Below, piece after piece: positions 1 to 64,000 of a stretch of DNA of 64,000 nt. The position numbers and the translations under genes are program-made. The notes beneath the pieces were generated by a model. It did not search any database, was not told the origin of the DNA, and saw only the letters and a list, made by a program, of their open reading frames with translations. Each line of letters starts with the position of its first letter. Position 1 is the stretch's first letter. Source of the DNA: Candidatus Woesearchaeota archaeon (GTDB taxonomy: Archaea; Nanobdellota; Nanobdellia; Woesearchaeales; UBA10216); contig JACPTG010000004.1 of assembly GCA_016192905.1 (NCBI GenBank), positions 173,734-237,733 of the forward strand, given 5' to 3'.

Positions 1-592
1 GTCTTTCATTCAGGCCAATCCTGCAAAAATTGTATAAGATTTCCCTTCCATGCTCAGTCATTATTGACTCAGGATGGAACTGGACTCCGAAAATCGGGTA
101 GGACTTATGCTGGAGCCCCATAATTGCCCTGTCGTCCCTGCTGCGGGCAGTAATGGCAAGACAGTCAGGAAATGACTCCTCATCGGCAACAAGGGAGTGG
201 TATCTCATCACCCTGATATTGTTCCTGATTCCCCTGAAAATCCCCTTTCCTGAGTGCGTGATAAGGCTTGTTTTTCCGTGCATCGGCTTGCGGGCCCTTA
301 CCACCTTCCCGCCAAAAGCAGAAACTATGCCCTGATGGCCAAGGCAGACGCCCAATACAGGAATACTCCTGCCCAGCTTTGAAATAACCTCTGCGCATAC
401 CCCAAAATCACTTTTATTTTTGGGATTCCCTGGCCCTGGAGAAATAATTATCAGCCTGTAATTCCTTTCTTTAATCCTGCCAAGCGAAAGCGCATTGTTC
501 CTGACCACGTCAACATCCAGCCCAAACTCAGCCAGCATCTGGTACAAATTGTAAACAAACGAGTCAAAGTTGTCAATCAGCAGCGCCTTCAT
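1..592 (-). CDS. trpG: anthranilate synthase component II / glutamine amidotransferase (3' end truncated by window edge)
   Basis: Hand translation from rc ATG at 592: [25 protein letters not shown]...GVCLGHQG...FHPESIMTEHGREIL. This is the class-I GATase triad region. The frame stays open to position 2. The track ORF 180..398 is in a different frame. Confidence 0.85.
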   Translation of the reverse strand, partial: MKALLIDNFDSFVYNLYQMLAEFGLDVDVVRNNALSLGRIKERNYRLIIISPGPGNPKNKSDFGVCAEVISKLGRSIPVLGVCLGHQGIVSAFGGKVVRARKPMHGKTSLITHSGKGIFRGIRNNIRVMRYHSLVADEESFPDCLAITARSRDDRAIMGLQHKSYPIFGVQFHPESIMTEHGREILYNFCRIGLNER

Positions 593-1941
593 TTGTTTAC
601 CCCCATCACACTGAGCAATGCCGCTGCCTTTGCCTCGGTCTCCTCAAACTCCCTTTCAGGGACGCTGTCATAGACAATCCCTGCGCCTGCCTGCAAAAAA
701 GCCCTGTTTTTCACTGCAAACAATGTCCTTATGCAAATCGCAAAGTCCACATTCCCATTGCTGGAAAAATAACCCACTGCACCACCATAAGGCCCTCGCC
801 TGTCACGCTCCAGCTGCGAAATTATCCCAATCGCCCTAATCTTTGGCGCGCCGGAAACAGTCCCTGCAGGAAAAATCGCCCTGAACGCATCAAAGCCGGC
901 CATTCCCTTTTTTAGCCTGGAGCAGACAAGGGATGCCATGTGCTGGACGTGCGAAAATTTCTGAACTCCCATCAGCTCAGGAACCGAAACCGAGCCTATA
1001 ACAGACACTTTTCCAACATCGTTCCGCGTGAGGTCAACAAGCATAAGGTGCTCTGCCCTCTCCTTCCCGTCTGCCAGCAGTTCCTGCTCAAGCCTCAGGT
1101 CTTCCTCTGCGGAATTCCCCCTTGGCCTCGTGCCAGCCAATGTCGCATAGCTGGTGATATCCCTGCCCTCAACCCGAATCAGGTTTTCAGGGCTTGCCCC
1201 TATAATTTTCCTTTCACCAAACTTCAGGCAGTACATGTAAGGAGAGGGGTTTATCTGCTTCAGCCTTGGATAAATGGTGAAGATATCACCTGAAAAGTTT
1301 ATTTCATACCTTCTGGAGATTACAGCCTGGAAGATCTCCCCGGAAACAATTGACTCCTTCACCTTCTTCACCTTTCTGCAGAATTGCTGCCGTGACATGC
1401 CTGGCTTTAGGCTTACAACCCTGAATGGCTTTTCCCCATGCGTTTTCGCTGCGAGCATTTGAGCAATCCGTGGATACCTGTTCCTCGCCGAATAGACGTA
1501 CCTTGCCTCTTTTTTCAGGTGGTCAAAGACTATTACATCGTCATAAATCCCGAACTCAAAGTCAGGGAAAAGCTGAGCTCCCTTCTGAGGCTGAATTTCC
1601 TCAAGGCTCCTGACAAAATCAAAAGAAAAATAGCCAACCCCGCCTCCAACAAAGCCTTCTGAAGCCAAGCAATTCCTGCGTAAGTTGGCCTCCAGGTCAC
1701 GAAGAGGATCATTGGTAACCGACTTCTTTCCATTCACATAAATGAAACCCCCTTTGAATACGATGTGCCTTGCCGGGCTGAATCCAACAAAGGAAAACCT
1801 GGCCAGTTTTTCGTTCCCCTCACAGCTTTCCAGAAGAAAAGCATTTTTGAATTTCCTTGAAATGGATGAAAAAACATCTGAAGGGCTAAGTTCTGGATTA
1901 AGGGCAATCTGCCCTGGAGCGCTATTTTTTTTTGCAGTCAT
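589..1941 (-). CDS. trpE: anthranilate synthase component I (chorismate-binding enzyme)
   Basis: 450 aa. Chorismate-binding motifs present (…GAVGYFS…, …[26 protein letters not shown]…). Its stop abuts the trpG ATG. Confidence 0.88.
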
Positions 1942-2159
1942 CAGGCCTGCCTCCTGAAATAAAGCTTCCTTCTCAGGTCAGAAGGAACTGGCTCCTCTGC
2001 AAGAAGCCCGGCCTGCAGGAGCAGCTTCAGGGAACACTTGATGCCCCGCCTGGAAAGCCTGGTTTTTTCCGCAATGAAGCCCTGCGTTAAACCAGCTTCA
2101 TAAGATAAAAATACTTCAAGAATCCTAAGGCAGGAACGATTCAGGCCACCGGCAACCAA
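1941..2159 (-). CDS. small winged-HTH protein (putative regulator), TTG start
   Basis: 72 aa. The segment RSCLRILEVFLSYEAGLTQGFIAEKTRLSRRGIKCSLKLLLQAGLL matches the helix-turn-helix pattern of MarR/ArsR/Lrp N-domains. The stop and the trpE ATG overlap as TGATG. No ATG start, and the RBS is weak. Confidence 0.4.
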   Translation of the reverse strand: MVAGGLNRSCLRILEVFLSYEAGLTQGFIAEKTRLSRRGIKCSLKLLLQAGLLAEEPVPSDLRRKLYFRRQA

Positions 2160-2293
2160 CTCTTGAAACTTCTGGAGTGGAATCTAACTTAGAAACTAAA
2201 GCCTGCCTTCCAAAGGCAACCACCACTCAACGTCGCATTCATAGAAATACAGAATGGCAGGCTTGCTTAAATACCTTTTGGTAGGGGCAAAAT

Positions 2294-2557
2294 TCAGCCC
2301 CTGACATAAAGGAATTCTGTGTTCCTTAGCGGATCTCTCAACAAAATAGCTTCCTCCCTGCCCTCAGCACGGCCATAAAAAGTTGTTGCAGTCACACCTG
2401 ACGGAAGCCCGATTTCCCTCATATAAAAAGGCAAACCATTTGCCCGGTCAAGTGTTGCAAGAAGCGCACGCTGCTCCCCCTCTTCCCTGCCCGTCACCCT
2501 AACATAGGGAGGCTGGAAAGCCCCTAAAAACCTGTCAAACCCGTTAAAATCAGCCAT
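2294..2557 (-). CDS. small protein, paralog 1 of a tandem triplet (unknown function)
   Basis: 87 aa, MADFNGFDRFLGAF… It is preceded by TTGGAGGTAGATTGAAATGGCTGA, the same RBS and start context as the next two ORFs. A G/C hairpin lies downstream. Confidence 0.5.
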   Translation of the reverse strand: MADFNGFDRFLGAFQPPYVRVTGREEGEQRALLATLDRANGLPFYMREIGLPSGVTATTFYGRAEGREEAILLRDPLRNTEFLYVRG

Positions 2558-2583
2558 TTCAATCTACCTCCAATCAGCTAAAC

Positions 2584-2832
2584 TCAGCATTTCAGCAAAT
2601 AATTCCTCACATAGAGGGCTTCACCAACAGCCACAGCGTAGACATCCTGGCCAGCATAAACAACGGCGCTCCTCGCGGCGTCCGGGCCAATGCCCTCCAG
2701 TCCAGTGGCTCCCAAAAGGCCTTCAGGCAATCCTACCGACTCTTCAAGCCTCATGTCATGCTCTACAAGTTTTAGCAGAGATTCAGCGCCCCAACCGCTG
2801 GCCTTAAAAAAACCTTCCATACTATCAGCCAT
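2584..2832 (-). CDS. small protein, paralog 2 of the tandem triplet
   Basis: 82 aa, MADSMEGFFKASGWGA…LL.L…GLPEGL. Shares the MAD..GF..G.A and LL..L…GLP.G pattern with paralog 1. Upstream context is the identical TTGGAGGTAGATTGGAATGGCTGA. Confidence 0.5.
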   Translation of the reverse strand: MADSMEGFFKASGWGAESLLKLVEHDMRLEESVGLPEGLLGATGLEGIGPDAARSAVVYAGQDVYAVAVGEALYVRNYLLKC

Positions 2833-2934
2833 TCCAATCTACCTCCAAATCATATTTTGTAATTGTTATCAGAGCGAACATACAGCGACCTTTGCTGCCC
2901 GCCATCCATGTAAGTCTCAGTAAACAGCAGAGCT

Positions 2935-3102
2935 TCAGGGACACCGTACGTCATTGAAAAAGGCTGTTGCAGAAGTTGCAACTCCAGGACGCTTGTCAGC
3001 AACAAGCGCCACTGCACCTCTATACTCCCTGCCCATATACAAATCCAGCAGCGCTTGCAAATCGCCGTCAGCTGCCCTCACATATCCCCTGATGTCATCC
3101 AT
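2935..3102 (-). CDS. small protein, paralog 3 of the tandem triplet (55 aa, below the ORF-track cutoff)
   Basis: Hand translation: MDDIRGYVRAADGDLQALLDLYMGREYRGAVALVADKRPGVATSATAFFNDVRCP*. Upstream TTGGAGGTAGGTTGAAATGGATGA matches the other two. The LLxLYMxxEY segment resembles LLATLDRANGLPFYMREIG of paralog 1. Confidence 0.45.
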   Translation of the reverse strand: MDDIRGYVRAADGDLQALLDLYMGREYRGAVALVADKRPGVATSATAFFNDVRCP

Positions 3103-3339
3103 TTCAACCTACCTCCAATACTTCTTTATCCTCACATCTGAAAGGTCAAATGACTCTGAGACTGCACCTGAAGTTACCAGATTCTTCAGGCTATACTTGA
3201 CTGAACGAACAGAAAGGCCGGTAGCCAGAACAATTTCCCTTTGCGTAACTGGACTTGAACCAATAACCCTGAAAACCTTATTGCAAGACCTAGAAGACGA
3301 GTTGCCTATGACAAAGGTAATCGCCTTTTGACATAAAAA

Positions 3340-3362
3340 GAAAAGCAGAGCCTGAAATTTAA
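3340..3362 (-). promoter_or_regulatory. BRE/TATA promoter (GCAAAGTATTTAAA on the minus strand) driving the small-ORF/trp block
   Basis: rc reads gcatagcaaagtatttaaatttcag, about 240 nt upstream of paralog 3. The same 14-mer occurs upstream of the gene at 46760..47038. Confidence 0.4.
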
Positions 3363-3401
3363 ATACTTTGCTATGCGTGCAATATTGCCTTGGCGCCGCT
3401 T

Positions 3402-3478
3402 AGGTCGAGTAGCCTGCGCCTGCAGTGAAAGGGCGAATGCTCGACAGGCAGCTATCAGATAGAACCCTTTCACTGCCT
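3402..3478 (-). terminator. two adjacent stem-loops overlapping the tktC stop (putative terminator/RNA structure)
   Basis: GCAGTGAAAGGG(…31 nt…)CCCTTTCACTGC is a 12-bp stem. Next to it is GGCGC(…)GCGCC. Both sit just before the internal promoter. Confidence 0.35.
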
Positions 3479-4411
3479 CAGCGCCTTCTTTCCAACAGCC
3501 CTCTTGACCGCAGCTGCAATGTGACCCGGGCTCAATCCGTATTTCTCGTAAAGCTCCCCTGGCTTGCCTGACTCTGCGAAAACATCCTTAACGCCAACCT
3601 TCTGGACAGGGATAAGACTATCGTTCTCATTAAGAACATCTTGGACAGCAGAGCCAAGGCCTCCTATTATGCTGTGGTCCTCTGAAGTGACAACCGCCCT
3701 GGTTTTTGAGGCGTATTCAAGAACAAGGCTTTTGTCTATTGGCTTTATGGAGGAAATGTTAACAACAGCAGCCCTTATGCCTTCCTTCTCCAACTGCTCT
3801 GCAGCCTTAAGCGACTCAGAAACCATTGTGCCGCATGCAAAAATTACAGCGTCTGCACCCTCACGCACAACATAACCCCTGCCAATCTCAAAATTATGGG
3901 AATCATCATAAAGCGCTGGAACAGGAGCGCGGGACATCCTCATGTAAGCAGGCCCAATATGCCTGTAAAGAGCCTCAACTGCCTTTTCAGTCTGAACAGA
4001 ATCAGCAGGGACAAGCACAACCATGCCTGGAAGGGCCCTCATAGTTGCAATGTCAGTAATCTCCTGCGCTGTAGGGCCGTCCTCGCCTGTGGCAAGCCCT
4101 GCATGGCTGCCTACAAGCTTCACGTTCAATTTTGAATAACACACTGATACAAAAATCTGGTCATAAGCGTTCCTTGTAAGGAAGCACGCAAAGCTGGACG
4201 CAAAGGGCTTTTTTCCGCAGGTGGCAAGGCCTGCCCCAGTGCAGACCATGTCAGCCTCTGCAATGCCCATAGTGAAGAAACGGTCAGGGTATTTTTCGCC
4301 GAACTGGAGGCTCCTGGTTGAATCCTGCAAATCTGCGTCAAGCACAACAACGTCCCTGTCATCAGCAATCTTCAGCAAACCCCTGCCATAGCCATCCCTG
4401 GAAGCTTCCAC
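3470..4411 (-). CDS. transketolase, C-terminal (pyrimidine-binding) subunit
   Basis: 313 aa. …FTMGIAEADMVCTGAGLA…VGSHAGLATGEDGPTAQ… This is the split archaeal-type tkt. Confidence 0.9.
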   Translation of the reverse strand: MEASRDGYGRGLLKIADDRDVVVLDADLQDSTRSLQFGEKYPDRFFTMGIAEADMVCTGAGLATCGKKPFASSFACFLTRNAYDQIFVSVCYSKLNVKLVGSHAGLATGEDGPTAQEITDIATMRALPGMVVLVPADSVQTEKAVEALYRHIGPAYMRMSRAPVPALYDDSHNFEIGRGYVVREGADAVIFACGTMVSESLKAAEQLEKEGIRAAVVNISSIKPIDKSLVLEYASKTRAVVTSEDHSIIGGLGSAVQDVLNENDSLIPVQKVGVKDVFAESGKPGELYEKYGLSPGHIAAAVKRAVGKKALRQ

Positions 4412-5269
4412 CTACATCGCCTCCACTTCAGCCAGCGCCTGCCTCAGCTGCTCAGCGTTTGGAGCCTTCCCATGCCATGAGGAAACATTCTCCATGAAGG
4501 AAACGCCCTTGCCCTTGACTGTCCGGGCGATGACAACCTTCGGCCTGCCCCTGATTGTCAATGCCAGGTCAAAAGCGTTGCAAAGCTCCTGCACATCGTG
4601 ACCATCCACCTCGGACGTATGCCATCCGAAGGCTGCAAACTTCTCAGCAACAGGCTCAATCCGCATCAGCTTCTCAGTCGGGCCGTTCTGCTGCAGGCCA
4701 TTCCTGTCTACGATGGCTATTACATTATCAAGCCTGTAATGGGCAGCTGACCTTGCAGCCTCCCATACCTGGCCCTCCTGAAGCTCGCCGTCACCCATTA
4801 CCACATAAACATCGTATGGCTTTCCATCAAGCTTTCCTGCCAGGGCCATTCCATTGCCAACAGACAAGCCCTGGCCAAGGCTTCCAGTGCAGACATCAAT
4901 TCCCGGAGTGTAGATGCTGGAGTGGCCCTGAAGCCTGCTGTTCAGCTGCCTGTAGGTTTTGAGATCTTCCTTTGGGAAAAATCCAGCCTCTGCCATTGCC
5001 GCATATAATGCAGGTGTTGCATGCCCTTTGCTCATGACAAAACGGTCCCTGTCAGGCCACTTAGGATTCTTGGCATCAAACTTCATCTGACGGAAGAATA
5101 ATACGGAAAGAATTTCAGCAGCAGACAAAGAGCCGCCAGGATGGCCAGAGCCAGCCCTGTTGGCCATTAAAAGACTTTGCAGCCGGATTTCCTTTGCAAA
5201 CGCCCTGAGCTCTTCCGGAGTCCTCATATTTACAGGCAGGTCCATGGGTGAGTAAATAAAGTTTGTCAA
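4412..5269 (-). CDS. transketolase, N-terminal (TPP-binding) subunit
   Basis: 285 aa. GHPGGSLS…SKGHATPALYA…VVMGDGELQEG…DRNGLQ. Directly adjacent to the C-terminal subunit. Confidence 0.9.
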   Translation of the reverse strand: MTNFIYSPMDLPVNMRTPEELRAFAKEIRLQSLLMANRAGSGHPGGSLSAAEILSVLFFRQMKFDAKNPKWPDRDRFVMSKGHATPALYAAMAEAGFFPKEDLKTYRQLNSRLQGHSSIYTPGIDVCTGSLGQGLSVGNGMALAGKLDGKPYDVYVVMGDGELQEGQVWEAARSAAHYRLDNVIAIVDRNGLQQNGPTEKLMRIEPVAEKFAAFGWHTSEVDGHDVQELCNAFDLALTIRGRPKVVIARTVKGKGVSFMENVSSWHGKAPNAEQLRQALAEVEAM

Positions 5270-6090
5270 AAATCCTTTCCTTTTGGATAGGAGCCTAAAA
5301 TCTTCATGAACAACGCGTTTTTCCTCAGCTCAGCAATTGCATTCTTTACCTTTCCATCTTTAAGAGAGCCCTCAAAATCAAGGTAAAACATGTATTCCCA
5401 CTTTTTCCCTTTCATTGGCCTTGAAACGAGCTTTGTCAGGTTAATGTTGTTTTCCGCAAGTCCCCTCAGGCTGCAGTACAAAGAGCCGGGGGTGTGCTTT
5501 ACACTGAATACCACTGAGGTCTTTAATTCCCTGCTGCCCGCAACTCCCTGCTCCCTTGCCACAACAAAGAAGCGTGTTGTGTTGCCACTGTCAGTCTCTA
5601 TCCGCTTTCTTAGCATCTTCATGCCGTATATCTCTGCCGCCAGCTCACTCGCAACAGCAGCCTCCTCCTTATTCCCCCTTTCCTTTACTATCCTAACAGC
5701 GCCTGCCGTGTCATATTCCTCAATCCTCTGAATACTGTTCCTGTCCAGGAATTCCTGGCTCTGGACGAGGGCCTGTGGATGGGAATACGCCCTCCTGATA
5801 TCTTTCAGGCCAGAGCCCTTCTGCCCAATCAGGCAGTGGTGCACAGGAAGGTATTCCTCACCACAGACCACGAGGTTTTTTTCAAGGAGCAGGTCATAGT
5901 TCTCATTCACGTCTCCAGCAGTGCTGTTCTCCACAGGCACCATTCCGTAAGCTGCGTGACTTCTTTCCACCCTCTCAAAAAGCTCCCTGAAAGTCCTGCA
6001 GGGGGAAGTTTGCACTTTCCTGCCGAAATGGTTGAAGGCTGCAAGCTCGCTGTATGCGCCGTGCTCGCCCTGGAATGCAACGTCATCCAT
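5266..6090 (-). CDS. pheA: prephenate dehydratase with C-terminal ACT domain
   Basis: PDT motifs present: AYSELAAFNHF, TRF. ACT tail present: VVFSVKHTPGSLYCSLRGLAENNINLTKL. Start taken at the internal Met (MDDVAFQGEHGAYSE), just after the tyrA stop. The track start at 6129 would overlap tyrA by 47 nt. Confidence 0.82.
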   Translation of the reverse strand: MDDVAFQGEHGAYSELAAFNHFGRKVQTSPCRTFRELFERVERSHAAYGMVPVENSTAGDVNENYDLLLEKNLVVCGEEYLPVHHCLIGQKGSGLKDIRRAYSHPQALVQSQEFLDRNSIQRIEEYDTAGAVRIVKERGNKEEAAVASELAAEIYGMKMLRKRIETDSGNTTRFFVVAREQGVAGSRELKTSVVFSVKHTPGSLYCSLRGLAENNINLTKLVSRPMKGKKWEYMFYLDFEGSLKDGKVKNAIAELRKNALFMKILGSYPKGKDF

Positions 6091-6787
6091 TTTTGCCTGC
6101 CAGTTCCATAATCCTTTTTCCAAAGCCAATCAGTGCAGGCCTTGCAAACCTGTTATAGCGAAGCATGTCCAAAAACAGCTGGTAAGAGTCACTCTCAACC
6201 CTCTCCTTAATGCCTGCCATGAGTTCAGAATTCATGGTTTTTATCTCCGGCGCGCCAGAAGGAAACGACCGGCCAATTGCATGGATAAGAGCAAGCGAAA
6301 AGGCAGCCTGCCGGTCATGCTCCTCAGGCGTGGTTTCCATTACCCTGAGCCCGAGCCCGGCCATGAAATCCTTAACCTTCTTAAGCCTTGCCTGGCTTAT
6401 CCTTACAGGGCATAAAACTATTCTCCTGCTCCCAGGCCTGCTGTAGCTGTCAGGCCCGAACAATGGGTGAGTGGAAATCAAATCAGCCTGAGGCAGCCCC
6501 TTGCGCAATACACCAGCAGGATATTCCTTTACAGAGCACACGTCCATAACAAGGGCTCCTTTCCTGACATGGGGCCTTATCTGCCTGACAGCATCCTCAA
6601 GAGAGGATGCGTGGACACACAGCAATACGATGTCAGACGCTGCTGCTTCCTCTAATGTGGCTGTGCATTCTTCACGCTTCAAGTCATAGACTAATGTCCT
6701 GAAGTGCCGGCTCAGCAGCCTTTCAGCCAGCCTTCCAAACCTTCCACGCCCGATTATTCCAAGGCTTTTCTTAGCTGCCTTAACCAT
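6083..6787 (-). CDS. tyrA: prephenate dehydrogenase
   Basis: 234 aa. N-terminal Rossmann motif (LGIIGRGRFG); STHPLFGP; PDH domain. Confidence 0.82.
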   Translation of the reverse strand: MVKAAKKSLGIIGRGRFGRLAERLLSRHFRTLVYDLKREECTATLEEAAASDIVLLCVHASSLEDAVRQIRPHVRKGALVMDVCSVKEYPAGVLRKGLPQADLISTHPLFGPDSYSRPGSRRIVLCPVRISQARLKKVKDFMAGLGLRVMETTPEEHDRQAAFSLALIHAIGRSFPSGAPEIKTMNSELMAGIKERVESDSYQLFLDMLRYNRFARPALIGFGKRIMELAGKNG

Positions 6788-7835
6788 ACGCCCTCTGCCT
6801 GAGAAGATGGTCTACCAGAACAAGGGCAACCATTGCCTCAACCACAGGAACCGCCCTTGGACAGAGGCACGGGTCAAACCTTCCCTCTGCCTTCAGCTTT
6901 TCCTCCCTTCCTGCCCTGCTTATTGTCTGCTGCTCCTTAGCTATTGATGAAGTGGGCTTTACTGCGGCCCTTACGATTATGTCCTGGCCGCTTGAAATCC
7001 CTCCAAGAATCCCTCCTGCGTGGTTTGTGGAGAATCCTGATTTTTTTATCGCATCGTTTGCCTCTGAGCCCTTCATCTCAGCAAGCCTGAACCCGTCACC
7101 AATCTCAATACCCTTAACCGCGCCTATGCTCATAACTGCCTTTGCAAGGTCTGCACTCAGCTTGTCAAAGGTCGGCTCGCCAAGGCCTGCGGGAACTCCT
7201 TTTGCAACAACCTCAACTATGCCTCCGACTGAATCGCCTTCTGCTTTTGCAGCCAGAATAAGCTTTTCCATCTCCAACGCCTTTTTCCTGTGGGCAGCCC
7301 TTACAGGGTTCTTCTCTGTCTCGCTGTAGTCTATCTCGCTGTCCTCCAGCCTTATCCTGCCCACCTGCCTTGTGAAACCAATAACACTTATACCTTCCTT
7401 TTCCAGGACTTTCTTTGCGATTGCAGCTGCCGCCACGCGGCCTACCTGCTCCCTTGCCGAGCTCCTTCCGCCACCCCTCCAGTCCCTTATGCCATATTTC
7501 TTTTCGTAAGTGTAGTCAGCGTGCCCTGGCCTGTACAGCTCCCTGAACTTCTCGTATTTGGCCGAGTCTATATCCTCATTCATCACCATTATGGATATAG
7601 GGGCTCCTGTAGTACGGCCTTCGAAAACTCCTGACATTATAATGGCCTTGTCCGCCTCTTTCCTTGGAGTCGTGACTGCACTCTGGCCAGGCCTTCTCCT
7701 GTCAAGGTCTTTCTGAATGTCCTCTTCACTTACTTCCAAGTTTGGCGGGCAGCCATCTATGACAACACCCACGCCTTTCCCATGAGACTCGCCCCATGTT
7801 GATATCCTGAACATCCTTCCGAAAGTGCTGGTCAT
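6780..7835 (-). CDS. aroC: chorismate synthase
   Basis: 351 aa. FGRMFRISTWGESHG…GRSSARE… are canonical AroC motifs. Confidence 0.92.
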   Translation of the reverse strand: MTSTFGRMFRISTWGESHGKGVGVVIDGCPPNLEVSEEDIQKDLDRRRPGQSAVTTPRKEADKAIIMSGVFEGRTTGAPISIMVMNEDIDSAKYEKFRELYRPGHADYTYEKKYGIRDWRGGGRSSAREQVGRVAAAAIAKKVLEKEGISVIGFTRQVGRIRLEDSEIDYSETEKNPVRAAHRKKALEMEKLILAAKAEGDSVGGIVEVVAKGVPAGLGEPTFDKLSADLAKAVMSIGAVKGIEIGDGFRLAEMKGSEANDAIKKSGFSTNHAGGILGGISSGQDIIVRAAVKPTSSIAKEQQTISRAGREEKLKAEGRFDPCLCPRAVPVVEAMVALVLVDHLLRQRAYG

Positions 7836-8350
7836 TGTTTCACCCTTGCGTGCTTTAAAAAGCCGAGTATAATCCGCGCAGCCTCCTGAGGGCTTGCTTC
7901 TGAAGTGTCAATAACCACATCCGCAATCCCAAAGTATCTCTTCTCCCTTTTCCTCAAAACCTGCCTTATCTCAGCAACCGCGCCCTTCCCGGTAATGGAC
8001 GGCCTGCCACTGCCAGCTATCCTTGAGGCAATCACTTCACTGTCAGCAGTCAGGAGAATAACCAGATTTTTTTTCCGGTCAAACCTTATCCTGCTTTCTG
8101 TAAATGCGCCGCCTCCGGTCGCAACCACAGCGCGACCTGACCTCAGGGCAGCCCTTACCGCCACTCTTTCCAGAGACCTCAGCCTTTTCCACCCTGATTT
8201 GGCCACCAGCTCAGGAATGGTCATTTTTGCAAGCCTCTCAACCTCATCATCAGTGTCAATGAACCTGGATTTAAGCTTTCTTGAAAGAATTTTCCCAACC
8301 GCAGTCTTGCCAACACCCCGGTATCCTGTAAGAACTATGTTCATCAGCAA
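7832..8350 (-). CDS. aroK: shikimate kinase, bacterial P-loop (AroK/AroL) type
   Basis: 172 aa. Walker A (LTGYRGVGKTAVGKIL), ATGGG, and an AroK-like layout. It is not a GHMP-family kinase. Confidence 0.82.
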   Translation of the reverse strand: MLMNIVLTGYRGVGKTAVGKILSRKLKSRFIDTDDEVERLAKMTIPELVAKSGWKRLRSLERVAVRAALRSGRAVVATGGGAFTESRIRFDRKKNLVILLTADSEVIASRIAGSGRPSITGKGAVAEIRQVLRKREKRYFGIADVVIDTSEASPQEAARIILGFLKHARVKQ

Positions 8351-9612
8351 AGCCTCTCAAGCTCCCTGAAAAAATCCGGGAAAGTCTTTGAAACACACTC
8401 AGCACCCCTAATAACCATGCCCTTCACTGCAAGCCCTGCAATGGCAAAGCTCATGGCCATCCGGTGGTCATTGTAAGTTTCAATGGCAGAACCTTTCAAA
8501 TGGCCTGGTTCTATTTGGAGCCTGTTTTCAGTCTCAGTTACCTTTGCCCCCATCTTTCTCAGTTCTGTTGCCGTTGCCCTAATCCTGTCAGTTTCCTTTA
8601 CTCTAAGGTTGCTTATGTTCATTATACTCGTCCTTCCATTTGCAAAGGCTGCAACGACTGCCAAGGTCTGTGCAGTGTCAGGCATGCTGTTCATGTCAGC
8701 AACTATCCCCTTGAGGCTGCCGCCTTGGACTTCTATCCAGTCCTTGCCTTTCCTTACCCTGCAACCCATCTTTCCAAGCAGGTCAGGGAATTTTGCATCG
8801 CCCTGCACGCTTTTCGGGTTTACCCCTGTTACCTTTACCCTTCCCTTTGTCACTGCGGCTGCAGCGAAAAAGTATGATGCGTTGCTAAAGTCGCCCTCCA
8901 CAAAGTAGTTTCTCGCTGAGTATTTTTGGCCGGATTTCACTGACAACTCCCTGTAGTTCCTGTTGGAGGCCCTAATACCAAATGCCGTCATTGAGTCAAT
9001 CGTCATATCAACGTAGGGCTTTGAAGTCAGGTCTCCTGTAATTTCTATCTGGACATCATTATCAGCGTATGGGGCAACCATGAGCATTGCGCTCAGGTAC
9101 TGGCTGCTTAATGAACCATCTAAATTTGCCTTTCCCCCTTTCAGCCTCCTGCCCCTTACAGTCACAGGCGGAAAACCATGACTCGTCTTTATCTCTGCGC
9201 CAAGCTGCCTCAGCCCCTCCTCCAAGTCGCCTATCGGCCTTTGCCTCATTCTTGCTTCCCCGTCAATAATGGTGCGGCCTTCTGCCAATGTTGCCGCGGC
9301 TGCGATGAACCTTACTGTAGTTCCGGAGTTGCCTGCGAATATGGTTTTCTTAGGAGCCGCCATAGCTTCCGGCTTCCCTTCAACAGCGATTGTCCCACTG
9401 TTCTGGCCTATCAGTGCGGCATTAACCCCAAGCTGTTTCAGGGCGTTTATCATGTGCCTGGTGTCATCGCTGTCAAGGCAGTTGCTCAGCGTTGACCTGC
9501 CATCCGCCAGGGCTGCTATCATTAGTGCCCTGTTTGTGAAGCTCCTTGACCTTGGGCAGCCGATGCTCGCGTTTAGTTCACCTTCACATACAGGCTTCAC
9601 AGAGATTTCCAT
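8344..9612 (-). CDS. aroA: 3-phosphoshikimate 1-carboxyvinyltransferase (EPSP synthase)
   Basis: EPSPS fold repeats present: …LGNSGTTVRF…, …RPIGDLEEGLRQLGA… Start chosen at internal MEISVKPV. Confidence 0.9.
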   Translation of the reverse strand: MEISVKPVCEGELNASIGCPRSRSFTNRALMIAALADGRSTLSNCLDSDDTRHMINALKQLGVNAALIGQNSGTIAVEGKPEAMAAPKKTIFAGNSGTTVRFIAAAATLAEGRTIIDGEARMRQRPIGDLEEGLRQLGAEIKTSHGFPPVTVRGRRLKGGKANLDGSLSSQYLSAMLMVAPYADNDVQIEITGDLTSKPYVDMTIDSMTAFGIRASNRNYRELSVKSGQKYSARNYFVEGDFSNASYFFAAAAVTKGRVKVTGVNPKSVQGDAKFPDLLGKMGCRVRKGKDWIEVQGGSLKGIVADMNSMPDTAQTLAVVAAFANGRTSIMNISNLRVKETDRIRATATELRKMGAKVTETENRLQIEPGHLKGSAIETYNDHRMAMSFAIAGLAVKGMVIRGAECVSKTFPDFFRELERLC

Positions 9613-11054
9613 AAAGATTCCCTCATTATTTCTATCGGAGCTTTTTTGCCGGTCCACAGCTCAAACTGGCCGGTTGCCTGGTGAAGGAGCATTGCGAGGC
9701 CGTCCACTGTCATGCAGCCGGATTCTTTTGCCTCTCTTAACAGCCTTGTTACAGGCGGCTTGTATATAACGTCCATGACGACACCCCTCAACTGCGCTTT
9801 CGGGACAGGGGTTTCGCCATCATTTGGGCTCATTCCAACAGTGGTGCAGTTTATCAGGATGTCGTATTCCATCTTATCCAGGTCGCTTATCGGGCCATAG
9901 CCACACCCAAGCTTTTCCGCAACCTGCCTGGCCCTCTCCACAGTCCTGTTCAGGATGAAAAGCCTGCAGCCTTCCCTTGACAGCTCGAACGCAACTGATT
10001 TTGCAGCCCCTCCAGCGCCGATGATTACTACGACTTTGCCCTTAATGGCGGTCTTTTCCAAAAGCGCCTTCTTCGCGCCCATGCCGTCAGTGTTGTGCCC
10101 AATAAAGATGCCGTCCCTGACTGAAATCGTATTCACAGCGCCAATCTTCCCGGCGTTTTCATCCATGCTGTCAAGATGCCTAATTACCTGCTCCTTGTAG
10201 GGCGTTGTTACAGAAAACCCGGCAGGGTTCAGCTTCCTGATTTCACCAAGGAAAGCAGCCAGATTGTCAACCTCGAATTTCATGTGCACGAAGTTAAGGC
10301 CCAATTTCTCATACACAGGGTTGAACATGAAGAAGCTCCTGCTGTACCTCGCAGGCCTTCCGATAGTGCCAAGAATCCCTGTTTTCCGGTTCAGCCTATC
10401 AGCCCTGTAAACATCCTTCATAAGCGAAAACTGAATCTGCCCTGTAGCAGACTCCATTCCTGAATCAAGGGCGGCATAGGTGAGAAAAGAGCCAAACACC
10501 CTGTAAAGAATCCTGCTAAGCTCGCCCTTCTCCCCCATGCAAACAGCTATGAAAGGCGTTTTCAAATCCTTCACAGACTCAAACATGCGGATATTGTCAA
10601 CTATGTCATTTGCAAAAGTGGCGACCTTGGCAATATCGCAGCCAACGCCTTCCAATTCGGCAAAAATCCTTCTTATTTCCCCTATGTCAGCCGGAGTCTC
10701 TTTTAGGTTATGGAAGGAAACAATCAGCCTGCAGCTTCCCCTGCCGTCCGCCAGCATCTTAATCGAATCCGAGCCGCTGCTAAGCTCCACATCAACATAA
10801 TCTGCGCCAAGGCTTATGGCGTCCTTAAGCAGCGCTATCCTTTCGTCCTCGCTTCCCCTGTAAAAACCGCCCTCCTCCTTTTTCCTGCAAGTCACTATAA
10901 CCTGCTTTTTCCTGGCGCTGAGCAGCCTGCCAAGCCTTGGGCTTTCCATGCAGTCAATCCTGAGCTCAATTATGTCTGCACCCCTTGCCGCCGCTGTTTC
11001 CATACAGTCCAGGGCTTCCTGCTCAGTTTTCGCTGTTATGGGGATGCATATCAT
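9597..11054 (-). CDS. bifunctional 3-dehydroquinate dehydratase (type I) / shikimate dehydrogenase fusion
   Basis: 485 aa. The N-terminal half is type-I DHQase: ICIPITAKT…GADIIELRIDCM. The C-terminal half is SDH: …HNTDGMGAKKAL…VVIIGAGGAAKSVA…. Confidence 0.85.
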   Translation of the reverse strand: MICIPITAKTEQEALDCMETAAARGADIIELRIDCMESPRLGRLLSARKKQVIVTCRKKEEGGFYRGSEDERIALLKDAISLGADYVDVELSSGSDSIKMLADGRGSCRLIVSFHNLKETPADIGEIRRIFAELEGVGCDIAKVATFANDIVDNIRMFESVKDLKTPFIAVCMGEKGELSRILYRVFGSFLTYAALDSGMESATGQIQFSLMKDVYRADRLNRKTGILGTIGRPARYSRSFFMFNPVYEKLGLNFVHMKFEVDNLAAFLGEIRKLNPAGFSVTTPYKEQVIRHLDSMDENAGKIGAVNTISVRDGIFIGHNTDGMGAKKALLEKTAIKGKVVVIIGAGGAAKSVAFELSREGCRLFILNRTVERARQVAEKLGCGYGPISDLDKMEYDILINCTTVGMSPNDGETPVPKAQLRGVVMDVIYKPPVTRLLREAKESGCMTVDGLAMLLHQATGQFELWTGKKAPIEIMRESLWKSL

Positions 11055-11344
11055 CGCTGTTGTCTCCTGAGCTGCCTTTTTCTTGACTGCGCTATTATCT
11101 CCCTGAAAATGCTTTCTGTTGCCACTTCATCTATCCCCTCCAGCCTGGCAATGGCCTTAACCCTTCCAATCACTTCCTGCTCCCTTTCCAGGTCAAGCAC
11201 AGGCATGCCTGCCTTTGCCTTGTGCTCAGCTATCCTGTCCGCTATCTTGAGCCTTTTCCTTATCAGGCGTGCGAGTTCCCTGTCTGTCTCATCAATCTCC
11301 TTCCTCAAACTGTTAAGGTCATCATCAACCATTCTGCATCTCAC
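11051..11344 (-). CDS. chorismate mutase (AroQ class)
   Basis: 97 aa. LRKEIDETDRELARLIRKRLKIADRIAEHK is typical of AroQ. An internal Met at residue 5 is a possible alternative start. Confidence 0.78.
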   Translation of the reverse strand: MRCRMVDDDLNSLRKEIDETDRELARLIRKRLKIADRIAEHKAKAGMPVLDLEREQEVIGRVKAIARLEGIDEVATESIFREIIAQSRKRQLRRQQR

Positions 11345-12420
11345 CTGCTGCCGTCTATGCTTTTCCTTACTAATTCCTCGTCAACATTCCTTAGCCTGTC
11401 AACCTTTCCTATTCCACCGAGGAGAGCGTATTCTGCCTGCCTGTTTTTTGCCTTTTTGTCCAGCATGGTTTTTGCAATTATGTCGGCTGTTTTTATATCC
11501 CCAGGCACCTTAACAGGCAGCCCTGCGCGTTCCAGCAGGCTATTCTGCCTTTCTATGTCCTGCTTTTTCATCGCCTTTTCAGCCAAGCACGCTTCCACAG
11601 CCATACCTATGGATATTGCCTCGCCGTGGCTAAGCGTATAGCTGCTCAGCTGCTCCACAGCATGCCCTATCGTATGGCCATAGTTCAGGGCTTTCCTAAG
11701 CATGCTTTCCCTCTCATCCTTCATGACAATTGCAGACTTTACAGCCGCACACCTTGATATTGCCTCCATAAGCGCGTTCTTGTCCTTTGCCAGCACTTTT
11801 TCAATGTCCCTTTCAAGGTATTCAAACAGCTTTTTGTCAGCAATCATCGCGTGCTTTATGCACTCAGCCAATCCGCTGCCCATTTCCCTGGCAGGAAGAG
11901 TTTCAAGGAAGTCCAAATCTGAAAATACGGCTTTGGGCTGCCAGAAAGCGCCAATCAAATTCTTGCCATGGCGCGTATCAACGCCGGTCTTTCCTCCAAT
12001 GCTGCTGTCAACCATTGACAACAGAGTTGTAGGGACATGAATGTAAGGAACCCCCCTGCAGTAAGTTGCGGCCACAAATCCTGCAAGGTCCCCAACCACT
12101 CCGCCGCCCAAGGCTATTATGAGCGTATCCCTCCCAAACCCATTCATGATAAGCTCATCCTCAATAAGGGCTTTTGTATCGCGGCTCTTTCCTGCCTCTC
12201 CAGGCTTGATGCTCACAAGCTCTGCTGCAACATGCGCCTTTTCAAGGGCGTCCAAAACCTTCCTGCTGAAAAGCCCCTCAGTGTTGCTGTCTGTTATAAC
12301 GCACGACCTCAAGCCCATGGCCTTTGCAAATTTTGCCATTTCCTGAAGGAGCCCTGAGCCTATGTGAATGTCGTATGACTCATCCACAGCTTTTTTCAGG
12401 CTTAACCTTATTGCCGCCAT
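11341..12420 (-). CDS. aroB: 3-dehydroquinate synthase
   Basis: GGGVVGDLAGFVAATYCRGVPYIHVPTTLLSMVDSSIGGKTGV. Start at MAAIRLSL, just after the DAHP synthase stop. Confidence 0.9.
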   Translation of the reverse strand: MAAIRLSLKKAVDESYDIHIGSGLLQEMAKFAKAMGLRSCVITDSNTEGLFSRKVLDALEKAHVAAELVSIKPGEAGKSRDTKALIEDELIMNGFGRDTLIIALGGGVVGDLAGFVAATYCRGVPYIHVPTTLLSMVDSSIGGKTGVDTRHGKNLIGAFWQPKAVFSDLDFLETLPAREMGSGLAECIKHAMIADKKLFEYLERDIEKVLAKDKNALMEAISRCAAVKSAIVMKDERESMLRKALNYGHTIGHAVEQLSSYTLSHGEAISIGMAVEACLAEKAMKKQDIERQNSLLERAGLPVKVPGDIKTADIIAKTMLDKKAKNRQAEYALLGGIGKVDRLRNVDEELVRKSIDGSR

Positions 12421-12421
12421 T

Positions 12422-13435
12422 TTACAGCTTCCTGCCAACTGCCCTGGATATTTCCCTAAGCTGCTGCATCAGCTCTGCGAACTGTGCAGGCAGCAACGCC
12501 TGCGGGCCGTCACAAAGCGCCTTTTCAGGCTCGTGGTGCACCTCAATGAGCAGGCCATCAGAGCCTGCGGCCACAGCAGCCTTTGCCAAGGCCCCAACAT
12601 AATTCCGGTTCCCTGCTGCGTGGCTGGGGTCCACTATCACAGGAAGATGCGTTTCCTCCCTGAGCACAGGCACGGCTCCAATGTCCAAAGTGCTCCTTGT
12701 TGCAGTCTCAAAAGTCCTAATACCCCTCTCGCAAAGCACAATGTTGTGGTTTCCCTCCTTCATCATGTACTCTGCAGCGAGCATCAACTCCTTTATGGTG
12801 GCGCTCATCCCCCTCTTAAGAATCACCGGCTTGTCTGTCTTCCCGATTTCCTTAAGCAGGTCGAAATTCTGCATGTTCCGGGCACCCACCCTCAGCATGT
12901 CCACATATCCGGCAACCATCTCCACGTCCCTTGTGTCCATGACCTCTGTCTCAACGAGCAGCCCTGTAGCCTGCCTTACCTTCCTCATCATCCTGAGACC
13001 CTCTTCCCCAAGGCCCTGGAAATCGTAAGGGCTTGTCCTGGGCTTGAACGCAGAGCCCCTTAATATCTTTGCGCCAGCTGCCTTCACTTCCTTTGCAACG
13101 GCCATGAGCTGCTCCTCGCTTTCTATAGCACAGGGACCTGCAATAACCACGATTTCCTCTCCCCCGATTTCCACCCCGCCGACATTCACAACAGTCCCCT
13201 CAGGCCTGAACTTCCTGCTTGCCATCTTGTAGGGCTTCATTATGGGAGTCACGGCGAGCACGCCACGCATGCTCCTGAACCCGTTCACACCAATTCCCCT
13301 GGTATCACCTATCACGCCTACGGCAAGCGTTTCAGCGCCCCTGTGTATGTGCGCCTGAAACCCATGCGCCCTAATCCTATCAACGACCCTGTCAACATCA
13401 GACTCGCTTGCGTTCTGGTCCATCATAATAATCAT
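12422..13435 (-). CDS. DAHP synthase, class I-beta (KDO8PS-like) with N-terminal regulatory domain
   Basis: 337 aa. The N-terminal ~70 aa form a ferredoxin-like/ACT-like domain, followed by …IAGPCAIESEEQ…KPRTSPYDFQGLG…DPSHAAGNR…. Confidence 0.86.
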   Translation of the reverse strand: MIIMMDQNASESDVDRVVDRIRAHGFQAHIHRGAETLAVGVIGDTRGIGVNGFRSMRGVLAVTPIMKPYKMASRKFRPEGTVVNVGGVEIGGEEIVVIAGPCAIESEEQLMAVAKEVKAAGAKILRGSAFKPRTSPYDFQGLGEEGLRMMRKVRQATGLLVETEVMDTRDVEMVAGYVDMLRVGARNMQNFDLLKEIGKTDKPVILKRGMSATIKELMLAAEYMMKEGNHNIVLCERGIRTFETATRSTLDIGAVPVLREETHLPVIVDPSHAAGNRNYVGALAKAAVAAGSDGLLIEVHHEPEKALCDGPQALLPAQFAELMQQLREISRAVGRKL

Positions 13436-13686
13436 CTTGCATCACTCTCCATGATTCATCGGATATGGTTAAACCACTGACTGGAAAAAACTGTGCGCCC
13501 GCCTTATCTTGCCAGGTTTTCAGCAGGCGAAATCAATACCAGAAATAAAAGCTAAAAGAATCAGATGCACTTCCGCTGACTACAGACCTTTTCATTATAC
13601 AGCATGGGAGCAGACGCATGTATTTAAAACTTTCTCCAAGCGAAAGTATTATAAAGTAATACTAAATCATACTTTTCAGTGGTCTT

Positions 13687-14817
13687 ATGAAAATAGGCCT
13701 CCCAAAGGAAATAAAGACAGGCGAGAATAGGGTAGGCTTAGCTCCTGAAGGCGCGGCTGAGCTGACCAGGAATGGCCATACTGTGATAATTGAGTCTTCT
13801 GCAGGAGCAGCGTCAGGGTTTCCGGATTTAGAGTATGCCCAGGCTGGCGCAAAAATAGCTGAAAATGCCTCGCAGGTCTGGGAAGGCTCGGAAATGGTAA
13901 TCAAGGTAAAGGAGCCGCTTGAGTCCGAGTTCAAATACCTGAGAGAGGGGCTAATACTGTTTACCTACCTTCACTTGGCAGCAGAGGAAAAAGTCGCAAA
14001 GACGCTTCTTGACAAGAAAGCAATTGGCATAGCGTATGAGACAGTAGAGCTGGATGACGGCAGCAAGCCAATGCTCAGGCCAATGAGCGAAGTGGCCGGA
14101 AGGATGGCTGTGCAGATAGGCATGCACTATCTTGAGAGGACAAACGGCGGCTCAGGCAAGCTGCTTTCAGGCGTAACAGGAGTAAATCCCGGAGTTGTAA
14201 CGGTAATAGGCTCAGGGGTTGCAGGAATGAATGCTGCAAGAATAGCACATGGAATCGGGGCGCAGGTCATCGTGGTAGGCATAATAGAAGAACAGCTTAA
14301 AAGGGCGGCATCACTGCTGCCTGGGATAAAGACCCTGCACTCCACAGCAGAAAACATAGCTGCGGCGGTTGCTTCAAGCGACCTCGTAATCGGCTCAGTG
14401 GCTGTAACCGGAGCATCTGCACCCAAACTGGTAACCAGGCAAATGGTCAGCAGAATGCGGCCAGGCTCGGTGATAGTGGACATAAGCATAGACCAGGGAG
14501 GCTGCTTTGAGACGTCGAGGCCAACCACCCATGCAGCTCCTGTCTATAAAGAGGAGGGAGTCACCCATTACTGCGTGACGAACATGCCAGGGGCTGTCCC
14601 GAACACATCAACAACAGCCCTGACAAAGGCAACGCTGCCATACGCGCTGAAAATAGCAAACGAAGGCCTGGCCGCGCTGCAGGACGAATACATTGCAAAG
14701 GGCGTCAACACGTTCCTTGGGAAGCTAACAAACAAGCAGGTCGCAGAGGCGCTGAAAATGGAGTACGAGCCGCTTCAAACAGCCATACCGCTTGCCAGAT
14801 ACAGAGAATTGTGCTGA
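13687..14817 (+). CDS. ald: alanine dehydrogenase
   Basis: 376 aa. MKIGLPKEIKTGENRVGL…VIGSGVAGMNAARIAHGIGA… is the canonical Ald family pattern. Confidence 0.9.
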   Translation: MKIGLPKEIKTGENRVGLAPEGAAELTRNGHTVIIESSAGAASGFPDLEYAQAGAKIAENASQVWEGSEMVIKVKEPLESEFKYLREGLILFTYLHLAAEEKVAKTLLDKKAIGIAYETVELDDGSKPMLRPMSEVAGRMAVQIGMHYLERTNGGSGKLLSGVTGVNPGVVTVIGSGVAGMNAARIAHGIGAQVIVVGIIEEQLKRAASLLPGIKTLHSTAENIAAAVASSDLVIGSVAVTGASAPKLVTRQMVSRMRPGSVIVDISIDQGGCFETSRPTTHAAPVYKEEGVTHYCVTNMPGAVPNTSTTALTKATLPYALKIANEGLAALQDEYIAKGVNTFLGKLTNKQVAEALKMEYEPLQTAIPLARYRELC

Positions 14818-14823
14818 TGCAAT

Positions 14824-15270
14824 TTACGATAGCAGCCTTTCCACTGCGATGAGTGCAATCCCCCTTTTCCTTGGGAAAGCCGCAATGCCAATCTTAACGT
14901 GAAAGCAATTGCCGCTGTCAGTAACAAAAAACTCCCCTGCAAGCAGCTTATCCTTGTCCAGCCGCACAAAAAAGTCAAGGCCTGAATCAAGCCTGGATTC
15001 CTTTTGATGAATCAAAAGCTGCCTCTGGCGCTCGCCAAGCCTTTCCCTGAGAAAATCAAGGAACGCCCTGATGTGCCTGTCCTTCACAAGCACAATCTCC
15101 AGAATGCCAATCCTGCGCTCATTAAAGCCAACAGCAGCCTGCTGCCTTACCAGAACCTTTTCCTTTTCAAGGTCCAATGGGACAAGAGACCTGAAAGCGG
15201 CATGGACAGCGTCATAATCCTCACCGTCCTTCACAAAGACGCGTATCGTAACTGAGTTCGCAAACTTCAT
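14824..15270 (-). CDS. conserved hypothetical protein (possibly a small archaeal RNA-binding protein family)
   Basis: 148 aa. No diagnostic motif recognised. Convergent with ald. Confidence 0.35.
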   Translation of the reverse strand: MKFANSVTIRVFVKDGEDYDAVHAAFRSLVPLDLEKEKVLVRQQAAVGFNERRIGILEIVLVKDRHIRAFLDFLRERLGERQRQLLIHQKESRLDSGLDFFVRLDKDKLLAGEFFVTDSGNCFHVKIGIAAFPRKRGIALIAVERLLS

Positions 15271-15314
15271 CCTATCTCCAAACCTTTAAATAGCTTTAAA
15301 ATTATTTCCAAAAA

Positions 15315-16226
15315 ATGAAGCACAGCATAAGGACAACAGCACTGCTGCTGACGCTATTCCTGCTCACACAGCTGGTCGGGCTTGTCGTTGTGGACAACTA
15401 CATAGACAAGGAAGCAACTGAGAAAACAGGGGCTGTAACCTACAAAGACCTGCCATACCACATAGAGAGGCCGAATGTCTCGCCGCAGGAATCAATCTGG
15501 CTAATACTGGCCGGAGTGGGCATAGGCACCGCAATCCTGCTGGTTCTAATCAAATTCAGGAAGGTAGGCCTCTGGAAGGTCTGGTTTTTCCTCAGCGTTG
15601 CAATAACCCTAAGCATGGCCCTGGCATCATTCATACCAGCGGCCGCTGCCCTGGCTGCAAGCATCGGCCTGGCCGCCTGGAAAACATTCAGGCCAAACAT
15701 CTACGTGCACAACATTACAGAGGTGTTCATATACGGCGGGCTGGCCGCGATATTCGTACCAATGCTCAACATACTATACGCGACAATACTATTGCTTGCA
15801 ATTTCTGCATACGATGCGATAGCAGTCTGGCAAAGCAGGCACATGGTAACCATGGCGCAATTCCAAACCTCAACAGGAATATTCTCAGGCCTTTACCTTC
15901 CCAAGGAGGCCCACCATGGAAGGCGGAGGGAGAAGGCTGAATTTCAGCCAGGGAAGGCCGCAGGGCAGCCAGCCAAGCCCCAAGAGAAGGAAACAAGCGC
16001 AGTGCTTGGAGGAGGCGACATGGGCTTCCCCCTGATATTTGCAGGCGTTGCGCTGAAAACACTACCCTTTGCCCAGGTCCTCATAATACCTGCGGCTGCA
16101 GGCCTGGCAATTCTTGGCCTTATGGTGTTTGGCAAGCAGAATAAATTTTACCCTGCAATGCCCTTCATAACAGCCGCGTGCCTGCTTGGATACGGGCTAA
16201 GCGTTTTTTTGGCTCTTTATGCCTAA
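15315..16226 (+). CDS. presenilin/signal-peptide-peptidase-like intramembrane aspartyl protease (GxGD type)
   Basis: 303 aa and about 9 TM. YD motif in a TM (AISAYDAIAVW). Long hydrophilic loop. GGGDMGFPLIF and PAM(PF) lie in later TMs, giving the presenilin-homolog topology. Confidence 0.5.
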   Translation: MKHSIRTTALLLTLFLLTQLVGLVVVDNYIDKEATEKTGAVTYKDLPYHIERPNVSPQESIWLILAGVGIGTAILLVLIKFRKVGLWKVWFFLSVAITLSMALASFIPAAAALAASIGLAAWKTFRPNIYVHNITEVFIYGGLAAIFVPMLNILYATILLLAISAYDAIAVWQSRHMVTMAQFQTSTGIFSGLYLPKEAHHGRRREKAEFQPGKAAGQPAKPQEKETSAVLGGGDMGFPLIFAGVALKTLPFAQVLIIPAAAGLAILGLMVFGKQNKFYPAMPFITAACLLGYGLSVFLALYA

Positions 16227-16323
16227 AAGGCAGCATACGCCCCGAATCCGCCCGGGGCTATCACTCTTGTCCTGCCGATAGCCATCATTAAGAGCGGTTT
16301 GTGGCTTTTTTCCTGGCGAGCAG

Positions 16324-16859
16324 CTATATTTTTATTTCAGCAACTTTGTGCCACCATGAAACGTGCTTTTCTAACCAGTAATCCAGGCTATATTTGCTTG
16401 TGCCTGAATTTGCATTCAGCACTATGAAAGCCAAAAAAACCATCGCGTAAATTATTCCGGTCCCTATGTCTGTTGCTCCAGCCGTATATGGGCCACCAAA
16501 ACCTTCTGCTGTGGACCATATCAGCAGGCTAAACCCGAGGGCTAGAGTATAACTTACTTTGCGGGCAAATCCGAAAATGAGGGTGATAGCGATGGCTGTT
16601 TCCAGCACTGCAGTTACGAATGAAAAAAAGTGACATGGGGGGAAACAGTTGCTATCCAAAAATTAAACCAGGGAGCCAGCCATCCGGGCTGGCCATTTGC
16701 AGCTTCAACAAGAATATCAAGATATTCCGCTCTAAAGGCTGGCTGCCATTTCAGAGCGGCATCAATGAGCCAAAAAAGCCCAAATAACACCCTCATCCCA
16801 CTCTTGATCCGGTCCATTGAGGGAGAATAAGTTTTGGTTTTAGAGTCGCCTTTCATCAA
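16324..16859 (-). pseudogene. DoxX-like membrane protein interrupted by a frameshift at C7/T7 homopolymers (two ORFs: 16614..16859 and 16324..16659)
   Basis: The upstream frame ends …WIATVSPHVTFFHS*. The overlapping frame continues …SFVTAVLETAIAITLIFGF… across ccccccatgtcacttttttt. Confidence 0.5.
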
Positions 16860-16889
16860 TCCAGAAACTGGATAAAACCATATAAAAAA

Positions 16890-17594
16890 TTATCTTTTTT
16901 TTTCCAGAACCAGCCTTAATACCTCATCCTCATGGCCGGCGCCCACAACCGCGAGCACCCGCTTATCAGGATTGGCGGCCATAATCCTGGCAAGGGCCTC
17001 TGCCATATGCACATTCCGCTCCTCGACAAGAACCCTGTAAATGCCAGGGTACTTTGACCTAAGCTCTCCCATAAGGAGGGATATCAGCTCGCGGTCAGGA
17101 ACCTTTGAAAGGTCCACCTTAACCCTTTTTGAAAAGGGCGACAATAAGACATCGGCAAACAGCCGGAATTTTTCCCTGAAAGTGAAATACCTGGAAAACC
17201 TTCGCATGGTTATGGCAATGTCCCTGTCAATCAGGGCGACAGGAATATTCCTTTCCCTCGCAAGAAGCACAGCCTTCCTCATGTCAGAGCCAGGGACAAT
17301 GCCAACGTGCTCGCCAAGCCTTGCCTGAAGAAAGCTGCCAATCACCAGAAAAAGAAACCCACCCAACCCAATGCGCCTGATGTCAGAAAGGGAAGGAGCG
17401 GCCTTTACACCGCTCATAAGCGCATGGAGCCTTCCCCTGTCAAGCTCCACCGCAACAATCTCAGGCATAAACTCATCAAAAGAGCGTTCAATAACCTTTA
17501 TGCTGTCCGCTGATATATGCGAAGTGCCAACCACCCTGAAATTATCCATATGCGGAAGGAGAATCAGGCCAAGGTTAAAAACGCTTTTCAACAA
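16890..17594 (-). CDS. TraB/GumN family protein
   Basis: 234 aa. VVGTSHIS and a C-terminal HxxE are typical of the TraB family. Confidence 0.7.
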   Translation of the reverse strand: MLKSVFNLGLILLPHMDNFRVVGTSHISADSIKVIERSFDEFMPEIVAVELDRGRLHALMSGVKAAPSLSDIRRIGLGGFLFLVIGSFLQARLGEHVGIVPGSDMRKAVLLARERNIPVALIDRDIAITMRRFSRYFTFREKFRLFADVLLSPFSKRVKVDLSKVPDRELISLLMGELRSKYPGIYRVLVEERNVHMAEALARIMAANPDKRVLAVVGAGHEDEVLRLVLEKKR

Positions 17595-17725
17595 TGGCGC
17601 TTCTTGTTATATTACTTACCAGTGGTGATAACCCAAAGGCTCCTGTTTTGCCAGCCATCACAAACTTTAAATAAATAGGTGTAGACTAAAATCTGTTTTT
17701 ACTATGAAATAGTGGAGGGGTAAAC

Positions 17726-18001
17726 ATGCTCAAGACCAAGAAGCTTATTGAAACCTATGACATGAAGGTATTCACCGACTCAGGGGAGTACTTCGGAGAC
17801 GTTGAGGAGGCAATATTAACACCAACAAAGATAATCGGCTGGAGGGTCAAGGCTACAAGAACGAGCTTCCTGAACAAAATCCTCGGAGGAGGGGCAAAAG
17901 GGGTAATAGTGCCGCACCAGCACGTAAAGTCAGTGGGCGACGTCATGATAATAAGCAAAATGGCAGTGCCAACCTACAGCAAGGAAGCAGAGAGTGACTA
18001 G
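17726..18001 (+). CDS. PRC-barrel domain protein
   Basis: 91 aa. YDMKVFTDSGEYFGDVEEAIL…IIGWRV… SD GGAGGGGT and a TATA (aactttaaataaat) lie upstream. Confidence 0.72.
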   Translation: MLKTKKLIETYDMKVFTDSGEYFGDVEEAILTPTKIIGWRVKATRTSFLNKILGGGAKGVIVPHQHVKSVGDVMIISKMAVPTYSKEAESD

Positions 18002-20397
18002 CGCTGCTTCAAGATGTCCTTGACAAGCTCAACCACTTCAGGATATTCTTCAGGGTGAAGCATCCCTGTATGGAACGTCCTCACGCCTGAGCAGTTCCCT
18101 GAAACGTAGAAATTATCCGCGAAAGGCAGGTATGCGCTGGATGCCTTCACCACGCCATCCCCGTCCTCGCCAACTGTCCTGCAGCCTGTTCCCACAATGT
18201 TGTAAACAGGAATTCCCGGAGGCGGGCTGGCAGCAAGCTTTCTCATGAAAAAAGAGCCCGCTTCCATATCCCGGCACTCCTTCTCCTCGCCAAAAAACCC
18301 GCAAATCTGGCTTTCAGTTGAATTGATGCCCTGGTTTGGTGTGCCAAGCATAATCAGGGCTGCAACAGAGCCATCGCCAAAAATACTCATATAACTCCTT
18401 GAGACCAGGCCGCCCATTGAATGGGCAACGATAACAACCTTATCCCTGCCGGTGCGCCTCTTAACAACCTCAACAAGGTCCCGCAGCCTAACAGCAAGGG
18501 CTGTTATTTCCTGGCTTGGCCGCCTAACAGGCTCATAGCCGACCACATCATAATAGTAAGTGACCGCTATGAGAACAGGCTTTCCTGACAAACCCCAGTC
18601 TCCTTCAGAGACGTTCCCGGACTCATAATAAAGGACTCCTGCGTTGACAAATCCCTCCTTCTGAAGCTCACGCTGGATGGGCCCAAAGGCGCTGGCGCTG
18701 AATTCAGGCTGGTTCCTGCTATTGAATGAACGGCCGTGCACTAAAACAACCGGGAAGGTCTGGCTGTCATTCCTGCAGAAAACACAGCAGGGCCTGCACT
18801 GGCCCAGCACGCAGCAGACAGGGTAAGGAGTGTCCAGCGAGAAGTTAACATACTGAAGGCTGACATTGACTGCCTGAACGTCAATGAATGAAAGATTTTG
18901 CCTGCCGAAATTAACCGTGACATCAGGAAGCCCATCACAGTGGTATTTCCTGAATTCAGCTACAGAAGGGCTTAAGTTAAAGGCAAGCCTCAATGCAGGG
19001 TCGGGTGAAAGGGCCTTGTTGAGTGAAAGATTGAATTCTAATTCCTGAAGCGAGGCAATGAATTCAGGCCGGGAAAGCAGGCCGCGCATGTCAAGGTATG
19101 AATAAAGGTAAGGATATGCATCGGAAAAATTTTTTGAAATATTCATCGAATCCAAGACCCTTGTTGAGTAATAAACCTGACCCCAGTAAAATGTGCTCTG
19201 CAGATCCTCTGCATCGGCGCAGGCATAACTCATCAACGAGCTGATGTTTGTGCGGGTGACAGGGGGGTAGTACCTAGGGCCATAATAAGCCGGGCAATAG
19301 CCCTTAACCCTGCAAATGCGGTCCACCTCCCCTGAGAAATTAACCTGGGAATCAGCATAATCAGAGAAAGAGGAAAGGGAATAAGCATGGGCTTCGTCCA
19401 GCTCAGAAAGCAAAAGCTGCTGCTCAGCCAAAACCAGGCTGATGTTTGAATAGTTCCTTATAAACAAACTGTAAGCAGACTGGTTAACAAGGTTTGCAAT
19501 TTCACGCAGCCTTGCCTGCTGGAAAGTGTCGTTAATCTCCACAGCAACCGCGAAATCATCAGAAGCGTTTGTCTCCCCTGAAAGCAGGGTCTCATACTGC
19601 AATAGGCTTTGGTTATAAGCATCCACCAGCAGATTTAGTTCTGAATTAAGGCTAACCACCAAATCCTTGTCAGGCAGAGTGCGGTTTCTGAATTTATCAG
19701 CCAGCAACGCGAATTCCTGCTGGCTCCACAATGTCCTGAAGGACTCAGCTTCAATCAAAAGCTTCTGGACATTATCATTCAAAGCAGACCTGCCCTTTGC
19801 CAGCGAATCAATCCTGGCAGTCTCCTCTGCAAAGGCAAGCCTGGCCTCAAGAACCTGGGCGCCTGAGTAAAACCCGTTCACATCCCCAAGGTAAGAAGCC
19901 AGAGGCTGCCCAAGCTTTCCCTTAAGCTCAAGCTCCTCAGCAGTGTAGTCATAATTAAGGGTGACAAAAGAGGATGTCACAAACGGGCCATAAGAGGAAG
20001 AGCATCCAAACCGCCCAATGTTCCTGCACGCTGCCTCGAAATTGTACACAAACTGGCCCTGGCCACGCCTGGAAAGACTAAGCGAATAATTCCTAGGAAA
20101 AGCCTCGCCGCGCTTCAGCAGGACCGTGCCGTTATCCAAAACACGGCCTTCACTGGTGTCAACAAACCTGTAGCTGCATTCGGCACTGCAAAGAGTCTTT
20201 GGAAGCGCAACCAATTCAAATGAGGCATTAACCTCATCCCCATAATGCGCCCTGTAACTGGCCTGGGAAGGGCTAACCCTTGCGGAAATATCAGCAGTGC
20301 CGATAACGTTCAACAATACTGCCAGGATAATGGTGGACAAAGCAACAACAACAAACAGCCCTGCAAGGAAAATCTCGCGCTTCCGTGACCTTCGCAT
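17998..20397 (-). CDS. large membrane-anchored extracellular protein with C-terminal alpha/beta-hydrolase (lipase-like) domain
   Basis: 799 aa. N-terminal signal-anchor. More than 20 N-x-S/T sequons. The C-terminus has VLVHGRSFNS…VVIVAHSMGGLV, an AHSMG lipase nucleophile elbow. Confidence 0.65.
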   Translation of the reverse strand: MRRSRKREIFLAGLFVVVALSTIILAVLLNVIGTADISARVSPSQASYRAHYGDEVNASFELVALPKTLCSAECSYRFVDTSEGRVLDNGTVLLKRGEAFPRNYSLSLSRRGQGQFVYNFEAACRNIGRFGCSSSYGPFVTSSFVTLNYDYTAEELELKGKLGQPLASYLGDVNGFYSGAQVLEARLAFAEETARIDSLAKGRSALNDNVQKLLIEAESFRTLWSQQEFALLADKFRNRTLPDKDLVVSLNSELNLLVDAYNQSLLQYETLLSGETNASDDFAVAVEINDTFQQARLREIANLVNQSAYSLFIRNYSNISLVLAEQQLLLSELDEAHAYSLSSFSDYADSQVNFSGEVDRICRVKGYCPAYYGPRYYPPVTRTNISSLMSYACADAEDLQSTFYWGQVYYSTRVLDSMNISKNFSDAYPYLYSYLDMRGLLSRPEFIASLQELEFNLSLNKALSPDPALRLAFNLSPSVAEFRKYHCDGLPDVTVNFGRQNLSFIDVQAVNVSLQYVNFSLDTPYPVCCVLGQCRPCCVFCRNDSQTFPVVLVHGRSFNSRNQPEFSASAFGPIQRELQKEGFVNAGVLYYESGNVSEGDWGLSGKPVLIAVTYYYDVVGYEPVRRPSQEITALAVRLRDLVEVVKRRTGRDKVVIVAHSMGGLVSRSYMSIFGDGSVAALIMLGTPNQGINSTESQICGFFGEEKECRDMEAGSFFMRKLAASPPPGIPVYNIVGTGCRTVGEDGDGVVKASSAYLPFADNFYVSGNCSGVRTFHTGMLHPEEYPEVVELVKDILKQR

Positions 20398-20486
20398 CCA
20401 GACTGGAAGGGGAATCTTTGTTTATAAATGTGTCTGGATTGCCAATAGAAACAATTAAATTACACCCAAAGAAACTGCACTAATAT

Positions 20487-20573
20487 ACGGCAGTGGTCAA
20501 ACGGCATGACAGGAGCTTCCCAAGGCAATGCTGCAAAAAGCTTCTAGTCCGGGTTCAATTCCCGGCTGCCGTA
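20487..20573 (+). tRNA. tRNA-Gly(CCC) with 16-nt intron at canonical position 37/38
   Basis: Acceptor ACGGCAG/CTGCCGT with discriminator A. D-arm GTCA…TGAC. Anticodon stem GGAGC/GCTTC, loop TTCCCAA. T-arm CCGGG-TTCAATT-CCCGG. The intron is AGGCAATGCTGCAAAA. A TATA (tttataaatg) lies upstream. Confidence 0.7.
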
Positions 20574-20634
20574 TGAAACTTGTCCCTTCCCGGCCTTGGG
20601 TTACCTTTAAATCCTCCAAAAGATTACCTGCCTT

Positions 20635-20748
20635 ATGGAAACAGCGGTAGAGCCTGAAAACTGCCCTATATGCGGCAGGTTCATCTCCTATGCAAGGGGC
20701 GACCTCTGCTTTTGCACAAACTGCGGGTACCGGGATGACTGCTGCTAA
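20635..20748 (+). CDS. small Zn-ribbon protein (37 aa)
   Basis: METAVEPENCPICGRFISYARGDLCFCTNCGYRDDCC. Contains CPxCG…CxxC pairs. Below the ORF-track size cutoff. Confidence 0.3.
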   Translation: METAVEPENCPICGRFISYARGDLCFCTNCGYRDDCC

Positions 20749-20873
20749 AATGTCCCTGAAACTGAAAGAGTGGTAAAATGGCAAAGGCCACCTTAGATAA
20801 GCTGTCTGCACCACCAACAAAAAATCACAGTAAACTATATAAAAGAACCAGGGTTTCTTAACAATTGTTAAAA

Positions 20874-21233
20874 ATGATGCGGCTTCCACAGGAGATACAG
20901 GTATGGTATGTGCTGCCTGCATTAAGGAGGGAGCTTGCCATATTGCTGGCGCATTCCACGCCGAGGAAAGAAATAGCAAAAACACTCGGGGTATCAGAAG
21001 CGGCAGTATCCCAATACCTGAGCTCAAAAAGAGGCAACAATGTGGCATTTGACAGGCAGATAATGGGCCAGATAGCAGCCGCAGCCGCGCGGATAAGCAG
21101 AGACAGCAGCCAGGCAATGGCTGAGCTGATAAGGCTGTCAGAGCTGCCGGGCGTAATGCAGGCGATGTGCCGCCTGCATAAAGAACAGGAGCCTTCTGTG
21201 GAGAAGGGCTGCGACATCTGCTTCAGGAGATAA
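20874..21233 (+). CDS. HTH transcriptional regulator with C-terminal Cys cluster
   Basis: HTH segment RKEIAKTLGVSEAAVSQYL. C-terminus …CRLHKEQEPSVEKGCDIC. TATA (ctatataaaag) upstream. Immediately precedes sufB. Confidence 0.55.
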   Translation: MMRLPQEIQVWYVLPALRRELAILLAHSTPRKEIAKTLGVSEAAVSQYLSSKRGNNVAFDRQIMGQIAAAAARISRDSSQAMAELIRLSELPGVMQAMCRLHKEQEPSVEKGCDICFRR

Positions 21234-21234
21234 C

Positions 21235-23652
21235 ATGGCAGAACTAGACCTATTGAATCTGGACTATGAGGACAAATACGGGTTCAGAGACCCTGAAGTC
21301 TACGTCAAAAAACTGCAAAAAGGCCTCTCAGCAGAAGTGGTCCGGGAAATATCAGAAACAAAAGGCGAGCCAGAATGGATGCTCAAATTCCGGCTGAAAG
21401 CGCTTGACATATTTTACAGGAAAAAGATGCCTCAATGGGGCGCAGACCTGTCTGCAATAAACTTTGACGACATCATCTACTACATCAAACCATCTGAGAG
21501 AAAGGCAACAAACTGGGAGGACGTGCCTGAAAAAATCAAGCAGACCTTTGAAAAGCTAGGCATACCCGAGGCTGAGAGAAAATTCCTTGGCGGCTCAGGC
21601 GCGCAGTATGAATCAGAAGTCGTGTACCACAAGCTCAGGGAAGACCTTGAGAAGAAGGGAGTGGTGTTCCTCGACACCGATACCGGCCTGAAGGAGTATG
21701 AAAGCCTGTTCAAGCAGCACTTCGGGACTGTGGTTCCCCCCCACGACAACAAGTTTGCCGCGCTCAACAGCGCAGCATGGAGCGGCGGGAGCTTCATCTA
21801 TGTCCCGAAAAACGTAAAGGTGGACATGCCCCTGCAGGCCTATTTCAGGATAAACGCCCAGAGCATGGGACAGTTTGAAAGGACGCTTATAATGGCAGAT
21901 GAGGGGGCGTCTGTTACATACGTCGAGGCCTGCACAGCCCCCATGTATTCAACCAATTCGCTGCATGCGGCCGTGGTTGAGCTTATCGCAATGAAAAATT
22001 CCAAAATCAGGTACACCACCATACAGAACTGGTCAAGCAATGTGTACAACCTTGTAACAAAAAGGGCATTCGCCTATGAGCATGCATTTGTCGAGTGGAT
22101 TGACGGGAATTTGGGCTGTTTATCCGGCGACGCACAGGTTTTCCTAAACAGTAACCTCAAGCCTATTTCGGAAGTGCAAGCGGGCGATAGCATTTTTGCG
22201 ATGGATGGCTATTTCAATTTAGAAAAGCGAAAGGTTGCCAGCAAAAAATTCAGCGGCAAGCAAAAAATTTTCAAGCTTAAGACACTAAACCACCGTGAAA
22301 TAAAGGCCACTGCAAGCCACCCTTTTCTTATTTTCAGAAAGCTTGGCAAATTCAGCTTTGCTGAATGGACCCCGCTTGATAAGATAAAGATTGGCGACCT
22401 AATCGCCATCTCGGGCCACATCCCCGACTCTGGAGAGCCGTTAAAAATTACGTTTTCAAAAAAAGGCATTAAAGAACTCAAAATCCCCGATGAAACCAAT
22501 GATGATTTGCTATGGCTAATGGGGGTTTACATTGGAGATGGCTATTGCGACAAAAACAGAGTATATTTTGCCGTTCCTGAAACGGACAAGGCCTGCCCCA
22601 AGCTTGTAAGGCTGCTTAAAGAGATTTTCGGAGTTGCCGGGGAAAGGAAGGGGGTCGTCCTTAGAATTGCCTCGGTAGACTTGGTAAGGTTTATCAAGCA
22701 AACTCTTGGGTTCTATGGCACTGCCCAAACCAAACGGATACCTGGCTGGATTTTTACCATTCCAAAATCCCAGCGGCTTGCCCTATTAGACGGATATATA
22801 GCCGCTGATGGATACATCCGCGAAAATCATACAAACATATCCATAACCAGCTCTAACAGGCAGCTTCTTTCCGAAGTGAAAATGCTGGCAATAACCTGCG
22901 GTTTAAACCCGATGAAAATAAGCACATGGACCAGACGGGAGTTAAAGCCCCTTGGCAAGGAAATTAAGGAATATACACACCACTTTCTCTATTTTGGGGA
23001 GGGAAAATTCGAGAAGGACGTTGTTTTCTGTCCAGTTTCAGATATTACCTTCTGCGGCGAAGAGGACACATGGGATATAGAAGTTGAAGACAGCCATAAC
23101 TTTGTCGCAAATGGATTTATTGTTCATAACTCAAATATCACCATGAAGTACCCGAGCGTTTACCTACTCGGAAGAAACGCGAAGGCAGACATACTATCCG
23201 TCGCGTTCGCTGGCAAGGGCCAGCACCAGGATGCTGGCGGAAAGGCGCTTCATTTTGCTCCGGACACCACATCAACAATAATCTCAAAGTCGATAAGCAA
23301 AGGCGGGGGAAGGACCTCATACAGGGGCCTTTTACATGTTGAGAAGGGAGCGACAGGCGTAAAGTCAAACGTGAGATGCGACGCGTTAATACTGGATGAG
23401 GCATCAAGGTCAGACACATATCCGTACATGAAAATCGAGGAGCAGGACACAACCATAACCCATGAGGCGACAGTTGGAAAAATCGGCGAGGACAAGATAT
23501 TCTACCTAATGAGCCGCGGACTGACCGAGCAGCAGGCAATCGCAATGATAGTCCTTGGATTTGTGGAACAGTTCACCAAAGAACTGCCAATGGAATATGC
23601 TGTGGAACTCAACAGGCTGATAAGGCTTGAAATGGCAGGAAGCGTAGGATGA
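21235..23652 (+). CDS. sufB: Fe-S cluster assembly protein SufB, interrupted by an intein
   Basis: N-extein 294 aa (…FVEWIDGNLG) and C-extein (SNITMKYPSVYLLG…EDKIFYLMSRG…) together make ~466 aa of SufB. Confidence 0.9.
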   Translation: MAELDLLNLDYEDKYGFRDPEVYVKKLQKGLSAEVVREISETKGEPEWMLKFRLKALDIFYRKKMPQWGADLSAINFDDIIYYIKPSERKATNWEDVPEKIKQTFEKLGIPEAERKFLGGSGAQYESEVVYHKLREDLEKKGVVFLDTDTGLKEYESLFKQHFGTVVPPHDNKFAALNSAAWSGGSFIYVPKNVKVDMPLQAYFRINAQSMGQFERTLIMADEGASVTYVEACTAPMYSTNSLHAAVVELIAMKNSKIRYTTIQNWSSNVYNLVTKRAFAYEHAFVEWIDGNLGCLSGDAQVFLNSNLKPISEVQAGDSIFAMDGYFNLEKRKVASKKFSGKQKIFKLKTLNHREIKATASHPFLIFRKLGKFSFAEWTPLDKIKIGDLIAISGHIPDSGEPLKITFSKKGIKELKIPDETNDDLLWLMGVYIGDGYCDKNRVYFAVPETDKACPKLVRLLKEIFGVAGERKGVVLRIASVDLVRFIKQTLGFYGTAQTKRIPGWIFTIPKSQRLALLDGYIAADGYIRENHTNISITSSNRQLLSEVKMLAITCGLNPMKISTWTRRELKPLGKEIKEYTHHFLYFGEGKFEKDVVFCPVSDITFCGEEDTWDIEVEDSHNFVANGFIVHNSNITMKYPSVYLLGRNAKADILSVAFAGKGQHQDAGGKALHFAPDTTSTIISKSISKGGGRTSYRGLLHVEKGATGVKSNVRCDALILDEASRSDTYPYMKIEEQDTTITHEATVGKIGEDKIFYLMSRGLTEQQAIAMIVLGFVEQFTKELPMEYAVELNRLIRLEMAGSVG
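22117..23130 (+). mobile_element. SufB intein with LAGLIDADG homing-endonuclease domain (338 aa)
   Basis: Starts CLSGDAQVFL (block A). LAGLIDADG blocks LLWLMGVYIGDGYC and LALLDGYIAADGYI. Ends …VANGFIVHN followed by extein +1 Ser. Confidence 0.85.
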
Positions 23653-24770
23653 TAGAACTCCTTTCTGCCAGGGCAGTTGAAAATGAGGGGTTCTGGCTCA
23701 AGCGGATTAGAAAGGAGGCTGTTTCAGCAATTGAATGCCTAACGCCTGACAAAAGCCTTTCAGACACCGGTCTGGAGGCGGCCAGAATTATTGGACAGCA
23801 GGAAAAGCCCGAGATATCCATTAACGGCGGGGCGGCCGACATCATGCAGCTGGGCCAGGATGAATGGAAAAGGATTTATGAGAATGCGGTAATCAGGCAT
23901 GATGAGGACTTTTTCACTGCGCTCAACACGGCAGTATTCAATGCAGGGACCATGATTTCAGTGCCAAAGGGGGGCAGGGCCGAGATCAACAGGAAAATTG
24001 TCAGCAAGGGGGCATCCATAATAAGGACAGTGATAATGCTAGAGGAAGGCTCAAGCCTGTCCTTCACAGACACAGCGGAGTCTGCGGAAAGAAACTTTTT
24101 CCACAGCGAGGCCATGGAGATAATAATGAAGGAAAATTCCAATTTGGACCTCACATTCATCAACAGCCTGAACAACAACACAGTGTCTGTCTTCAACCGC
24201 AAGGCAGTGCTGGGAGAAAATTCATCCATTTCCTGGAGCACGCTGACATCAGGCTCATCAATTTGCAAAACAAGGCGGCAGACCAGGCTTGCCGGCCAGG
24301 GGGCATCGGTAAAGGATGCCGAGATAATGCTGTCGGCAGGGAGCCAAAGGTTTGACGTAAGGGCGGATATCATCCATGAGGGCAGGCATACACAGAGCAA
24401 TGTGCTGGCAAAAGGGATACTTGCCGGAGAATCGCGCCAGAAAGCGTATGGAAACGTAAACATAAAAGACACAGCAAAAGGGACAAATTCTGTCCTTGAG
24501 GAACATTCAATCATCCTAAGCCCAGGCGCCAAGGCGGACTCAATACCTGGCCTTGAGATAGAAACAAATGATGTAACTGCAAAGCATGCCGCCACATGCA
24601 CGCAGCTTGACGAGGAAAAGCTGTTCTACATAACCAGCAGAGGGGTGTCACCTACCGAGGCACGGAAGCTTGTAACAAGGGGATTCCTGGCCTCAGCCAT
24701 AGGCAAAATGAGCAACAAGGAACTATTAATGGAGAACGCTGAAAAATGGCTACAACACTCAGCCTGCTGA
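23649..24770 (+). CDS. sufD: Fe-S cluster assembly protein SufD
   Basis: 373 aa with a SufBD beta-helix C-terminus (…EEKLFYITSRG…). Its ATGA overlaps the sufB stop. Confidence 0.85.
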   Translation: MIELLSARAVENEGFWLKRIRKEAVSAIECLTPDKSLSDTGLEAARIIGQQEKPEISINGGAADIMQLGQDEWKRIYENAVIRHDEDFFTALNTAVFNAGTMISVPKGGRAEINRKIVSKGASIIRTVIMLEEGSSLSFTDTAESAERNFFHSEAMEIIMKENSNLDLTFINSLNNNTVSVFNRKAVLGENSSISWSTLTSGSSICKTRRQTRLAGQGASVKDAEIMLSAGSQRFDVRADIIHEGRHTQSNVLAKGILAGESRQKAYGNVNIKDTAKGTNSVLEEHSIILSPGAKADSIPGLEIETNDVTAKHAATCTQLDEEKLFYITSRGVSPTEARKLVTRGFLASAIGKMSNKELLMENAEKWLQHSAC

Positions 24771-25966
24771 CCAAAACAAGAAAGGACTTCCCAATACTTG
24801 GAAGAAACGTAAACGGAAAGCCGCTGGCATACCTGGACAACGCAGCAACAAGCCAAAAGCCAAGGCAGGTAATAGAAGCAATTTCAGCATATTATGAAAA
24901 TTACAATGCAAACATACACAGGGGCATACACCGCCTGAGCGAGGAGGCTACAGCGGCATATGAAGAGGCGCATAAGAAGGCCGCGGGCCTCATTGGAGCC
25001 CGGGAAGGGGAAATTATCTTTACCAAGAACACTACGGAATCATTAAACCTGCTGGCTTATTCCATAGGGCTAACCCTAAGGCCCGGGGATGAAATAGTCC
25101 TTACAGAGGCAGAGCACCACAGCAACCTTGTGCCATGGCAGCAGGTAGCCAAAATAACCCAATCGCAGGTGAAATTCGCGCAGGTAAACGAAAAGGGCGA
25201 GCTGGACATGGAGCACTTCCAAAGCCTTGTAACCAGGAATACGCGCATAGTTGCAGCAGCGCATGTGACCAACGCATTTGGCGCAATCAACCCAGTCAAG
25301 GAAATGGCTGAAATAGCGCATTCAGAAGGGGCGCTGATGGTCGTTGATGCAGCCCAGAGCGTGCCGCACATGCCTGTCTCTGCCAGCCAGCTTGGCTGCG
25401 ACTTTATCGCATTCTCCAGCCATAAGATGCTTGGGCCAACCGGGATAGGCGTGCTCTATGGAAGGAAAAGCGAGCTTGAAAAAATGCACCCATTCCTTTA
25501 CGGAGGGGACATGATAAAGGAGGTAAGTTACGAGGAAACCAAGTTCAACGAGCTCCCATGGAAATTCGAAGCAGGAACGCCAAACATATCAGGGGCTATT
25601 GGATTCGGGGCGGCAATAGACTACCTCTGCAAAATAGGGTTGGACAGCGTGCAAAGCCACGAGCAGGCCCTCACCAGACACGCACTAAAAAGACTTGCCG
25701 AGGAGAAAGACGTCCTTGTTTACGGGCCTGAGAAAAGGGCAGGGATAATCTCATTCAACATCGGGAACGTGCACCCGCATGACGCAGCCGCAATACTTGA
25801 CATGGAAGGCATAGCGGTAAGGGCAGGCCACCACTGCGCAATGCCGCTGATGAAAAAAATGGGGTTGCAGGGGACTGTAAGGGCAAGCTTCTACCTCTAC
25901 AATACAAAGGCTGAAATTGGCAGGCTCGCAGAGGCGCTTGAAAAGGTAAGGAAGGTGTTCAAATGA
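24746..25966 (+). CDS. sufS: cysteine desulfurase SufS (class V aminotransferase)
   Basis: 406 aa. …SSHKMLGPTGIGVLYG… (PLP Lys); RAGHHCA (active-site Cys). Confidence 0.92.
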   Translation: MATTLSLLTKTRKDFPILGRNVNGKPLAYLDNAATSQKPRQVIEAISAYYENYNANIHRGIHRLSEEATAAYEEAHKKAAGLIGAREGEIIFTKNTTESLNLLAYSIGLTLRPGDEIVLTEAEHHSNLVPWQQVAKITQSQVKFAQVNEKGELDMEHFQSLVTRNTRIVAAAHVTNAFGAINPVKEMAEIAHSEGALMVVDAAQSVPHMPVSASQLGCDFIAFSSHKMLGPTGIGVLYGRKSELEKMHPFLYGGDMIKEVSYEETKFNELPWKFEAGTPNISGAIGFGAAIDYLCKIGLDSVQSHEQALTRHALKRLAEEKDVLVYGPEKRAGIISFNIGNVHPHDAAAILDMEGIAVRAGHHCAMPLMKKMGLQGTVRASFYLYNTKAEIGRLAEALEKVRKVFK

Positions 25967-26352
25967 ACGCTGAAATATACCAGCAGCACATTCTGGACCA
26001 TTATTCAAACCCGAGGAACCGGAGGGAAATCGAAAATGCTGACTTGCAGTACAGGGACAGCAACCCCCTATGCGGAGATGAGGTTGCCATGTATGCAAAG
26101 CTAAAGGATGGTCTCATGGAGGACTTGAGCTTCATAGGCCGAGGCTGCGCAATCAGCCAGGCTTCAGCATCAATGATCACCGAAGCCCTGAAGGGAGCAA
26201 GCCTCAGCCAGGCTGCCGAAATGGGAAAAGAAGATGTAACAAGAATGCTCATGATACAAATCAGCCCAACAAGGCTCAAATGCGCATTACTGCCGCTAAA
26301 AACACTCCAGGCCGGAATAAGGGTTTACCAAAATGGCGCTGCTCGAAATTAA
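25963..26352 (+). CDS. sufU: SufU/IscU-like sulfur-acceptor/scaffold protein
   Basis: 129 aa. NPLCGDEV, GRGCAISQASASMITE, PTRLKCALL. Confidence 0.78.
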   Translation: MNAEIYQQHILDHYSNPRNRREIENADLQYRDSNPLCGDEVAMYAKLKDGLMEDLSFIGRGCAISQASASMITEALKGASLSQAAEMGKEDVTRMLMIQISPTRLKCALLPLKTLQAGIRVYQNGAARN

Positions 26353-27094
26353 CAACCTAAAAGTACAGGTGGAAGGCCAGGAAATAGTTAAAGATGCAAC
26401 CCTGTCAGTTGAGGCAGGACAGGTGGCGGCCCTGATGGGCCCAAACGGGTCAGGGAAAAGCACGCTGGCATACAGCCTAATGGGGCACCCGAAATACAAG
26501 GTTACATCAGGAAGCATCATCCTTGGAGGAAAGGAAATTACAACTGCAACCCCTACAGAAAGGGCAAAGGCAGGGCTGTTCCTCTCCTTCCAGTACCCAA
26601 GCGAAATACCCGGCGTAAGCGTTGAAAATTTCCTCAGGGAGGCATACAATTCAGTAAGGGAAAAAAAGATTGGAGTGATGGAATTCCACAAGCAGCTTGC
26701 AGAAAACATGGGGCTGCTGGGCATACCTGAAAGCTTTGCAGGAAGGCACATAAACGAAGGGTTCTCAGGAGGGGAAAAGAAGAAGATGGAAATACTGCAG
26801 ATGTCAATACTGGCCCCGAGAATGGCGCTGCTGGACGAAACAGACTCAGGCCTGGACGTGGACGCCCTGAGGACTGTTGCCGAAGGAATAAAAAGGACAC
26901 TCAACCATGAAAGGGGAGTTCTTCTCATCACGCATTACCAGCGAATCCTTGAATACATAAAGCCGGACAAAGTTTATATAATGAAGTCAGGCAGGATAGC
27001 TGCGGCAGGAAACGCAGACCTGTCTGTAATGGTGGAAAAAAAGGGATATGACTGGGTGACTGACAATGGCCACGTTCAAAGCAAAGCTGCTTGA
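26333..27094 (+). CDS. sufC: Fe-S cluster assembly ATPase SufC
   Basis: 253 aa. GPNGSGKSTL, the ABC signature FSGGEKKKMEIL, and LLDETDSGLD. Confidence 0.92.
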   Translation: MALLEINNLKVQVEGQEIVKDATLSVEAGQVAALMGPNGSGKSTLAYSLMGHPKYKVTSGSIILGGKEITTATPTERAKAGLFLSFQYPSEIPGVSVENFLREAYNSVREKKIGVMEFHKQLAENMGLLGIPESFAGRHINEGFSGGEKKKMEILQMSILAPRMALLDETDSGLDVDALRTVAEGIKRTLNHERGVLLITHYQRILEYIKPDKVYIMKSGRIAAAGNADLSVMVEKKGYDWVTDNGHVQSKAA

Positions 27095-27761
27095 AACAAT
27101 ACAGGAAACCCCAAGGGTCAAGCTTCTAAGGTTCGCAAGGCCAGCCAGCTTTGACTTCAAGCCAGGCCAATTCATAACAGCATCAATAGAAGGCCTCAAA
27201 GGGCCCCATGGCGAAACGGTAAAAAGAAGCTACTCAATAGCCTCCTCGCCGCACGACAAGGACTACATAGAACTCTGCGTGGCAAGGGCTGAAACAGGCT
27301 TGTTCTCAAACGCCCTCCACAAACACAAGCATGGAGAGGAAGTCATAATAACAGGGCCATACGGGGTTTTCCAGCTTAGGGAACCTGTCCATCCAAACAC
27401 CACATTTGTGGCAGGAGGCAGCGGAATCGCGCCAATAAGGAGCATGATAAGGACGCACATGCACAGGGGCGAAAAAACAAACCTCTTTTACGGGTTCAGG
27501 AGCCCTGAAGAATTCATCTACAGGAAGGAACTCACGCAACTCGCGGCAAAGGGCAAAATAAAGCTCTTCCTGACCATCGACAAGCCAGCCAAGGGCTGGA
27601 AAGATGAGGTGGGGTATGTCTCTGAACTCCCTGCGAAGCACGCGAATTACGAAAAGACAGACGCATACATATGCGGGCCGCCAGCAATGGTGACTGCAAC
27701 AATAAAGGCGCTTACAGAGCTCGGATTTGACCAGAAAAGGATATACAGGGAACAGTGGTAG
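27066..27761 (+). CDS. FAD/NAD(P)-binding oxidoreductase (ferredoxin-NADP reductase-like), co-operonic with suf
   Basis: 231 aa. RSYSIASSP is the FAD-binding RxYS motif. GGSGIAPIRSM is the NAD(P)-binding motif. No Fe-S Cys cluster. Confidence 0.78.
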   Translation: MATFKAKLLETIQETPRVKLLRFARPASFDFKPGQFITASIEGLKGPHGETVKRSYSIASSPHDKDYIELCVARAETGLFSNALHKHKHGEEVIITGPYGVFQLREPVHPNTTFVAGGSGIAPIRSMIRTHMHRGEKTNLFYGFRSPEEFIYRKELTQLAAKGKIKLFLTIDKPAKGWKDEVGYVSELPAKHANYEKTDAYICGPPAMVTATIKALTELGFDQKRIYREQW

Positions 27762-27804
27762 CATGAATAGTAGTTGACAGTTGGTTGTTGGTTGTATTGC
27801 AAAG

Positions 27805-27956
27805 CAGTACACGAAGCCAGACAGTACACATTGGCGACCTCCCGAAGGGGCTGCTGAAACCAAGGAAGGCACAGCCTGCTACTTGTTAACAGTTTTATAA
27901 GTGATTTCTGCGGATAGAGAACTAAAAAAACCTGTGCGAGCTGACTCTTCGTGAAC
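27805..27956. repeat. ~150-bp intergenic element bounded by imperfect inverted arms (cagtacacgaagccag … ctgactcttcgtgaacag); carries one copy of the dispersed GCTGACTCTTCGTGAAC motif
   Basis: Arms at 27808-27821 and 27939-27956. It also shares the ttaacagtttta and tagtagttg/gttggttg segments with the 29120-29233 intergenic region. Confidence 0.3.
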
Positions 27957-28391
27957 AGACGCCAACCTGTCCAAATCAGCCCTGGACATAACTGCAACAG
28001 TTCCAAACATCGCCTTCAGCCCCTGCCTAAGCGAGGACTTGTCGCAAACAGAGTCATGAAGGTGGGCTGCAACAACCCATTTCTCCTCAGGCTGCGAAAA
28101 AGGGTTGACAAAAACCAGGGTGGCCCTGCTGTCAACAAACGACTTCCACCTGTCAAGCAAAGCCTTAAAATTCTCCGCACTGTTGAAAGTGACAATGGTG
28201 CAGCCTGGCTCAAGCCTGGCCTGCCCAAGAGCAGGAGCAACAATGCAGGGTACAACCCTATCCTTATGCCTTACACTAATCCTGCTGCCCCTGACCTCCA
28301 TTGCCACAATGCTTTTCCTGACAGCATCCCTGTTCCTCAGATAGAGCGTGGCCCACTCAACCAGATATCCCTCCTGATTCATGAAGGCCAA
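27879..28391 (-). CDS. conserved hypothetical protein
   Basis: 170 aa. No motif recognised. Its C-terminal codons overlap the repeat arm, so the true stop is uncertain. Confidence 0.45.
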   Translation of the reverse strand: MAFMNQEGYLVEWATLYLRNRDAVRKSIVAMEVRGSRISVRHKDRVVPCIVAPALGQARLEPGCTIVTFNSAENFKALLDRWKSFVDSRATLVFVNPFSQPEEKWVVAAHLHDSVCDKSSLRQGLKAMFGTVAVMSRADLDRLASVHEESARTGFFSSLSAEITYKTVNK

Positions 28392-28639
28392 AAACCGGCC
28401 AGGAGGTATAAATAGTTTTTTCCTTCATCCAAACCAGTAGCTGTCTTCCATAATATCGTAAAAGTCATCCGGCTCAAGCTCGAAAAGCGAATGCATAAAT
28501 ACCACCTCCTTCTTTACTTAAAATGTACATGAAGTGGTTCTAACGCTATCTTAATTAAATAATTTATTTCTGTTTTCATATACAAATGGGCATTTTTTTC
28601 AATAAAGCTTAAATATATGTTCATTGTGACATCAAACTT

Positions 28640-29119
28640 ATGGAGGAAAACAAACAAAGGGAAAGCCCTGAAAAAAGGGAAATACGCGAATTGGACATCC
28701 GAATACTCAACATACTGCTTGAAGACTCAAGGCTGTCGTACAGGCAGCTGGCAAAAAAGGCAGGCGTGTCGGTCGCAACCGCCATGAACCACGTGAAAGG
28801 GCTTGAAAAAGAAGGGGTAATCAAGGGATATACAGCAACCGTGAACTATGACAGGCTTGGCTTTGACATTGACGTTATAGTCAGCGTCAAGGTCTCCAAG
28901 GGAAAACTCTTCGCGGTTGAAAACAGGATTGCGGCAATACCGAATGTAGTGGAAGTGTACGATGTAACAGGGGACTTTGACTGCGTTGTTGTGGCCAAAT
29001 TCAAAAACAGAAGGCTGCTAGACAATTTCCTTAAAAAGATACAGACATTTGAGTTTGTCGAAAGGACAAGCACAGTGATGATACTCAACACAATAAAAAA
29101 CAGCCAGATGAGGCTTTAG
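28640..29119 (+). CDS. Lrp/AsnC family transcriptional regulator
   Basis: 159 aa. HTH (LDIRILNILLEDSRLSYRQLAKKAGVSVATAMNHVKGLEKEGVI) plus a RAM domain. AT-rich TATA region upstream. Confidence 0.85.
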   Translation: MEENKQRESPEKREIRELDIRILNILLEDSRLSYRQLAKKAGVSVATAMNHVKGLEKEGVIKGYTATVNYDRLGFDIDVIVSVKVSKGKLFAVENRIAAIPNVVEVYDVTGDFDCVVVAKFKNRRLLDNFLKKIQTFEFVERTSTVMILNTIKNSQMRL

Positions 29120-29172
29120 TGGTTTGTGGTTAATTGTAGGTAGTTAGCATAATGTTTAATCTAATAGTAGTA

Positions 29173-29190
29173 GGCTGACTCTTCGTGAAC
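29173..29190. repeat. copy of dispersed motif GGCTGACTCTTCGTGAAC in a convergent intergenic region
   Basis: Exact 17-18-nt match to 27939-27956 and to the reverse complement of 50989-51006. Flanks partly similar to the 27805-27956 element. Confidence 0.4.
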
Positions 29191-29233
29191 GGCAACAAGG
29201 TGAACTGGACAAAGGAGTGAACAATTAACAGTT

Positions 29234-29689
29234 TTACTCCTTCCTGGGGTTAAGAAGCGAGTCAGCGTAGGCAACATAGCCGACTGTCCTGTCATAATAC
29301 TCCCTGATTGTCTCCATTGTGATAAGCAATATCCCGCTGTCTGTAATGGCTGTCATCGTAACATGCCTCCTGTACTCATTGCTTCTCCTGTACTCAGCCC
29401 TGCTTATCTTCTTAAGAGTCTGGTAAAAAATCACCATGTCAGTGATTTTCTCGTCGTTGAAGAGCTTTTTCACAAGCTCTGCCTTCAGCCCTGCATTAGA
29501 AGGAATCTCCTTTACCTTTTTCCTTTCCTTTGCCCTCTCAAGAAGGGCGTCAATGGCAAGGGAAATCCCGCTGATAAGCCTGTCAATAATGCTCTTTATA
29601 ACATCAACTGTCCTCGTGTACTTCAGGCTTACGTACAACAGGTGGTCAGCCCTTTTCAGCTCTTCAGAAGCCTCTTCAATCAGAGTCAT
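29234..29689 (-). CDS. hypothetical alpha-helical protein
   Basis: 151 aa. Co-oriented with NAC and overlapping it by 14 nt. Confidence 0.45.
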   Translation of the reverse strand: MTLIEEASEELKRADHLLYVSLKYTRTVDVIKSIIDRLISGISLAIDALLERAKERKKVKEIPSNAGLKAELVKKLFNDEKITDMVIFYQTLKKISRAEYRRSNEYRRHVTMTAITDSGILLITMETIREYYDRTVGYVAYADSLLNPRKE

Positions 29690-30011
29690 TTTTCCTGTCT
29701 TTCAGCGAAATTATGGCAGCGGCAATGTCCCCGCCAGAGGCGTCCAGGGCCTTCCTGGCCACATCCCCTGTAACCCCTGCCTGCGATGAAACCAGCTGAA
29801 CGTCATCCTCTGAAACCGAAGACCTCTCAACAACGTTCCCAACAACCTGAAAGGTGTCCTGGCCCATCATGTTAACCTTTGTAACCGAGGGGCTGGAAAT
29901 TACGATATCCTTCCCGGCAGACCTGATTATAACCTCAGAAGCAGGAATATCCTCGCTGCGGATGCCCATCCTCCGCATCGCAGCCTTGACAGCCTTATCA
30001 TCCATCCTCAT
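29676..30011 (-). CDS. nac: nascent polypeptide-associated complex protein (NAC alpha, with UBA-like C-terminus)
   Basis: 111 aa. NAC domain (…KVNMMGQDTFQVVGNV…) and a UBA-like tail (VQLVSSQAGVTGDVARKALDASGGDIAAAI). Confidence 0.85.
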   Translation of the reverse strand: MRMDDKAVKAAMRRMGIRSEDIPASEVIIRSAGKDIVISSPSVTKVNMMGQDTFQVVGNVVERSSVSEDDVQLVSSQAGVTGDVARKALDASGGDIAAAIISLKDRKNDSD

Positions 30012-30013
30012 GA

Positions 30014-30172
30014 CTAACCTACCGCATGCAGAACTATCTCGATGACCATCACAATGGCAGCAAGAAGGATGACATGGCCTGGCTGGAACTCAATCTTGCT
30101 CTTGTACTCGTCAAAGTACCTGACAATGCCACCCATAGAGCTGGGCATCTGAACCTTGTCGTCCCTTGCCAT
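30014..30172 (-). CDS. preprotein translocase subunit Sec61beta (SecG)
   Basis: From the internal Met: MARDDKVQMPSSMGGIVRYFDEYKSKIEFQPGHVILLAAIVMVIEIVLH is the archaeal Sec-beta signature plus a TM. Confidence 0.8.
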   Translation of the reverse strand: MARDDKVQMPSSMGGIVRYFDEYKSKIEFQPGHVILLAAIVMVIEIVLHAVG

Positions 30173-30225
30173 AGCGTTTAGGGTTGGGAAGGTAAGTATA
30201 AAAAGGTTATTGCTCACAAACAATC

Positions 30226-30426
30226 CTACTTTGGGAGATGTAAACCCTTCATCTTGCCCTTAAAGCCTAACCAGAGATAAATGACGGCAAGAAAAAATCC
30301 TATGAATACAGCAAGCAGAAGCCAGAGAACCAGCAGCTCTCCACGCAGGCCAAGGATTGTAAAGCTTCCAAACCGCCTCTCATAAGATGTTAAGCCAGCA
30401 TAGCTTACTGCAACGGCAGCCAACAC
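30226..30426 (-). CDS. small membrane protein (hypothetical)
   Basis: 66 aa with two hydrophobic helices. Abuts the upstream ORF. Confidence 0.3.
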   Translation of the reverse strand: MLAAVAVSYAGLTSYERRFGSFTILGLRGELLVLWLLLAVFIGFFLAVIYLWLGFKGKMKGLHLPK

Positions 30427-30783
30427 TATAATGCCTCCTGCAATAGCTTTACTGCCTGGCTTGAAGGGGTTTGCCGATGATTCATATCCCTTTGCCAGGA
30501 CATAGGAAACAAAGTCATGTTATCAGATATCCAGCCGTAGCCAGGATAAAACCTGTTGTGGGAACTCAAAGGTGAAACAATACATGATGAGAAAAGGATT
30601 TTAGGACTGGGATTAACCAGCCTGATTCCCCTAATACTGCCCAAATCAACATACCTGCCATTCCTTCCTGTTGTTTGGCTGAAGGCATCTGGCCACAGAA
30701 AAATCCTTTTCCCCTCCAAAAAGGGCTGTTTGTTCTTAAAAGGAAATTCAGGAAGCTCAACATCAGGCTTGTCCTTCACCATT
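30426..30783 (-). CDS. hypothetical protein
   Basis: Start chosen at internal MVKDKPDVEL, after the atpD stop. No motif recognised. Confidence 0.3.
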
Positions 30784-30786
30784 TTG

Positions 30787-31410
30787 TTACGCATGCGCCC
30801 GCTTGATGTGCTTGAGCCTTGCGAAGTTCTCCCTCTCCATCTCCTCAAGCCTGAGCCTTACGTAGGAAGCTGATGCCTCAAGCCTTGGAATGGTGATTTT
30901 CTCAAGCGCATTAACCTTCCTCTTGGTCTTCTCAATCTCCTGCAGCAGCCTCCTCAATGCGGTTTCGTGCTCTGCCGCCTCCAGAACCTTCTCAACAAGC
31001 TTCTCGTAGGCAAGCGCTGCCTCGTCAATCTTAATAGAGCCGGAAAGGTAGCCAAAGCCCCTGGTGAAAATGCGCTTCTGCACAGCGCCCTTCTTTATGC
31101 TGGGCACCAGAACGCCCATCACGTTCTTGGCCTCAAGCTGGATAACCGGCTTGTCCTTAACAGCCAGCGCTACAGACTTAACAGCCAAATCAGAGTCAAG
31201 CGCCCTGGTGATATTCATCTTCCCAAGCGCATGCCTGTACTCCTCCACAAGCTCAGAGCGAACATTCCTGGCCTTTTCAAGTGCCTTGAAGAACTCAATA
31301 ATAAGGCCGTCACGCTTCTTCTTAAGCATGCTATGGCCAGACCTTGCCAGCTTAATCTTCTTCCTGAGAAGAAGCAGCTCGCTTCTATTTGGAGTTACGT
31401 TCTGGGACAT
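30787..31410 (-). CDS. atpD: A1AO (V-type) ATP synthase subunit D
   Basis: 207 aa. Coiled-coil subunit with the pattern typical of subunit D (…[25 protein letters not shown]…). Confidence 0.9.
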
Positions 31411-34357
31411 TCTTGTAGTACTTCTTCCTCAGCTCAGGGCTTATCCTGACAAGCTCAGCCTCAGGCAGGGCTCCCAAAAGAGCCCAAGCAACCCTAAGCG
31501 TATCCTCCTGGACAGACCTGTTCTCATTCCTGGCCTGCCTGACGAACACGTCCTCAAAGGAGGCTGCGAACTTCAAAAGGCGGCGGTCCCTCTCAGCAAG
31601 CGACTCCTCGCCGACAATAGCAGCCAGGCCCCTGAGGTCGCGGCCCTCAGCATAGGCTGCGTACAGCTGGTCTGAAACCTGCTTGTGGTCCTCCCTTGTC
31701 TTGCCCTGGCCGATGCCAAGGTTCATCAGCCTTGACAGGGATGGCAAAACATCAATCGGAGGGTAAATGTTCTTCCGGTGAAGCTCCCTGCTCAGGACAA
31801 TCTGGCCCTCGGTAATGTACCCTGTCAGGTCAGGAATCGGATGGGTGATGTCATCACCAATCATGGTCAAAATCGGAATCTGCGTAACAGAGCCCTTCTT
31901 TCCCTTGACAATCCCGGCCCGTTCATACAGCGAAGCGAGGTCAGTGTACATATAGCCGGGGTAGCCCCTCCTCCCGGGAATCTCCTCCCTGGCCGCGCCA
32001 ATCTCACGAAGTGATTCACAATTTGATATTATTAAGCCATTTCCAACCAAGAATTTTCCTGTTTCTGGAATGGTGACATCAAAAACAAACAAGTCTTTTG
32101 GTTCAGTTACTTTAATGTCTGTGATTTCGTCCAAAATGAATTCATCATTTGCATGTTTCTTTAACTCTTTCAGGATTTCATCATTTTCTGCAACGAGTTG
32201 AGAGAACTTTTCCATGCATTTTACAAGTTGCACTTTACTAATTCTCTTAAAGCCCCGTTCAACTTCAGACAACTGGCCGTTACTGGAAATTTGAGTTTGT
32301 TTTATTCCATATTTATGCCTCAATGCCCTTATTAATGTTCCGCAAACTCTCGGCGCATATTCAAATTCAGCGCTCTCTAAAGCATTATCCTTTACCTTCT
32401 CTAATTTATGTCTTTTATGCGGGTGTGATGCGCCAACTTTTTCAACAAACAAGTTAACATACCTTTTGCCTCTTATGATTATGTCAAACACATTACTCTC
32501 TCCATAAGTGCCTGTAGAGTGCCTATCAACAATGATAGAAGCTATTCCAAGTCTCCTTAAAAGCTGTTGGAGCCTTTTGATAACTTTTTCATTCACAGAA
32601 GTATATTGAATGACCCTTCTATTGACAATGCAGCTGCCATCGCCATCAAAGTAGCCTCTCAAAAATGCAGAAATCAAGTTTTCAGGCAATGAGAACAATT
32701 TCTTAAATTCCTTATCTTTCAAACCAAAGAAAGTTGCTATGTCGCAGTAAGCCTTATTATTAATTCTGCATATACTTACTCCATCTTGACTCTTGAAATC
32801 TGTAATCTGGATGTTGGGGAAAATTGTTGTAATCTTTTTCTTGTATATTTTTCTCAAATCAGAACTTGTATTTGAGAAATCCACGCGATAGATGTGGCTA
32901 TTCTCATTTCTTATCAATGAGCCATCAGAAGCAACTAGCCCTAGCAAGTAAAGTAAGTCGTCGTTTGCGTATGCCGTCGCTATTTTCAATCTATTGCCGC
33001 CAACATGCGATATGGCTGAAATTGCCTTCTCTATTGGCAACTCAGGACATATTTTAATCAATGCTCGAATCTCTTTAACATTCAAGAAACTTTCAGAATC
33101 TGTTAGCCTTGAATAATTAATGCCCGATTCTTTACATGCTTCCTTCAGTGAACCATACAGTTTTTTCAGTTTTTGTTTGCTGGTTTCCCTGACTAACTTA
33201 TCAAAGAAAACAATTGTGTTTTCATTTAATGCATCTATTATGGAAGGAATAGCCGTATTCACATTTATTTTTGATGTAATTGCGACTCTATCACCTTTCT
33301 TTAATTGGCCTGCAGGCGCCATTCTTAGTCCAAGAATCGTGTCTGTCAGTATCCTATGATTTGGCGTCAAGGTTAATTTGTTTCCTGAGCGAGTTGATAG
33401 TTCTATCATTTGCATTGAAGCTGGAAGCTTTTGAACTCGGGCAATCTGTTTAATGGCATCATTATTACCGTCCCATGTTAGCGCTTTTTCTTCCTTATCC
33501 CTAATATCAACATCAGAACCTCTTGTTTGACTTTCAACAAATTCTTTAATTGTTGTTATTCTTCCATCACCTAAAAACATCTCAGTTTCTCCAGCGACGC
33601 AGTAGTTCGTCATATCAGTCAATATTACCAGCACATGCATGTCCTTCTCATACGCAAAATACTCTGCTGCTGTAAGCGCCATTCTTGGAGTTATAAGCCT
33701 CTCCACAGCAGGGTCATCTGCCAGGTTGAGGAATACGAGAGACCTCTTAAGCGCGCCAGTGTTCTCGAAATCAGTAATAAAGCGCTGCGCTTCCTCATTG
33801 GTAATGCCCATTGCGGCAAAGATGACGACAAAGCCAGCCTCTTTGCCCAGAACCCTTGCCTGCCTTGCAATCTGAAGGGCAATGTCGTTGTGCGGCAGGC
33901 CAGAGCCTGAGAAAACAGGCAGCTTCTGCCCCCTGACAAGCGTATTCATCAGGTCAATGGTTGAAATACCTGTCTGGATGAAGTCCTCAGGGCCTGCCCT
34001 GGCCACCGGGTTAATGGCAGCCCCGGTAATGTCAAGCTTATCCTCAGGAATAATTTCAGGGCCGTTGTCAATGGGCTTTCCAGCGCCGCTAAGAATCCTT
34101 CCAAGCATGTCCGGGGAAACAGGCAGCCTGATGTTTTCGCCAAGGAACCTTACGCGGGCATCCCTGTCCAGGCCAGAAGTGCCCTCGAAAACCTGGACTA
34201 CGACTATATCATCACTTGTATCAAGAACCTGGCCTGTCTTTAATTCACCTGAAGGCGTGGCAATCCTTACCAGGTCATTATAGCCAACAGGGTCTGTCTT
34301 CCTTACAAAGACAAGCGGGCCTGCAATCCGTGAAACAGTCTTATACTCCTTTTCCAT
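31385..34357 (-). CDS. atpB: A1AO (V-type) ATP synthase subunit B, interrupted by an intein
   Basis: The N-extein ends …ILTDMTNY. The C-extein begins [36 protein letters not shown]. The exteins sum to ~464 aa. Start taken at MEKEYKTV. Confidence 0.9.
32021..33601 (-). mobile_element. intein in ATP synthase subunit B with LAGLIDADG endonuclease domain (527 aa)
   Basis: Starts [22 protein letters not shown] blocks [14 protein letters not shown] and [11 protein letters not shown]. Ends [11 protein letters not shown] with +1 Cys. In frame. Confidence 0.85.
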
Positions 34358-36074
34358 CCCTAAACTCCCTCTCCATGTCAGCCACAATCCCCTTGAGGAA
34401 TGGCTCGTAATCCTTCTCAAACTTCACATCGCCAATCCTGTCCTTTGCCTTAATCTCCAGAATCCTCTGCGCCTTCCCGCCTGATTCAAGGGCAGCGTAC
34501 GCAAGGTCAGCATACTTCAGGACAGTCTTCATTATGAGATAGGTTTTCTTAGGCTGCGAATACGTGTCAACAGGGTGGAATGCGTTCTGCTGCAGCAGGA
34601 ACTCACGGGCCATCCTCGCTATCCTCAGCGTAATCCGCTCACGCTCAGGCAGGGCATCAGAGCCAATAAGCTGGACAATCTCAAGCAGCCTGTCCTCCTC
34701 CTGAAGCACGGCCATAAGCCTGTCAACACAATTTCTCCAATCAGCAGCAACGTTCTTCGCAAACCAGGGCTCAAGGATGTCTGCGTACAGCGAGTAGGAA
34801 GTAAGCCAGTTTATTGAAGGGAAATGCCTGCGCTGGGAGAGCTTTGCATCCAAAGCCCAGAATACCTTAACAACCCTAAGGGTGCTTTGAGTTACAGGTT
34901 CTGAAAAATCCCCGCCTGGCGGCGAAACAGCGCCTATGACAGAAACAGAGCCTTCCTTTCCAGACAGCGCGACAACCCTGCCAGCCCTTTCGTAAAACTC
35001 CGCAAGCCTTGTTGAAAGGTATGAAGGGTAGCCCTCCTCACCAGGCATCTCCTGAAGCCTTGAAGAGATTTCCCTCATGGCCTCAGCCCACCTTGAAGTT
35101 GAGTCAGCCATAAGGGCAACGCTATAACCCATGTCCCTGTAATACTCAGCGATTGTAACTCCTGTGTAAATTGAAGCCTCCCTGGCGGCAACAGGCATGT
35201 TTGAAGTGTTCGCGATAAGCACAGTCCTGTTCATAAGCGGCTTATCAGTCCGCGGGTCAACCAGCTTAGGGAACTCCTCCAAGACCTCAGTCATCTCATT
35301 GCCCCGCTCGCCGCAGCCTACATAGACTACGACTTCTGCATCGGCCCACTTGGCCAAGGCCTGCTGAGTCACCGTTTTTCCCGACCCGAATGGCCCCGGG
35401 ATAGCAGCCACTCCTCCCTTGGAAAGCGGAAACAGCGCATCAAAAACCCTCTGGCCGGTAATCAGGGGAAGGTTGGGAATAAGCTTTTTAGAGGAAGGCC
35501 TGGGTCTCCTCACAGGCCACTGCTGCATAAGCGTAATTTTCGCGCCATTCTCCAAAGTGCAAACCTCGTCCTCAACGGTGAACGAGCCCTCTCTGATATC
35601 CTTCGCCTTTCCTGCGGAAATGTCTGCAGGGGCAGGGAACCTGTGTTCTGTGTTAAGCTCCTGGACAGTCCCGATAATCATTCCCGGAGAAACCAAATCG
35701 CCTTTTTTTACAGCAGGCTTAAACTCCCACTTCTTCCTGCGGTCCAAGCCAGGGGCAGTGATGCCGCGGGATATGAAATCTCCACGCTGCCTCCTAAGCT
35801 CTGCAAGCGGCCTCTGGATGCCATCATAAACAGAGTTAAGAAGCCCGGGGCCAAGCTCAACAGAAAGCGGAAGGCCTGTAGTCTCAACAACCTCGCCAGG
35901 CTTCAGGCCTGAAGTGTCCTCATAAACCTGGATTGTCGTGCGGTCATCATTAATCTGGATAACCTCACCCATAAGCTTCTCCCTGCCCACGCGAACAACG
36001 TCGTACATCCTGGCGCTGAGCCCCTTCGCAACGACCACAGGGCCTGAAATCTGGTAAAGCCTTGCCATTTTCAA
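34341..36074 (-). CDS. atpA: A1AO (V-type) ATP synthase catalytic subunit A (no intein)
   Basis: 577 aa. GPFGSGKT Walker A; …[22 protein letters not shown]…. Confidence 0.92.
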
Positions 36075-36349
36075 AGTTCTATGCCAATAGACCCCCTTAT
36101 CAGCCGGGCCATATCCTCCCTCCTGTCACTCGTTGACAGCATAACAAAAAGCGGGTTAATGGAATCTTCAAAAAATTTGCGGTCATCCTCCCCAAAAGCA
36201 GAAACAATGGACTCGTCAACAATGACAACCCCCACCTTCTCCTTTGGGATTGACCTAAGCTCGCCAGCCTTGGAGTAGTTAAATGTCTTCAGGCCAACCA
36301 ACTCAAACCCAAGCGTAAACTCAGGGCTACCAACAGCGACAAGATCCAT
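36071..36349 (-). CDS. atpF: A1AO ATP synthase subunit F
   Basis: Start at internal [20 protein letters not shown]. Length and position are typical of subunit F. Confidence 0.78.
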
Positions 36350-36350
36350 G

Positions 36351-37394
36351 CTAAACCACCAGCTGCTCCTCAATGAAACCCTCAGCCATCCCAAGCTGCC
36401 GGGCCTTCATAATGAGCCTCAGATTCCTGATTTCAATCTCCTTGGCAAACACATACCCGACAATCGAGTCTGCAAGCAGCGGCTTCCTCCTATGAAGCGA
36501 AAGCGCCTTCCTGAGAAGGTACTTGTAAAGGCCAGTCTCGACATAAATTAAAGTTTCCTTTTCCCTGAACTCCTTAACGCCCTGCCTGACATGCTCGCCA
36601 AACCTTGAATTCTCAAGCGCTGAAAGAATCTCCGCAAGCCCAAGCTCGGAAAGCCTCCTCACCATTGGCTCTGCATCAGCAACCGCCTTCTGCATATCGC
36701 GCTTATCCATACCCTCGCGCCTGTACCTAAGAACCTTAATCAGGGCAGCAATCAGCATCTCCTCAGCCAGGAACTCGCGGAAAAGGCTGCTGCCCATTCC
36801 CTGCATCCCAGCAACAATCGCCCTCCTGTACTCTGAATCAATCACGTTCTCAACCTCGGCAAGGCTGCCAGTCTCCCTAAACCTGTCAACAGCAACCTTA
36901 ACCTGGGCTGCAGGGAGGCCGGAATCGCGGAGAGCCTCCTCAACTGACTGCCTCCTGAAAACAGAGCGAAGCCTTTCAGCGCTTACAGAATAGGGAACGA
37001 GCACATTCATAACATCATCCTCTGACGAAGATGTATAAATGCCCCTAAGCACAGCCTTAAAATTATCCCTATCCCGCCTTTTCAGGTAAACATCCAGGAC
37101 ACGCTGAAGCGAAGGCCCTGAAAAGCGCCTGAGCTTCTGATAAGTGTTAGCCAGGTTAAGGTTAAGAGCCTGCTCCATAAGACTGACTCCTGAAAACCTT
37201 ACAGCAAGGGCATCAATCTCAGCCTTGTACTGGCTGGACTCAAGAAAGCCGATTACCTCAGAAAGGCCCATCCTAAGCAGCCTGTCATAATCCTGCCTGC
37301 CAAGAAGAGCTGCGCGCATCACGCATACACGGGCATAAGCGTAAGGGTAACGCCCGCCAGACTCAATTCCCGGTGAAGAGTATCTTTGCAACAT
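36351..37394 (-). CDS. atpC: A1AO ATP synthase subunit C (d-like)
   Basis: 347 aa, all-helical. Placement between E and F is as in archaeal operons. Confidence 0.82.
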   Translation of the reverse strand: MLQRYSSPGIESGGRYPYAYARVCVMRAALLGRQDYDRLLRMGLSEVIGFLESSQYKAEIDALAVRFSGVSLMEQALNLNLANTYQKLRRFSGPSLQRVLDVYLKRRDRDNFKAVLRGIYTSSSEDDVMNVLVPYSVSAERLRSVFRRQSVEEALRDSGLPAAQVKVAVDRFRETGSLAEVENVIDSEYRRAIVAGMQGMGSSLFREFLAEEMLIAALIKVLRYRREGMDKRDMQKAVADAEPMVRRLSELGLAEILSALENSRFGEHVRQGVKEFREKETLIYVETGLYKYLLRKALSLHRRKPLLADSIVGYVFAKEIEIRNLRLIMKARQLGMAEGFIEEQLVV

Positions 37395-37914
37395 CCTTCA
37401 ATGTCAACTCCCTGACTTTTTCAATCATCGCGCCGTAGCTCAGGTCAATCCTGACAGTTCCGTCACTGTTCTCAGCAATTATGCCGCCGGCAATCCCCGC
37501 AGGCTGGCATCTGACACCTGTAACTGACTTTACATCCCTTTCATTGCACATTACAAGCTGCACGTCCATCTGCTCCCTGGCCCTCCTAAGAAGGCTTTTC
37601 ACATGCTCAGACCTCCTGGCGGCCGGGGACTTGACAATGGCGGCTGCGGCTTCAAAATAGACCTCTTCAATCAGCCGCTTCCTCGCATCCAGCAAGGCCT
37701 TTGCCGCCTCAAGCTCTGCTGCAGCCAAATCCCTGGAGCGCTCCTCAGCAAGCCTTAGCTCAGCATCATCCAGCAAAGCCTTTGCAATCTCATCAGCTTT
37801 CTGAGTGGCAACAGCGATAACCTGCTCTTCCTCTTTCTTTGCCTCAGAAAGAATGCCCTGGGCTTCCTTCCTCGCCCTGGCAAGCACATCCTCCCTGACC
37901 TTCTCAAAGCCCAC
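37363..37914 (-). CDS. atpE: A1AO ATP synthase subunit E
   Basis: 183 aa with a charged coiled-coil N-terminus and a globular C-terminus. Confidence 0.82.
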   Translation of the reverse strand: MGFEKVREDVLARARKEAQGILSEAKKEEEQVIAVATQKADEIAKALLDDAELRLAEERSRDLAAAELEAAKALLDARKRLIEEVYFEAAAAIVKSPAARRSEHVKSLLRRAREQMDVQLVMCNERDVKSVTGVRCQPAGIAGGIIAENSDGTVRIDLSYGAMIEKVRELTLKDVAKILFTGN

Positions 37915-38142
37915 TCAACCACCCTGAGCAAGACCCAAGATCATAATGGCAACCACAAGACCGAATATGACAAGCGTCTCAGGAATGACAGTCATCAAAA
38001 GGCCCTTTCCAAAGAACTCGTCCTTCTCAGCCATGGCGCCAACAGCTGCAGCCCCAATCTCCTTCTCTGCGAGCGCAGCGCCAATGGCACTCAAGCCAAT
38101 GGCCAGCCCGGCACCAATGGCAACCAAACCAGTCTCAACCAT
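37915..38142 (-). CDS. atpK: A1AO ATP synthase proteolipid subunit K (c)
   Basis: 75 aa, Gly/Ala-rich two-helix hairpin, with the ion-binding Glu in helix 2 (VIPETLVIFGL). Confidence 0.85.
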   Translation of the reverse strand: MVETGLVAIGAGLAIGLSAIGAALAEKEIGAAAVGAMAEKDEFFGKGLLMTVIPETLVIFGLVVAIMILGLAQGG

Positions 38143-39985
38143 GCATCCTCACCTCGCGTTCACCGAATGGCCTGAAAGGCTCAGAGCCACCTTTATAAAA
38201 TTTTGTGAAAAACTCAACATACTCAAGCCTGAGCGAATGAAGAAAAGAGCCGAGAAGCCCAAGCAAAATATTAATCGTATGGCCCAATAAGAGCATAATT
38301 ACCCCGCCCACGACCGCAAAGCCCCCTGCGTGGAACATCTCGCCTGCAAACTCATTGACGATAAGCGCAAGCTGCACAGAAGCAAGGCCCACAGCCATAA
38401 GCCTGGCGTAAGAAAGGATATTGCTAAAAATGCCAATGGACTCAACAAGGGCCTTGACGCCTCCAATGGCGCCCATCCTCAGCTCAGCAAGCACCAGCAT
38501 GAAAACCCCTGCGGCCAACGAGCCTGCTGAGAGGACAACAAAAGGCTGCGGGACCTGAAAAATGCCAAGTGAGGAAAGGATAAAAGGCGCTCCAAGCTGG
38601 ATGAAAACCCAGCTGAACTTCTCCATAAACGCGGCAACAAACCCATGCCTCAGCTCATTCACAAAGCCAAGAGCCAATCCAAGGTTAACGTGCAAGACGC
38701 CAAAAGCAATCGCTGCCAAAAACAGAGCCTGCCTGCCCTCAGCATGCGCCCTACTCAGCAAATGCGGGATTGAAATCCCGAAAAACTGCTCCTCGCCAAA
38801 AAACTCGCCAAAGACAAACCCAAAAACAACTGAAGACAACGCACCGAGCAAAAGCACATCCAAAAGGGCAGCCCTGCCAAGCCTCATCCTCAGCAGGAGA
38901 ACCATGGCAAGGGTAACCAGGCCGTATCCAATGTCGCCAAGCATGAACCCAAAGAAAACAGGGAAAGTAAGAAACACAATCAACGTGGGGTCAATCTCGT
39001 CATAAAGGGGAAGCCCTCTCAAGCCAATCAGAAGCTCAAACGGGCTCGCAGCAGCTACATTATTCAACCGGACCGGGACCTTATCATGAGGGCCAACCTC
39101 CTCACAGGAAACAGAAACCCTGCCTTCGGAAACCCTCTCCAGCCGCTGCCTGACAGTGCCAAAGCCCTGCTCAGGCACAAAGCCAGTCACAACAAAAATG
39201 TTCCTGGACGTGCCAAACCTCAAGGGAGCCTCAGCCTTCTCAAGCTCGGCCGCGACCACCCACTCAGCAGACACGATAAAATCAGCCCACTTCTCCCTAA
39301 GCCTCGCAACGCCAGCAGCTATACCTGACTGCTCTGCCAAAAGCTTCTGCCTCTCAGCCGCAAACCTTTCAATGTGAACCGCAGCAGTGCCCTTCAAGCC
39401 CTCTGGAACAGGAATGTCAGCAAACCCTTCAGAAGCCAAGAACTCCTGGACCTCCCTGGCCTTTGCCGCCTCAACAAAAACAGCCAAAACGCCATCACCC
39501 CTGACAACGGCAACCCTGTCTGAAATACTTCCCAGGCGGGCATCAACAGACTTATCACCAAGCCTTCCAACAAAAACAGAAACAGACCTGCAGGACTTCA
39601 AGTCCTCCAGGCCAATGCCAAGCCCTGCCAGAGAAGACAGCTCTGACTCAAGCTGAGCCAAGGACTTCAACCTTTCTGACAAGGCCTTCTCCTGCCCAGC
39701 GAGCTCTCCAACAGACCTGCTGAGGACATCAAGCTTCTGCCCAGCCTCTGCAATGCCAATCCTCCTTGAAGGCTTCCCAAGCTTAATCCTGAGAAAAGCG
39801 GCAGCGGACCTTGCCGCAACCAAAAGCTCAGAAAGCCTCTCCGCAGACGCAAAGGGCTTCCCAAGCTCAAGCTCAGAAGCCTCGGATATGTGAACAGCCT
39901 TAAGAGCGTAAAGCTCGGCGACAACCTTTTCCATAACTGACTTGGAGCCAACTACCTGAACCTTGACCATCCTCTGAGGCATCAT
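38135..39985 (-). CDS. atpI: A1AO ATP synthase subunit I (a)
   Basis: 616 aa. A soluble N-terminal half plus a polytopic C-terminal half with conserved Arg in TM. Confidence 0.86.
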   Translation of the reverse strand: MMPQRMVKVQVVGSKSVMEKVVAELYALKAVHISEASELELGKPFASAERLSELLVAARSAAAFLRIKLGKPSRRIGIAEAGQKLDVLSRSVGELAGQEKALSERLKSLAQLESELSSLAGLGIGLEDLKSCRSVSVFVGRLGDKSVDARLGSISDRVAVVRGDGVLAVFVEAAKAREVQEFLASEGFADIPVPEGLKGTAAVHIERFAAERQKLLAEQSGIAAGVARLREKWADFIVSAEWVVAAELEKAEAPLRFGTSRNIFVVTGFVPEQGFGTVRQRLERVSEGRVSVSCEEVGPHDKVPVRLNNVAAASPFELLIGLRGLPLYDEIDPTLIVFLTFPVFFGFMLGDIGYGLVTLAMVLLLRMRLGRAALLDVLLLGALSSVVFGFVFGEFFGEEQFFGISIPHLLSRAHAEGRQALFLAAIAFGVLHVNLGLALGFVNELRHGFVAAFMEKFSWVFIQLGAPFILSSLGIFQVPQPFVVLSAGSLAAGVFMLVLAELRMGAIGGVKALVESIGIFSNILSYARLMAVGLASVQLALIVNEFAGEMFHAGGFAVVGGVIMLLLGHTINILLGLLGSFLHSLRLEYVEFFTKFYKGGSEPFRPFGEREVRMHG

Positions 39986-40296
39986 TTCACAAACTCCCCA
40001 AAAGACTCAAGAACGTGCGCAACAGCCTTTTCCTTCCTCCTCTGGCCTGCCTTAAACACCTCTGCGGCCCTGAGCCTTCCATCCTCAAGCAGCTTTTCCC
40101 TCAAAACAGATACCTTTTCACGGCCCTGGGCCAGAATTTTTTCCGCGGAAATGCGGGCTTCCTTTTCCCTGATTGAAATTATCCTCGCAGAATTAGACCT
40201 CGCAGAAGATACAACCTCCTGCGCCCTCTTCCTGGCAGACTCAACAATCTCATCCGCCTCACTCTCAGCCTTCCTTATCTCCTCAATAACCTTCAT
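39982..40296 (-). CDS. atpH: A1AO ATP synthase subunit H
   Basis: Start at internal MKVIEEIRKAESEADEIVESARKRAQE. The upstream ATG at 40326 would lie inside the RNase P RNA. Confidence 0.72.
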   Translation of the reverse strand: MKVIEEIRKAESEADEIVESARKRAQEVVSSARSNSARIISIREKEARISAEKILAQGREKVSVLREKLLEDGRLRAAEVFKAGQRRKEKAVAHVLESFGEFVK

Positions 40297-40299
40297 TTT

Positions 40300-40656
40300 A
40301 AAAGTGCGGGGGCAAGAATAAGCCACCTTCTGTCATGCCCGATGGCAGCACAGGCTGCCGATGGCACGCCTCAACATTCGACTAAGCGTCAAAGACTTGC
40401 ACCGGCCAGGACTCGCCGTTTCACCGTATCCCAGGGGAAATGTCTGCAGGTTAACTCTCCCATATCCTCGCGGAGGGATTCTCAGCATCATCCTAACCCA
40501 TGGGCCGTGCCGTTTCTGAGCGGTTGCCTTCCCTTTCAGGAACTCCCTGACAGGAGTGGCCATGTTTCAGCTCGCCTTTGCACAAGGCTCGCGTCGGTGG
40601 GTGGACTTTCCTCAGCGAAAAAACCGCCGGAGTCAAGCTCCTGCCCCGCACAACAC
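40300..40656 (-). ncRNA. rnpB: RNase P RNA (archaeal type A)
   Basis: On the minus strand: CR-I GAGGAAAGUCCACC. CR-V ACAGAAGGUGGCUUA, giving a P4 helix with a bulged U. GGUGAAACGGCG. P1 pairing GUGCGGGGCA/UGCCCCCGCAC. TATA (ttttaaat) about 27 nt upstream. No credible ORF. Confidence 0.7.
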
Positions 40657-40859
40657 CTGGACAAAAAGGAGATTTAAAAAGGTTTTGGCAGGCAAGTTAG
40701 CAGTCGGCGGTTGCATTCATGCTTAAAACTCAGCCGTATAAACCTTTATATACCGCGGCATTTCCCACAGTGCATTGCCTAGCCATTCACAATAATGGCG
40801 CTTGCAGTGGGCTATAAAACCTGCACATTGGCTTCTTGTCAGATGTGCTTAGATAAAAA

Positions 40860-41462
40860 ATGACTACAGCTGGAAATTTTTTGGTCCCCCAGGAGCAGTA
40901 CCTGAAGGCAGGAATCCACATAGGCACGAAATTCAGGACAAGGTACATGGAGCAGTTCATCTACAAGACAAGGCCTGACGGGCTCAGCGTGCTAAACCTC
41001 CAGAAAATTGACGAGAGGATAAGGCTGGCCATAGGCCTGCTTTCCGTTTACGCCCCTGAGGATATTCTTGTCGTCAGCAGGAGGGAGAATGGATGGAAGG
41101 CTGTGAAGATGCTGAACAGGGTTACAGGCATGCGCATAATCGCAGGCCGCTACCTTCCAGGCATCCTCACAAACCCAAAGCTTGAGAAGTACATGGAGGT
41201 CAAGGCTGTCCTGGTCACTGACGCCTGGCCTGACAGGAATGTCATTGGCGACGCTGTCAAGATAGGGATTCCGGTCATAGCCCTCTGCGACACCAACAAC
41301 CAGGCAAACAACATTGACCTGGTCGTGCCCTGCAACAACAAGGGAAAGAAGAGCCTCGGGCTCCTGTTCTGGATAATTGCGCTTGAGTACCTGAAGAAAA
41401 GGGGAACTATTCAGTCCGATTCTGAGTTTAAGGCGGTCATTGAGGACTTCACCGACGAATAA
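40860..41462 (+). CDS. rps2: 30S ribosomal protein S2
   Basis: 200 aa. …GIHIGTKFRTRYMEQFIY… is the archaeal S2 family pattern. Confidence 0.92.
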   Translation: MTTAGNFLVPQEQYLKAGIHIGTKFRTRYMEQFIYKTRPDGLSVLNLQKIDERIRLAIGLLSVYAPEDILVVSRRENGWKAVKMLNRVTGMRIIAGRYLPGILTNPKLEKYMEVKAVLVTDAWPDRNVIGDAVKIGIPVIALCDTNNQANNIDLVVPCNNKGKKSLGLLFWIIALEYLKKRGTIQSDSEFKAVIEDFTDE

Positions 41463-41655
41463 TCATCCCAGGTCTTCGTCATACCCTGCCATGAAAGCCT
41501 CTTCCTGCGGGCTGAGCTCATCATCCTCAAGCATCTGCTCTGCCCTGCCTGCCTCGTAAATGTCCTGCTCGGAGTCTTCCATTGCGCATCACCTGTCAAG
41601 GTGTACGCAAGCTTAATATATACTTAACCACTATAGAATATATGGCATATAAACT

Positions 41656-42594
41656 TTGGGGGTTATAATGGATGTAAGGAAAATCGTGAGCTTCGGCAAC
41701 TCGTCATTCGTAATTTCGCTACCAAAAAAGTGGGTTATAAGCCACGGGCTCAAGAAGGGCGACAGCGTCTATGTTGACGAGCGCAATTCCGAGCTGATCG
41801 TCTCAGGGGCTGAGAAGACCAAAAAGGCGCCAAGCCATGCCGTAATCAGCGCCGAGGGCAAGTCGCTTGCCGAGCTGAAGACAGAGATTTTTGCAGCTTA
41901 CGTCAACAATTACAGCATGGTTTCCATATCCGGCGGGAACGTAAAGGACATTTCGCCAGACATCAAGAGGATAATCCATGGCCTTGTCGGCATGGAGGTT
42001 GTCGAGGAGACGGCTTCAAGCATTGTCGTAAAGGACCTCATGGACCTGAGCGAGGTATCAATCGACAGCCTTGTGAGGAGGATGGACATCCTCCTGAAAT
42101 CAATGCTTGAGGACTCGGCCCAGCCTGACAGGAAGGAGAGCGTGAGCGAGCGGGACAAGGAAGTGAACCGCTTGGCACTCCTTTCAGCCAGGATTTTCAA
42201 GGCAGTGACCGAAAACCCCGGCCTGCTCAGGATTTTCGGCAACAGCTACTGGGACATGTACATCGCAAGGCAGGTCGCATTCCAGCTTGAGCATATAGGG
42301 GATAATGTCAAGAGGGCTTCAAGGCAGCTTGGCAGGAAGGGCAATGAAGACCTGAGGAGGATTTTCAGCCAGCTCAGGTCACGTTACCTGGAAGTGATGA
42401 AGGTTTACTATACAAAGGACAAGGAAGCCGCATATAGGCTTGAGTCTGACACGCGGAAGTTCCTCCACGCCTGCGACAAGCTGATTGAAAAAAACAGGGA
42501 TGTCACATCCACAAGGATTATCGACAACCTCAACGGAATGTCAAAGGCCATGATGTACATACTGAGGACGGTAATGGAAAGCGGGTCGGCGTAG
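41656..42594 (+). CDS. PhoU-domain protein with N-terminal AbrB/SpoVT swapped-hairpin domain
   Basis: 312 aa. VRKIVSFGNSSFVISLPKKWVISHGLKKGDSVYV is the AbrB-like part, followed by PhoU-like helical repeats. A paralog lies at 56927..57862. Confidence 0.72.
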   Translation: MGVIMDVRKIVSFGNSSFVISLPKKWVISHGLKKGDSVYVDERNSELIVSGAEKTKKAPSHAVISAEGKSLAELKTEIFAAYVNNYSMVSISGGNVKDISPDIKRIIHGLVGMEVVEETASSIVVKDLMDLSEVSIDSLVRRMDILLKSMLEDSAQPDRKESVSERDKEVNRLALLSARIFKAVTENPGLLRIFGNSYWDMYIARQVAFQLEHIGDNVKRASRQLGRKGNEDLRRIFSQLRSRYLEVMKVYYTKDKEAAYRLESDTRKFLHACDKLIEKNRDVTSTRIIDNLNGMSKAMMYILRTVMESGSA

Positions 42595-42636
42595 ATAAAG
42601 TCAGCATACCAGGCCTTTGTTTCAAATCAAAATTTT

Positions 42637-43323
42637 TCAGAATAGCCTGAAACCCTTCTCCTGCACTTCCTCAAATCCGGCGCCGGTGATTTCATACACC
42701 AGTTCCCTCTGCGGAATGTGCCTGTGCCTCTGAAGTATGGCCAGCCTCTTGCTTGAGTGAAGCTGCCTAAGCTCTATCAGGCACTTGCTGCTGTACGTTA
42801 TAATGTCCCCGCCAACCATCCTTATCCCTTTCTTGCCTTCAAAGTCAGAATAAACCTGATTTGTGACTATAACCGGTATTGCCTTTGTACGCGCAAGCCC
42901 GACCAAAGCCGCAACCTGCCTGCCCAGCTCCCTGTTAAGCTCAGAGTTATCCGAAGTCCTCTGCGCCCTGTACAGGGAGGTTATTGTATCAACCACCACG
43001 AGCCCAACCTTCTCAGTCGCCAGGCTACCCAGCTTCTCCAGGCATTTCTTCTGCTCATCGAAACTTGCAGGGCGGAGAAAGAGTATCCTTTCCATCACTG
43101 AATTGTCATTGCCTGCCAGCTGACGCAGCCTTGTCACCGAGAGCCCGCCTTCTGTGTCCACAAAAATAGCCTTCCTGCCCTGGCGCGCTGAATTGATGCA
43201 GGCAAGAAGGCAGGCAGTTGTCTTTCCAGTACCGGCCGGCCCATAGATTGTAGTGACAGCATCGCTTTCATACCCTCCCTCAAGCAGCCTGTCAAGAACA
43301 GCAGTGCCTGTCCCGAGCTTTTC
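42637..43323 (-). CDS. radB: DNA repair/recombination protein RadB
   Basis: Start at MEKLGTGTAVLDRLLEGG. Walker A is GPAGTGKT. About 230 aa, the size of RadB. Confidence 0.8.
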   Translation of the reverse strand, partial: EKLGTGTAVLDRLLEGGYESDAVTTIYGPAGTGKTTACLLACINSARQGRKAIFVDTEGGLSVTRLRQLAGNDNSVMERILFLRPASFDEQKKCLEKLGSLATEKVGLVVVDTITSLYRAQRTSDNSELNRELGRQVAALVGLARTKAIPVIVTNQVYSDFEGKKGIRMVGGDIITYSSKCLIELRQLHSSKRLAILQRHRHIPQRELVYEITGAGFEEVQEKGFRLF

Positions 43324-43405
43324 CATAGATTGCCGTGCTTTCACGGTGTTTTTAAAGTGTTTGCACAAGAATTTAGCAATAGCAGAACTCGCAGTTCCTT
43401 AACCG

Positions 43406-43834
43406 TCATCGCTTTTTTGCGTGGATATGCCTCTCATACGCCTTCTTCGTAAGCGAATCAGCCTCTGAATTCTCCTCCCGTGGAATCCACTGGAATTTTA
43501 CATTCTTCCCTTCAAGCATGCGCCTGATGATGGGAGCATACTTCCTTGCAGTCTCTGAAATGAGCTTGTACTCGCCGGCCATCTGCCTGGCAACCAGCTG
43601 GCTGTCCCCCCTGATAGTGATATCTTTTTCCCCGGGATAGCTCTTCAGGACAAAATCAACAGCATGCAGAATGCCGTTGTATTCGGCAACGTTGTTTGTC
43701 ATGCCCTTCCCCTCACCCACAACGCCTTGCCCCTCCCCAAGCTTTTTGCCAGCCCTATAAACAACAAAGCCGTAGGTTGCAACGCCGCCGGGGTTGATTG
43801 GCGCGCAAAGGCCGTCAAAGAAAATCTCAATCAT
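43406..43834 (-). CDS. rnhA: ribonuclease HI (type 1 RNase H)
   Basis: Start at MIEIFFDGLC. Motifs DG…NNVAEYNGILHAVDFVL…IRGDSQLVARQ…IPREENSEADSL carry the DEDD catalytic residues. Confidence 0.78.
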   Translation of the reverse strand: MIEIFFDGLCAPINPGGVATYGFVVYRAGKKLGEGQGVVGEGKGMTNNVAEYNGILHAVDFVLKSYPGEKDITIRGDSQLVARQMAGEYKLISETARKYAPIIRRMLEGKNVKFQWIPREENSEADSLTKKAYERHIHAKKR

Positions 43835-44360
43835 CAGCGCCAAACACCTCCACATCCCTGTAAACAGGGCCCTTTGCGGCCTGAAGAATGCTCTGCTTAA
43901 GGCTGAAGCTGCCAACCTGGAATTCAAGCCTGTTTACGGATATTCTTTTCATGACCTCCAGAAAATGTGCCCTGTCACTAATATACTTTGCCCTGGCGAG
44001 GGTTATGTGCGGGCTGAACCCGTGGTCATCAGGGTATTCGCTGCCGATGCAATCATCAACTGACCTGTGCAAATCAAGGAAACCCTTTTCTGGACTAACC
44101 CCCACCCAGACAACCCTCATGTTCTTTTCAGAGGGGAAAACGCCGAGGTCTGAAAGCGAGGCTGAAAACCTTCTGAAACCCGCTTTCCGCAGTTCCGCCC
44201 TGACCCATTCAGCCTTATCCTGCGTCACCTCGCCGAGAAACTTCAGGGTAAGGTGAAAATTTTTTGCAAGGCTAAGCTTTTCCTCTGGAAGAAGGGACTG
44301 AATCCTTGACAACTCTTCCAAAACCGGCCCCGGAAGATCAACCGCGATAAACAATCTCAT
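43827..44360 (-). CDS. thpR: RNA 2',3'-cyclic phosphodiesterase (2H phosphoesterase, LigT/ThpR)
   Basis: Start at MRLFIAVDLPG. Two H-x-T-x motifs are present (HLTLKFLG, HITLAR). Confidence 0.8.
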   Translation of the reverse strand: MRLFIAVDLPGPVLEELSRIQSLLPEEKLSLAKNFHLTLKFLGEVTQDKAEWVRAELRKAGFRRFSASLSDLGVFPSEKNMRVVWVGVSPEKGFLDLHRSVDDCIGSEYPDDHGFSPHITLARAKYISDRAHFLEVMKRISVNRLEFQVGSFSLKQSILQAAKGPVYRDVEVFGADD

Positions 44361-44412
44361 ATGTGCTGCCAGTTTTAGCAATTCTTAAATACTTGCCTAT
44401 GTTTAACTGCCC

Positions 44413-44622
44413 ATGGCAAGAAAATTTACAGTAATCATCGAAAAGGACAGGAAAGGATTGTTAGTTTCTGAGGTTCTTGGGCTGCCCGGGTGCCATACCC
44501 AGGGTAAAGACATGGAACAGTTAATGGAAAGGACCAAGGAGGCAATACAGGCTTACCTTGAATCCGAAGAGGATATTGAGATATCAGAAGAATTTGTGGG
44601 TGTAAAGCAAATAGTGGTTTAA
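44413..44622 (+). CDS. hicB: HicB-family antitoxin (UPF0150)
   Basis: 69 aa. …VIIEKDRKGLLVSEVLGLPGCHTQGKDMEQLMERTKEAIQAYLE is the canonical HicB N-domain. Confidence 0.7.
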   Translation: MARKFTVIIEKDRKGLLVSEVLGLPGCHTQGKDMEQLMERTKEAIQAYLESEEDIEISEEFVGVKQIVV

Positions 44623-44709
44623 TGCCCAAGCTGCCAATTCTCACAGGAAGATGGAAGGAAAACTGTGGTTCCCTGCCATGCACAGGAAGACCTAGAGCTT
44701 ATAAAATGA
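44622..44709 (+). pseudogene. hicA: hicA toxin remnant (internally deleted and frameshifted)
   Basis: Frame 1 reads MPKLPILTGR (the HicA N-terminus). The +1 frame reads EDGRKTVVPCHAQEDLELIK* (the HicA mid/C-terminus). The central dsRBD-like segment is missing. Confidence 0.5.
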
Positions 44710-44742
44710 GAAGGTCAGCTGCAATGAAAAGCCTCGAAGAGA

Positions 44743-45087
44743 CTACTTCTCCTCCTCACCGAAGTCCTCACTGTCCTCAGTGTCCTCTTCAGACTCGTCC
44801 CCTGGCTCATCAGATTCCTCAACTTCCTCGTCTGATTCCCCTTCAGACTCCTCTTCCTTTTTGGACTCTGACTTTCCAATGACCTCAGCGAAGCCGACGC
44901 TCTTAAGAACCTTTGTCACGCGAATCCTGACCCTGTCACCCTTGTGAGTGTCAGGAACAAAAAGCACAAACCCCTCCTTCTTGGCAATGCCATCGCCCTT
45001 CTCACCGACAGCCTCAATAACAGTCTCCATCTCGTCGCCCACCTTGACCGGCGTAGGCTTTGGCCTGAAACCCTTTTCTGAATTCAT
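44743..45087 (-). CDS. TRAM-domain protein with acidic C-terminal tail
   Basis: 114 aa. PVKVGDEMETVIEAVGEKGDGIAKKEGFVLFVPDTHKGDRVRIRVTKV is a TRAM OB-fold, followed by an E/D-rich tail. Confidence 0.8.
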   Translation of the reverse strand: MNSEKGFRPKPTPVKVGDEMETVIEAVGEKGDGIAKKEGFVLFVPDTHKGDRVRIRVTKVLKSVGFAEVIGKSESKKEEESEGESDEEVEESDEPGDESEEDTEDSEDFGEEEK

Positions 45088-45203
45088 GTACGTTTCCTCC
45101 GAACAAATTTTTACAATACAGATTTGAAATTCATTATATAAATGTTTCTACTCCCCAGGCGCATTCGGCAATGTTTTTATAGCCGCCACGCTGACACAGC
45201 GCC

Positions 45204-45758
45204 ATGTCTGACTTTGACATAGGGTATGCCTATTACCTGCATGACAAGCAGATAGAGGCTGAGGACGCCAGGGCGAACGGCACTATCCTCATAAGGACAG
45301 GGGTAATTTTAATCCTCTTTTCCATGTCAATCGCAGCACTGGCCCGGAAGCCCGAGGCATTGCTGCTTTCAGCGCTGGGCTTCGCGGCCATAATGATGGG
45401 CGTCCAGAGGCATGCGGCAACGAAGAAGCTGCATGAGGGCGAGATTAAACGGAATCAGAGAATGAACATTGAGCTGCATCACACTCCTATCAAGCCCCAT
45501 CAACTTATTGCAAAGCCTTCGATACTGAGGGAAAGGCTGGCAAGGAAATTCTCAGAAAGCCTGTCTGAACACCATGCAGAAAAGGAGGCCATAACAGAAA
45601 TAATCAGGCAGAACTCGGGAAGTGACATAAACTCGGTCTACAAAATATACAGGCTCCAGGGCGGCAAGGCCGACCCGGAGCACTTTGTAAAGCTGCTGCA
45701 CAGCTTAAAGAGGCACGGCCATGTGCAGGTCAGGCACCTAAACGTCCCTGATTCCTGA
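45204..45758 (+). CDS. hypothetical membrane protein (2 TM)
   Basis: 184 aa. No motif recognised. Confidence 0.4.
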   Translation: MSDFDIGYAYYLHDKQIEAEDARANGTILIRTGVILILFSMSIAALARKPEALLLSALGFAAIMMGVQRHAATKKLHEGEIKRNQRMNIELHHTPIKPHQLIAKPSILRERLARKFSESLSEHHAEKEAITEIIRQNSGSDINSVYKIYRLQGGKADPEHFVKLLHSLKRHGHVQVRHLNVPDS

Positions 45759-46736
45759 CTCGTCCACAAAAAACATCGCCTCAGCCTCAGGAAGATTCGG
45801 GCTGTCAACAAGCTTTGCCACCCGGCTGCCCTTCTTTCCCCTCCTGAGATACATCCTGTATGTGCTGTTATGGCTGACAACATGTCCGCCAATGGCCTCA
45901 GTGGGGTCCCCAAAAAAGACATCAGGCCTGGCCATCACCTGATTCGTGACATAGACGCACAGATTGTAGGTGGTGGCAAGCCGCATCAGGGAATGCATGT
46001 GCTTGTTAAGCTTCTGCTGCCTCTCAGCAAGAGTGCCCCTGCCAATGAACTCTGCCCTGAAATGCGCGGTAAGGGAGTCCACCACCACGAGCTTTACATT
46101 CAGCCCCTTCTTGATAAGGTCCTCAACCTTCTCGGCAAGGAGCATCTGATGGTCTGAGTTGAAAGCCCGCGCAACCCTGATGTTCCTAAGGACCTTATCA
46201 GGGTCCATTCCTGGAAGGATGAGCTGCTTTATCCTCTCTGGCCTGAATGTTGACTCGGTGTCTATGAAGACTGCAACGTTCTCAGGGTTGTCCCTCTGGA
46301 CATTAACGCAGAGAGTGTGGGCCAGCTGTGACTTGCCTGCGCCATAAGCCCCGAACGCCTCTGTAATCGCGCCTGACTCAAAGCCGCCGCCCAGAAGATT
46401 ATTCAGCGCGCTGCTTTTTGTCGTAATCTTGTAAATTCCCTCCCTCCTCTTCAATACCTCGTCAGCGCTTTCAAAGCCCATCTCCATCTTTTCCCTGGCA
46501 GACTGGATTATCCTCCTTGCAGCCTGCTCGGTCACGCCAGCCATGTCCACAATCTCCCCAGGGGTTGCGACTGCAACAGAAAGAAGCGTGTCAAATCCTG
46601 AAGCAGCAAGCTTCTCAGCAGTGGCAGCGCCCACGCCAGGCAGCTGGGTAAGCTCAGCGCCCCTGAAAGCCAGCCCTGCAACCGGCTCATCAACTTCCTC
46701 AGATTCCATAACCAGCTCCGCTCTTTTTTTCATCAC
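45738..46736 (-). CDS. radA: DNA repair and recombination protein RadA
   Basis: 332 aa. HhH N-domain (LPGVGAATAEKL). Walker A GAYGAGKSQL. …VDSLTAHFRAEF…. Confidence 0.92.
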   Translation of the reverse strand: MMKKRAELVMESEEVDEPVAGLAFRGAELTQLPGVGAATAEKLAASGFDTLLSVAVATPGEIVDMAGVTEQAARRIIQSAREKMEMGFESADEVLKRREGIYKITTKSSALNNLLGGGFESGAITEAFGAYGAGKSQLAHTLCVNVQRDNPENVAVFIDTESTFRPERIKQLILPGMDPDKVLRNIRVARAFNSDHQMLLAEKVEDLIKKGLNVKLVVVDSLTAHFRAEFIGRGTLAERQQKLNKHMHSLMRLATTYNLCVYVTNQVMARPDVFFGDPTEAIGGHVVSHNSTYRMYLRRGKKGSRVAKLVDSPNLPEAEAMFFVDESGIRDV

Positions 46737-46759
46737 GCATCACCATTTTTCAAAAGAGG

Positions 46760-47038
46760 TCAAATGACCTCCTCCATAACAATCTCCTCCTGCGCACCAT
46801 CATCCCTGCTTACAAGGTAGTCAAACGCCTTGGTAAGCACAAGCACTGCCTTGGGAAGGTCGTTAACACGCAGCGAGCCCGTGGACTTCCACGTGTCCTT
46901 GTCCTTATAGCTGCGCTCAACCTGCACAGAGGCATAGCTTCCCTTTTCTGTCACATTCCGCCAGATTACCGCAGAAACAGGGCCTGCCCTGAACTTCTTC
47001 TCAGGCCTTTGCCTAGCCAACTTATTAACGATTTCCAT
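46760..47038 (-). CDS. hypothetical small protein
   Basis: 92 aa. The promoter GCAAAGTATTTAAA and an SD (GGAGGAGG) lie upstream. Confidence 0.4.
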   Translation of the reverse strand: MEIVNKLARQRPEKKFRAGPVSAVIWRNVTEKGSYASVQVERSYKDKDTWKSTGSLRVNDLPKAVLVLTKAFDYLVSRDDGAQEEIVMEEVI

Positions 47039-47261
47039 CTTACCTCCTCCTTCCTGTTCGGGTCTTGTTTCAACCTCTCAGCTAACGCCTTGAGGCGGAG
47101 TAAGAAGACTATCAGCATGCTGGGTTTAAATACTTTGCCCGGGCCTGTCCAGTGTCCAGTGGGTTATTGGCCATATGGTTCTGTATAGGGAGTTATGCTG
47201 ATTACCGTAATTATAACGAAAAAAATGAAGAATAAAGTTTGAATAAATAACCCCCAGGATA

Positions 47262-47285
47262 ACCCCCACCCAGGTGGGAGGCCTC
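47262..47285 (-). terminator. stem-loop (CCCACC-cagg-GGUGGG) followed on the minus strand by a T-rich tract, downstream of rpa
   Basis: rc reads cccacctgggtggg-ggttatcctggggg-ttatttattcaaactttattcttcatttttttcg. Confidence 0.35.
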
Positions 47286-47297
47286 AAAAGACCTGCA

Positions 47298-48314
47298 TCA
47301 GCCCCTCTGCTCCCTCAGCTTCTCAACTTCCTGCTGCAGCCTGGCAATCTCATCATCAGGCTCAGGGTTAACCAGAACGCTGCTGGCAACAAGCTCAACC
47401 CTGTTGAACATGTCATTTTTTGCAGATTTTCCGAGAATCTTCACGCTGGCTCCCAAAAGCTCATTCCTCACATTCTCAAAAGCCTCAGGAGAGTCCCTGA
47501 AGGCAAGTATTCCCTCATTAGGAAGCCCAAGAAGCTTCTGGGCCTGCTCCCTGAAGAAAACAGCCCTCACACTTTCAGTGCCATCATCCAGATAAGCGTT
47601 AAGCACGTAAGAGTAGGAGGGGCTTACAGCGCCATGAACCTCACACACAGCCGAGCCATCATTCATGCGCGCCCTCTTGCCGCAATGGCAAACCTCAAAA
47701 AACCTCGGCTCGAAAACCTGGACAATGGTAGCAAGAACTTCAACCTGGCCCTCGCCTCCCTGAAGTTCTGCGAGATTCTTCCGCGAAGCAGACTGGACAG
47801 CAGTAACTGGCACGTTCACTGACTCACCCTCAGGATTAATCAGCAGCTTGCTCCTGTCATTAAGATGGACCTCGTTAAAAGAGCCGCGCTGCCTGACATA
47901 GCCTCCCTTTACACGCAACACATCACCAGCCTTCAGCTTAGAGGCGAAATCAGCCATCTCATTCCAAAGCACAACCCTCACCTGGCCGGTCTCATCAGCT
48001 ATCTGGACCGAGGCCACCCTGCCCTCCCTGCCTGAAGACTGGAAAGACCTTGCCTCGTAAACAGCAACAACCCTGCCAAGAACCTCCACATCCCTCAGCC
48101 CTGCCAGGATGTTCCTAATCTCCATCCTTCCTGAAACCGGCTCAAAAAGCCTCACGCCCAACTCGTTGGCAATAATATGGGCCGCGCCCTCCCTGCTCAC
48201 CAGGCCGGAGAGCATTGAAATCCTTTCATCAACCCGCCTGCCTATCTCAGCCTCATCAAGGCCTGACTTCTCCCTTATTCTTGCAACTATATCCTCATAA
48301 GGCACCCTAAGCAT
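47298..48314 (-). CDS. rpa: replication protein A (archaeal SSB/RPA with OB folds and Zn ribbon)
   Basis: 338 aa. Two OB-fold regions and the Zn ribbon CHCGKRARMNDGSAVCEVHG. Confidence 0.78.
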   Translation of the reverse strand: MLRVPYEDIVARIREKSGLDEAEIGRRVDERISMLSGLVSREGAAHIIANELGVRLFEPVSGRMEIRNILAGLRDVEVLGRVVAVYEARSFQSSGREGRVASVQIADETGQVRVVLWNEMADFASKLKAGDVLRVKGGYVRQRGSFNEVHLNDRSKLLINPEGESVNVPVTAVQSASRKNLAELQGGEGQVEVLATIVQVFEPRFFEVCHCGKRARMNDGSAVCEVHGAVSPSYSYVLNAYLDDGTESVRAVFFREQAQKLLGLPNEGILAFRDSPEAFENVRNELLGASVKILGKSAKNDMFNRVELVASSVLVNPEPDDEIARLQQEVEKLREQRG

Positions 48315-48409
48315 GTCACCGGGCTTGGCTGCGAACTATAAATAAGTTTTGCTTGCGGTTTTTACTGGCGCAAAACTATTTAAAGGCTCTTGGCTGATTC
48401 TGATGCGGC

Positions 48410-49225
48410 ATGGGAAAAAGAGGTGAATCGTCGCTTTCCTATTTTGTATCCACAAATTTTGTCAAAATCGCGGTCAGCGCAATGATAGTTGTCGTGCTGC
48501 TCCTGCTTGTCCGGGCCTACGCCAACAACAGCTCCACAGAAAGGCAATTCCTGTCAAGGGACACCGCCATGCTCATAGATGCCATGCTCGCAGCTCCCGG
48601 AGATGTCGAGTATGCCTACGTCCTGCCAAGCCGCAGGTTTGACTACAAGCTGGGCGGAGGCATTGTGAGTGTCCAGGACAAGCGTGCAGGCCTTTCATCT
48701 GAGTATTTCTTTGCCGAGAGCGAGAGGGTTGCCTTTGTGCCGCTGGAAACAGAAAGCCCGCCCAGGGAGTTAAGGTTTATCAAGAAAGGCAAGGAACTGC
48801 GGGTCAACGCAGTCTACGACGACAGCGAAAAGGAAGCATTGAAGGCTTTCGACCAGCTTGTAAGCTTCCTCAGGACAAATTCAAAGAAATCATACACTTT
48901 CAAGTGCCGCGAAACCTTCGCATTCAACGCTGCAATCGGCTACTACATTTCATTCTCAAACGGAATTGCCAGCCTGATCCACCAGTCATCAACAGGAGAA
49001 AGCCAGGTGGCGTCAGACAGGGTGCCTGACCTGGATGTCTACAACTCCGCTGCAAAGGGCTTCATACTGGCCTCAGGATGGGAGCCTGACAGCACCGCAG
49101 CCATAAAAATGAATGGAGCCCTCAGCCTTGTGCACGAATCCGGAACGTGGCATTACTCAAGCAGCAGCATTGAGGTCAACCAGCTTCCAGCATGCGAACT
49201 CGAATCACTGGCAAGAAAGCAGTAG
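48410..49225 (+). CDS. secreted/surface protein, first gene of pilin-like cluster
   Basis: 271 aa. MGKRGESSLSYFVSTNFVKIAVSAMIVVVLLLLV: a KRG motif followed by a hydrophobic helix. Confidence 0.5.
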   Translation: MGKRGESSLSYFVSTNFVKIAVSAMIVVVLLLLVRAYANNSSTERQFLSRDTAMLIDAMLAAPGDVEYAYVLPSRRFDYKLGGGIVSVQDKRAGLSSEYFFAESERVAFVPLETESPPRELRFIKKGKELRVNAVYDDSEKEALKAFDQLVSFLRTNSKKSYTFKCRETFAFNAAIGYYISFSNGIASLIHQSSTGESQVASDRVPDLDVYNSAAKGFILASGWEPDSTAAIKMNGALSLVHESGTWHYSSSSIEVNQLPACELESLARKQ

Positions 49226-49638
49226 TAAGCGAGGAGCTGGCACAGATTGCCAGAACCGCTTTCCTGATTTACGTAGTGGTAGTAATCATAGCAGTCATGT
49301 ACCTGAACTCTGTAAAAATACTTGACACCGGCGATGCTGAAGCAAGAATCCTGGCCAACAGGCTCGCATACGAGGCAGGAGGCACTGACAAGGACACGGG
49401 CCGCGTGTACGTCGGGACACTGGACAACTCCATTGATTCAAAAACCCTGGAAAAACGAATGGACTTCGTCATCCAAAGAAGGATTGGAGGAAAGATTTCA
49501 ACTGGAACAAAAGCGGTTTACTACAACGAATTCTGGTACAACAACCTGAAGCCAAGGGTTGGGTACGATGCAGTCCAGGGAAGCCAGGCCTTTTACGGGC
49601 ATAAAGGGGAAGTAGCCAGCTCAGAGGTAATAATATGA
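49192..49638 (+). CDS. pilin-like protein (start uncertain)
   Basis: …TGKKAVVSEELAQIARTAFLIYVVVVIIAV… then a small globular domain. Overlaps the previous gene by 34 nt if the ATG at 49192 is used. Confidence 0.4.
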   Translation: MRTRITGKKAVVSEELAQIARTAFLIYVVVVIIAVMYLNSVKILDTGDAEARILANRLAYEAGGTDKDTGRVYVGTLDNSIDSKTLEKRMDFVIQRRIGGKISTGTKAVYYNEFWYNNLKPRVGYDAVQGSQAFYGHKGEVASSEVII

Positions 49639-50153
49639 ACACCAGGGGAGACCTTCCAATCGGAATTTTCATCGCAGCATTAGTATTTACTTTTTCAGCC
49701 ATCACACTACTTCTTGCGGTCAACTTCCTGCCAGTGTTCGGAAGGCAAGGGCCAATAGTCTCAAGCGTTGGAAGCAGCCTGGCTGACTCAGAATACTACG
49801 CCTTCTCAATCAGCGCAGTCAACTTCCTACGGCTGGAAAAGGAGGGCTCAAGCATCGGCAGGAAAATGGATGAACTGGCACAGGCATGCAAGATAGGAGG
49901 AAGCGAGTGCGACGCACTTGCCGCAAAAATGGATGCTTATGCCGACGCCTACCTGAAGGCGTATGAGAAGAAATGCGTTGCAATCGAACTTCGGGAACCA
50001 ACAGGCGTCATGATATGGCAGGGAAGGCAGTCAGAGCACTGCCTCTTCGCAAGGTCTGCATTTGCAGGAGCCAAGTACAAGACTGAGATTCTAATCCCCA
50101 CAAGCGACCTGTCAACAGGCATCGTGTTCATCCAGAAAAGGGTGTTCGGATGA
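49635..50153 (+). CDS. pilin-like protein
   Basis: MNTRGDLPIGIFIAALVFTFSAITLLLAV: a class-III-signal-like TRG motif plus a hydrophobic stretch. 172 aa with 4 Cys. Confidence 0.5.
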   Translation: MNTRGDLPIGIFIAALVFTFSAITLLLAVNFLPVFGRQGPIVSSVGSSLADSEYYAFSISAVNFLRLEKEGSSIGRKMDELAQACKIGGSECDALAAKMDAYADAYLKAYEKKCVAIELREPTGVMIWQGRQSEHCLFARSAFAGAKYKTEILIPTSDLSTGIVFIQKRVFG

Positions 50154-50938
50154 GAGCACTGCATGGAAGGAAGGCTGACTTCATGGCCACTGTAACAACC
50201 TTTCTGGGCGTAAGCATCCTGGTATTCCTGCTGGGATTCCAGCTCGGCAGCTATTACCAGGTCGCAAAAGGGCTTAACATCGGCGACAAACAATTCACCC
50301 TTTTCTCAGCCTACAGCAGGGCAGAGGAAGCACTTTTCTACGTTGACGAATCCTCAGGCATTGCCCTTGAACAGGCGTCCTCTGAAGCAGCCGCAATGGG
50401 CGGAACCGCAAGCCCTGCCTGCGGGACAGCCAGCGGAATTGCGCTCTGGAAGGATGGCAAAAAGGAGTGCTACCCATCAACAGAAGACAACAGGGCAGCG
50501 CTTGCCCAGTCACTTACTCCACAGCTTTCCAAGTACCTGGCAGCCTACAAGGCGCTAAAGATACCTGCTGACTATTCCTACGAGTTCAAGGAGGGGAATA
50601 TCATTGGAATGGCAAAGCAGGATACAGCAATCAGCGGCGAACTGGCGAAGACAGATTCAAAAGACACATACTCATACAAGTTCAGGGCCTCCTTCAAGCA
50701 CCCGATGCCCTATTCAGATGAATATGACGCCCTCAAAGCGAAAGCCAGGCAGATTGCGTCATCATGCGAGGGAAAAAACGGGTTTTCAGGATGCATCAAA
50801 TCCTTTGACGGCCCAGCAGCAGGAGGACTTCAACTGGATGTAAACTGCCTGGGGCCTCCTGACGAAACAGAGAGGCTCGCGCTAATCTGCGCAAGAAATG
50901 GCAAAACAGAATACAGGTTCGGGCTCAGGCTGGAGTAA
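50150..50938 (+). CDS. pilin-like/secreted protein
   Basis: MRALHGRKADFMATVTTFLGVSILVFLLG. 262 aa with a Cys-containing ectodomain. Confidence 0.5.
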   Translation: MRALHGRKADFMATVTTFLGVSILVFLLGFQLGSYYQVAKGLNIGDKQFTLFSAYSRAEEALFYVDESSGIALEQASSEAAAMGGTASPACGTASGIALWKDGKKECYPSTEDNRAALAQSLTPQLSKYLAAYKALKIPADYSYEFKEGNIIGMAKQDTAISGELAKTDSKDTYSYKFRASFKHPMPYSDEYDALKAKARQIASSCEGKNGFSGCIKSFDGPAAGGLQLDVNCLGPPDETERLALICARNGKTEYRFGLRLE

Positions 50939-50988
50939 TTTAAGCTAAATTGACTAAAGTATTGCATTTGTACAGTATTCATTTGTAC

Positions 50989-51006
50989 CGTACACGAAGA
51001 GTCAGC
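50989..51006. repeat. copy (reverse orientation) of dispersed motif GGCTGACTCTTCGTG(T/A)AC between convergent pilin-like operons
   Basis: gtacacgaagagtcagcc is the reverse complement of ggctgactcttcgtgtac. It is flanked by internally repeated gtacaaatg. Confidence 0.4.
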
Positions 51007-51046
51007 CTGCTACGAACCATTAACTTCATACTACCAACTAAACTGC

Positions 51047-51583
51047 CTAATATGAACACCTGCTGAAATAGACAGAGGAACCTGACCTTACACCCCTTAT
51101 GCAGAAAATCCTCTCCTTGCCGCCGTCCAGAGCCACATAAAAAAGGCCCTTTGACTTCTCTGAGCCGCGGTTAAGCCCGGCCAGGCTGCTGTCAGCCATG
51201 AAACTGCTGACATCCCTTGCAGACCTGCAATACCTTTCCTCCCTCCTGGAGCATCCCTCGCTGCAGACGCAAAGGCATGCGCCGGCATTGCATGAAGGCT
51301 CATCAGGCTTGGCTATCTGCCTGCTGCCATCAACCAAGATATGCTTCTCCCCTGCCAGGAAGCCATAAAGAAAGCGGCTGTCCAATGAAAGCTGCCGCTC
51401 AAACGGCTCATTATCAGCAACAAGGCCTGCAGCCTCCACCACCACGTCAAAAGTCCGGTTAGGGTCAGGCTGCCAGACAGGAGCAAGGATTCTGAAGAGA
51501 AGCCAAAGCAGGATAATGAAGGCAGCGGTCACCACAAGCCTAATCGTGGTCTCCGGAACAAGAGTCTCAGCCCTTCGTGCCAT
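51047..51583 (-). CDS. pilin-like/secreted protein
   Basis: Start at internal MARRAETLVPETTIRLVVTAAFIILLWLLF. Confidence 0.45.
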   Translation of the reverse strand: MARRAETLVPETTIRLVVTAAFIILLWLLFRILAPVWQPDPNRTFDVVVEAAGLVADNEPFERQLSLDSRFLYGFLAGEKHILVDGSRQIAKPDEPSCNAGACLCVCSEGCSRREERYCRSARDVSSFMADSSLAGLNRGSEKSKGLFYVALDGGKERIFCIRGVRSGSSVYFSRCSY

Positions 51584-51839
51584 GGCAACACCAACTTTTC
51601 GAGTCCTCGCAAAGCCCTGGAGTGCAGGTCTTGCCAGCCCTCCTCTCGGAATCCAGCTGGGATTCAGGAACGCAGCTGCCGCCAAAATTGCTGCAGCTCC
51701 CGCTCTTGACAAGGCCAAGCCTCTTCAGGACGTCCTGAAACTGGCCTGTGACTATGGCAATGACTATGACCATCACAACCAGAATCAAAACAGCAACAAC
51801 CATTGTCTCCAATGAAAGGTTAACGCCTTTCCTGCTCAT
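51567..51839 (-). CDS. pilin-like small Cys-rich protein
   Basis: Start at internal MSRKGVNLSLETMVVAVLILVVMVIVIAIV. The C-terminus is Cys-rich (CSNFGGSCVPE…CTPGLCEDSKSWCCHG). Confidence 0.5.
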   Translation of the reverse strand: MSRKGVNLSLETMVVAVLILVVMVIVIAIVTGQFQDVLKRLGLVKSGSCSNFGGSCVPESQLDSERRAGKTCTPGLCEDSKSWCCHGTKG

Positions 51840-52399
51840 TTTATCACCACCCTGGGCCTGCAGGTGCCTCCGCCCAGAATTGAGAAGCCACTCCCCCTGC
51901 ACTCATAAAGCCCGGGCGCACAGCACGGGCCAGAACCTCCAACCACTGGGCCGATAACAGGCATAGGCTTGAGCAGAGGAATCCCGCCTTCACAAGCCTC
52001 GCCTTCCTTCTCGCATTTCACGCACTGGTTATTGATGTTCCCAAAGCCGGCAGGGCAATCAGCAACCCTGCATCCAGCTTCCCGACAGTAATCATTATGC
52101 CTTATAGGCCTATAACTGCCAGGGTCGCAAAATTCATCCACCTTCCCAAACTCACCCCAGCGCTTGCACTCAGGCACAGGATTCCCCTCCTTGTCCACCT
52201 TGGCATTCTTGCACCAAAAGGAGTTTAGGTTATTCTTAACACACTTCTGCGGGTCGGTAACTGCAATAGGCGAGGCGTCAATAATCTTATCAATAAGCGC
52301 AGGGCCATTAGTCCACGCCACCCACAAAAGGATTGCGAGGACAACAATGCCAAGTATAAGGAGAATGGGAAAAGCAAGGAAAAGAAAGCCGCGTTTCAT
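51836..52399 (-). CDS. pilin-like Cys-rich extracellular protein
   Basis: MKRGFLFLAFPILLILGIVVLAILLWV, then a 16-Cys ectodomain (…CKNAKVDKEG…CVKCEKEGEAC…). Confidence 0.55.
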   Translation of the reverse strand: MKRGFLFLAFPILLILGIVVLAILLWVAWTNGPALIDKIIDASPIAVTDPQKCVKNNLNSFWCKNAKVDKEGNPVPECKRWGEFGKVDEFCDPGSYRPIRHNDYCREAGCRVADCPAGFGNINNQCVKCEKEGEACEGGIPLLKPMPVIGPVVGGSGPCCAPGLYECRGSGFSILGGGTCRPRVVIK

Positions 52400-52551
52400 C
52401 CTCCGAACGTAAGCCTCCGCATAAGCTCGGCAAAGACATCCTCATTGCCAGTCTTAAGCTTGAAAATGATAAGGACCGTTACGAGAAGCAAGGCCACCCC
52501 AAGAATAATCTTAAGAGTCATTTCAATCTCAAAAGAGCCCCTTTTCGCCAT
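52396..52551 (-). CDS. 51-aa mini pilin-like protein (below the ORF-track cutoff)
   Basis: MAKRGSFEIEMTLKIILGVALLLVTVLIIFKLKTGNEDVFAELMRRLTFGG*. Its ATGA overlaps the next gene. Confidence 0.45.
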   Translation of the reverse strand: MAKRGSFEIEMTLKIILGVALLLVTVLIIFKLKTGNEDVFAELMRRLTFGG

Positions 52552-52572
52552 ACACATCCATCCTCAACGCAG

Positions 52573-53562
52573 TTATATAATTTTATCGCTCAGCTCCTCG
52601 CAGCCAAACCTGCGGAGGAGGCTTTCATCATACCTTCCAAAAACAGTAAACGCTGTCCAGTCCTTAACAGGCTGGCCCTGAACATAAGCCTCGGCAGCGC
52701 CCTCAATCCCTGCGCCGATGGTGGCGACTGTAACCACCTTGAAAATGATGGCAGCGCCAGCAGCCACCATAGCGCCGCCGCCTGGAGGAACAATAAAGGC
52801 CACAATCGCGCCGCCCACAATCAGGACAACACCGCCTGCAATGGCAACCTTGCCGCCGCCTGACTCATAAAACTTGGCCAAAAACTCCTCAGCGTTCCTA
52901 ACAAAAGGCTCGCTCTTGGCATAGACAAAGACAACAGCGTAAGGGCTGGAAGCGTCAAGACTTGAGGCCTCAAGCGACTCCCTCTGGGCTGCAATCGCAG
53001 GATTGTCAACAAAGCCGCCCTTAGTCCGGCCCATCATGTAATCAAAATAAGTAACTCCATTATTCGCAAGCTCGCTATTCGGGACATTGTTCTTCATAAG
53101 GTAACCATAGAACCCGTCAATCTGCCTGTCGCTCCTGAACTGAAAGACAGCGCATACAGAACAGTAAGTCTTGGGCCCGCCAAACAAATCCAGCTTACCC
53201 TCACCAAACTGGTTCCAGCACTGATAAATCTCCTCAGCCATCTGCCTTTTAATTGACTCCTGCCTCTTATCAGCGTCATCAGGAAGGCTTAAAGTGCGCT
53301 GCCTGTCCCTATAGCTGACAGTATACGATTTTGCATCAAACTGCCTGTAAACAGACGGGCAGTCAATAATTTCAGAAGAAGGATTATAGGTCTTAAGCTG
53401 CAGGGCTGAATGCACTTTTACAGATTCCCTGCATACATAACGGTCAGCGATGTCCTCACCGCCCCTGAAAATTGCAAGAGCCAAGGTAATAAGTATCACT
53501 GCAGAAATTACAACCAGCACACCCTTCATTAGCTGGTCAACAGCCAGGCTAGCCCTTGCCAT
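52573..53562 (-). CDS. pilin-like large subunit/adhesin candidate (paralog of 53549..54532)
   Basis: Start at internal MARASLAVDQLMKGVLVVISAVILITLALAIF. Shares the motif QCWNQFGEGK…FGGPKTYCSVCAVFQF with its paralog. Confidence 0.5.
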   Translation of the reverse strand: MARASLAVDQLMKGVLVVISAVILITLALAIFRGGEDIADRYVCRESVKVHSALQLKTYNPSSEIIDCPSVYRQFDAKSYTVSYRDRQRTLSLPDDADKRQESIKRQMAEEIYQCWNQFGEGKLDLFGGPKTYCSVCAVFQFRSDRQIDGFYGYLMKNNVPNSELANNGVTYFDYMMGRTKGGFVDNPAIAAQRESLEASSLDASSPYAVVFVYAKSEPFVRNAEEFLAKFYESGGGKVAIAGGVVLIVGGAIVAFIVPPGGGAMVAAGAAIIFKVVTVATIGAGIEGAAEAYVQGQPVKDWTAFTVFGRYDESLLRRFGCEELSDKII

Positions 53563-54532
53563 AAAGCCGGTCGCACTCCCTGCCAACCTCACCAGTCGGA
53601 ATAAGCCCGACTCCAACCACTGCAGGAATCTCATCACCAGAAGGGGCCTTCTTAATGAACGCAGCCCCAAAAAGGCCTGCAATCCCATCCTTCTCAAGCC
53701 TCCTCCTGCAAAGCCAGGCAAAGCCCTTTGAATCCCTGCTGCCCAGCACCCTTCCGCCAAGCTTAAGGTCAGAAGGCGCATCGCCAGAAGGCGAAGCCCT
53801 GCCAAGCGCAGCGCCAAGCCAGTCAGTGACAACCGTGAATGCAGCGCAGGAAGCAGCGCCCTCAGGACTCAGGGGAAGGATAGAAGACAGATGCCACTTG
53901 ACATCAGGCTTTACAGAGATGAAAACAACAGACTGCGGCTTTGTTTCCAGCTTCATGTTAAACTCTCCCTTGGCATCGCTGGTCAGGTAATCCCAATACG
54001 TAATCTGGGCGCCGGTAAACTCGTCAGTTATGTAATGCTCCTTCAGGAACTGGTGGAAATCATCGTACTTCACATTTTCATACTTGCTGTCAAACTCGAA
54101 CTGCGCACAAACAACACACCTGCTTGAGCCGTCATACTCGCCAAAAGGGTCAATCGGATTCGGATAGCCCCTGCCAAGGTTGCCCCAGCATTTCGCCAAC
54201 TGGTCAGCAACAGCCTTCTGCACATAGAAATCAGACCTTGCCTTCGTGAACTGGCTGTAAAGGACATCCTTCCTGTAAATGCCGTCATCATAACGCCTGA
54301 TTGCGTCCTCATCAACCCTGAAATACTGGGTAATGCAGTTCAAGTCCTTAATCAAAGGCGAGTCAAATCCGAGAAGCTTGGTCTTTGCCATTGCCGAGGC
54401 GCTGAACCTGCAGGCAGGCTGGGTGGCATACGCCTTGAAGCCGAAGACAACAACGTAGACAAACCAAAGTGCAACCGCGAATACAATAGCAAAAATGACG
54501 GCATTCAACAAAGCGCTCTGGGCCCGGCTCAT
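53549..54532 (-). CDS. pilin-like large subunit/adhesin candidate
   Basis: MSRAQSALLNAVIFAIVFAVALWFVYVVVF… and KCWGNLGRGYPNPIDPFGEYDGSSRCVVCAQFEF. Confidence 0.55.
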   Translation of the reverse strand: MSRAQSALLNAVIFAIVFAVALWFVYVVVFGFKAYATQPACRFSASAMAKTKLLGFDSPLIKDLNCITQYFRVDEDAIRRYDDGIYRKDVLYSQFTKARSDFYVQKAVADQLAKCWGNLGRGYPNPIDPFGEYDGSSRCVVCAQFEFDSKYENVKYDDFHQFLKEHYITDEFTGAQITYWDYLTSDAKGEFNMKLETKPQSVVFISVKPDVKWHLSSILPLSPEGAASCAAFTVVTDWLGAALGRASPSGDAPSDLKLGGRVLGSRDSKGFAWLCRRRLEKDGIAGLFGAAFIKKAPSGDEIPAVVGVGLIPTGEVGRECDRLYGKG

Positions 54533-54651
54533 CTTTGCGGCACCAACATCGTTATCCTGCTGACAATGATAAGAGCCGCCACCAGAAACAATGCCGCAAT
54601 GACAAGCACAACCACCATGCTAAGAGAGCCTGACTTCCCACCTCTTTCCAT
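54529..54651 (-). CDS. 40-aa mini pilin-like protein (first gene of the minus-strand operon)
   Basis: MERGGKSGSLSMVVVLVIAALFLVAALIIVSRITMLVPQR*. Its stop overlaps the ATG of the next gene (ATGAGCC). Confidence 0.4.
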   Translation of the reverse strand: MERGGKSGSLSMVVVLVIAALFLVAALIIVSRITMLVPQR

Positions 54652-54729
54652 AAACTGAAAAACCGGAGAAATAGCTATATAATCCTTTCTAAAGGGCGGC
54701 GGTATCGGAAACCCGCCTCTATTGTCGAG

Positions 54730-54835
54730 ATAACTTAAATTTACTTTAAGTTACTTAAACGTAGTGGAGTAAAATTTCTATCGTCTACAAAACAGGAAAC
54801 TTTATAAATACTTAAAGTTTACTTAAACTTACCTC
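54730..54835. promoter_or_regulatory. divergent promoter region with five or more ACTTAAA / TTTAAGT repeats
   Basis: …gataACTTAAAtttACTTTAAGTtACTTAAAcg… …tataaatACTTAAAgtttACTTAAActt… Lies between the pilin-like operon and the kinase-like gene. Confidence 0.35.
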
Positions 54836-54969
54836 ATTCAACAGAACAATAAAATCCAAAACCTATGCTAACATCAACGGCGTCTCTCTTCCCATTGCAC
54901 TTAAAGACTTGGCAGAACTGATAAAGTCCGGGTATTTGAAAAAAGTCGGCTCTTTTAGAGGAGCGTATT

Positions 54970-56946
54970 ATGTTCTCGGAAAGGAACAGGCTTAGGATGA
55001 GCAGCCTGAGGAGCGGCCTGGAAAAATACCTGGACGTGGGGGCCTCAGCTTTAAATGCGGCGCAGCACGGCCTTGAGAAAGCAGTAAACTCAGTCCTGGA
55101 ATACCATGCAGCCACATCAGCCCTCGCATTCCCGCCTGCGTGGTGGGCTTTTGACAGGCTGTTCAGTCTTGGAGTGCAGCTAATCAACTCCTACAGGGAA
55201 TACCAAACAGCACAGCCTGCGGCAAATCCAGACGCGGCAATACTGACATCAGGAGGCTTGGCTGCGCTTCTGGCAGCGCAATACCTGAACCACCAGCTGA
55301 GGATACAAAGGTCAATAAGACAGATAGGGCTCAAGAGAGACCTGGTAATTAGGGCGGCCCGCAGCCACATTTCTTCCAGAGGCAAAAGCACGCCAATCCA
55401 GATATGGGACAGCCTGTTTGAAAATGCGCACGCCACAGCCGCAATACCAGTCGGAATAGCATACTCAGCCTACGGATACAACCTGCCGGCACTGGCAATG
55501 ATATACGGGGCTAGTTTTCTCGCACTGCGGATTTCAGGGCCCTGGCTGGAGTCAGACTCCTTCCTGTGGCCAAGACTGAAAGGCGCGCTGATGGGAAGGC
55601 GGGATTACATCACCAGCCTTGAGCGGATGGCAGAGGAAACAAACAACACCAAGGCAAGGCAGGAATTGATGAACCACTACTTTTCCATGGGAGATGCAAT
55701 CGCTGCCTACGCCCACGCCAAAGCACTTAGGGAAAGAGGAATCAGCCACCCAAAGACATACCACATCCCGCTCCACCCATACCCATATCAGGAGGCCATC
55801 GCAGACCAAATGGAAAGAGTAGAGCAGGGAGCAGCAGGGCTCCAGGACTATGCAGTGCTGGCAGCGCTCCTGGCAGGCGTTGACAGGCATAAGGCTAGGG
55901 ATACACTTATGAGCATGGCAGAGAGGCATAAAACACCAGAAGCAAGGGCACTCGCATTCCTTTTCCTCCATGACCTTGGCTTCACTGATGAAAAGGACAT
56001 GCAGGTCGGCCTGGCCCTGGAGGAGATAGTCCAATCGCCGGAAAAATACAGGAGAAGACAGCTTGAGAAACCACATCCAGTGTATGTAATACAGCACCCG
56101 CTTCTGGAAAATGACGTGGCCATCAAGATACATCCAGATGCAAAGGCTGAAAGCGAACTCCTCAGAATCGCAAGAATCAGCCTTTGCAACCATCCAACAT
56201 TCTTCGGCCTGGAGGTATTTCATACAGGCCACTTACCCTTTAGCTATTACGCGATGGGCCTCCTTAAAGAAGGGAGCACACTATACAGGGAACTGATGTC
56301 AGGACAGGCTGGCCTTGCTGAGATAATGCTGGCAAGCGAGCTGACAAGCAGGCTTCACACTGCATTTGAGGGTGTCCAGGCAGTGGAGGTTGAGGCTCAA
56401 GGAAAGCTTGCATCCATACTCGCAAAGGAATACCTCAACATTCCACCACACACATTAAAGCTCCTTCATGAAGGAATTCCTTTCCTGGCCCAGCACATTT
56501 CAACCTCGCCATACAAATTCAACACAGACGGCCACCCGGAAAACAGGTGGATTGTGCGCACGCCTGACAGGACTAAAATGGCGCCTCTTGATTTTGGAAG
56601 GAGGGAAAGGGTGAACGCAGTAATGGAAGATGCAGCACTGACGAGGTATGACGACTACCTCGGCGACGCTGAAATCGAGGCATATGCCAGGGAAAAAGGC
56701 CTTGAGCCCATAGCCTTTCAATGTGCTGTCGCTGCAAAAATGCTTTCATACTGCTCTGCATGCATGGAGCCGCAGCGGGGCAAGGACACGGCCAGGGCTG
56801 ACGGGTTCCTAAGAAGGGCAATTCATGCAATTGAAATGCTCAAGAATGCAGCGCCAATAACATACGGCAGGCACTCCAAAGGGTTAGGGTCACTGGTCAG
56901 CGGCCTGTCAATAATGAGAGAACAGATTAAACTGACAGGGCAATAA
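54970..56946 (+). CDS. membrane-associated atypical protein-kinase-like protein
   Basis: 658 aa. N-terminal ~380 aa are helical with hydrophobic segments. The C-terminal half has VAIKIHPDAK (VAIK), FNTDGHPENRWIV (a catalytic-loop-like D…N), and LDFGRRE (DFG). Confidence 0.55.
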   Translation: MFSERNRLRMSSLRSGLEKYLDVGASALNAAQHGLEKAVNSVLEYHAATSALAFPPAWWAFDRLFSLGVQLINSYREYQTAQPAANPDAAILTSGGLAALLAAQYLNHQLRIQRSIRQIGLKRDLVIRAARSHISSRGKSTPIQIWDSLFENAHATAAIPVGIAYSAYGYNLPALAMIYGASFLALRISGPWLESDSFLWPRLKGALMGRRDYITSLERMAEETNNTKARQELMNHYFSMGDAIAAYAHAKALRERGISHPKTYHIPLHPYPYQEAIADQMERVEQGAAGLQDYAVLAALLAGVDRHKARDTLMSMAERHKTPEARALAFLFLHDLGFTDEKDMQVGLALEEIVQSPEKYRRRQLEKPHPVYVIQHPLLENDVAIKIHPDAKAESELLRIARISLCNHPTFFGLEVFHTGHLPFSYYAMGLLKEGSTLYRELMSGQAGLAEIMLASELTSRLHTAFEGVQAVEVEAQGKLASILAKEYLNIPPHTLKLLHEGIPFLAQHISTSPYKFNTDGHPENRWIVRTPDRTKMAPLDFGRRERVNAVMEDAALTRYDDYLGDAEIEAYAREKGLEPIAFQCAVAAKMLSYCSACMEPQRGKDTARADGFLRRAIHAIEMLKNAAPITYGRHSKGLGSLVSGLSIMREQIKLTGQ

Positions 56947-57862
56947 AGGCGGCTGAAAAGTTTGACACAAGGTCAAGCTGCTCCATCAGCAATGCAACCG
57001 AAGCAGACTCATGCCTCTGGCACTTCTGAAGAAAATGCTGCGCCCCCCTATAAATCTCTGATTTCCTGGCAGCAAGCTCCGGAACCACCTTAACCCTATC
57101 TGCCCCAGGCATATAAAGGGCTTCATAATAGGCCCTGAGAAGGGCATTTGACTCCTGAGCCAAGCTGATGAATTGCCCGCTTACCTGCCTTGATTCGGCC
57201 AGGCCAGACAACGACTTCGCGATGGCAGCAAGGCAATCACAAACCTTCTCCAGATTCCACGCCACAATATAGGCAAAGCAGGTCTTCCTATACTCGCTGT
57301 GGCCATACTTAACAAGAATGCGCTCGCAAAAGTTGACAAGCTGGTTGTTCGTCTGCTCAAGATGAAGCAAACCCTCCAGCTCAGCATACCTGCCTGCCTT
57401 TAAGTACTCTACAAGACTGTCGCCAAGGGACAAGGTTACCATGAATGCCCGGCGCAGCGCTGAATCAGCCTCTCCAGGCACCTCTGTAGAAACAGAACGG
57501 ATAATCAGCCTGCTCCCTGACTGCTCTGTAATGGCAGAGCCAATGAAAAGACTCCTGACTAAATCATGAACAAGCCTTACAGTTTCAGCATCCTCAAACA
57601 AGACCTCAATCTCATCAAAACCCCGCTTGTTCAGCGCACCAAGGCCCCAGCTCAGCATCCTGGGCTCAAGGCCACGCGCGTCAAATACAGCGCGCTCGGC
57701 AGAAGGATGGCTGGCAGCAGATATAATCAGGCGGCTGTCCTTGTCATCAACATCCACCTCGTCGCCCTTCTTAATGCCTACCCGCCTTGCCCACCGGCTG
57801 GGCAGGGAAACAACCAAGGTCTTTCCAGCCAGCTGAATAACCTTTCTTTTCATATACGCCAT
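56927..57862 (-). CDS. PhoU-domain protein with N-terminal AbrB-like domain (paralog of 41656..42594)
   Basis: KRKVIQLAGKTLVVSLPSRWARRVGIKKGDEVDV plus a PhoU-like helical domain. Confidence 0.72.
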   Translation of the reverse strand: MAYMKRKVIQLAGKTLVVSLPSRWARRVGIKKGDEVDVDDKDSRLIISAASHPSAERAVFDARGLEPRMLSWGLGALNKRGFDEIEVLFEDAETVRLVHDLVRSLFIGSAITEQSGSRLIIRSVSTEVPGEADSALRRAFMVTLSLGDSLVEYLKAGRYAELEGLLHLEQTNNQLVNFCERILVKYGHSEYRKTCFAYIVAWNLEKVCDCLAAIAKSLSGLAESRQVSGQFISLAQESNALLRAYYEALYMPGADRVKVVPELAARKSEIYRGAQHFLQKCQRHESASVALLMEQLDLVSNFSAAFIALSV

Positions 57863-57978
57863 TTAGGAAGGTTTAGGTATATAAATGTTTGCTAAATATA
57901 TAACTATAAGATAATATATAACTTTTAAGAATAAGATATATAATCTTTCGGAAGCTTTCCGAAAACTGAGGTGATAGC

Positions 57979-58443
57979 ATGAAAAACAAGGACATTCTGA
58001 TAATCGCCCAGTTACGGAGAAATGCCAGGCTGCAGCTCACTGACATAAGCTCCAGAACAGGAATCCCAATATCCACAGTATATGACAGGATAAAGGGCTA
58101 TGCAGGCAGGTCTGTCAAGAAATATGCAGCCATCCTGGACTTCCCAGAGCTTGGCTTCCCAATAACAGCCCACGCAACATTTGCAGTGGAAAAGACGCAA
58201 AAGGCAGAATTCGGAGGGCACCTGACCAGGCACCCAAACGTGAATTCAGTCTACAGAATAAACAATGGCCACGATTTCATGGCAGAGGTGATATACCCTG
58301 ACATAAGCGGACTGGAATCGTTCATGGACAGGCTGCACGAAAGATTCAAGATACGGGACAAAAAAGTGTACTACGTAGTGGATGAGCTGAAGAAGGAGGA
58401 ATTCCTGAACGACGCCAAAATGCTCCCTGAAATGCCTACTTAA
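57979..58443 (+). CDS. Lrp/AsnC family transcriptional regulator
   Basis: 154 aa. HTH (ILIIAQLRRNARLQLTDISSRTGIPISTVYDRIKG) plus a RAM domain. Confidence 0.85.
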   Translation: MKNKDILIIAQLRRNARLQLTDISSRTGIPISTVYDRIKGYAGRSVKKYAAILDFPELGFPITAHATFAVEKTQKAEFGGHLTRHPNVNSVYRINNGHDFMAEVIYPDISGLESFMDRLHERFKIRDKKVYYVVDELKKEEFLNDAKMLPEMPT

Positions 58444-60007
58444 TGGAATCGCGGACCTCATAAAGCGGATCATCAGAATCCCCTACGGAAGGCGTGGGCG
58501 ATTGCGCAGGAGGGGAGCCTGGATTTTTCCTCAGCTTGGCGACAACAACGCCCAGCAGAACCACAAAAAGAATAACGCCTGCAAGCACAAAAAATATCCT
58601 GTTAGTACGCCTAACTCCTGCACTAAAATCCACCCTGACAGGCTCAGAAGGCCGAGATTCAACAGGAGCTGAGGAGTTAACGGAAACGTTCTGCTGGGCA
58701 ACAGCCGAAGCAACGCTCACAGGCTCAACAGAAGAGTAAGCGAAACTCTGGCCGAACAGGCTCTTATACCTCACAAGAGAGGTTAAATTATAGCTCCCAT
58801 CAGCGGTATCAACAACATAAGAAAACTCCTTATGCGACAAGCCCTCAATCCTAAGAACGCTCTCATTAGCCTCAACAAGACCATGAAGCTCAAGCCTGAG
58901 GTCAACAAGCGGCTTATTGGCAGGATTTATGACAAAAACAGAAAGACGGCTGCCTGCAGGCAGGCTCTGCCTTCCAACCCGCACATAAAGAGGCTTCAGG
59001 CTGCCATTGACAAAAACAGAGGACTCGGCCTTCTGCTGGACTCCATCAACCGAAAATTCAGCCCGGGACGAGACAGGGATAAGGCCTGCCTTTTCGACAG
59101 CAAACCTGTTCTGGAAGACCCTCACCTCATTTTCAAGCATCTTCCCGTTAAAGGAAAAAAACCTGCCGTCAGCGGACAGAGAATTGTCAGTCTTAACCGG
59201 GACAAGACCGCTGCCAACATCCACCCTGAAGGCAATGCTCAGATTTTTTGAGGATTTCAATGTGAAATTAACAGGCACCTCATCTCCAACCTCAGGGCTC
59301 AGGTTACTTACGGAAAAACCGGCCCTGACAGGATAATCCGGAACTATGACTGAAGCTGAAGACTCCTCCCTCGCAAAGCCAATCCCATTCATGTACTCAA
59401 CACGGGCAACAGAGCCAAAGGAAACATTGGACTTCGGCCTTAAGATATAGGAGCACTTCACCGCCTCGCCGGCAGCAAGCTCACCCCGCCATGAAACATT
59501 GTTGCCAGCAATCTGGCAGTCAGAAGCCAGCGAAACGTCAAACTCAGCAGGATAGGCGTCCTGGAAGAAAACAGAGCTGGCAGATGCCTCCCCAACATTC
59601 TGCATAATAGAGGTCACTGTAAACTGCCTGCCAAGAAGCAGCTCCGAAGGCATAACACGGGTCAGGTTTACCTTGGCAATATAGGCCTCAATAGCCAGCT
59701 TTGCCTTGTAAACCCTTGTGTTGGTAACATTCCGGTCCCAGTGGCTGAACGTGAAGTTGTCAAAGCACACATTATAGCCGGCCTGCTGCACGCAGTCACC
59801 GGCCGAGACAACAAAGCTGCCGCCAGCAAGGCTGACAACAACCTTGTTCTCGCCAGAGAAATCCACAGAGAAGGTCTGGTTGTTACTGGTAACGTACAGC
59901 TTGTCCTCGTAGGCGAAGGCGTCAAACACCTTTTCCTTGTAAAGCTCGGCAAAAACCTGCATAGAGATAAGAGAAAGCACAATCACCGACAAAATAAGCA
60001 GTCGCAT
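58436..60007 (-). CDS. surface-anchored (glyco)protein: signal peptide, multiple N-glycosylation sequons, C-terminal TM anchor
   Basis: Start at MRLLILSVIVLSLISMQVFA. C-terminus …RIFFVLAGVILFVVLLGVVVAKLRK plus a Pro/Ser tail. TATA (tttttatagg) upstream. Confidence 0.6.
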   Translation of the reverse strand: MRLLILSVIVLSLISMQVFAELYKEKVFDAFAYEDKLYVTSNNQTFSVDFSGENKVVVSLAGGSFVVSAGDCVQQAGYNVCFDNFTFSHWDRNVTNTRVYKAKLAIEAYIAKVNLTRVMPSELLLGRQFTVTSIMQNVGEASASSVFFQDAYPAEFDVSLASDCQIAGNNVSWRGELAAGEAVKCSYILRPKSNVSFGSVARVEYMNGIGFAREESSASVIVPDYPVRAGFSVSNLSPEVGDEVPVNFTLKSSKNLSIAFRVDVGSGLVPVKTDNSLSADGRFFSFNGKMLENEVRVFQNRFAVEKAGLIPVSSRAEFSVDGVQQKAESSVFVNGSLKPLYVRVGRQSLPAGSRLSVFVINPANKPLVDLRLELHGLVEANESVLRIEGLSHKEFSYVVDTADGSYNLTSLVRYKSLFGQSFAYSSVEPVSVASAVAQQNVSVNSSAPVESRPSEPVRVDFSAGVRRTNRIFFVLAGVILFVVLLGVVVAKLRKNPGSPPAQSPTPSVGDSDDPLYEVRDSIK

Positions 60008-60126
60008 GGGCTTAAAATACAAACACAAGCCTATAAAAATTTGCCGGAAAGGTGCTACAGTTTATTATCGTGAATGCTCGCAGTATATAATGGATTCTGC
60101 AAGGCTAATATATGCAATATGACAAC

Positions 60127-61140
60127 TCACTTAACCACATTAACCTGCTTCTTCCTGGCATAACCGCTGACATTCTCAACAGTGGTATCAAGAATCCTCA
60201 GCAAAGCCTCCCTGCTGTTGAAGGCATTGTGGGGAGTGATAATCACGTTGCCCATCCGCTGAAGCATGTGATTCTGAAGGACAGTCCGCAGGTCACAGGT
60301 CTGAGCAAAGCCTGCCGAAAGGAGCTGCTTCTCCTCCTTAATCTCGCACTCCTCCTCAAGAACATCAAGCCCTGCAGCAGCAAGCTGGCCTGAAGACAAA
60401 CCGCCAATGAGGGCCTCAGTCTCAACCAGGCCGCCCCTTGCAGTGTTAATAAGAATAGAACCCTTTTTCATTGAATTGATGTTAGACTTGTTGATTAAGT
60501 GGTGGGTGGCCTTGTTGTAGGGGCAGTGTAAAGTTACTAAATCGCTGTTCTTCAGCAGCTTTGCCATGTCTGCATACCTAAACCCGAGGTTTTTGGCCAG
60601 CCCGGAGTCCCGGTTAAGGTCAAAAGCCAGCACATCCATCTCAAAGCCGCGGGCCATCCTTGCGACATGCTGGCCAATGCTGCCCATGCCGACAATGCCT
60701 ATTGTTTTACCCTTAAGGTCAAAGCCCCTCAGCCCTTCCAGGCTAAAGTCGCCCTTCCTCGTGCGGTCAACGCTCTCCACAATCTTTCTTGAGAGGGCAA
60801 GTATAAGCGCGAAGGTGTGCTCGGCAACAGTATTCTCGCCATAATTTGGAACATTGCAAACAACAATTTTCCTCTTCCGGCATTCCTCCAGGTCAATATG
60901 GTCAAAGCCAGTGGACATGGTCGCGATGAGCTTAAGCTTAGGCAGGGAATCAAGAACTGACTTGTCAACCTTGGAGTAAATGAAAACCGCAAGAACCTCA
61001 GCATCCCTGACCTTCCTCAATGAAGCGCCATCAATCTTGCCGCTGAAAAAAACAGGCGAGAAGCCCTTCAGATTTTTGGATATGTGCTCGCGCTCCCAGT
61101 CCTCAACCTCAAAGAAGGCTGCCTTCCGCATAACCAGCAA
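60127..61140 (-). CDS. D-isomer-specific 2-hydroxyacid dehydrogenase (D-lactate dehydrogenase-like)
   Basis: 337 aa. GIVGMGSIGQHVARM (NAD-binding). The catalytic R/E/H triad context is present (…TARGGLV…, …ITPHNAF…). Confidence 0.88.
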   Translation of the reverse strand: MLVMRKAAFFEVEDWEREHISKNLKGFSPVFFSGKIDGASLRKVRDAEVLAVFIYSKVDKSVLDSLPKLKLIATMSTGFDHIDLEECRKRKIVVCNVPNYGENTVAEHTFALILALSRKIVESVDRTRKGDFSLEGLRGFDLKGKTIGIVGMGSIGQHVARMARGFEMDVLAFDLNRDSGLAKNLGFRYADMAKLLKNSDLVTLHCPYNKATHHLINKSNINSMKKGSILINTARGGLVETEALIGGLSSGQLAAAGLDVLEEECEIKEEKQLLSAGFAQTCDLRTVLQNHMLQRMGNVIITPHNAFNSREALLRILDTTVENVSGYARKKQVNVVK

Positions 61141-61257
61141 TCCCTGATGGAACTATAAAAAACTTTGCCTGCGGTAATGCGGACATGGCCAAATTCAGAA
61201 TCCGCCCGGGGCCACTTTTTCACAAACTTTATATACTTGTTATAACACGTAATTACT

Positions 61258-61455
61258 ATGGGGCTTATTTTGACCCTTCATGCGAAAGAGCAGATGGTCG
61301 AAAGGGGAGTAAGCAGGCAGCAGGTCATTGATACGATAAAGAAAGGGTCAAAAGTTGTTCAGACTGACGGGTTTTTAGCCTCTTATAGCTACATAAAGGT
61401 AGCATACAAGATGAGAGGTGATAAATTCATTGTAAAAACGGTGATGCTAAGATGA
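61258..61455 (+). CDS. DUF4258-family putative toxin
   Basis: 65 aa. LTLHAKEQMVERGVSRQQVIDTIKKG matches the DUF4258 consensus (HAxEQMxERGIS). Confidence 0.55.
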   Translation: MGLILTLHAKEQMVERGVSRQQVIDTIKKGSKVVQTDGFLASYSYIKVAYKMRGDKFIVKTVMLR

Positions 61456-61787
61456 GCGAAAAATGCTATATTTGTGAAAAAGGCGAACTTCTAAAGAAGA
61501 AAGTAGATGTCAAGCCTTATGGTGTTTCAATCGGAAAGTTTGATGCCCAAGTTTGCACTGAATGCAACGAAACGTTCTTTAGCGAGCAAACATCAGATAA
61601 GATAGATGAAGTTGCAAAAATCAAAGGGCTGTGGGGACTTGAAGCCCGAACCAAGATAGGCCAGGTCGGAAATTCGATTGATGTTAAGATAAGCAAGAAA
61701 ATTGCTGAATTTGCAGGCCTCAAGAAAGGAGGAGAAGTCAGAGTTTATCCCGAAGGGAAAAACAGGATAATAATTGAGTCTGCTTGA
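61452..61787 (+). CDS. putative antitoxin: N-terminal Zn ribbon (YgiT/MqsA-like) + C-terminal AbrB/SpoVT-like domain
   Basis: CYICEKG…CTECNE and VKISKKIAEFAGLKKGGEVRVYPEGKNRIIIE. Overlaps the upstream ORF by 4 nt. Confidence 0.55.
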   Translation: MSEKCYICEKGELLKKKVDVKPYGVSIGKFDAQVCTECNETFFSEQTSDKIDEVAKIKGLWGLEARTKIGQVGNSIDVKISKKIAEFAGLKKGGEVRVYPEGKNRIIIESA

Positions 61788-61805
61788 AAAAGAAATCGCC
61801 CCGAC

Positions 61806-61846
61806 TTTTAACAAAAACATCCATAGTCCGCCCAAGGCTACTTTTT
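61806..61846. repeat. 40-nt intergenic repeat, copy A (TTTTAACAAAAACATCCATAGTCCGCCCAAGGCTACTTTT)
   Basis: Identical 40/40 to 63111..63150 and about 31/40 to 63903..63945. Each copy begins 6-15 nt after a stop codon. Confidence 0.6.
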
Positions 61847-62212
61847 GCTTTTTTTCCCATCCTCAGCCCAATGAATCATGGGATGAAGCGCTCGCATCAG
61901 TTTCTTTCCATTTTTGGTTAAAGAATATTCAACTCTTGGCGGCATTTCATTAAATGAATGCCTTTGGACTATTCTCTCAGCTTCTAATTCCCGCAAGCGT
62001 TCTGTCAAAATCTTGGCTGTTGCTTTTTCAAGCCTGTCCTTAAGCTCGTTAAACCTTAGTATTCCAAAGTTTCCAATGGTAATTATAATTGATATAGACC
62101 ATTTTTTGCTTAGGAAATCAGAAGCCTCTTCAAGAGGCCTGGGACAGTAGCCCTTTAAAGACTTCATTTTACAACACTTAGTATCAATTTGGATAGTTTT
62201 GTTAGTTTCCAT
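61838..62212 (-). CDS. HxlR-type winged-helix transcriptional regulator
   Basis: 124 aa. CPRPLEEASDFLSKKWSISIIITIGNFGILRFNELKDRL…ILTERLRELEAERIV matches the HxlR family. Confidence 0.72.
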   Translation of the reverse strand: METNKTIQIDTKCCKMKSLKGYCPRPLEEASDFLSKKWSISIIITIGNFGILRFNELKDRLEKATAKILTERLRELEAERIVQRHSFNEMPPRVEYSLTKNGKKLMRALHPMIHWAEDGKKSKK

Positions 62213-62292
62213 TTTTAAACTCCTAAATTTAAATAGTAGCTTACTTTATTTGTTATACTAAGTAGATTATTTAAACTTTGTGAGGTGGAACG

Positions 62293-62427
62293 TATGGAGA
62301 AGAGAAAACCCTGCTGCTCAGGAGGCATATGCCCTGCTTGTGAATGCTGCATATGCATTTGCACGAAGGAGTTAAAGAAAATACTCTCGCCGGAAGTGAG
62401 AAAATTGCTACTAAAGGAAATTGATTA
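62293..62427 (+). CDS. Cys-rich 44-aa peptide (8 Cys)
   Basis: MEKRKPCCSGGICPACECCICICTKELKKILSPEVRKLLLKEID*. SD GAGGTGG upstream. Divergent from hxlR. Confidence 0.4.
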
Positions 62428-62458
62428 AGGCAAATAAATTGATGATGAGTGGAAATCT

Positions 62459-62962
62459 ATGCTAAAAGTAATGTATACTGTCTTATCTAACAGGAAATAT
62501 TTAGCAATAGCTATATTTTCCACAATATCATTAATGATTTTATACATCATTTCATTATCTTCTGTGGTTTTAAAATCATTCGATATAATTACTGATACTG
62601 CGATGCTCAGTTCTATTTTCTCTGGCGGTTTGTTACAACTTATTTTAATTGGCGTACTTACAATATTATTTGGCATCTGGTTAGCGATGCAGCTTTATCT
62701 GCGATGGGAAAATAAGGAAATGAAGGCAACTCCAATTGCTGCAGCGAGCGGAAGCGTATTCAGTGGCTTCTTGGGAGGGTTGGGCGCACTTGGGGGATGT
62801 CCTGCTTGCCTCGTTATCATTACAGCGGTTATAGGCAGTACAGCAACCGCATTCCTACTTCAGTACAGGACACCAATTGTGCTGTTAGCAATAGCATTAA
62901 GTGTCCTGTCTATTTATATTACATCAAAATCCATAGAGAATAAATGCGGGTGGTGCAAATGA
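62459..62962 (+). CDS. membrane protein with intramembrane Cys pair (GGCPACL) and C-terminal CGWCK
   Basis: 167 aa, about 4 TM. Confidence 0.5.
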   Translation: MLKVMYTVLSNRKYLAIAIFSTISLMILYIISLSSVVLKSFDIITDTAMLSSIFSGGLLQLILIGVLTILFGIWLAMQLYLRWENKEMKATPIAAASGSVFSGFLGGLGALGGCPACLVIITAVIGSTATAFLLQYRTPIVLLAIALSVLSIYITSKSIENKCGWCK

Positions 62963-63093
62963 CAAAATCTTTTATCTGCCCCGAATGTAATTTTTCCTAT
63001 AGGGGAAAAAAGTGGGCAGAAAAATGCGAAAAGTGGTGCAAGGAGCACAATAGCTGTAATATTGAAATTACAAAACACGCTATTCAAACATGA
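62959..63093 (+). CDS. 44-aa Zn-ribbon-like mini-protein
   Basis: MTKSFICPECNFSYRGKKWAEKCEKWCKEHNSCNIEITKHAIQT*. Its ATGA overlaps the upstream gene. Confidence 0.4.
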   Translation: MTKSFICPECNFSYRGKKWAEKCEKWCKEHNSCNIEITKHAIQT

Positions 63094-63110
63094 TTTTAGT
63101 TAGCCCTTAT

Positions 63111-63150
63111 TTTTAACAAAAACATCCATAGTCCGCCCAAGGCTACTTTT
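63111..63150. repeat. 40-nt intergenic repeat, copy B
   Basis: Identical to copy A. Directly follows the Zn-ribbon mini-ORF stop. Confidence 0.6.
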
Positions 63151-63158
63151 CTATATCT

Positions 63159-63431
63159 TTATTGCTTGCTGATGAACTCCATTATTTCTTTTTTCATTTT
63201 TGGATTTAACGAGACGTGGAGTTCTCCAGTTGATTTTTTGGCAAGAAGCCAACTATCATTAATCAGCTCTTTTATGGCGTTGTCAATCAATTTTTGACCT
63301 TCCTTTGTTGATGTAAAATTGGAAGGGAAACCTTTTTTCAGATTTCTTACATCAGTATGCTTGCCTCCCCATCTAGGAGGAGTTATAAGTCCATCAAGAA
63401 TTATCCTTTTTACAACTTTAGCATCATGCAT
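63159..63431 (-). CDS. hypothetical small protein
   Basis: 90 aa. No diagnostic motif. Lies in the AT-rich island. Confidence 0.4.
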   Translation of the reverse strand: MHDAKVVKRIILDGLITPPRWGGKHTDVRNLKKGFPSNFTSTKEGQKLIDNAIKELINDSWLLAKKSTGELHVSLNPKMKKEIMEFISKQ

Positions 63432-63546
63432 GTTTCAAATCGCCATACACCCCTTAATAACGCTTTCTTCTATAATGATATGATATGATATTAAAACAAA
63501 AGATTTAAATATGCATGGATGTAGCTATAGCCATATATGAAAAGGG

Positions 63547-63891
63547 ATGAACAAAATGGAACAACCGATATTCATTAAAGCGCTTGGTGACACACCGAAG
63601 ATAAGGATTTTGAACTACTTAATAAAGTACCGTGGGTTGGACTACTCGATGTCGGATATTGCCAGGAACAGCAATGTTGGCTGGGCAACTCTTAGCAGGT
63701 TATGGAAAGAATTTGTAGGATTGAAGATAATGACTGCTACAAGAGAAGTAGGAAAGGCGAAACTGTTCAAGTTAAATGAGAAAAATGAAGCAGTCATGAA
63801 GCTTATAGAAGTATACAATAAACTGTTAGAACAAGAAACAGAAGACTATTTTGCCAAAAATACAACAACAGTTAAGTCTACTGTAGAATAA
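63547..63891 (+). CDS. winged-helix DNA-binding protein
   Basis: 114 aa. KIRILNYLIKYRGLDYSMSDIARNSNVGWATLSRLWKEFVGLKIM is HTH-like. Confidence 0.55.
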   Translation: MNKMEQPIFIKALGDTPKIRILNYLIKYRGLDYSMSDIARNSNVGWATLSRLWKEFVGLKIMTATREVGKAKLFKLNEKNEAVMKLIEVYNKLLEQETEDYFAKNTTTVKSTVE

Positions 63892-63902
63892 GAAAAGCCC
63901 CG

Positions 63903-63945
63903 CTTTTTAACAGAAACATTAAGTGTCCGCCCGGGGCTACTCTTT
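63903..63945. repeat. 40-nt intergenic repeat, diverged copy C
   Basis: CTTTTTAACAGAAACATTAAGTGTCCGCCCGGGGCTACTCTTT. The flank GCCCCG…CGGGGC can form a hairpin. Follows the stop of the wHTH gene. Confidence 0.5.
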
Positions 63946-64000
63946 AAATTACCCTAATCTTTATATCTCCTTTGTCCACTACCCAGTGCTTCCGAAGCCG

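Follow-up and report, generated by a model that had tools for sequence, protein, structure and literature searches.

Gene content and organization of the locus

The window, i.e., the whole stretch of 64,000 nucleotides analysed here, carries on its minus strand 11 genes running from 13435 down to 3470 in the order DAHP synthase (DAHPS), aroB, chorismate mutase (CM), fused aroD-aroE, aroA, aroK, aroC, tyrA, pheA, tktN and tktC (Table 1). Families were assigned to the window ORFs with Pfam and NCBIfam profiles at curated cut-offs, which all block genes reached, aroK and tyrA via Pfam only. Every gene named in a preliminary description of this DNA is present on the minus strand above these thresholds, and the overlapping or abutting stop and start codons which it reported are found at all junctions from DAHPS through tktC (0 to -61 nt, with longest-ORF starts). 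Of the seven shikimate-pathway steps that it listed, those of aroD and aroE are both there but as one fused 485-aa ORF, with a type I dehydroquinase at residues 3-216 (TIGR01093, 155.9 > 139.3) and a shikimate dehydrogenase at residues 231-481 (TIGR00507, 239.7 > 200.2). The true start of aroA is probably near 9612, while the ATG of aroK at 8344 gives a protein of 170 aa. PheA exceeds the cut-off of NF008865 (225.5 vs 219); TyrA is under the NCBIfam equivalog cut-offs (108 vs 310), and its orthologues in two related genomes (L080 and L082) additionally match PF26213.

Table 1. Features of the aromatic amino-acid locus, with window coordinates, strand and supporting profile matches
Feature	Position	Strand	Evidence
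Candidate archaeal BRE/TATA promoter, GAAAGTTTTAAATAC	13618-13632	-	~185 nt upstream of DAHPS start
DAHP synthase, type I-beta, N-terminal FXD/ACT-like domain	12422-13435	-	PF00793, PF18152, NF006421
aroB, 3-dehydroquinate synthase	11341-12438	-	TIGR01357 377.7 > 305; PF01761 and PF24621 match
AroQ-class chorismate mutase, 97 aa	11051-11344	-	PF01817 79.9 bits; TIGR01791 'CM_archaeal' 72.6 > 66.95
Fused aroD-aroE, 485 aa	9597-11054	-	PF01487 196 bits; PF08501, PF01488, PF18317
aroA, EPSP synthase	8344-9657	-	PF00275 422 bits; TIGR01356 455.6 vs cut-off 287
aroK, P-loop shikimate kinase, AroL-like subtype	7832-8350	-	PF01202 117.7 bits
aroC, chorismate synthase	6780-7835	-	PF01264 471 bits; NF003793 483 vs cut-off 321
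tyrA-family prephenate/arogenate dehydrogenase, short form, 234 aa	6083-6787	-	PF02153 60 bits
pheA, prephenate dehydratase with C-terminal ACT domain	5266-6129	-	PF00800 210.7, PF01842 23.6 bits
tktN, transketolase N-terminal half (ThDP-binding)	4412-5269	-	PF00456 197 bits
tktC, transketolase C-terminal half (pyrimidine-binding and C-terminal domain)	3470-4411	-	PF02779 118.6, PF02780 117.4 bits
Start-less wHTH remnant	~3120-3331	-	
55-aa ORF	2935-3102	-	Conserved only in L006
82-aa ORF	2584-2832	-	
87-aa ORF	2294-2557	-	Conserved only in L006
72-aa MarR-like winged-helix gene	1941-2159	-	PF12802 MarR_2 30.2 bits vs cut-off 27
trpE, anthranilate synthase component I	589-1941	-	PF00425 296.5, PF04715 93.5 bits
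trpG, anthranilate synthase glutamine amidotransferase	2-589, cut by window edge	-	PF00117 200.6 bits

The block had been described as continuous through trpEG. Both trp genes follow the aro-tkt genes, but an insert of ~1.5 kb (1942-3469) lies between tktC and trpE and holds three small ORFs, a start-less wHTH remnant and a MarR-like gene. The 55-, 82- and 87-aa ORFs gave no significant match to Pfam, and each is preceded by a common ribosome-binding context, TTGGAGGTAG(A/G)TTG(A/G)AATG. The stop of the 72-aa MarR-like gene overlaps the trpE start; its counterpart in the closest relative (L006) is 94% conserved and also immediately precedes trpE, and the encoded protein is a candidate regulator of the trp unit. 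Past the window edge, the contig continues the trp operon with trpD, C, B and A (L001 gene list). Besides the candidate box upstream of DAHPS, similar candidate AAAG..TTTAA boxes lie at ~3355-3370 and 2265-2280, all of them being read directly from the DNA.

Entry enzymes and shikimate kinase

The canonical entry route that had been proposed, i.e., a type I-beta DAHP synthase with an N-terminal ferredoxin-like domain followed by AroB, is confirmed by the profiles. DAHPS scores 287.5 bits with PF00793, 63.6 bits with the FXD domain PF18152 and 505.7 with NF006421 (cut-off 335), the ferredoxin-like (FXD/ACT-like) domain spanning residues 1-67. It aligns end to end with the Thermotoga maritima enzyme (1RZM, 358.7 bits), and the positions aligned to the metal ligands C102, H272, E298 and D309 of the latter are identical. 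Its barrel is 60-61% identical to those of P. furiosus and A. pernix, 53% to that of T. maritima and 59-66% to those of other bacteria.

Regarding the kinase, AroK is a genuine P-loop enzyme of the AroK/AroL type with all catalytic residues kept, in agreement with the earlier assignment based on GYRGVGKT. Besides this Walker A motif, it retains D34, R58, G79-81 (GGG), the R116-P117 lid and R135, and the F57 position is occupied by L. Among solved structures, 1SHK, a shikimate kinase from Erwinia, matches it best (E = 4.8e-23, 84.9 bits). It remains under all NCBIfam equivalog cut-offs (best 134 bits vs 204; AroL model 124 vs 161). The ORFs scanned in the 64-kb window yielded neither a GHMP kinase nor an ADH synthase or DHQ synthase II. 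P-loop shikimate kinases occur also in Methanomicrobiales and Altiarchaeum (this analysis; PMC11237513).

Host and conservation of the block

The DNA stems from a DPANN archaeon of the Woesearchaeota, and the archaeal nature of this host, already assumed in the preliminary description, is borne out by an RNase P RNA fitting the archaeal model RNase P_arch (120 bits) and by RadA, whose organism-named matches are Woesearchaeota/Nanoarchaeia at 64-82% identity, with one exception labelled '[bacterium]'. In addition, window proteins exactly match MBI3052270-83, deposited as 'Candidatus Woesearchaeota archaeon' and encoded on a 283,780-bp contig. L006, the nearest relative among GTDB genomes, bears the label 'Methanosarcinales', at odds with the RadA evidence.

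The block occupies the same locus, with the same order and flanks (TraB, SPP, PF01877), in three related genomes, at 91-99% (L006), 44-89% (L080) and 44-80% (L082) identity to the window. In a concatenated AroA+AroK+AroC+PheA tree, the window clade has 100% bootstrap support and joins the other Nanoarchaeota/Woesearchaeota with 100%, bacterial loci being placed apart. The trees are neighbour-joining and contain no 'classical' archaeal sequences except two PDB DAHPS chains; as the loci were preselected by the AroK peptide motif GYRG[VA]G, the bacteria sampled are biased. In the AroK tree, one of those which had been suggested as a check, the deep nodes have 1-11% support. Codon usage of the block equals that found elsewhere in the window (r = 0.952; split-half mean 0.943), GC contents are 0.508 and 0.513, respectively, the chorismate mutase is above the cut-off of the archaeal equivalog model (TIGR01791), and transketolase is split, as is common in archaea (PMC11237513). 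We favor, with a probability of roughly 85%, a Woesearchaeota aromatic supra-operon that was inherited vertically in its clade, has a common ancestry with the other Nanoarchaeota clusters and was not acquired recently. Its deeper origin may be either archaeal or bacterial.

Alternative explanations

The conflicting label of the closest GTDB genome could suggest that a bacterial fragment was fused to archaeal sequence during assembly or binning. We consider such an artefact practically negligible, since an archaeal RNase P RNA, an A-type ATPase operon and the genes for ribosomal protein S2, RadA, RadB and RPA lie within the same contiguous 64 kb and identical junctions were recovered independently from several samples and assemblies. 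It is also improbable that aroK encodes another kinase of the same fold (a Desulfovibrio SKI-family homoserine kinase, a gluconate kinase or a cytidylate kinase), with the true shikimate kinase being a GHMP enzyme encoded elsewhere. Its scores below every NCBIfam shikimate-kinase cut-off, the L replacing F57 and weak matches to hom_kin_desulfo (67.7 bits), CMP kinase and gluconokinase would fit this reading, as would a GHMP kinase resembling ThrB that L080 encodes immediately upstream of DAHPS. However, shikimate-kinase models (134, 124 and 112 bits) far outscore any alternative model, all shikimate-binding residues are kept, and aroK lies between aroA and aroC, with stop/start overlaps, at the same place in every related locus. 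As for the L080 GHMP protein, it fits thrB models without matching the archaeal shikimate-kinase family (E <= 0.01) and has no counterpart in the window.

The preliminary description had viewed the block as a bacterial-like module, possibly acquired horizontally. Its P-loop kinase and canonical entry enzymes stand, but the view of it as foreign and bacterial is not supported, given the locus conserved in three genomes, the 100% grouping with Nanoarchaeota, the host-like codon usage, the DAHPS barrel close to P. furiosus and A. pernix, the archaeal-model chorismate mutase, the split transketolase, the comparable aro operon of T. kodakarensis and the P-loop kinases of Methanomicrobiales and Altiarchaeum. 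In its strongest form, a recent gain by this genome, the proposal draws on the kinase type and the bacterial-like gene order, and it is very improbable: position, flanks and order are kept in relatives with no more than 52-60% identity in the flanking genes, the 80% and 71% DAHPS relatives and the 81% and 80% RadA matches lie on contigs of equal size (181,244 and 234,674 bp), neither codon usage nor GC sets the block apart from its host, and there is no near-identical bacterial homologue, the best AroK match outside the clade being <=46% identical among 1.8 billion proteins. An ancient interdomain transfer is conceivable, because gene order nearly matches that of Syntrophales, although we consider it less likely than not. 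An ancestor of Woesearchaeales/Nanoarchaeota would have gained the aro operon, with its aroA-aroK pair, fused aroD-aroE and FXD-type DAHPS, from a bacterium, e.g., Syntrophales/Desulfobacterota-like, and passed it on vertically. Indeed, three loci (L034, L035 and L052) have the order DAHPS-aroB-CM-pheA-aroD(E)-aroA-aroK-aroC-tyrA, only pheA being placed differently from the window, and aroA precedes aroK, against pathway order, in both. The P-loop kinase is the bacterial norm, and the similarity to Desulfobacterota (AroA 47-57%, AroC 56-59%, AroK 38-43%) equals or exceeds that to other Nanoarchaeota (41-46%, 52-56% and 35-41%). Moreover, DAHPS matches at 59-61% comprise Firmicutes, Deltaproteobacteria and Omnitrophica as well as Diapherotrites, and Huang et al. 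inferred that the genes for amino-acid biosynthesis which subgroup J of the Woesearchaeota gained came from bacteria (PMC8421398). Against such a transfer, the DPANN clusters are separate from Desulfobacterota in the concatenated tree (97-100%) and not nested inside them, the poorly supported AroK tree gives no direction, the DAHPS barrel is equally near Pyrococcus/Aeropyrum and bacterial enzymes, the chorismate mutase and split tkt are of archaeal type (PMC11237513 for the latter), and the motif-based preselection biases the bacteria seen.

Proposed function and significance

From the gene packing, we infer a single transcription unit of ~10 kb and 11 genes, probably started from the BRE/TATA box near 13625. 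The split transketolase would supply erythrose-4-phosphate, which the metal-dependent type I-beta DAHP synthase would condense with PEP, most likely under feedback inhibition by Tyr/Phe through its N-terminal ferredoxin-like domain, by analogy with T. maritima. AroB, the fused AroD-AroE, the P-loop AroL-like shikimate kinase, AroA and AroC are predicted to convert DAHP to chorismate, from which AroQ chorismate mutase, ACT-regulated PheA and the short TyrA would produce phenylpyruvate and 4-hydroxyphenylpyruvate. Tryptophan would derive from the separate downstream unit, with the small putative MarR-like regulator at its head, translationally coupled to trpE. The host may be prototrophic, provided that the rest of its genome supplies an aromatic aminotransferase and trpF.

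A small-celled DPANN archaeon (Woesearchaeota) thus harbors a complete and tightly packed gene set for the precursors of Phe, Tyr and Trp. As the block was in all likelihood inherited within the lineage, with no recent borrowing, the pathway itself is rather ordinary, although its presence in such a host is somewhat unexpected.

Comparison with known systems

Among characterized enzymes, the type I-beta DAH7PS of T. maritima (1RZM, 3PG9) has the same domain architecture and metal-ligand positions as the window DAHPS, although the barrel of the latter is closer in sequence to those of the archaea P. furiosus and A. pernix. The kinase resembles those of Erwinia chrysanthemi (1SHK) and E. coli AroL (shikimate kinase II) in Walker A, D34, R58 and GGG, and also in its GW..FR motif and RP(T/S)(L/I)TG lid; it aligns with 1SHK over residues 5-152 only, with many substitutions, and has L in place of F57.

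The shikimate kinase of Thermococcales reportedly belongs to the GHMP family (Daugherty et al. 2001), whereas that of the window is a P-loop enzyme. Thermococcales also differ by separate aroD and aroE genes, fused in the window, and by a P. furiosus-type DAHPS devoid of the N-terminal regulatory domain (1ZCO is barrel only), in contrast to the FXD-bearing enzyme of the window. Nevertheless, genes for erythrose-4-phosphate formation, canonical DAHPS, AroB and the later chorismate steps are clustered both in the window and in Thermococcales (T. kodakarensis TK0262-TK0271; PMC6737238), the T. kodakarensis aro operon covering erythrose-4-phosphate formation since DAHPS is called the second reaction (PMC6737238). 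As in the window, Tyr/Phe and Trp genes adjoin the aro operon, in T. kodakarensis as tyr-phe and trp operons (PMC6737238). A small MarR-like winged-helix regulator, Tar, lies inside the Thermococcales cluster (PMC6737238), and the 72-aa wHTH protein of the window may be likened to it by class and location.

Gene order is almost that of the window in Syntrophales/Desulfobacterota operons (L034, L035, L052; L007-9, L031, L072), with DAHPS-aroB-CM-(pheA)-aroD(E)-aroA-aroK-aroC-tyrA. They too encode an AroL-like P-loop kinase with GW..FR and RPxLTG and an FXD-type DAHPS, and L034 and L035 have the fused aroD-aroE. Unlike the window, they belong to bacterial hosts, lack transketolase in the cluster, encode proteins only 37-59% identical and form their own group (97%) apart from the DPANN clusters in the concatenated tree.

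Weighing against our reading, a published survey of Woesearchaeota described aromatic amino-acid synthesis as incomplete throughout, subgroup J with its rich biosynthetic repertoire included (PMC8421398). Finally, six other Nanoarchaeota/Woesearchaeota MAGs (L029, L040, L043, L060, L061 and L063) carry DAHPS-aroB-aroA-aroK-aroDE-aroC-(CM)-tyrA-pheA. These clusters differ from the window by aroA-aroK preceding aroDE, CM following aroC, no tkt within 10 kb and identities of only 35-59%, and they resemble it in gene set, fused aroD-aroE, P-loop aroK beside aroA and FXD-type DAHPS.

Layout of the aromatic amino-acid locus

ORF listing together with Pfam and NCBIfam profile scans of the window places a block of aromatic amino-acid genes on the minus strand (see the table of features), and, as judged from these matches, the encoded pathway would be textbook shikimate, Phe/Tyr and Trp biosynthesis with a supply of erythrose-4-phosphate (E4P). 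From the DAHP synthase (DAHPS) gene to tktC, all junctions overlap or abut (0 to -61 nt, based on longest-ORF starts), which is what one would expect for a single translationally coupled unit. This aro unit ends with the transketolase genes tktN and tktC, which adjoin pheA; trpE and trpG are located 1.5 kb beyond, and in L001, a separate assembly of this organism, trpD, trpC, trpB and trpA are found further downstream. The preliminary description had reported the block, with canonical DAHPS and AroB at its entry and a P-loop AroK-type kinase, and was correct in these respects apart from minor corrections; the unbroken run to trpE that it also described does not hold, the gene packing being interrupted after tktC, at 1942-3469, by a winged-helix (wHTH) remnant, small ORFs and a MarR-like gene.

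Regarding this insert, the MarR-like wHTH remnant has no usable start codon and lies upstream of three small ORFs (55, 82 and 87 aa), the group occupying the interval from tktC to the trp unit. None of the three matched a family in profile scans, and each stands behind an identical GGAGG-containing leader, TTGGAGGTAG(A/G)TTG(A/G)AATG; the 55- and 87-aa ORFs are the only ones conserved, and only in L006, a near relative (95%). Next to the trp unit is a 72-aa MarR_2-like winged-helix gene, the stop codon of which overlaps the trpE start (cTGATG). By analogy with Tar, a small regulator encoded by the aro operon of Thermococcus (PMC6737238), a role in regulating the trp unit may be proposed for the 72-aa protein. 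Boxes of the type AAAG..TTTAA(A) precede the DAHPS gene (~13618-13632), the small-ORF group (~3355-3370) and the MarR-like gene (~2265-2280). Picked by eye, they resemble archaeal BRE/TATA elements and are candidate promoters, from which we infer three putative transcription units instead of a single one. Scans for sigma-70 promoters and intrinsic terminators were set aside, as they do not apply to archaea.

Features of the window, with the basis of assignment for the aromatic amino-acid genes
Feature	Position	Strand	Basis
DAHP synthase	12422-13435	minus	ORF and profile scans
aroB	11341-12438	minus	ORF and profile scans
AroQ chorismate mutase, 97 aa	11051-11344	minus	ORF and profile scans
aroD-aroE fusion, single 485-aa ORF (type I dehydroquinase and shikimate dehydrogenase)	9597-11054	minus	profile scans
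aroA	8344-9657	minus	ORF and profile scans
aroK, P-loop SKI-family kinase, 170-172 aa	7832-8350	minus	ORF and profile scans
aroC	6780-7835	minus	ORF and profile scans
tyrA, short	6083-6787	minus	ORF and profile scans
pheA with ACT domain	5266-6129	minus	ORF and profile scans
tktN, transketolase half	4412-5269	minus	profile scans
tktC, transketolase half	3470-4411	minus	profile scans
wHTH remnant and three small ORFs	2294-3331	minus	
MarR_2-like winged-helix gene, 72 aa	1941-2159	minus	
trpE	589-1941	minus	profile scans
trpG, cut by the window edge	2-589	minus	profile scans
Alanine dehydrogenase	13687-14817		
tRNA	20486-20574	plus	
SufB/SufD-family protein, 805 aa	21235-23652	plus	
A-type ATPase B subunit, 1,011 aa	31385-34420	minus	
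SpoVT_AbrB-domain protein, ~312 aa	41656-42594		
SpoVT_AbrB-domain protein, ~312 aa	56927-57862		

Entry enzymes and other pathway steps

The entry enzymes are canonical, DAHPS being recognized by NF006421 (505.7 > 335) and AroB by TIGR01357 (377.7 > 305), and no ORF of the alternative route through ADH synthase and DHQ synthase II (PF01959) was found in the window. DAHPS shows the type I-beta architecture of the Thermotoga maritima enzyme, with an N-terminal ferredoxin-like domain (PF18152 FXD, 63.6 bits, residues 1-67) preceding the barrel (PF00793, 287.5 bits, residues 87-328). Indeed, it can be aligned over its full length and free of gaps to T. maritima DAH7PS (1RZM, 358.7 bits), and carries C, H, E and D at the positions of C102, H272, E298 and D309, which we take to be the metal ligands of that enzyme. 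With this domain architecture and the T. maritima precedent, feedback inhibition by Tyr/Phe via the N-terminal domain may be expected. The DAHPS barrel shares 61% identity with that of A. pernix, 60% with P. furiosus and 53% with T. maritima, and likewise 64-65% with Firmicutes, 59-62% with Syntrophales and 64-68% with other DPANN; PDB bit scores agree with this pattern, and the enzyme is not diagnostic.

Among the other enzymes, the chorismate mutase has the "archaeal" TIGR01791 as its best and only passed model. The aroD-aroE ORF matches PF01487 over residues 3-216 and PF08501, PF01488 and PF18317 over residues 231-481; the fusion recurs in the more distant relatives L080 and L082 and in other Nanoarchaeota, and is known from some archaea and Planctomycetes (PMC11237513). 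Split transketolases have been found in 441 archaeal assemblies, the bacterial enzyme being fused (PMC11237513).

A P-loop shikimate kinase

Sequence features make us confident that AroK is the shikimate kinase of the pathway, with ATP-dependent phosphorylation of shikimate as its predicted activity. The protein matches the Pfam SKI family (PF01202, NMP-kinase fold) with 117.7 bits for a threshold of 22.1, competing kinase families reaching 20-33 bits, and falls under every NCBIfam equivalog cut-off (PRK13947, 134 < 204; AroL, 124 < 161; AroK, 55.5 < 195). The Walker A motif GxxGxGK[TS] is present as GYRGVGKT (residues 9-16). In an alignment of 20 homologues, G12, G14 and K15 of this motif, D34, R58, E61, R116-P117 and R135 are invariant and the GGG loop at 79-81 nearly so; these columns correspond to ATP- and shikimate-binding residues of the solved shikimate kinases from M. 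tuberculosis and Erwinia, in which we take Asp34, Arg58, GGG 79-81, Arg135/136 and the lid Arg-Pro to bind shikimate. The best solved homologue is that of Erwinia chrysanthemi (1SHK, E = 4.8e-23), with which the AroL-like signatures "GW..(F)R" and "RP(S/T)(I/L)TG" are common, F57 being replaced by L in the window. Moreover, aroK is flanked by aroA and aroC, its stop and start codons overlapping with theirs, a placement kept in all related loci.

Most archaea reportedly use a GHMP-family type of shikimate kinase, as described by Daugherty et al. in 2001. With PF00288 and TIGR01920 as markers of this fold, Pfam and NCBIfam revealed no GHMP domain in the kinase of the block, and no GHMP kinase was matched among the ORFs scanned within the 64 kb of the window. 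In L080/L081, a 345-aa ThrB-like GHMP kinase is encoded at 8722-9759, 240 bp upstream of the DAHPS gene and on the same strand, the counterpart position in the window being occupied by alanine dehydrogenase in opposite orientation. This protein was considered as a second shikimate kinase and rejected: it matches thrB models only (90.5 bits, below the cut-off of 168), gives no hit at E <= 0.01 with the model for archaeal shikimate kinases, and has no counterpart in the window.

The best AroK matches include Candidatus Altiarchaeum hamiconexum (45%), Tectomicrobia and Jacksonbacteria, as well as AroK-AroE fusions of Methanocalculus (46%) and Methanoregula (41%), and aroE-aroK fusions are present in 42 of the 55 Methanomicrobiales assemblies (PMC11237513). 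The P-loop kinase is the sole clearly bacterial-style part of the block, yet it is not unique among archaea, and finding such an enzyme in an archaeon does not on its own indicate a recent transfer from bacteria.

Host of the locus and other features of the window

An archaeal RNase P RNA (120 bits) is encoded in the window, as are RadA, RadB, RPA and ribosomal protein S2, and there is also an A-type ATPase operon. Within the best 120 matches of RadA (64-82% identity), those named by organism are all Woesearchaeota, Nanoarchaeia or Nanoarchaeota bar one "[bacterium]", and the block proteins match NCBI entries MBI3052270-MBI3052283, from Candidatus Woesearchaeota archaeon, exactly. Judging from one marker (RadA) and the database labels, the host is a DPANN archaeon (Woesearchaeota/Nanoarchaeota). 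The nearest genome of the GTDB set, L006 (CAZDCW010000020.1), has 91-99% protein identity over the block (AroK, 95%) and is entitled "uncultured Methanosarcinales archaeon", likely a taxonomic mislabel. Methanosarcinales was rejected as the host on account of the RadA matches and of the lack of any methanogenesis gene in the 64-kb window.

Several further features were recorded. A ~520-aa intein (residues 283-800), which includes a LAGLIDADG homing-endonuclease domain, is present in the A-type ATPase B subunit, the 32-34 kb segment has the second-lowest GC of the window (0.393), and the adjoining 577-aa ORF is the A subunit by its PF16886 insert. A LAGLIDADG-domain intein also interrupts the SufB/SufD-family protein, after which are found a second SufBD, a class-V aminotransferase (SufS-like), a NifU-like gene and an ABC ATPase. 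The tRNA (Rfam, 49.6 bits; four-base "ccca" anticodon by ARAGORN) is probably an intron-containing archaeal tRNA and possibly tRNA-Trp(CCA). Two ~312-aa proteins share an N-terminal MazE/AbrB-type (SpoVT_AbrB) domain, their remaining ~260 residues having no family match. Pfam likewise gave no match for a 658-aa ORF at 54970-56946 and for ORFs within 48410-56946 (plus strand, 271, 148, 172 and 262 aa; minus strand, 223, 187, 419 and 327 aa). Finally, the right end of the window (62001-64000) has a GC of 0.365 versus ~0.50 elsewhere.

Inheritance of the locus

Regarding origin, the preliminary description had proposed a bacterial-like, possibly horizontally acquired module. It was partly right, the early enzymes being canonical and the kinase of this archaeon P-loop, but synteny, grouping with Nanoarchaeota and codon usage counter the idea of a bacterial and possibly acquired module, which goes too far. 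Indeed, L080, which stems from a different groundwater metagenome, and L082 (GCA_053533195.1) have the block genes in the same order, with DAHPS 80 and 71% identical to that of the window, respectively, and share the flanking genes TraB, signal-peptide peptidase and PF01877; block proteins are 44-89% identical between these loci and the window, and flanking genes 52-60%. Six further Nanoarchaeota/Woesearchaeota MAGs have the order DAHPS-aroB-aroA-aroK-aroDE-aroC-CM-tyrA-pheA (CM, chorismate mutase), with aroD-aroE fused. In a neighbour-joining tree of concatenated AroA, AroK, AroC and PheA (1,209 columns, 300 bootstraps), the window clade and its grouping with the other Nanoarchaeota are both supported at 100%, the Desulfobacterota loci forming a separate group (97%). 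The block and the rest of the window correlate in relative synonymous codon usage (r = 0.952; split-half mean of the other genes, 0.943), and GC is 0.508 versus 0.513. A search of 1.84 billion representative proteins yields just two clusters matching AroK below 1e-30, that of AroK itself and another with 55% identity, and the next matches have 40-46% identity, so that no close donor exists. Synteny, codon usage and the lack of close bacterial homologues led us to reject recent transfer. The block has been inherited vertically, is typical of its lineage and combines archaeal with bacterial affinities; if it was ever transferred, this happened long ago.

Part of the evidence still points to an old exchange of the aro operon with Syntrophales-like bacteria. 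Syntrophaceae/Syntrophales loci have the order DAHPS-aroB-CM-pheA-aroD(E)-aroA-aroK-aroC-tyrA, which is that of the window with pheA moved, and both place aroA ahead of aroK, off pathway order; furthermore, AroA, AroC and AroK of the window are as similar to Desulfobacterota proteins as to those of other Nanoarchaeota. However, the loci compared were preselected by an AroK peptide motif, the genome scan having used a six-sequence AroK alignment as query with matches limited to I[VL][LF][TIV]GYRG[VA]G proteins, so that the recovered taxa are biased, and "classical" archaeal sequences enter the comparison only as two PDB DAHPS chains. The AroK tree is also without deep resolution (neighbour-joining, 1-11% support at deep nodes) and was left out of origin claims; the DAHPS and AroB locus trees comprise three groups only and carry no topological information. 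Woesearchaeota subgroup J has gained genes of amino-acid biosynthesis for which bacterial donors have been inferred (Huang et al., PMC8421398). A more specific scenario, which we consider rather unlikely, is that of a Woesearchaeota clade prototrophic for the three aromatic amino acids, the ancestor of which captured an entire Syntrophales-type aro operon (P-loop aroK, aroD-aroE fusion and feedback-regulated DAHPS) from a neighbouring bacterium and combined it with archaeal genes for split transketolase, chorismate mutase and trp biosynthesis. If true, this would document that a reduced symbiont lineage re-expanded its metabolism through interdomain transfer on the scale of an operon.

Significance and comparison with known systems

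DPANN archaea are usually viewed as auxotrophs depending on their host for amino acids. In the main comparative study, the aromatic pathway is incomplete even in subgroup J, the biosynthetically richest Woesearchaeota subgroup (PMC8421398), and a survey of DPANN of oxygen-deficient zones reported most Woesearchaeota MAGs to be without the shikimate pathway (PMC10936187). What makes the block noteworthy is its host, a DPANN clade with an apparently complete aromatic amino-acid locus that is absent from the published Woesearchaeota survey. One conserved Woesearchaeal locus spans all steps between E4P supply and chorismate, as well as those leading on to the prephenate-derived keto acids and to anthranilate, and a related cluster occurs in at least six other Nanoarchaeota MAGs. 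The locus refines metabolic reconstructions and offers a marker to tell potentially free-living members from host-dependent ones.

Among known systems, the aro operon of T. kodakarensis covers E4P formation, DAHPS being called the second reaction there, and adjoins the tyr-phe and trp operons (PMC6737238). Like this Thermococcales supercluster, the window combines E4P supply, through split transketolase, with DAHPS and the genes for chorismate formation, and has tyr-phe and trp genes adjacent to them. Unlike in Thermococcales, which have a GHMP shikimate kinase and Tar (TK0271) inside the aro operon, the kinase of the window is of the P-loop type and the MarR-like 72-aa gene precedes trpE instead.

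Follow-up and report, generated by a model that had tools for sequence, protein, structure and literature searches.

A putative self-contained SUF operon with a candidate feedback regulator and an FNR-like flavoprotein in a Woesearchaeota archaeon

Described SUF systems and the layout of the Woesearchaeota locus

The closest described systems are the Fe-S biogenesis operon headed by IscR and the suf operons under the control of SufR. IscR belongs to the Rrf2 family and is a product-sensing repressor, a logic that we propose also for the locus discussed here. In the SufR-controlled operons of cyanobacteria and mycobacteria (e.g., Rv1460-sufBDCSUT), the repressor gene is positioned first or is divergent from sufB. 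In these systems, the repressor also has C-terminal Cys ligands, and the suf promoter carries an operator that is palindromic (cf. PMC6034842). Mycobacterial SufB is, in addition, intein-bearing (PMC8891592). With respect to electron supply, the donor of SufBC2D has been stated to be unknown and FADH2 copurifies with this complex (PMC8593673), and the Escherichia coli flavin reductase Fre can give FADH2 to SufBC2D in vitro, supporting cluster assembly (PMC10594875).

The present locus is located at 20.6-27.8 kb in "the window", i.e., the whole 64-kb stretch of Candidatus Woesearchaeota (DPANN) DNA that was analysed. It comprises a mini-ORF, an HTH gene, sufB-sufD-sufS-sufU-sufC and a gene for an FNR-like flavoprotein, and it shares with the SufR operons the leading repressor-like gene, the C-terminal Cys residues and a palindrome at the promoter. 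It differs from them in having an archaeal TATA-box promoter, the gene order B-D-S-U-C and the added FNR-like gene. The features are as follows.

20635..20748, plus strand: mini-ORF, 37-aa zinc-ribbon (ORF found)
20836..20843, plus strand: TATA box TATATAAA, read from the sequence, with a putative promoter role
20858..20871, no strand assigned: predicted operator, the 14-bp perfect palindrome TTAACAATTGTTAA, read from the sequence
20874..21233 (alternative start 20865), plus strand: HTH regulator (predicted), 119 aa, Cro/XRE-like, first gene of the operon (weak HTH hits)
21235..23652, plus strand: sufB, Fe-S scaffold subunit, 805-aa precursor (TIGR01980, SUFBD_core)
22117..23130, plus strand: SufB intein, 338 aa (Hint splicing domains and LAGLIDADG homing endonuclease)
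23649..24770, plus strand: sufD, scaffold partner (SUFBD_core)
24746..25966, plus strand: sufS, type II cysteine desulfurase (TIGR01979, RAGHHCA active-site motif)
25963..26352, plus strand: sufU, sulfur-transfer partner of SufS (TIGR01994, Pfam NifU_N)
26333..27094, plus strand: sufC, ABC-type ATPase (TIGR01978)
27066..27761, plus strand: FNR-like gene, 231 aa, last gene of the operon (FAD_binding_6 and NAD_binding_1)

ORF calls and profile searches recovered, at the same coordinates, every gene that had been named in an earlier reading of the DNA (below, the sequence-only reading). The overlaps that it described between the suf genes were also borne out (B/D 4 nt, D/S 25, S/U 4, U/C 20 and C/FNR 29), and the HTH and sufB genes are separated by a 1-nt gap. 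A single TATA box is followed by seven tightly packed genes (HTH, sufB, sufD, sufS, sufU, sufC and FNR-like). The order B-(D)-S-U-C, which had been regarded as non-canonical, is indeed unusual relative to E. coli or Bacillus, yet it is the common order within the lineage.

The SUF core proteins and the SufB intein

SufB, SufC, SufS and SufU all exceed the curated equivalog cutoffs for SUF membership: SufB with 684.8 bits against 346.4 (TIGR01980, the match being split over two stretches; Pfam SUFBD_core is also matched), SufC with 325.9 against 212.8 (TIGR01978), SufS with 577 against 475.1 (TIGR01979) and SufU with 114.5 against 92.5 (TIGR01994). SufD scores 213.3 bits with TIGR01981, for which the cutoff is 222, and 208 bits with Pfam SUFBD_core (cutoff 27); by these profile matches it is a SufD-like paralogue of SufB. 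Related loci such as L006 are without sufD.

The length of SufB, 805 aa, is due to an intein that covers residues 295-632 and that the sequence-only reading had overlooked. Its junctions (marked by a slash) are DGNLG/CLSGDAQ on the N-terminal and FIVHN/SNITMKY on the C-terminal side, and it carries C295, TASH, VHN/S and the LAGLIDADG-type motifs LMGVYIGDGY and LLDGYIAADGY. Profile searches gave Pfam Intein_splicing PF14890 (67.7 bits) and LAGLIDADG_3 PF14528 (38.1 bits), as well as TIGR01443 and TIGR01445. SufB would be active only once the intein has spliced out. An intein at the same site is present in SufB of L003, L088, L105 and L146, and L001 and others have one at another site; SufB of the relatives L002, L004, L005 and L006 is without an intein. 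The SufB inteins of Mycobacterium and Ferroplasma are likewise of the Hint and LAGLIDADG type, and relatives differ in which of several insertion sites is occupied (PMC8891592), whereas here the host lineage (DPANN) is new and the +1 residue is Ser.

The HTH protein and its predicted operator

The HTH protein in the window gave only weak, sub-threshold HTH hits in Pfam and only weak hits in NCBIfam, while several of its homologues carry precomputed PF01381 or PF09048 annotation. A profile of the family matched a lambda repressor-like protein in the PDB (E=6e-5), and only Cro/lambda-repressor-like HTH proteins were matched in that search. The models for SufR (TIGR02702) and Rrf2 in Pfam and NCBIfam did not match the protein, and homology to IscR, SufR, NsrR or RirA was not found in Pfam, NCBIfam or the PDB profile search. 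SufR, which is of the DeoR/ArsR type and about 200 aa long, is without sequence relationship to the 119-aa Cro/XRE-like protein with its Cys3His motif. The family, as collected at E<=1e-10, comprises 883 clusters at 50% identity, none of which is named or structurally solved, and an Fe-S biogenesis regulator described in archaea was not found in the literature searched.

The sequence-only reading had noted a C-terminal Cys motif in the HTH protein. This motif is present, but its spacing is C-x13-C-x2-C and not x12 as claimed, and together with an invariant His the full motif reads C99-x2-H102-x10-C113-x2-C116. The cysteines, whose non-conservation had been named beforehand as evidence against the proposed regulator, are conserved, with C, H, C and C being invariant in 40 aligned homologues. 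Among 150 family representatives, C-x2-H-x(8-13)-C-x2-C is complete in 132, and in about 12 more the His is replaced by Cys, which is the behaviour expected of a metal ligand.

The predicted operator TTAACAATTGTTAA, which the sequence-only reading had not noted, lies downstream of the TATA box, ends 2 nt before the ATG of the HTH gene and should overlap the expected transcription start. In the 64-kb window there is no second match, even with one mismatch. In 1.95 Mb of related loci, TTAAC-N4-GTTAA occurs 66 times, with 3.9 copies expected, and nearly all copies belong to promoters of HTH genes or of sufB. In 52 of the 84 HTH loci, a copy lies no more than 150 nt upstream of the HTH gene, and most of the remaining copies are directly upstream of sufB, as is the case where the HTH gene is separate or divergent. 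In 49 distinct related promoter sequences, a TTTAAATA or TTTATATA box is found 2-14 nt upstream of the palindrome, consistent with TATATAAA being the TATA box of the operon promoter. By this comparison, wherever the HTH family occurs, suf or nifS/nifU promoters are marked by this palindrome. Evidence to the contrary comes from an HTH subfamily (L090, L095 and L138) that is devoid of both the operator and Fe-S neighbours and adjoins a conserved ORF of about 207 aa. Judged by eye only, this ORF is ribulose-phosphate-epimerase-like.

An Fe-S biogenesis gene (SUF or NifS/NifU-type) is positioned within 1.5 kb of the HTH gene in 60 of 64 informative loci, and in 46 of 46 when the motif is upstream of the HTH gene. 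Variants with four Cys head both types of operon, HTH-SufB-SufD-SufS-SufC-SufT (P0372) and HTH-NifS-NifU (P0343). On one contig, HTH and NifS are fused (P0326), and this fusion passes HTH_3 with 25.7 bits against 23.

What occupies the Cys3His site? There is a real, if lesser, chance that it is a structural zinc site and that the protein still represses suf, either in response to another signal (e.g., the oxidation of thiols, free iron or the presence of a partner protein) or as a simple autoregulator. The C-x2-H...C-x2-C spacing is classic for zinc knuckles and equally typical of a structural zinc site. In the AF2 model (pLDDT 88), for which a whole-fold match in the PDB was not found, C99 and H102 share one helix and C113 and C116 are in a loop that precedes a short helix, a geometry that is compatible with zinc; the lack of detectable homology to the known Fe-S regulators noted above also fits this reading. 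However, the family heads two different Fe-S machineries, SUF and NifS/NifU-type, which is how a feedback regulator that senses the product would be expected to be wired. Moreover, the [2Fe-2S] cluster of IscR is held by three Cys and one His, the same ligand set as in the HTH motif, which counts against a site for zinc only. We infer that the occupant is an Fe-S cluster rather than zinc, most likely one supplied by the pathway itself as for IscR or SufR.

The FNR-like flavoprotein

The protein encoded by the last gene scores above the Pfam cutoffs for both FAD_binding_6 (48.8 bits) and NAD_binding_1 (80.2 bits). It contains RSYS (RxYS), GxxS/T, GGSGIAP (GGxGxxP), CGPP and a C-terminal EQW, and RxYS, GxxS/T, GGxGxxP and CGPP are invariant in the alignments. 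Based on these domains and motifs, it is a stand-alone FNR-superfamily flavoprotein with FAD- and NAD(P)H-binding domains. In its RSYS motif and C-terminal Trp, it resembles FNR-family enzymes that retain bound FAD, unlike Fre. Fd/FNR pairs have been proposed to serve plastid and apicoplast SUF; the FNR-like protein is without a ferredoxin domain (PF00111), and the operon is without a ferredoxin gene.

Its best relatives in the PDB are the FAD/NADH domain of MmoC, NqrF and Fre (1qfj, E=1e-15), and it falls below the cutoff of each specific NCBIfam equivalog. Fre has the same two-domain fold and is of about the same size, but fre is not situated in a suf operon; an assignment as Fre was rejected (NF005963, 87.8 bits against a cutoff of 230). 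The FAD/NAD modules of MmoC, BenC and NqrF are the best sequence matches, yet these enzymes have an N-terminal plant-type [2Fe-2S] ferredoxin domain that the FNR-like protein is without. A reductase of this type was also rejected, as the MmoC match covers only positions 135-339 of 343 and reaches 128 bits, with the cutoff being 500. Near the FNR-like gene, there are no genes for an oxygenase or for Nqr.

The sequence-only reading had placed this gene in the suf operon and had suggested that its product supplies reducing equivalents, naming a promoter of its own as evidence to the contrary. The gene overlaps sufC or is at most 21 nt away from it in all seven clade-A loci, and the sole TATA-like octamer upstream (at 26973) is unconserved in relatives. 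It directly follows sufC in L001-L006 and, as a member of a second clade, in L117 and L129, whereas second-clade genes precede sufB in L127, L146 and L147. In a neighbour-joining tree of these distant sequences, the second suf-linked clade is not sister to clade A, which hints weakly at two independent recruitments to suf operons. In L146 and L147, the operator is positioned between the FNR-like gene and sufB, and the FNR-like gene there may therefore escape operator control.

It is possible, though rather unlikely, that the FNR-like protein is without a direct role in cluster assembly and is a general NAD(P)H oxidoreductase that shares a stress-induced suf operon in a streamlined genome, e.g., a ferredoxin/flavodoxin reductase, a stress enzyme that reduces O2 or quinones, or a ferric reductase with which iron is acquired. 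This would agree with its scores under all specific family cutoffs, its being about equidistant from MmoC, NqrF, sulfhydrogenase gamma and Fre, and the many relatives at 30-45% identity that do not adjoin suf. It would also agree with the distribution of the gene, which is found in about one-quarter to one-third of those suf operons that were sampled via the HTH protein and is absent from L085, L091, L107, L120, L124, L130, L132, L135, L137, L139 and L159; given its absence from most sampled Woesearchaeota suf operons, the gene is accessory and not obligatory. On the other hand, the association with suf is seen repeatedly, in two clades and at two places in the operon. Relatives that are not part of suf operons are found 0.3-2 kb downstream of a DUF59/SufT gene, and the position after sufC is in other loci taken by genuine Fe-S accessory genes (SufA-like, SufT and TtcA-like). 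In addition, start and stop codons overlap, which argues for stoichiometric co-expression with suf. We infer a role of the flavoprotein in supplying the SUF machinery with electrons.

A model for the operon

Collectively, the comparative evidence supports both suggestions of the sequence-only reading, that of a regulator and that of the flavoprotein as a source of reducing equivalents. On balance, a self-contained, autoregulated SUF operon with a feedback regulator and an FNR-like electron supply is slightly favoured. In such an operon, a dimer of the Cro-like HTH protein would bind TTAAC-N4-GTTAA across the transcription start and block recruitment of the polymerase. Occupancy of the C-terminal Cys3His site would report Fe-S sufficiency, so the operon would be derepressed when clusters are scarce or oxidised. 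SufS and SufU would mobilise cysteine sulfur, SufBC(D) would assemble the cluster, and the FNR-like protein would, with NAD(P)H, provide electrons for reduction of persulfide or Fe(III). It could do so without an intermediary, or it could regenerate the reduced flavin whose use by SufBC2D is known. A more far-reaching combination is tentative, and we rate it as improbable in full: that the HTH protein founds an archaeal family of Fe-S-sensing repressors unrelated to IscR, SufR, RirA and NsrR that governs SUF and NifS/NifU-type operons via TTAAC-N4-GTTAA, and that the FNR-like protein serves the SUF scaffold in vivo as its dedicated electron donor.

The translational coupling to sufC and the linkage to suf in two clades make the FNR-like protein a testable candidate for the SUF electron donor. 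It is small and soluble, and heterologous expression and existing SUF reconstitution assays are feasible. With its predicted operator and its four candidate ligand residues, the HTH family is directly amenable to gel-shift, spectroscopic and mutational tests. In a wider perspective, genome-reduced DPANN archaea would retain a regulated, complete SUF pathway instead of relying on clusters from a host.

The upstream mini-ORF

The mini-ORF encodes METAVEPENCPICGRFISYARGDLCFCTNCGYRDDCC, with the pattern CPxCG-x11-CxCxxCG-YRDDCC. With Pfam rubredoxin-like PF21349 it reaches 22.7 bits, under the cutoff of 26.5, and only two CxxC knuckles are evident. The sequence-only reading had counted it as a candidate component of the regulator, a suggestion that fared poorly, as it is found upstream of the HTH gene in only four loci (the window, L001, L004 and L005) and there is no operator motif near it. 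A functional part of the regulatory system is accordingly very unlikely, despite the position kept in these four loci, the signs of purifying selection and the Cys-rich sequence with its unusual C-terminal DDCC: it is missing from two loci with the same operon (L002 and L006) and from each of the 80 metagenome HTH loci, and it has a single relative in the protein database. It is, moreover, positioned upstream of the operator and not under it, and appears to own a TATA-like box (TTTAAAT), which precedes its ATG by about 26 nt. It is doubtful that the mini-ORF belongs to the suf system. Between the window and L005, there are 8 synonymous and 6 non-synonymous codon changes at 79% DNA identity with flanks that are unalignable, and the C-terminal NCGY[RK]DDCC is invariant in the four loci. 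The mini-ORF appears to be a real gene that is restricted to a narrow clade.

A predicted autoregulated SUF operon

Every gene named in the sequence-only reading of the suf locus was recovered by ORF listing and by Pfam and NCBIfam scans:

20635-20748 (+), mini-ORF, Cys-rich, 37 aa
20874-21233 (+), HTH protein (ATG 20874, or less likely TTG 20865), weak HTH matches only
21235-23652 (+), sufB (TIGR01980, 684.8 bits)
23649-24770 (+), sufD (SUFBD_core; TIGR01981, 213 bits against a cutoff of 222)
24746-25966 (+), sufS (577 bits)
25963-26352 (+), sufU (114.5 bits)
26333-27094 (+), sufC (325.9 bits)
27066-27761 (+), FNR-like flavoprotein (FAD_binding_6 and NAD_binding_1)

ATG 20874 is preferred as the HTH start since it agrees with the 119-aa NCBI model. 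The gene overlaps reported earlier are borne out (4, 25, 4, 20, and 29 nt) and are preceded by a 1-nt gap between the HTH gene and sufB. The B-D-S-U-C order, which had been described as non-canonical, is present in the window; within the lineage, B-(D)-S-U-C is the usual order. The locus is predicted from its sequence to be an autoregulated archaeal SUF operon. Scaffold make-up differs within the lineage: in the related locus L006 (6409-8912), sufB is followed directly by sufS without a recognisable SufD, and among loci L081-L160, many operons have no recognisable SufD or carry a SufB-like gene (25-30% identity) in the sufD slot.

A Cys3His HTH family and its predicted operator

The window regulator gave no above-threshold HTH match in the Pfam and NCBIfam scans, only sub-threshold ones, and a profile of its family matched exclusively Cro/lambda-repressor-like HTH proteins in the PDB. 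The C-terminal Cys residues pointed out in the sequence-only reading are present, but their spacing is C-x13-C-x2-C rather than C-x12-C-x2-C, and the full motif includes an invariant His (C99-x2-H102-x10-C113-x2-C116). These Cys residues are conserved among homologues: C99, H102, C113, and C116 are invariant in a 40-sequence alignment, and C-x2-H-x(8-13)-C-x2-C is retained in 132 of the 150 best family representatives. About a dozen of these 150 have Cys in place of the His, as expected of a metal ligand. At E<=1e-10, a HMMER search of 1.84 billion representatives yields 883 family clusters (50% identity). A cluster-table look-up of ten diverse members returned no names or taxa, and the names in the first homologue search were generic ("transcriptional regulator", "uncharacterized protein"). 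A literature search yielded nothing relevant on Woesearchaeota/DPANN suf loci or on an archaeal suf regulator.

A perfect 14-bp palindrome that had been missed, TTAACAATTGTTAA at 20858-20871, follows a TATA box (TATATAAA, 20836-20843) and precedes the HTH ATG. It is the single copy in the 64-kb window, even with one mismatch permitted. In 1.95 Mb of related loci, TTAAC-N4-GTTAA occurs 66 times compared with 3.9 expected from base composition. In 52 of 84 HTH loci, a copy is located no more than 150 nt 5′ of the HTH gene, and most other copies are found directly 5′ of sufB where the HTH gene is separate or divergent (loci L103, L105, L112, L124, L127, L132, L146, and L147). A TTTAAATA or TTTATATA box precedes the palindrome by 2-14 nt in 49 distinct promoter sequences, with the start codon a few to ~50 nt past the palindrome. 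A repressor bound there would sit downstream of the TATA box and ahead of where a leaderless or short-leader mRNA begins, a place from which an archaeal repressor would be expected to block recruitment of the polymerase.

The genomic neighborhood links the family to Fe-S biogenesis. Scanning metagenomes with the HTH alignment provided 80 loci; these and the loci found earlier gave 64 informative HTH loci, and in 60 of them the HTH gene is no more than 1.5 kb from a gene for Fe-S biogenesis (tblastn with the window Suf proteins). Where the motif is upstream of the HTH gene, Fe-S genes adjoin the latter in every case (46/46 loci). Many HTH loci adjoin a suf operon, either downstream on the same strand or divergently. 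In seven loci (L097, L100, L108, L115, L121, L151, and L154), the neighbors encode a distant NifS/IscS-like desulfurase and a NifU_N protein, as confirmed by Pfam for L097. Two variants with four Cys residues head a SufB-SufD-SufS-SufC-SufT operon (P0372) and a NifS-NifU operon (P0343). In P0326 (L164:4001-5521), a Cys3His HTH domain is fused in frame with a NifS-like cysteine desulfurase, and NifU_N comes next. The arrangement counts as weak evidence only, since it comes from one contig with ~6x coverage; it is either a true HTH-NifS fusion or a lost stop codon, and both give the same reading.

Collectively, these comparisons provide good support for a new Cys3His HTH family predicted to regulate suf and nifSU genes by acting at TTAAC-N4-GTTAA. 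The window regulator is predicted to work like SufR and IscR in the operons that these control, but it belongs to neither family; its putative sensor site may bind either an Fe-S cluster or zinc. One paralogous HTH subfamily with the same Cys3His motif (loci L090, L095, and L138, also L089, L092, L099, and L106) has no Fe-S neighbors and no TTAAC-N4-GTTAA element. Its HTH gene follows a conserved ORF of ~207 aa, which by eye only resembles ribulose-phosphate 3-epimerase.

The upstream mini-ORF

The mini-ORF had also been suggested to be a regulator component. When all loci were scanned in six frames for its motif, it was detected 5′ of the HTH gene in four only (the window, L001, L004, and L005); it is absent from L002, L006, and all 80 metagenome loci, and a homologue search with an in-frame extended query found the L001 copy alone. 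In these copies, the Cys knuckles are invariant and the C-terminal sequence is NCGY[RK]DDCC. Between the window and L005, there are eight synonymous and six non-synonymous codon changes at 79% DNA identity, while the flanking spacer does not align, which argues that the mini-ORF is apparently a real gene. A TATA-like TTTAAAT is positioned ~26 nt before its own ATG. Given the narrow distribution of the mini-ORF, its own TATA-like box, and its location 5′ of the predicted operator, the proposal is not upheld, and the mini-ORF is not counted as part of the predicted regulatory system.

The FNR-like flavoprotein

The last gene of the operon encodes a protein 100% identical to NCBI HYY74_07655 (Candidatus Woesearchaeota archaeon), which places the window in a metagenome-assembled genome of a DPANN archaeon. 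The protein has the family motifs RSYS, GGSGIAP, and CGPP and a C-terminal EQW. It scores under every specific NCBIfam cutoff (e.g., Fre, 87.8 against 230; MmoC, 128 against 500). In the PDB, it is closest to the FAD/NADH domain of MmoC, to NqrF, to sulfhydrogenase gamma, and to Fre; in contrast to MmoC, BenC, and NqrF, it has no ferredoxin domain of its own.

Related loci were scanned with 16 closer sequences, a 38-sequence alignment being too diverse. In all relatives with at least 44% identity (L001-L006; genome scan and tblastn), the arrangement is HTH-sufB-(sufD)-sufS-sufU-sufC-FNR, and the FNR-like gene overlaps sufC or is at most 21 nt from it. Loci L002-L006, like L088, come from the NC_groundwater and Hainich sites. 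The sole TATA-like octamer upstream of the gene, TTTATATA at 26973 within sufC, was considered as an FNR promoter; this reading was dropped, as L002-L006 do not share the DNA and the octamer coincides with the sufC VYIM codons. Hence, there is no conserved internal promoter, in line with the earlier description of the gene as co-operonic.

An independent, HTH-based sample revealed a second suf-linked FNR-like clade with 30-35% identity. Its members are positioned after sufC (L117 and L129), between a divergent HTH gene and sufB (L127, L146, and L147), or next to the HTH gene (L144 and L131). The two clades are apart in a neighbor-joining tree, which is weak evidence in view of how distant the sequences are. 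In L131, a 3.5-kb contig without suf genes, the HTH gene (415-777, +) lies between a divergent FNR-like fragment (2-250, -) and a PF01613 flavin-reductase-like gene (827-1387, -).

For Woesearchaeota FNR-like relatives outside suf operons (P0014, P0028, and L008), a DUF59/SufT gene is located 0.3-2 kb upstream. Where an operon has no FNR-like gene, SufA/IscA-like, SufT, or ThiS-like and TtcA-like genes occupy the slot after sufC, where Fe-S accessory factors thus seem to gather. Of the suf operons sampled, only between about a quarter and a third have an FNR-like gene, which counts against an obligatory role. A function of the FNR-like protein in Fe-S assembly, as had been proposed, is moderately supported by this genomic context. 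A 2021 review describes the electron donors of both NifU and SufBC2D as unknown and states that SufBC2D copurifies with FADH2 (PMC8593673). In vitro, the E. coli flavin reductase Fre has served to supply SufBC2D with FADH2 for cluster assembly (PMC10594875).

SufB inteins

An intein at SufB residues 295-632 (22117-23130), which had been overlooked, accounts for the SufB length of 805 aa. Its sequence shows Cys1, TASH as block B, a pair of LAGLIDADG motifs, and the C-terminal junction VHN|S. Comparison of the window intein with those of L001 (4803-5858), L135, L130, L137, L142, L147, L159, L088, L105, and L146 places lineage SufB inteins at three sites, extein residues ~186, 232 (TYVEG|C...HN|CTAP), and 294 (DGNLG|C...HN|S). 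In L001, the exteins of which are 97% identical to those of the window, site 232 is occupied and site 294 is empty; the window shows the reverse. L137 carries a mini-intein of ~170 aa. SufB inteins are already known in mycobacteria and Ferroplasma, with varying insertion sites (PMC8891592).

Other features

Just 5′ of the mini-ORF is an intron-bearing tRNA (20487-20573, +; Rfam tRNA, 49.6 bits), the anticodon arm of which contains a 19-nt insertion. ARAGORN assigned no anticodon; visually, the tRNA resembles tRNA-Gly(CCC) with a canonical intron at 37/38. A 799-aa protein encoded upstream (17998-20397, -) combines a membrane anchor at its N-terminus with a C-terminal serine-hydrolase motif, GHSMGG, and contains Cys-rich stretches as well as many N-x-S/T sequons. 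The 170-aa ORF convergent with the FNR-like gene (27879-28391, -) has no Pfam or NCBIfam match. The GC content falls to 0.39 (32001-34000) and 0.37 (62001-64000) compared with ~0.50 elsewhere in the window. Finally, the TPA titles of several related contigs (L001, L005, L011, L012, L019, and others) read "uncultured Methanosarcinales archaeon". Their suf loci are near-identical or clearly of the Woesearchaeota type, and these titles are probably a taxonomic mislabel.

Follow-up and report, generated by a model that had tools for sequence, protein, structure and literature searches.

The analysed window, a 64,000-nucleotide stretch of DNA from a Candidatus Woesearchaeota archaeon, contains a sufB gene whose open reading frame encodes a precursor of 805 aa (Table 1). 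An insert occupies aa 295-632 of the precursor in frame, beginning with Cys1 and ending with His337-Asn338 before Ser+1, and the translation across the two junctions reads ...FVEWIDGNLG/CLSGDAQVFL...FVANGFIVHN/SNITMKYP (slashes mark splice junctions and insertion sites throughout). A first-pass annotation, made from the letters alone, had placed a 338-aa LAGLIDADG intein here, interrupting SufB after ...WIDGNLG with CLSGDAQVFL...VANGFIVHN/S; this string is found in the translation, and the coordinates given for the intein are exact. Five independent contigs, which come from several samples, all encode this same 805-aa protein. The public record of the identical protein bears the name 'SufB' only. 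As the first-pass annotation had also noted, a second intein lies within 12 kb; it is a LAGLIDADG intein of 527 aa in the A-type ATPase B subunit gene. Kinship of the two inteins of the window was considered and rejected, their similarity being only distant (E 6e-5).

Table 1. Features of the sufB locus and of the second intein-bearing gene in the window.
Feature	Position	Strand	Evidence or remark
sufB precursor ORF, 805 aa including intein	21235..23652 (stop codon included)	+	ORF translation, Pfam
N-extein, SufB residues 1-294, end ...EWIDGNLG	21235..22116	+	Extein alignments
Unoccupied AQYE/S site (E126/S127)	21610..21615	+	SufB alignments; used in M. kansasii, M. triplex, M. haemophilum
Unoccupied WSGG/S site (G185/S186)	21787..21792	+	398-aa intein here in P0023
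Unoccupied M. tuberculosis-type site (YVEA/CTAP; A232/C233 = E. coli G253/C254)	21928..21933	+	356-aa intein here in sibling contig L080
Intein, 338 aa: Hint splicing domain with inserted LAGLIDADG homing-endonuclease domain	22117..23130	+	Pfam, PDB matches, model, Foldseek
Splicing block A (CLSGDAQVFLNS), Cys1 = first nucleophile	22117..22152	+	C1 invariant in 108/108 same-site inteins
Splicing block B (IKATASHPFL), TxxH motif T65/H68	22300..22329	+	T65, H68 invariant in 108/108
LAGLIDADG motif 1 (LLWLMGVYIGDGYC), aa 131-144, catalytic Asp141	22507..22548	+	D141 in 97/103 full-length homologues; model helix 129-141
Conserved TKRIPGW segment, Lys206 = putative endonuclease active-site lysine	22729..22749	+	K206 in 101/103
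LAGLIDADG motif 2 (LALLDGYIAADGYI), aa 221-234, catalytic Asp231	22777..22818	+	Pfam LAGLIDADG_3; D231 in 99/103; model helix 217-231
Splicing blocks F and G (TWDIEVEDSHNFVANG-FIVHN): Asp320, penultimate His337, terminal Asn338	23068..23130	+	All three invariant in 108/108
C-extein, SufB residues 295-467; Ser295 = +1 nucleophile	23131..23652	+	Extein alignments
Recoded four-codon patch directly 3' of intein (TCAAATATCACC, SNIT), putative co-conversion tract or altered homing site	23131..23142	+	Compared with L080 AGTTCAGCGACG
A-type ATPase B subunit ORF	31385..34420	-	LAGLIDADG intein, 527 aa, at 32021..33601

Removal of the insert leaves a contiguous, conserved SufB of 467 aa. In the precursor, Pfam recovers the SUFBD_core domain (1.9e-76) broken into two stretches, together with SufBD_N (3.1e-07). 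The spliced extein aligns uninterrupted over residues 1-467 to the intein-less SufBs P0114 and P0116-P0118, with 82-83% identity, and without a break to E. coli SufB (5AWF, E 6e-105). The first-pass reading depended on the flanking residues being contiguous in SufB, and these alignments bear it out. Moreover, an allele with the site empty at the DNA level exists in a syntenic sibling contig, L080. For annotation, this means that the mature SufB of this archaeon should be counted as 467 aa, not 805 aa.

The insert itself has the two-domain organisation of an endonuclease-bearing intein. Pfam assigns Intein_splicing (1.3e-18, aa 307-632) and LAGLIDADG_3 (1.9e-09) in the precursor, and the sequence matches in the PDB are the VMA inteins 7QSU and 7QSS, PI-PkoII and DnaB mini-inteins. 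The AlphaFold2 model of the intein (pLDDT 92.6, pTM 0.90) includes the endonuclease domain with high confidence. Foldseek identifies a Hint fold, matching full inteins and mini-inteins at probability 1.00, and its top matches are inteins with endonucleases: 7QSU (3.5e-24), 7QSS, 7QST, 2CW7, PI-SceI and PI-PfuI. Both LAGLIDADG motifs form helices in the model (129-141 and 217-231), each with its aspartate at the helix end. The residues C1, T65, H68, D320, H337, N338 and S+1 are invariant among 108 inteins with the same junction and are all present in the window copy. D141, K206 and D231, kept in 94-98% of full-length copies, are likewise intact; by what is generally known of LAGLIDADG enzymes, Lys206 would be the active-site lysine. 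The other cysteines of the intein (144, 160, 261, 305 and 313) lie outside conserved columns. Taken together, the domains, the fold, the contiguous exteins and the empty-site allele make it very probable that the insert is a class-1 intein with an embedded LAGLIDADG homing endonuclease, situated between Gly294 and Ser295 of SufB.

The conserved residues, read in the light of established intein chemistry, suggest how the element would work. After translation the Hint domain would excise itself: Cys1, aided by T65 and H68 of block B, would form a thioester, the N-extein would be moved onto the hydroxyl of Ser+1, cyclisation of Asn338 with the help of His337 and Asp320 would free the intein, and an O-to-N shift would yield a normal 467-aa SufB able to join SufC and SufD. 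The endonuclease domain, through Asp141, Asp231 and Lys206, probably cleaves sufB alleles that lack the intein, at the GGGAATTTGGGC/AGT... site, and repair off the intein-bearing copy would then introduce the intein along with a few flanking codons.

The same junction (DGNLG/SxxTMKYP, the G/S allele) was found in 108 of the 120 best database matches, all 108 with S+1, and in 48 of the 79 reference-genome loci (GTDB species), spread over DPANN archaea and many bacterial phyla. The inteins at this site can be aligned with the window intein at 28-68% identity, which makes the latter a member of the same allele. Five of the 108 copies are mini-inteins devoid of the endonuclease domain, and D141 or D231 has been lost in 4-6 of the 103 full-length copies of the family. 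Since some homologues lack the catalytic aspartates or the whole domain, membership in the family alone is insufficient for assuming activity. The best match reached 66-68% amino-acid identity, and no near-identical donor intein was found. A scan of viral contigs returned only inteins of 22-31% identity, giving nothing in favour of a virus as the carrier of the G/S allele. A literature search for inteins in SufB of DPANN or Woesearchaeota found none.

The comparison with L080 points to recent mobility. This contig shares ∼96% DNA identity with the window, and its sufB is devoid of exactly these 1014 nt while carrying a different intein, of 356 aa, at G232/C233. The empty site in L080 reads GACGGGAATTTGGGC/AGTTCAGCGACGATGAAGTACCCG around the junction, within the stretch GACGGGAATTTGGGCAGTTCAGCGACGATGAAGTACCCG; the spliced sequence of the window across the junction is ...GGGCTCAAATATCACCATG.... 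Nucleotide differences between the two contigs concentrate at both intein sites. The four codons directly downstream of the window intein depart from the empty-site allele at 10 of 12 nt (P about 4e-11); no difference from L080 occurs in the 132 nt before or the 53 nt after them. The sequence of the recoded patch is similar to what flanks the most closely related inteins, L001 and L005. Judging by this sequence pattern, the four recoded codons look like a co-conversion tract, and the intein looks recently acquired; alternatively, the flank could have been recoded not by co-conversion but under selection for endonuclease resistance. As no near-identical donor was found, the timing and the direction of the change, gain here versus loss in L080, are read from the flank pattern alone.

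The composition of the intein also departs from that of its host gene, with GC of 0.44 versus 0.495 in the exteins and GC3 of 0.49 versus 0.60. Relative to the window the deviation in GC is modest (z = -1.5, 7th percentile), and we rejected low GC as a strong sign of foreign origin.

It is possible, although we consider it distinctly the less probable course of events, that the intein splices while its endonuclease is inactive or decaying, so that the element would be a fixed selfish remnant inherited only vertically and L080 would represent a precise loss or an old polymorphism. The mini-inteins and the copies that have lost D141 or D231 are what the decay phase of a homing cycle would be expected to leave, and the missing near-identical donor is compatible with such a history. 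However, the window copy retains both aspartates, Lys206 and both LAGLIDADG helices in a confidently modelled domain. The sharp 12-nt patch, resembling the closest intein relatives and not the 96%-identical sibling, is also poorly explained by vertical descent.

The insertion point, G294/S295, corresponds to G322/S323 of E. coli SufB and lies within the invariant motif W-x-D-x-N-x-G/S-x-x-T-M-K-Y-P; a set of 17 intein-less SufBs all keep G294 and S295. The SufB model places the insertion in a three-residue tight turn between strands 285-293 and 297-306 of the beta-helix core. Intein sites in SufB number at least four, at separate conserved positions, across bacteria and archaea. The published features of the M. 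tuberculosis SufB intein, namely His-5 and His-38 of the N-extein, Cys+1 and a C-extein of 235 aa (PMC8891592), were matched to mycobacterial exteins to place its site. They map to YVEG/CTAP, equivalent to A232/C233 here. The window intein, inserted 62 residues further downstream, is not an allele of the M. tuberculosis (Pps1) intein: YVEA/CTAP is empty and the +1 residue is Ser, not Cys. Nor is it an allele of the AQYE/S intein of the M. kansasii/M. triplex type, as E126/S127 is empty in the window. The first-pass annotation had raised the question of whether the site is that of Mycobacterium SufB, and it differs from both. Its statement that SufB inteins are known in mycobacteria and some archaea holds for SufB inteins generally (PMC8891592), but the characterised ones are different alleles.

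Among mycobacteria, M. leprae carries 'SufB-b' (PMC5050341), and with regard to SufB inteins M. tuberculosis is set apart from M. leprae, M. lepromatosis, M. triplex and M. xenopi (PMC8891592). The grouping of M. leprae with M. triplex, which like M. haemophilum uses AQYE/S, suggests that M. leprae may use this site as well. A literature search on the naming of SufB intein sites yielded nothing beyond the statements of these two papers. A chimeric query of Frankiaceae flanks and a mini-intein served to look for an occupied position 294 in Mycobacterium. The search returned almost only intein-less SufBs of Mycobacteriales and a few AQYE/S proteins, a weak negative. The 294 site is empty in all 119 mycobacterial proteins with the AQYE/S intein retrieved with P0228, a set from which M. 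leprae and M. tuberculosis are absent. Among the retrieved SufB homologues the commonest occupied site, G/S (E. coli 322/323), is neither of the two mycobacterial sites identified here.

Another reading is that the intein has been co-opted as a conditional switch, with oxidative, nitrosative or metal stress blocking splicing so that active SufB is made only under suitable conditions. A proposal of this kind exists for SufB of M. tuberculosis, where the unspliced protein cannot bind SufC/SufD and splicing is redox sensitive (PMC8529194). That inteins are found at four or more distinct conserved positions of SufB across bacteria and archaea would fit such a role, as would the location of the present site in the modelled beta-helix core, where an insert should render the precursor inactive. 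However, the M. tuberculosis mechanism needs a Cys1-Cys+1 disulfide (PMC8529194). The +1 residue is Ser here and in all 108 homologues, and this redox trap is therefore unavailable; the remaining cysteines of the intein are not conserved. That strains 96% identical to each other differ in whether they carry the intein argues against dependence of the host on it, and selfish homing predicts insertion at conserved sites anyway. We consider a switch improbable. The same low standing applies to its wider version, in which SufB would be an intein hot-spot because conditional splicing controls Fe-S assembly, the Ser+1 intein would act as a second, non-disulfide stress switch, and alternative inteins would segregate in Woesearchaeota populations.

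The insert could in principle be no intein but an artefact of chimeric assembly, or a domain that is permanently inserted and kept in the mature protein. This reading has only the general caveat attached to metagenome-type sequence in its favour and is negligible in view of the five independent contigs, the recurrence of the junction in 108 database proteins and 48 of 79 reference-genome loci, the invariance of all splicing residues, and the invariant beta-turn of the SufB beta-helix that a retained insert would break.

The homing-endonuclease intein described here is an ordinary kind of mobile element, a new instance in an archaeal SufB away from the studied Mycobacterium sites, and it does not change the understanding of how inteins work. 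Together with L080 it provides a natural allele pair: two ∼96%-identical contigs have sufB genes with different inteins at different sites, each accompanied by a cluster of flank differences. Such a pair is material for studying homing, co-conversion tracts and the cycle of intein gain and loss in uncultivated DPANN archaea. A compact Ser+1 intein of 338 aa with its endonuclease residues intact may also be of practical interest for protein engineering.

Of the known systems, the 359-aa M. tuberculosis SufB (Pps1) intein (PMC8891592; PMC8529194) shares the host protein with the window intein. Both are class-1 inteins with Cys1, a block-B His, a penultimate His, a terminal Asn and a LAGLIDADG domain, and both precursors are expected to be inactive before splicing. 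They differ in the +1 residue, Cys versus Ser, and in the site: YVEG/CTAP (E. coli G253/C254) lies immediately before the persulfide-acceptor cysteine, whereas the window intein follows DGNLG, 62 residues downstream. With the intein of L080, which occupies the M. tuberculosis-type site, the window intein shares only 24% identity (E 1e-14).

Closest to the window intein among the SufB and AtpB inteins compared from other sites is the 378-aa AQYE/S intein of M. kansasii, M. triplex, M. haemophilum, M. kyorinense and others, with 29% identity over the full length (E 5e-41). It has the same host, Ser+1, an HN C-terminus and a LAGLIDADG domain, and its length, together with the relatedness of M. 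gastri to M. kansasii, suggests that it may be of the M. gastri Pps1 (PI-MgaI) type. Its site, E126/S127, belongs to a flexible N-terminal region, in contrast to the beta-helix position of G294/S295. The best structural and PDB sequence matches, the VMA inteins TliVMA and PhoVMA (7QSS, 7QSU, 7QST; A-ATPase subunit A), PI-PkoII, PI-SceI and PI-PfuI, share the layout of a Hint horseshoe with a LAGLIDADG endonuclease. They reside in other host genes and sites and are 12-20% identical to the window intein, which at 338 aa is smaller than their chains of 361-537 residues.

The SufB precursor is encoded by a single uninterrupted ORF of 805 aa, in which 338 residues running from Cys295 to Asn632 are followed by Ser (slashes below mark intein junctions). 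Pfam recovers SUFBD_core (1.9e-76) in two separate stretches, together with SufBD_N (3.1e-07), Intein_splicing (1.3e-18, aa 307-632) and LAGLIDADG_3 (1.9e-09). The spliced 467-aa SufB aligns through residues 1-467 with the intein-less database SufBs P0114 and P0116-P0118 (467-469 aa) at 82-83% identity, and its alignment to E. coli SufB (5AWF) has E 6e-105. With the exteins contiguous, the strings quoted in the first-pass annotation present and the borders exact to the base, both the observation of a LAGLIDADG intein in SufB and its interpretation hold. The intein has a GC content of 0.44 and GC3 of 0.49 against 0.495 and 0.60 in the exteins, a deviation of only z = -1.5 within the window.

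Compared alone with PDB sequences, the insert matches the VMA inteins 7QSU and 7QSS (~1e-12), as well as PI-PkoII and the DnaB and DnaX mini-inteins. An AlphaFold2 model of the intein, built from a 16-sequence alignment (pLDDT 92.6, pTM 0.90), has as its best PDB fold matches the endonuclease-bearing inteins TliVMA (7QSU, E 3.5e-24), 7QSS, PhoVMA (7QST), PI-PkoII, PI-SceI and PI-PfuI; mini-inteins rank next and cover the Hint part only. For comparison we used 108 inteins cut from database proteins, which share the insertion point of the window intein to the residue; none of them departs from the splicing residues or Ser+1. Five of the 108 are mini-inteins of 153-188 aa lacking the endonuclease, and the 103 full-length copies retain Asp141 in 97 cases, Lys206 in 101 and Asp231 in 99. 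The window copy, in which all splicing and endonuclease residues are intact, is a canonical class-1 intein of the LAGLIDADG type, predicted to work in the textbook manner, and the mixture of intact, residue-losing and mini-intein copies would be the pattern expected from a homing cycle.

Features of the SufB intein, its insertion sites and its neighbourhood (nt, window positions; aa and blocks, intein numbering; sites, spliced SufB numbering)
Feature	Position	Strand	Detail
Small HTH protein gene	nt 20865-21233		
sufB (precursor ORF)	nt 21235-23652	+	
SufB intein	nt 22117-23130		
sufD	nt 23649-24770		
sufS	nt 24746-25966		
sufU	nt 25963-26340		NifU_N
sufC	nt 26333-27094		
FNR-like oxidoreductase gene	nt 27066-27761		
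A-type ATPase B (non-catalytic) subunit ORF	nt 31385-34420	-	intein at nt 32021-33601
Block A	Cys1		
Block B			T65-x-x-H68
Block F	D320		
Block G	H337-N338		
C-extein nucleophile position	Ser+1		
LAGLIDADG motif 1	aa 131-144		LLWLMGVYIGDGYC; Asp141
LAGLIDADG motif 2	aa 221-234		LALLDGYIAADGYI; Asp231
Conserved Lys206			between LAGLIDADG motifs 1 and 2
SufB intein site	E126/S127		AQYE/SEVVYH
SufB intein site	G185/S186		WSGG/SF
SufB intein site	G or A232/C233		YVEG/CTAP
SufB intein site	G294/S295		DGNLG/SxxTMKYP; window intein

What makes this locus most useful is that it has a natural counterpart: two 96%-identical contigs carry inteins at reciprocal sites, and the sequence flanking the window intein is recoded within sharp boundaries. 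The sibling contig L080 (Logan SRR4343435_20444) is syntenic with 20.6-28.7 kb of the window at 96-98% DNA identity, and its sufB (nt 972-3443) encodes the 823-aa protein P0067. It lacks exactly the 1014-nt intein of the window, leaving G294/S295 empty, and carries a 1068-nt (356-aa) intein at G232/C233 (YVEG/CTAP) that is absent from the window. Over the 1404 nt of spliced extein the two contigs show 54 differences, 10 of which fall in nt 883-894, the first four C-extein codons directly 3' of the window intein (TCAAATATCACC, SNIT, in the window; AGTTCAGCGACG, SSAT, in L080). There are no differences across the 132 nt upstream and 53 nt downstream of this patch, and the clustering has a binomial P of about 4e-11 (about 5e-08 when corrected for all window positions). 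Another 13 differences cluster around the L080 intein site, at most about 50 nt away. Over these four codons, the loci L001 and L005, which carry the nearest relatives of the window intein (66-67% amino-acid identity), have TCAAAAATCACG and TCAAAAATTACT, respectively, matching the window patch at 10 and 9 of 12 positions, while L080 matches at only 2. The simplest reading of these sequences is that the intein was gained by homing from an L001/L005-type donor, and that a very short 3' co-conversion tract would account for the recoded flank. Alternatively, the flank might be a product of selection for resistance to cleavage.

The junction G294/S295 corresponds to E. coli G322/S323 in the alignment to 5AWF, and 17 of 17 intein-less SufBs have both residues, as part of the motif W-x-D-x-N-x-G/S-x-x-T-M-K-Y-P. 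A model of spliced SufB places the junction between beta-strands 285-293 and 297-306 of the beta-helix core, in a turn of three residues (pLDDT ~80-93 locally); an insert of 338 aa there should block formation of the beta-helix. The unspliced precursor is probably inactive, in agreement with the report, as cited in a review, that unspliced M. tuberculosis SufB binds neither SufC nor SufD (Huet 2006, via PMC8529194). That conditional splicing regulates Fe-S assembly here is very improbable, given Ser at +1 and the presence/absence polymorphism between the window and L080.

The identical 805-aa protein is listed at NCBI as 'SufB [Candidatus Woesearchaeota archaeon]' and is encoded by five contigs from several samples. 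Mapping large insertions in the 120 best database matches onto the spliced extein revealed four intein sites with canonical junctions at each; 108 of these matches carry the same-junction intein, about 30 of them with a second intein elsewhere in SufB. A search of one genome per GTDB species with an intein profile returned 449 relatives. Among the best 79 loci, 48 share the exact junction and about 17 of the remainder have related inteins at a different SufB site. Hosts of the same-junction intein include the DPANN Woesearchaeota, Aenigmatarchaeota, Micrarchaeota and Nanoarchaeota, and the bacterial Armatimonadota, Chloroflexota, Eisenbacteria, Bipolaricaulia, Planctomycetia, Acidimicrobiia and other Actinomycetota. 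Many Acidimicrobiia and DPANN have two inteins per SufB, and a Frankiaceae MAG (L066, JAFAZI010000163) has three in a single sufB: at AQYE/S, at YVEG/C and, as a 155-aa mini-intein, at DGNLG/S. At least four sites make SufB a hot-spot for inteins. The representative protein library yields 71 matches at E<=1e-30 and 1,569 at E<=1e-10, which places the window intein in a large LAGLIDADG-intein superfamily; relatives on viral contigs are only 22-31% identical. Some homologues were automatically named 'SufB/intein/homing endonuclease' by JGI. The window intein belongs to a widespread G/S allele (E. coli 322/323) with no published description found in the literature searched; the search, beyond whose reach key primary papers lay, found no account of an intein at G294/S295 or of DPANN SufB inteins.

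The sufB gene is the second of a bacterial-style operon. Extein matches are to DPANN first and then to bacteria (e.g. Armatimonadetes, about 68%), which hints that the operon may have been acquired horizontally by this Woesearchaeota-labelled lineage. Directly upstream of this operon, on the opposite strand, ORF 17998..20397 (-) encodes 799 aa with an N-terminal membrane anchor, N-x-S/T- and Cys-rich sequence and a C-terminal alpha/beta-hydrolase (lipase-like) domain. The same contig carries aromatic amino-acid genes at 589..11054 (anthranilate synthase, EPSP synthase and a fused dehydroquinase/shikimate dehydrogenase). The second intein, which the first-pass annotation reported within 12 kb, lies 8.9 kb away and is a 527-aa LAGLIDADG intein in the A-type ATPase B subunit. 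Its junctions are TNY/C...LIISN/CESLRE, with Ser instead of His at the penultimate position and Cys at +1, its GC content is 0.36 against 0.495 for the window, and it is only a distant relative of the SufB intein. Classical VMA inteins are located in the catalytic A subunit, which in the window is an intein-free ORF of 577 aa (34341..36074). The region 61200..64000, possibly an independent mobile or accessory island, has low GC (about 0.355-0.365) and short ORFs, among them one for a 124-aa DNA-binding-like protein and, at 61258-61787, small ORFs in pairs.

For the M. tuberculosis SufB intein, the published N- and C-exteins are 252 and 235 aa long, with His residues at -5 and -38 and Cys+1 (PMC8891592). 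In six mycobacterial exteins the distance from CTAP to the C-terminus is exactly 235 aa, and His residues stand at -5 and -38 from the CTAP Cys. Since the C-extein length and both His positions match there, the M. tuberculosis site is YVEG/CTAP, or E. coli G253/C254, and its Cys+1 is the persulfide acceptor C254 (bioRxiv 10.64898/2026.05.18.725997). The window intein, for which identity with the Mycobacterium site had been raised as a question, lies 62 residues downstream of this position, and the M. tuberculosis-type site itself is vacant in the window (YVEA/CTAP, nt 21928-21933). At its -1 position the window has Ala (21928-21930) where Gly is nearly invariant in other SufBs; the substitution may be a trace left by a lost intein, or may prevent homing into the site. 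The YVHYVEGCTAP...NLVTKRA segment is duplicated in tandem within another database SufB (P0121, ENA, 532 aa), probably through misassembly or as the scar of recombination at the M. tuberculosis-type site. M. kansasii, M. triplex, M. haemophilum, M. kyorinense, M. conspicuum and others carry a 378-aa intein at AQYE/S, and the 233 and 294 sites are both empty in 119 of 119 retrieved mycobacterial proteins with this intein. M. leprae, M. triplex and M. xenopi have been set apart from M. tuberculosis as one group (PMC8891592), which suggests that the M. leprae SufB intein is also at AQYE/S. The window intein aligns over its full length with the mycobacterial AQYE/S intein (29% identity, E 5e-41) and is more distant from one that occupies the M. 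tuberculosis-type site (24%, E 1e-14); it is an allele neither of the AQYE/S intein nor of the SufB intein of M. tuberculosis itself.
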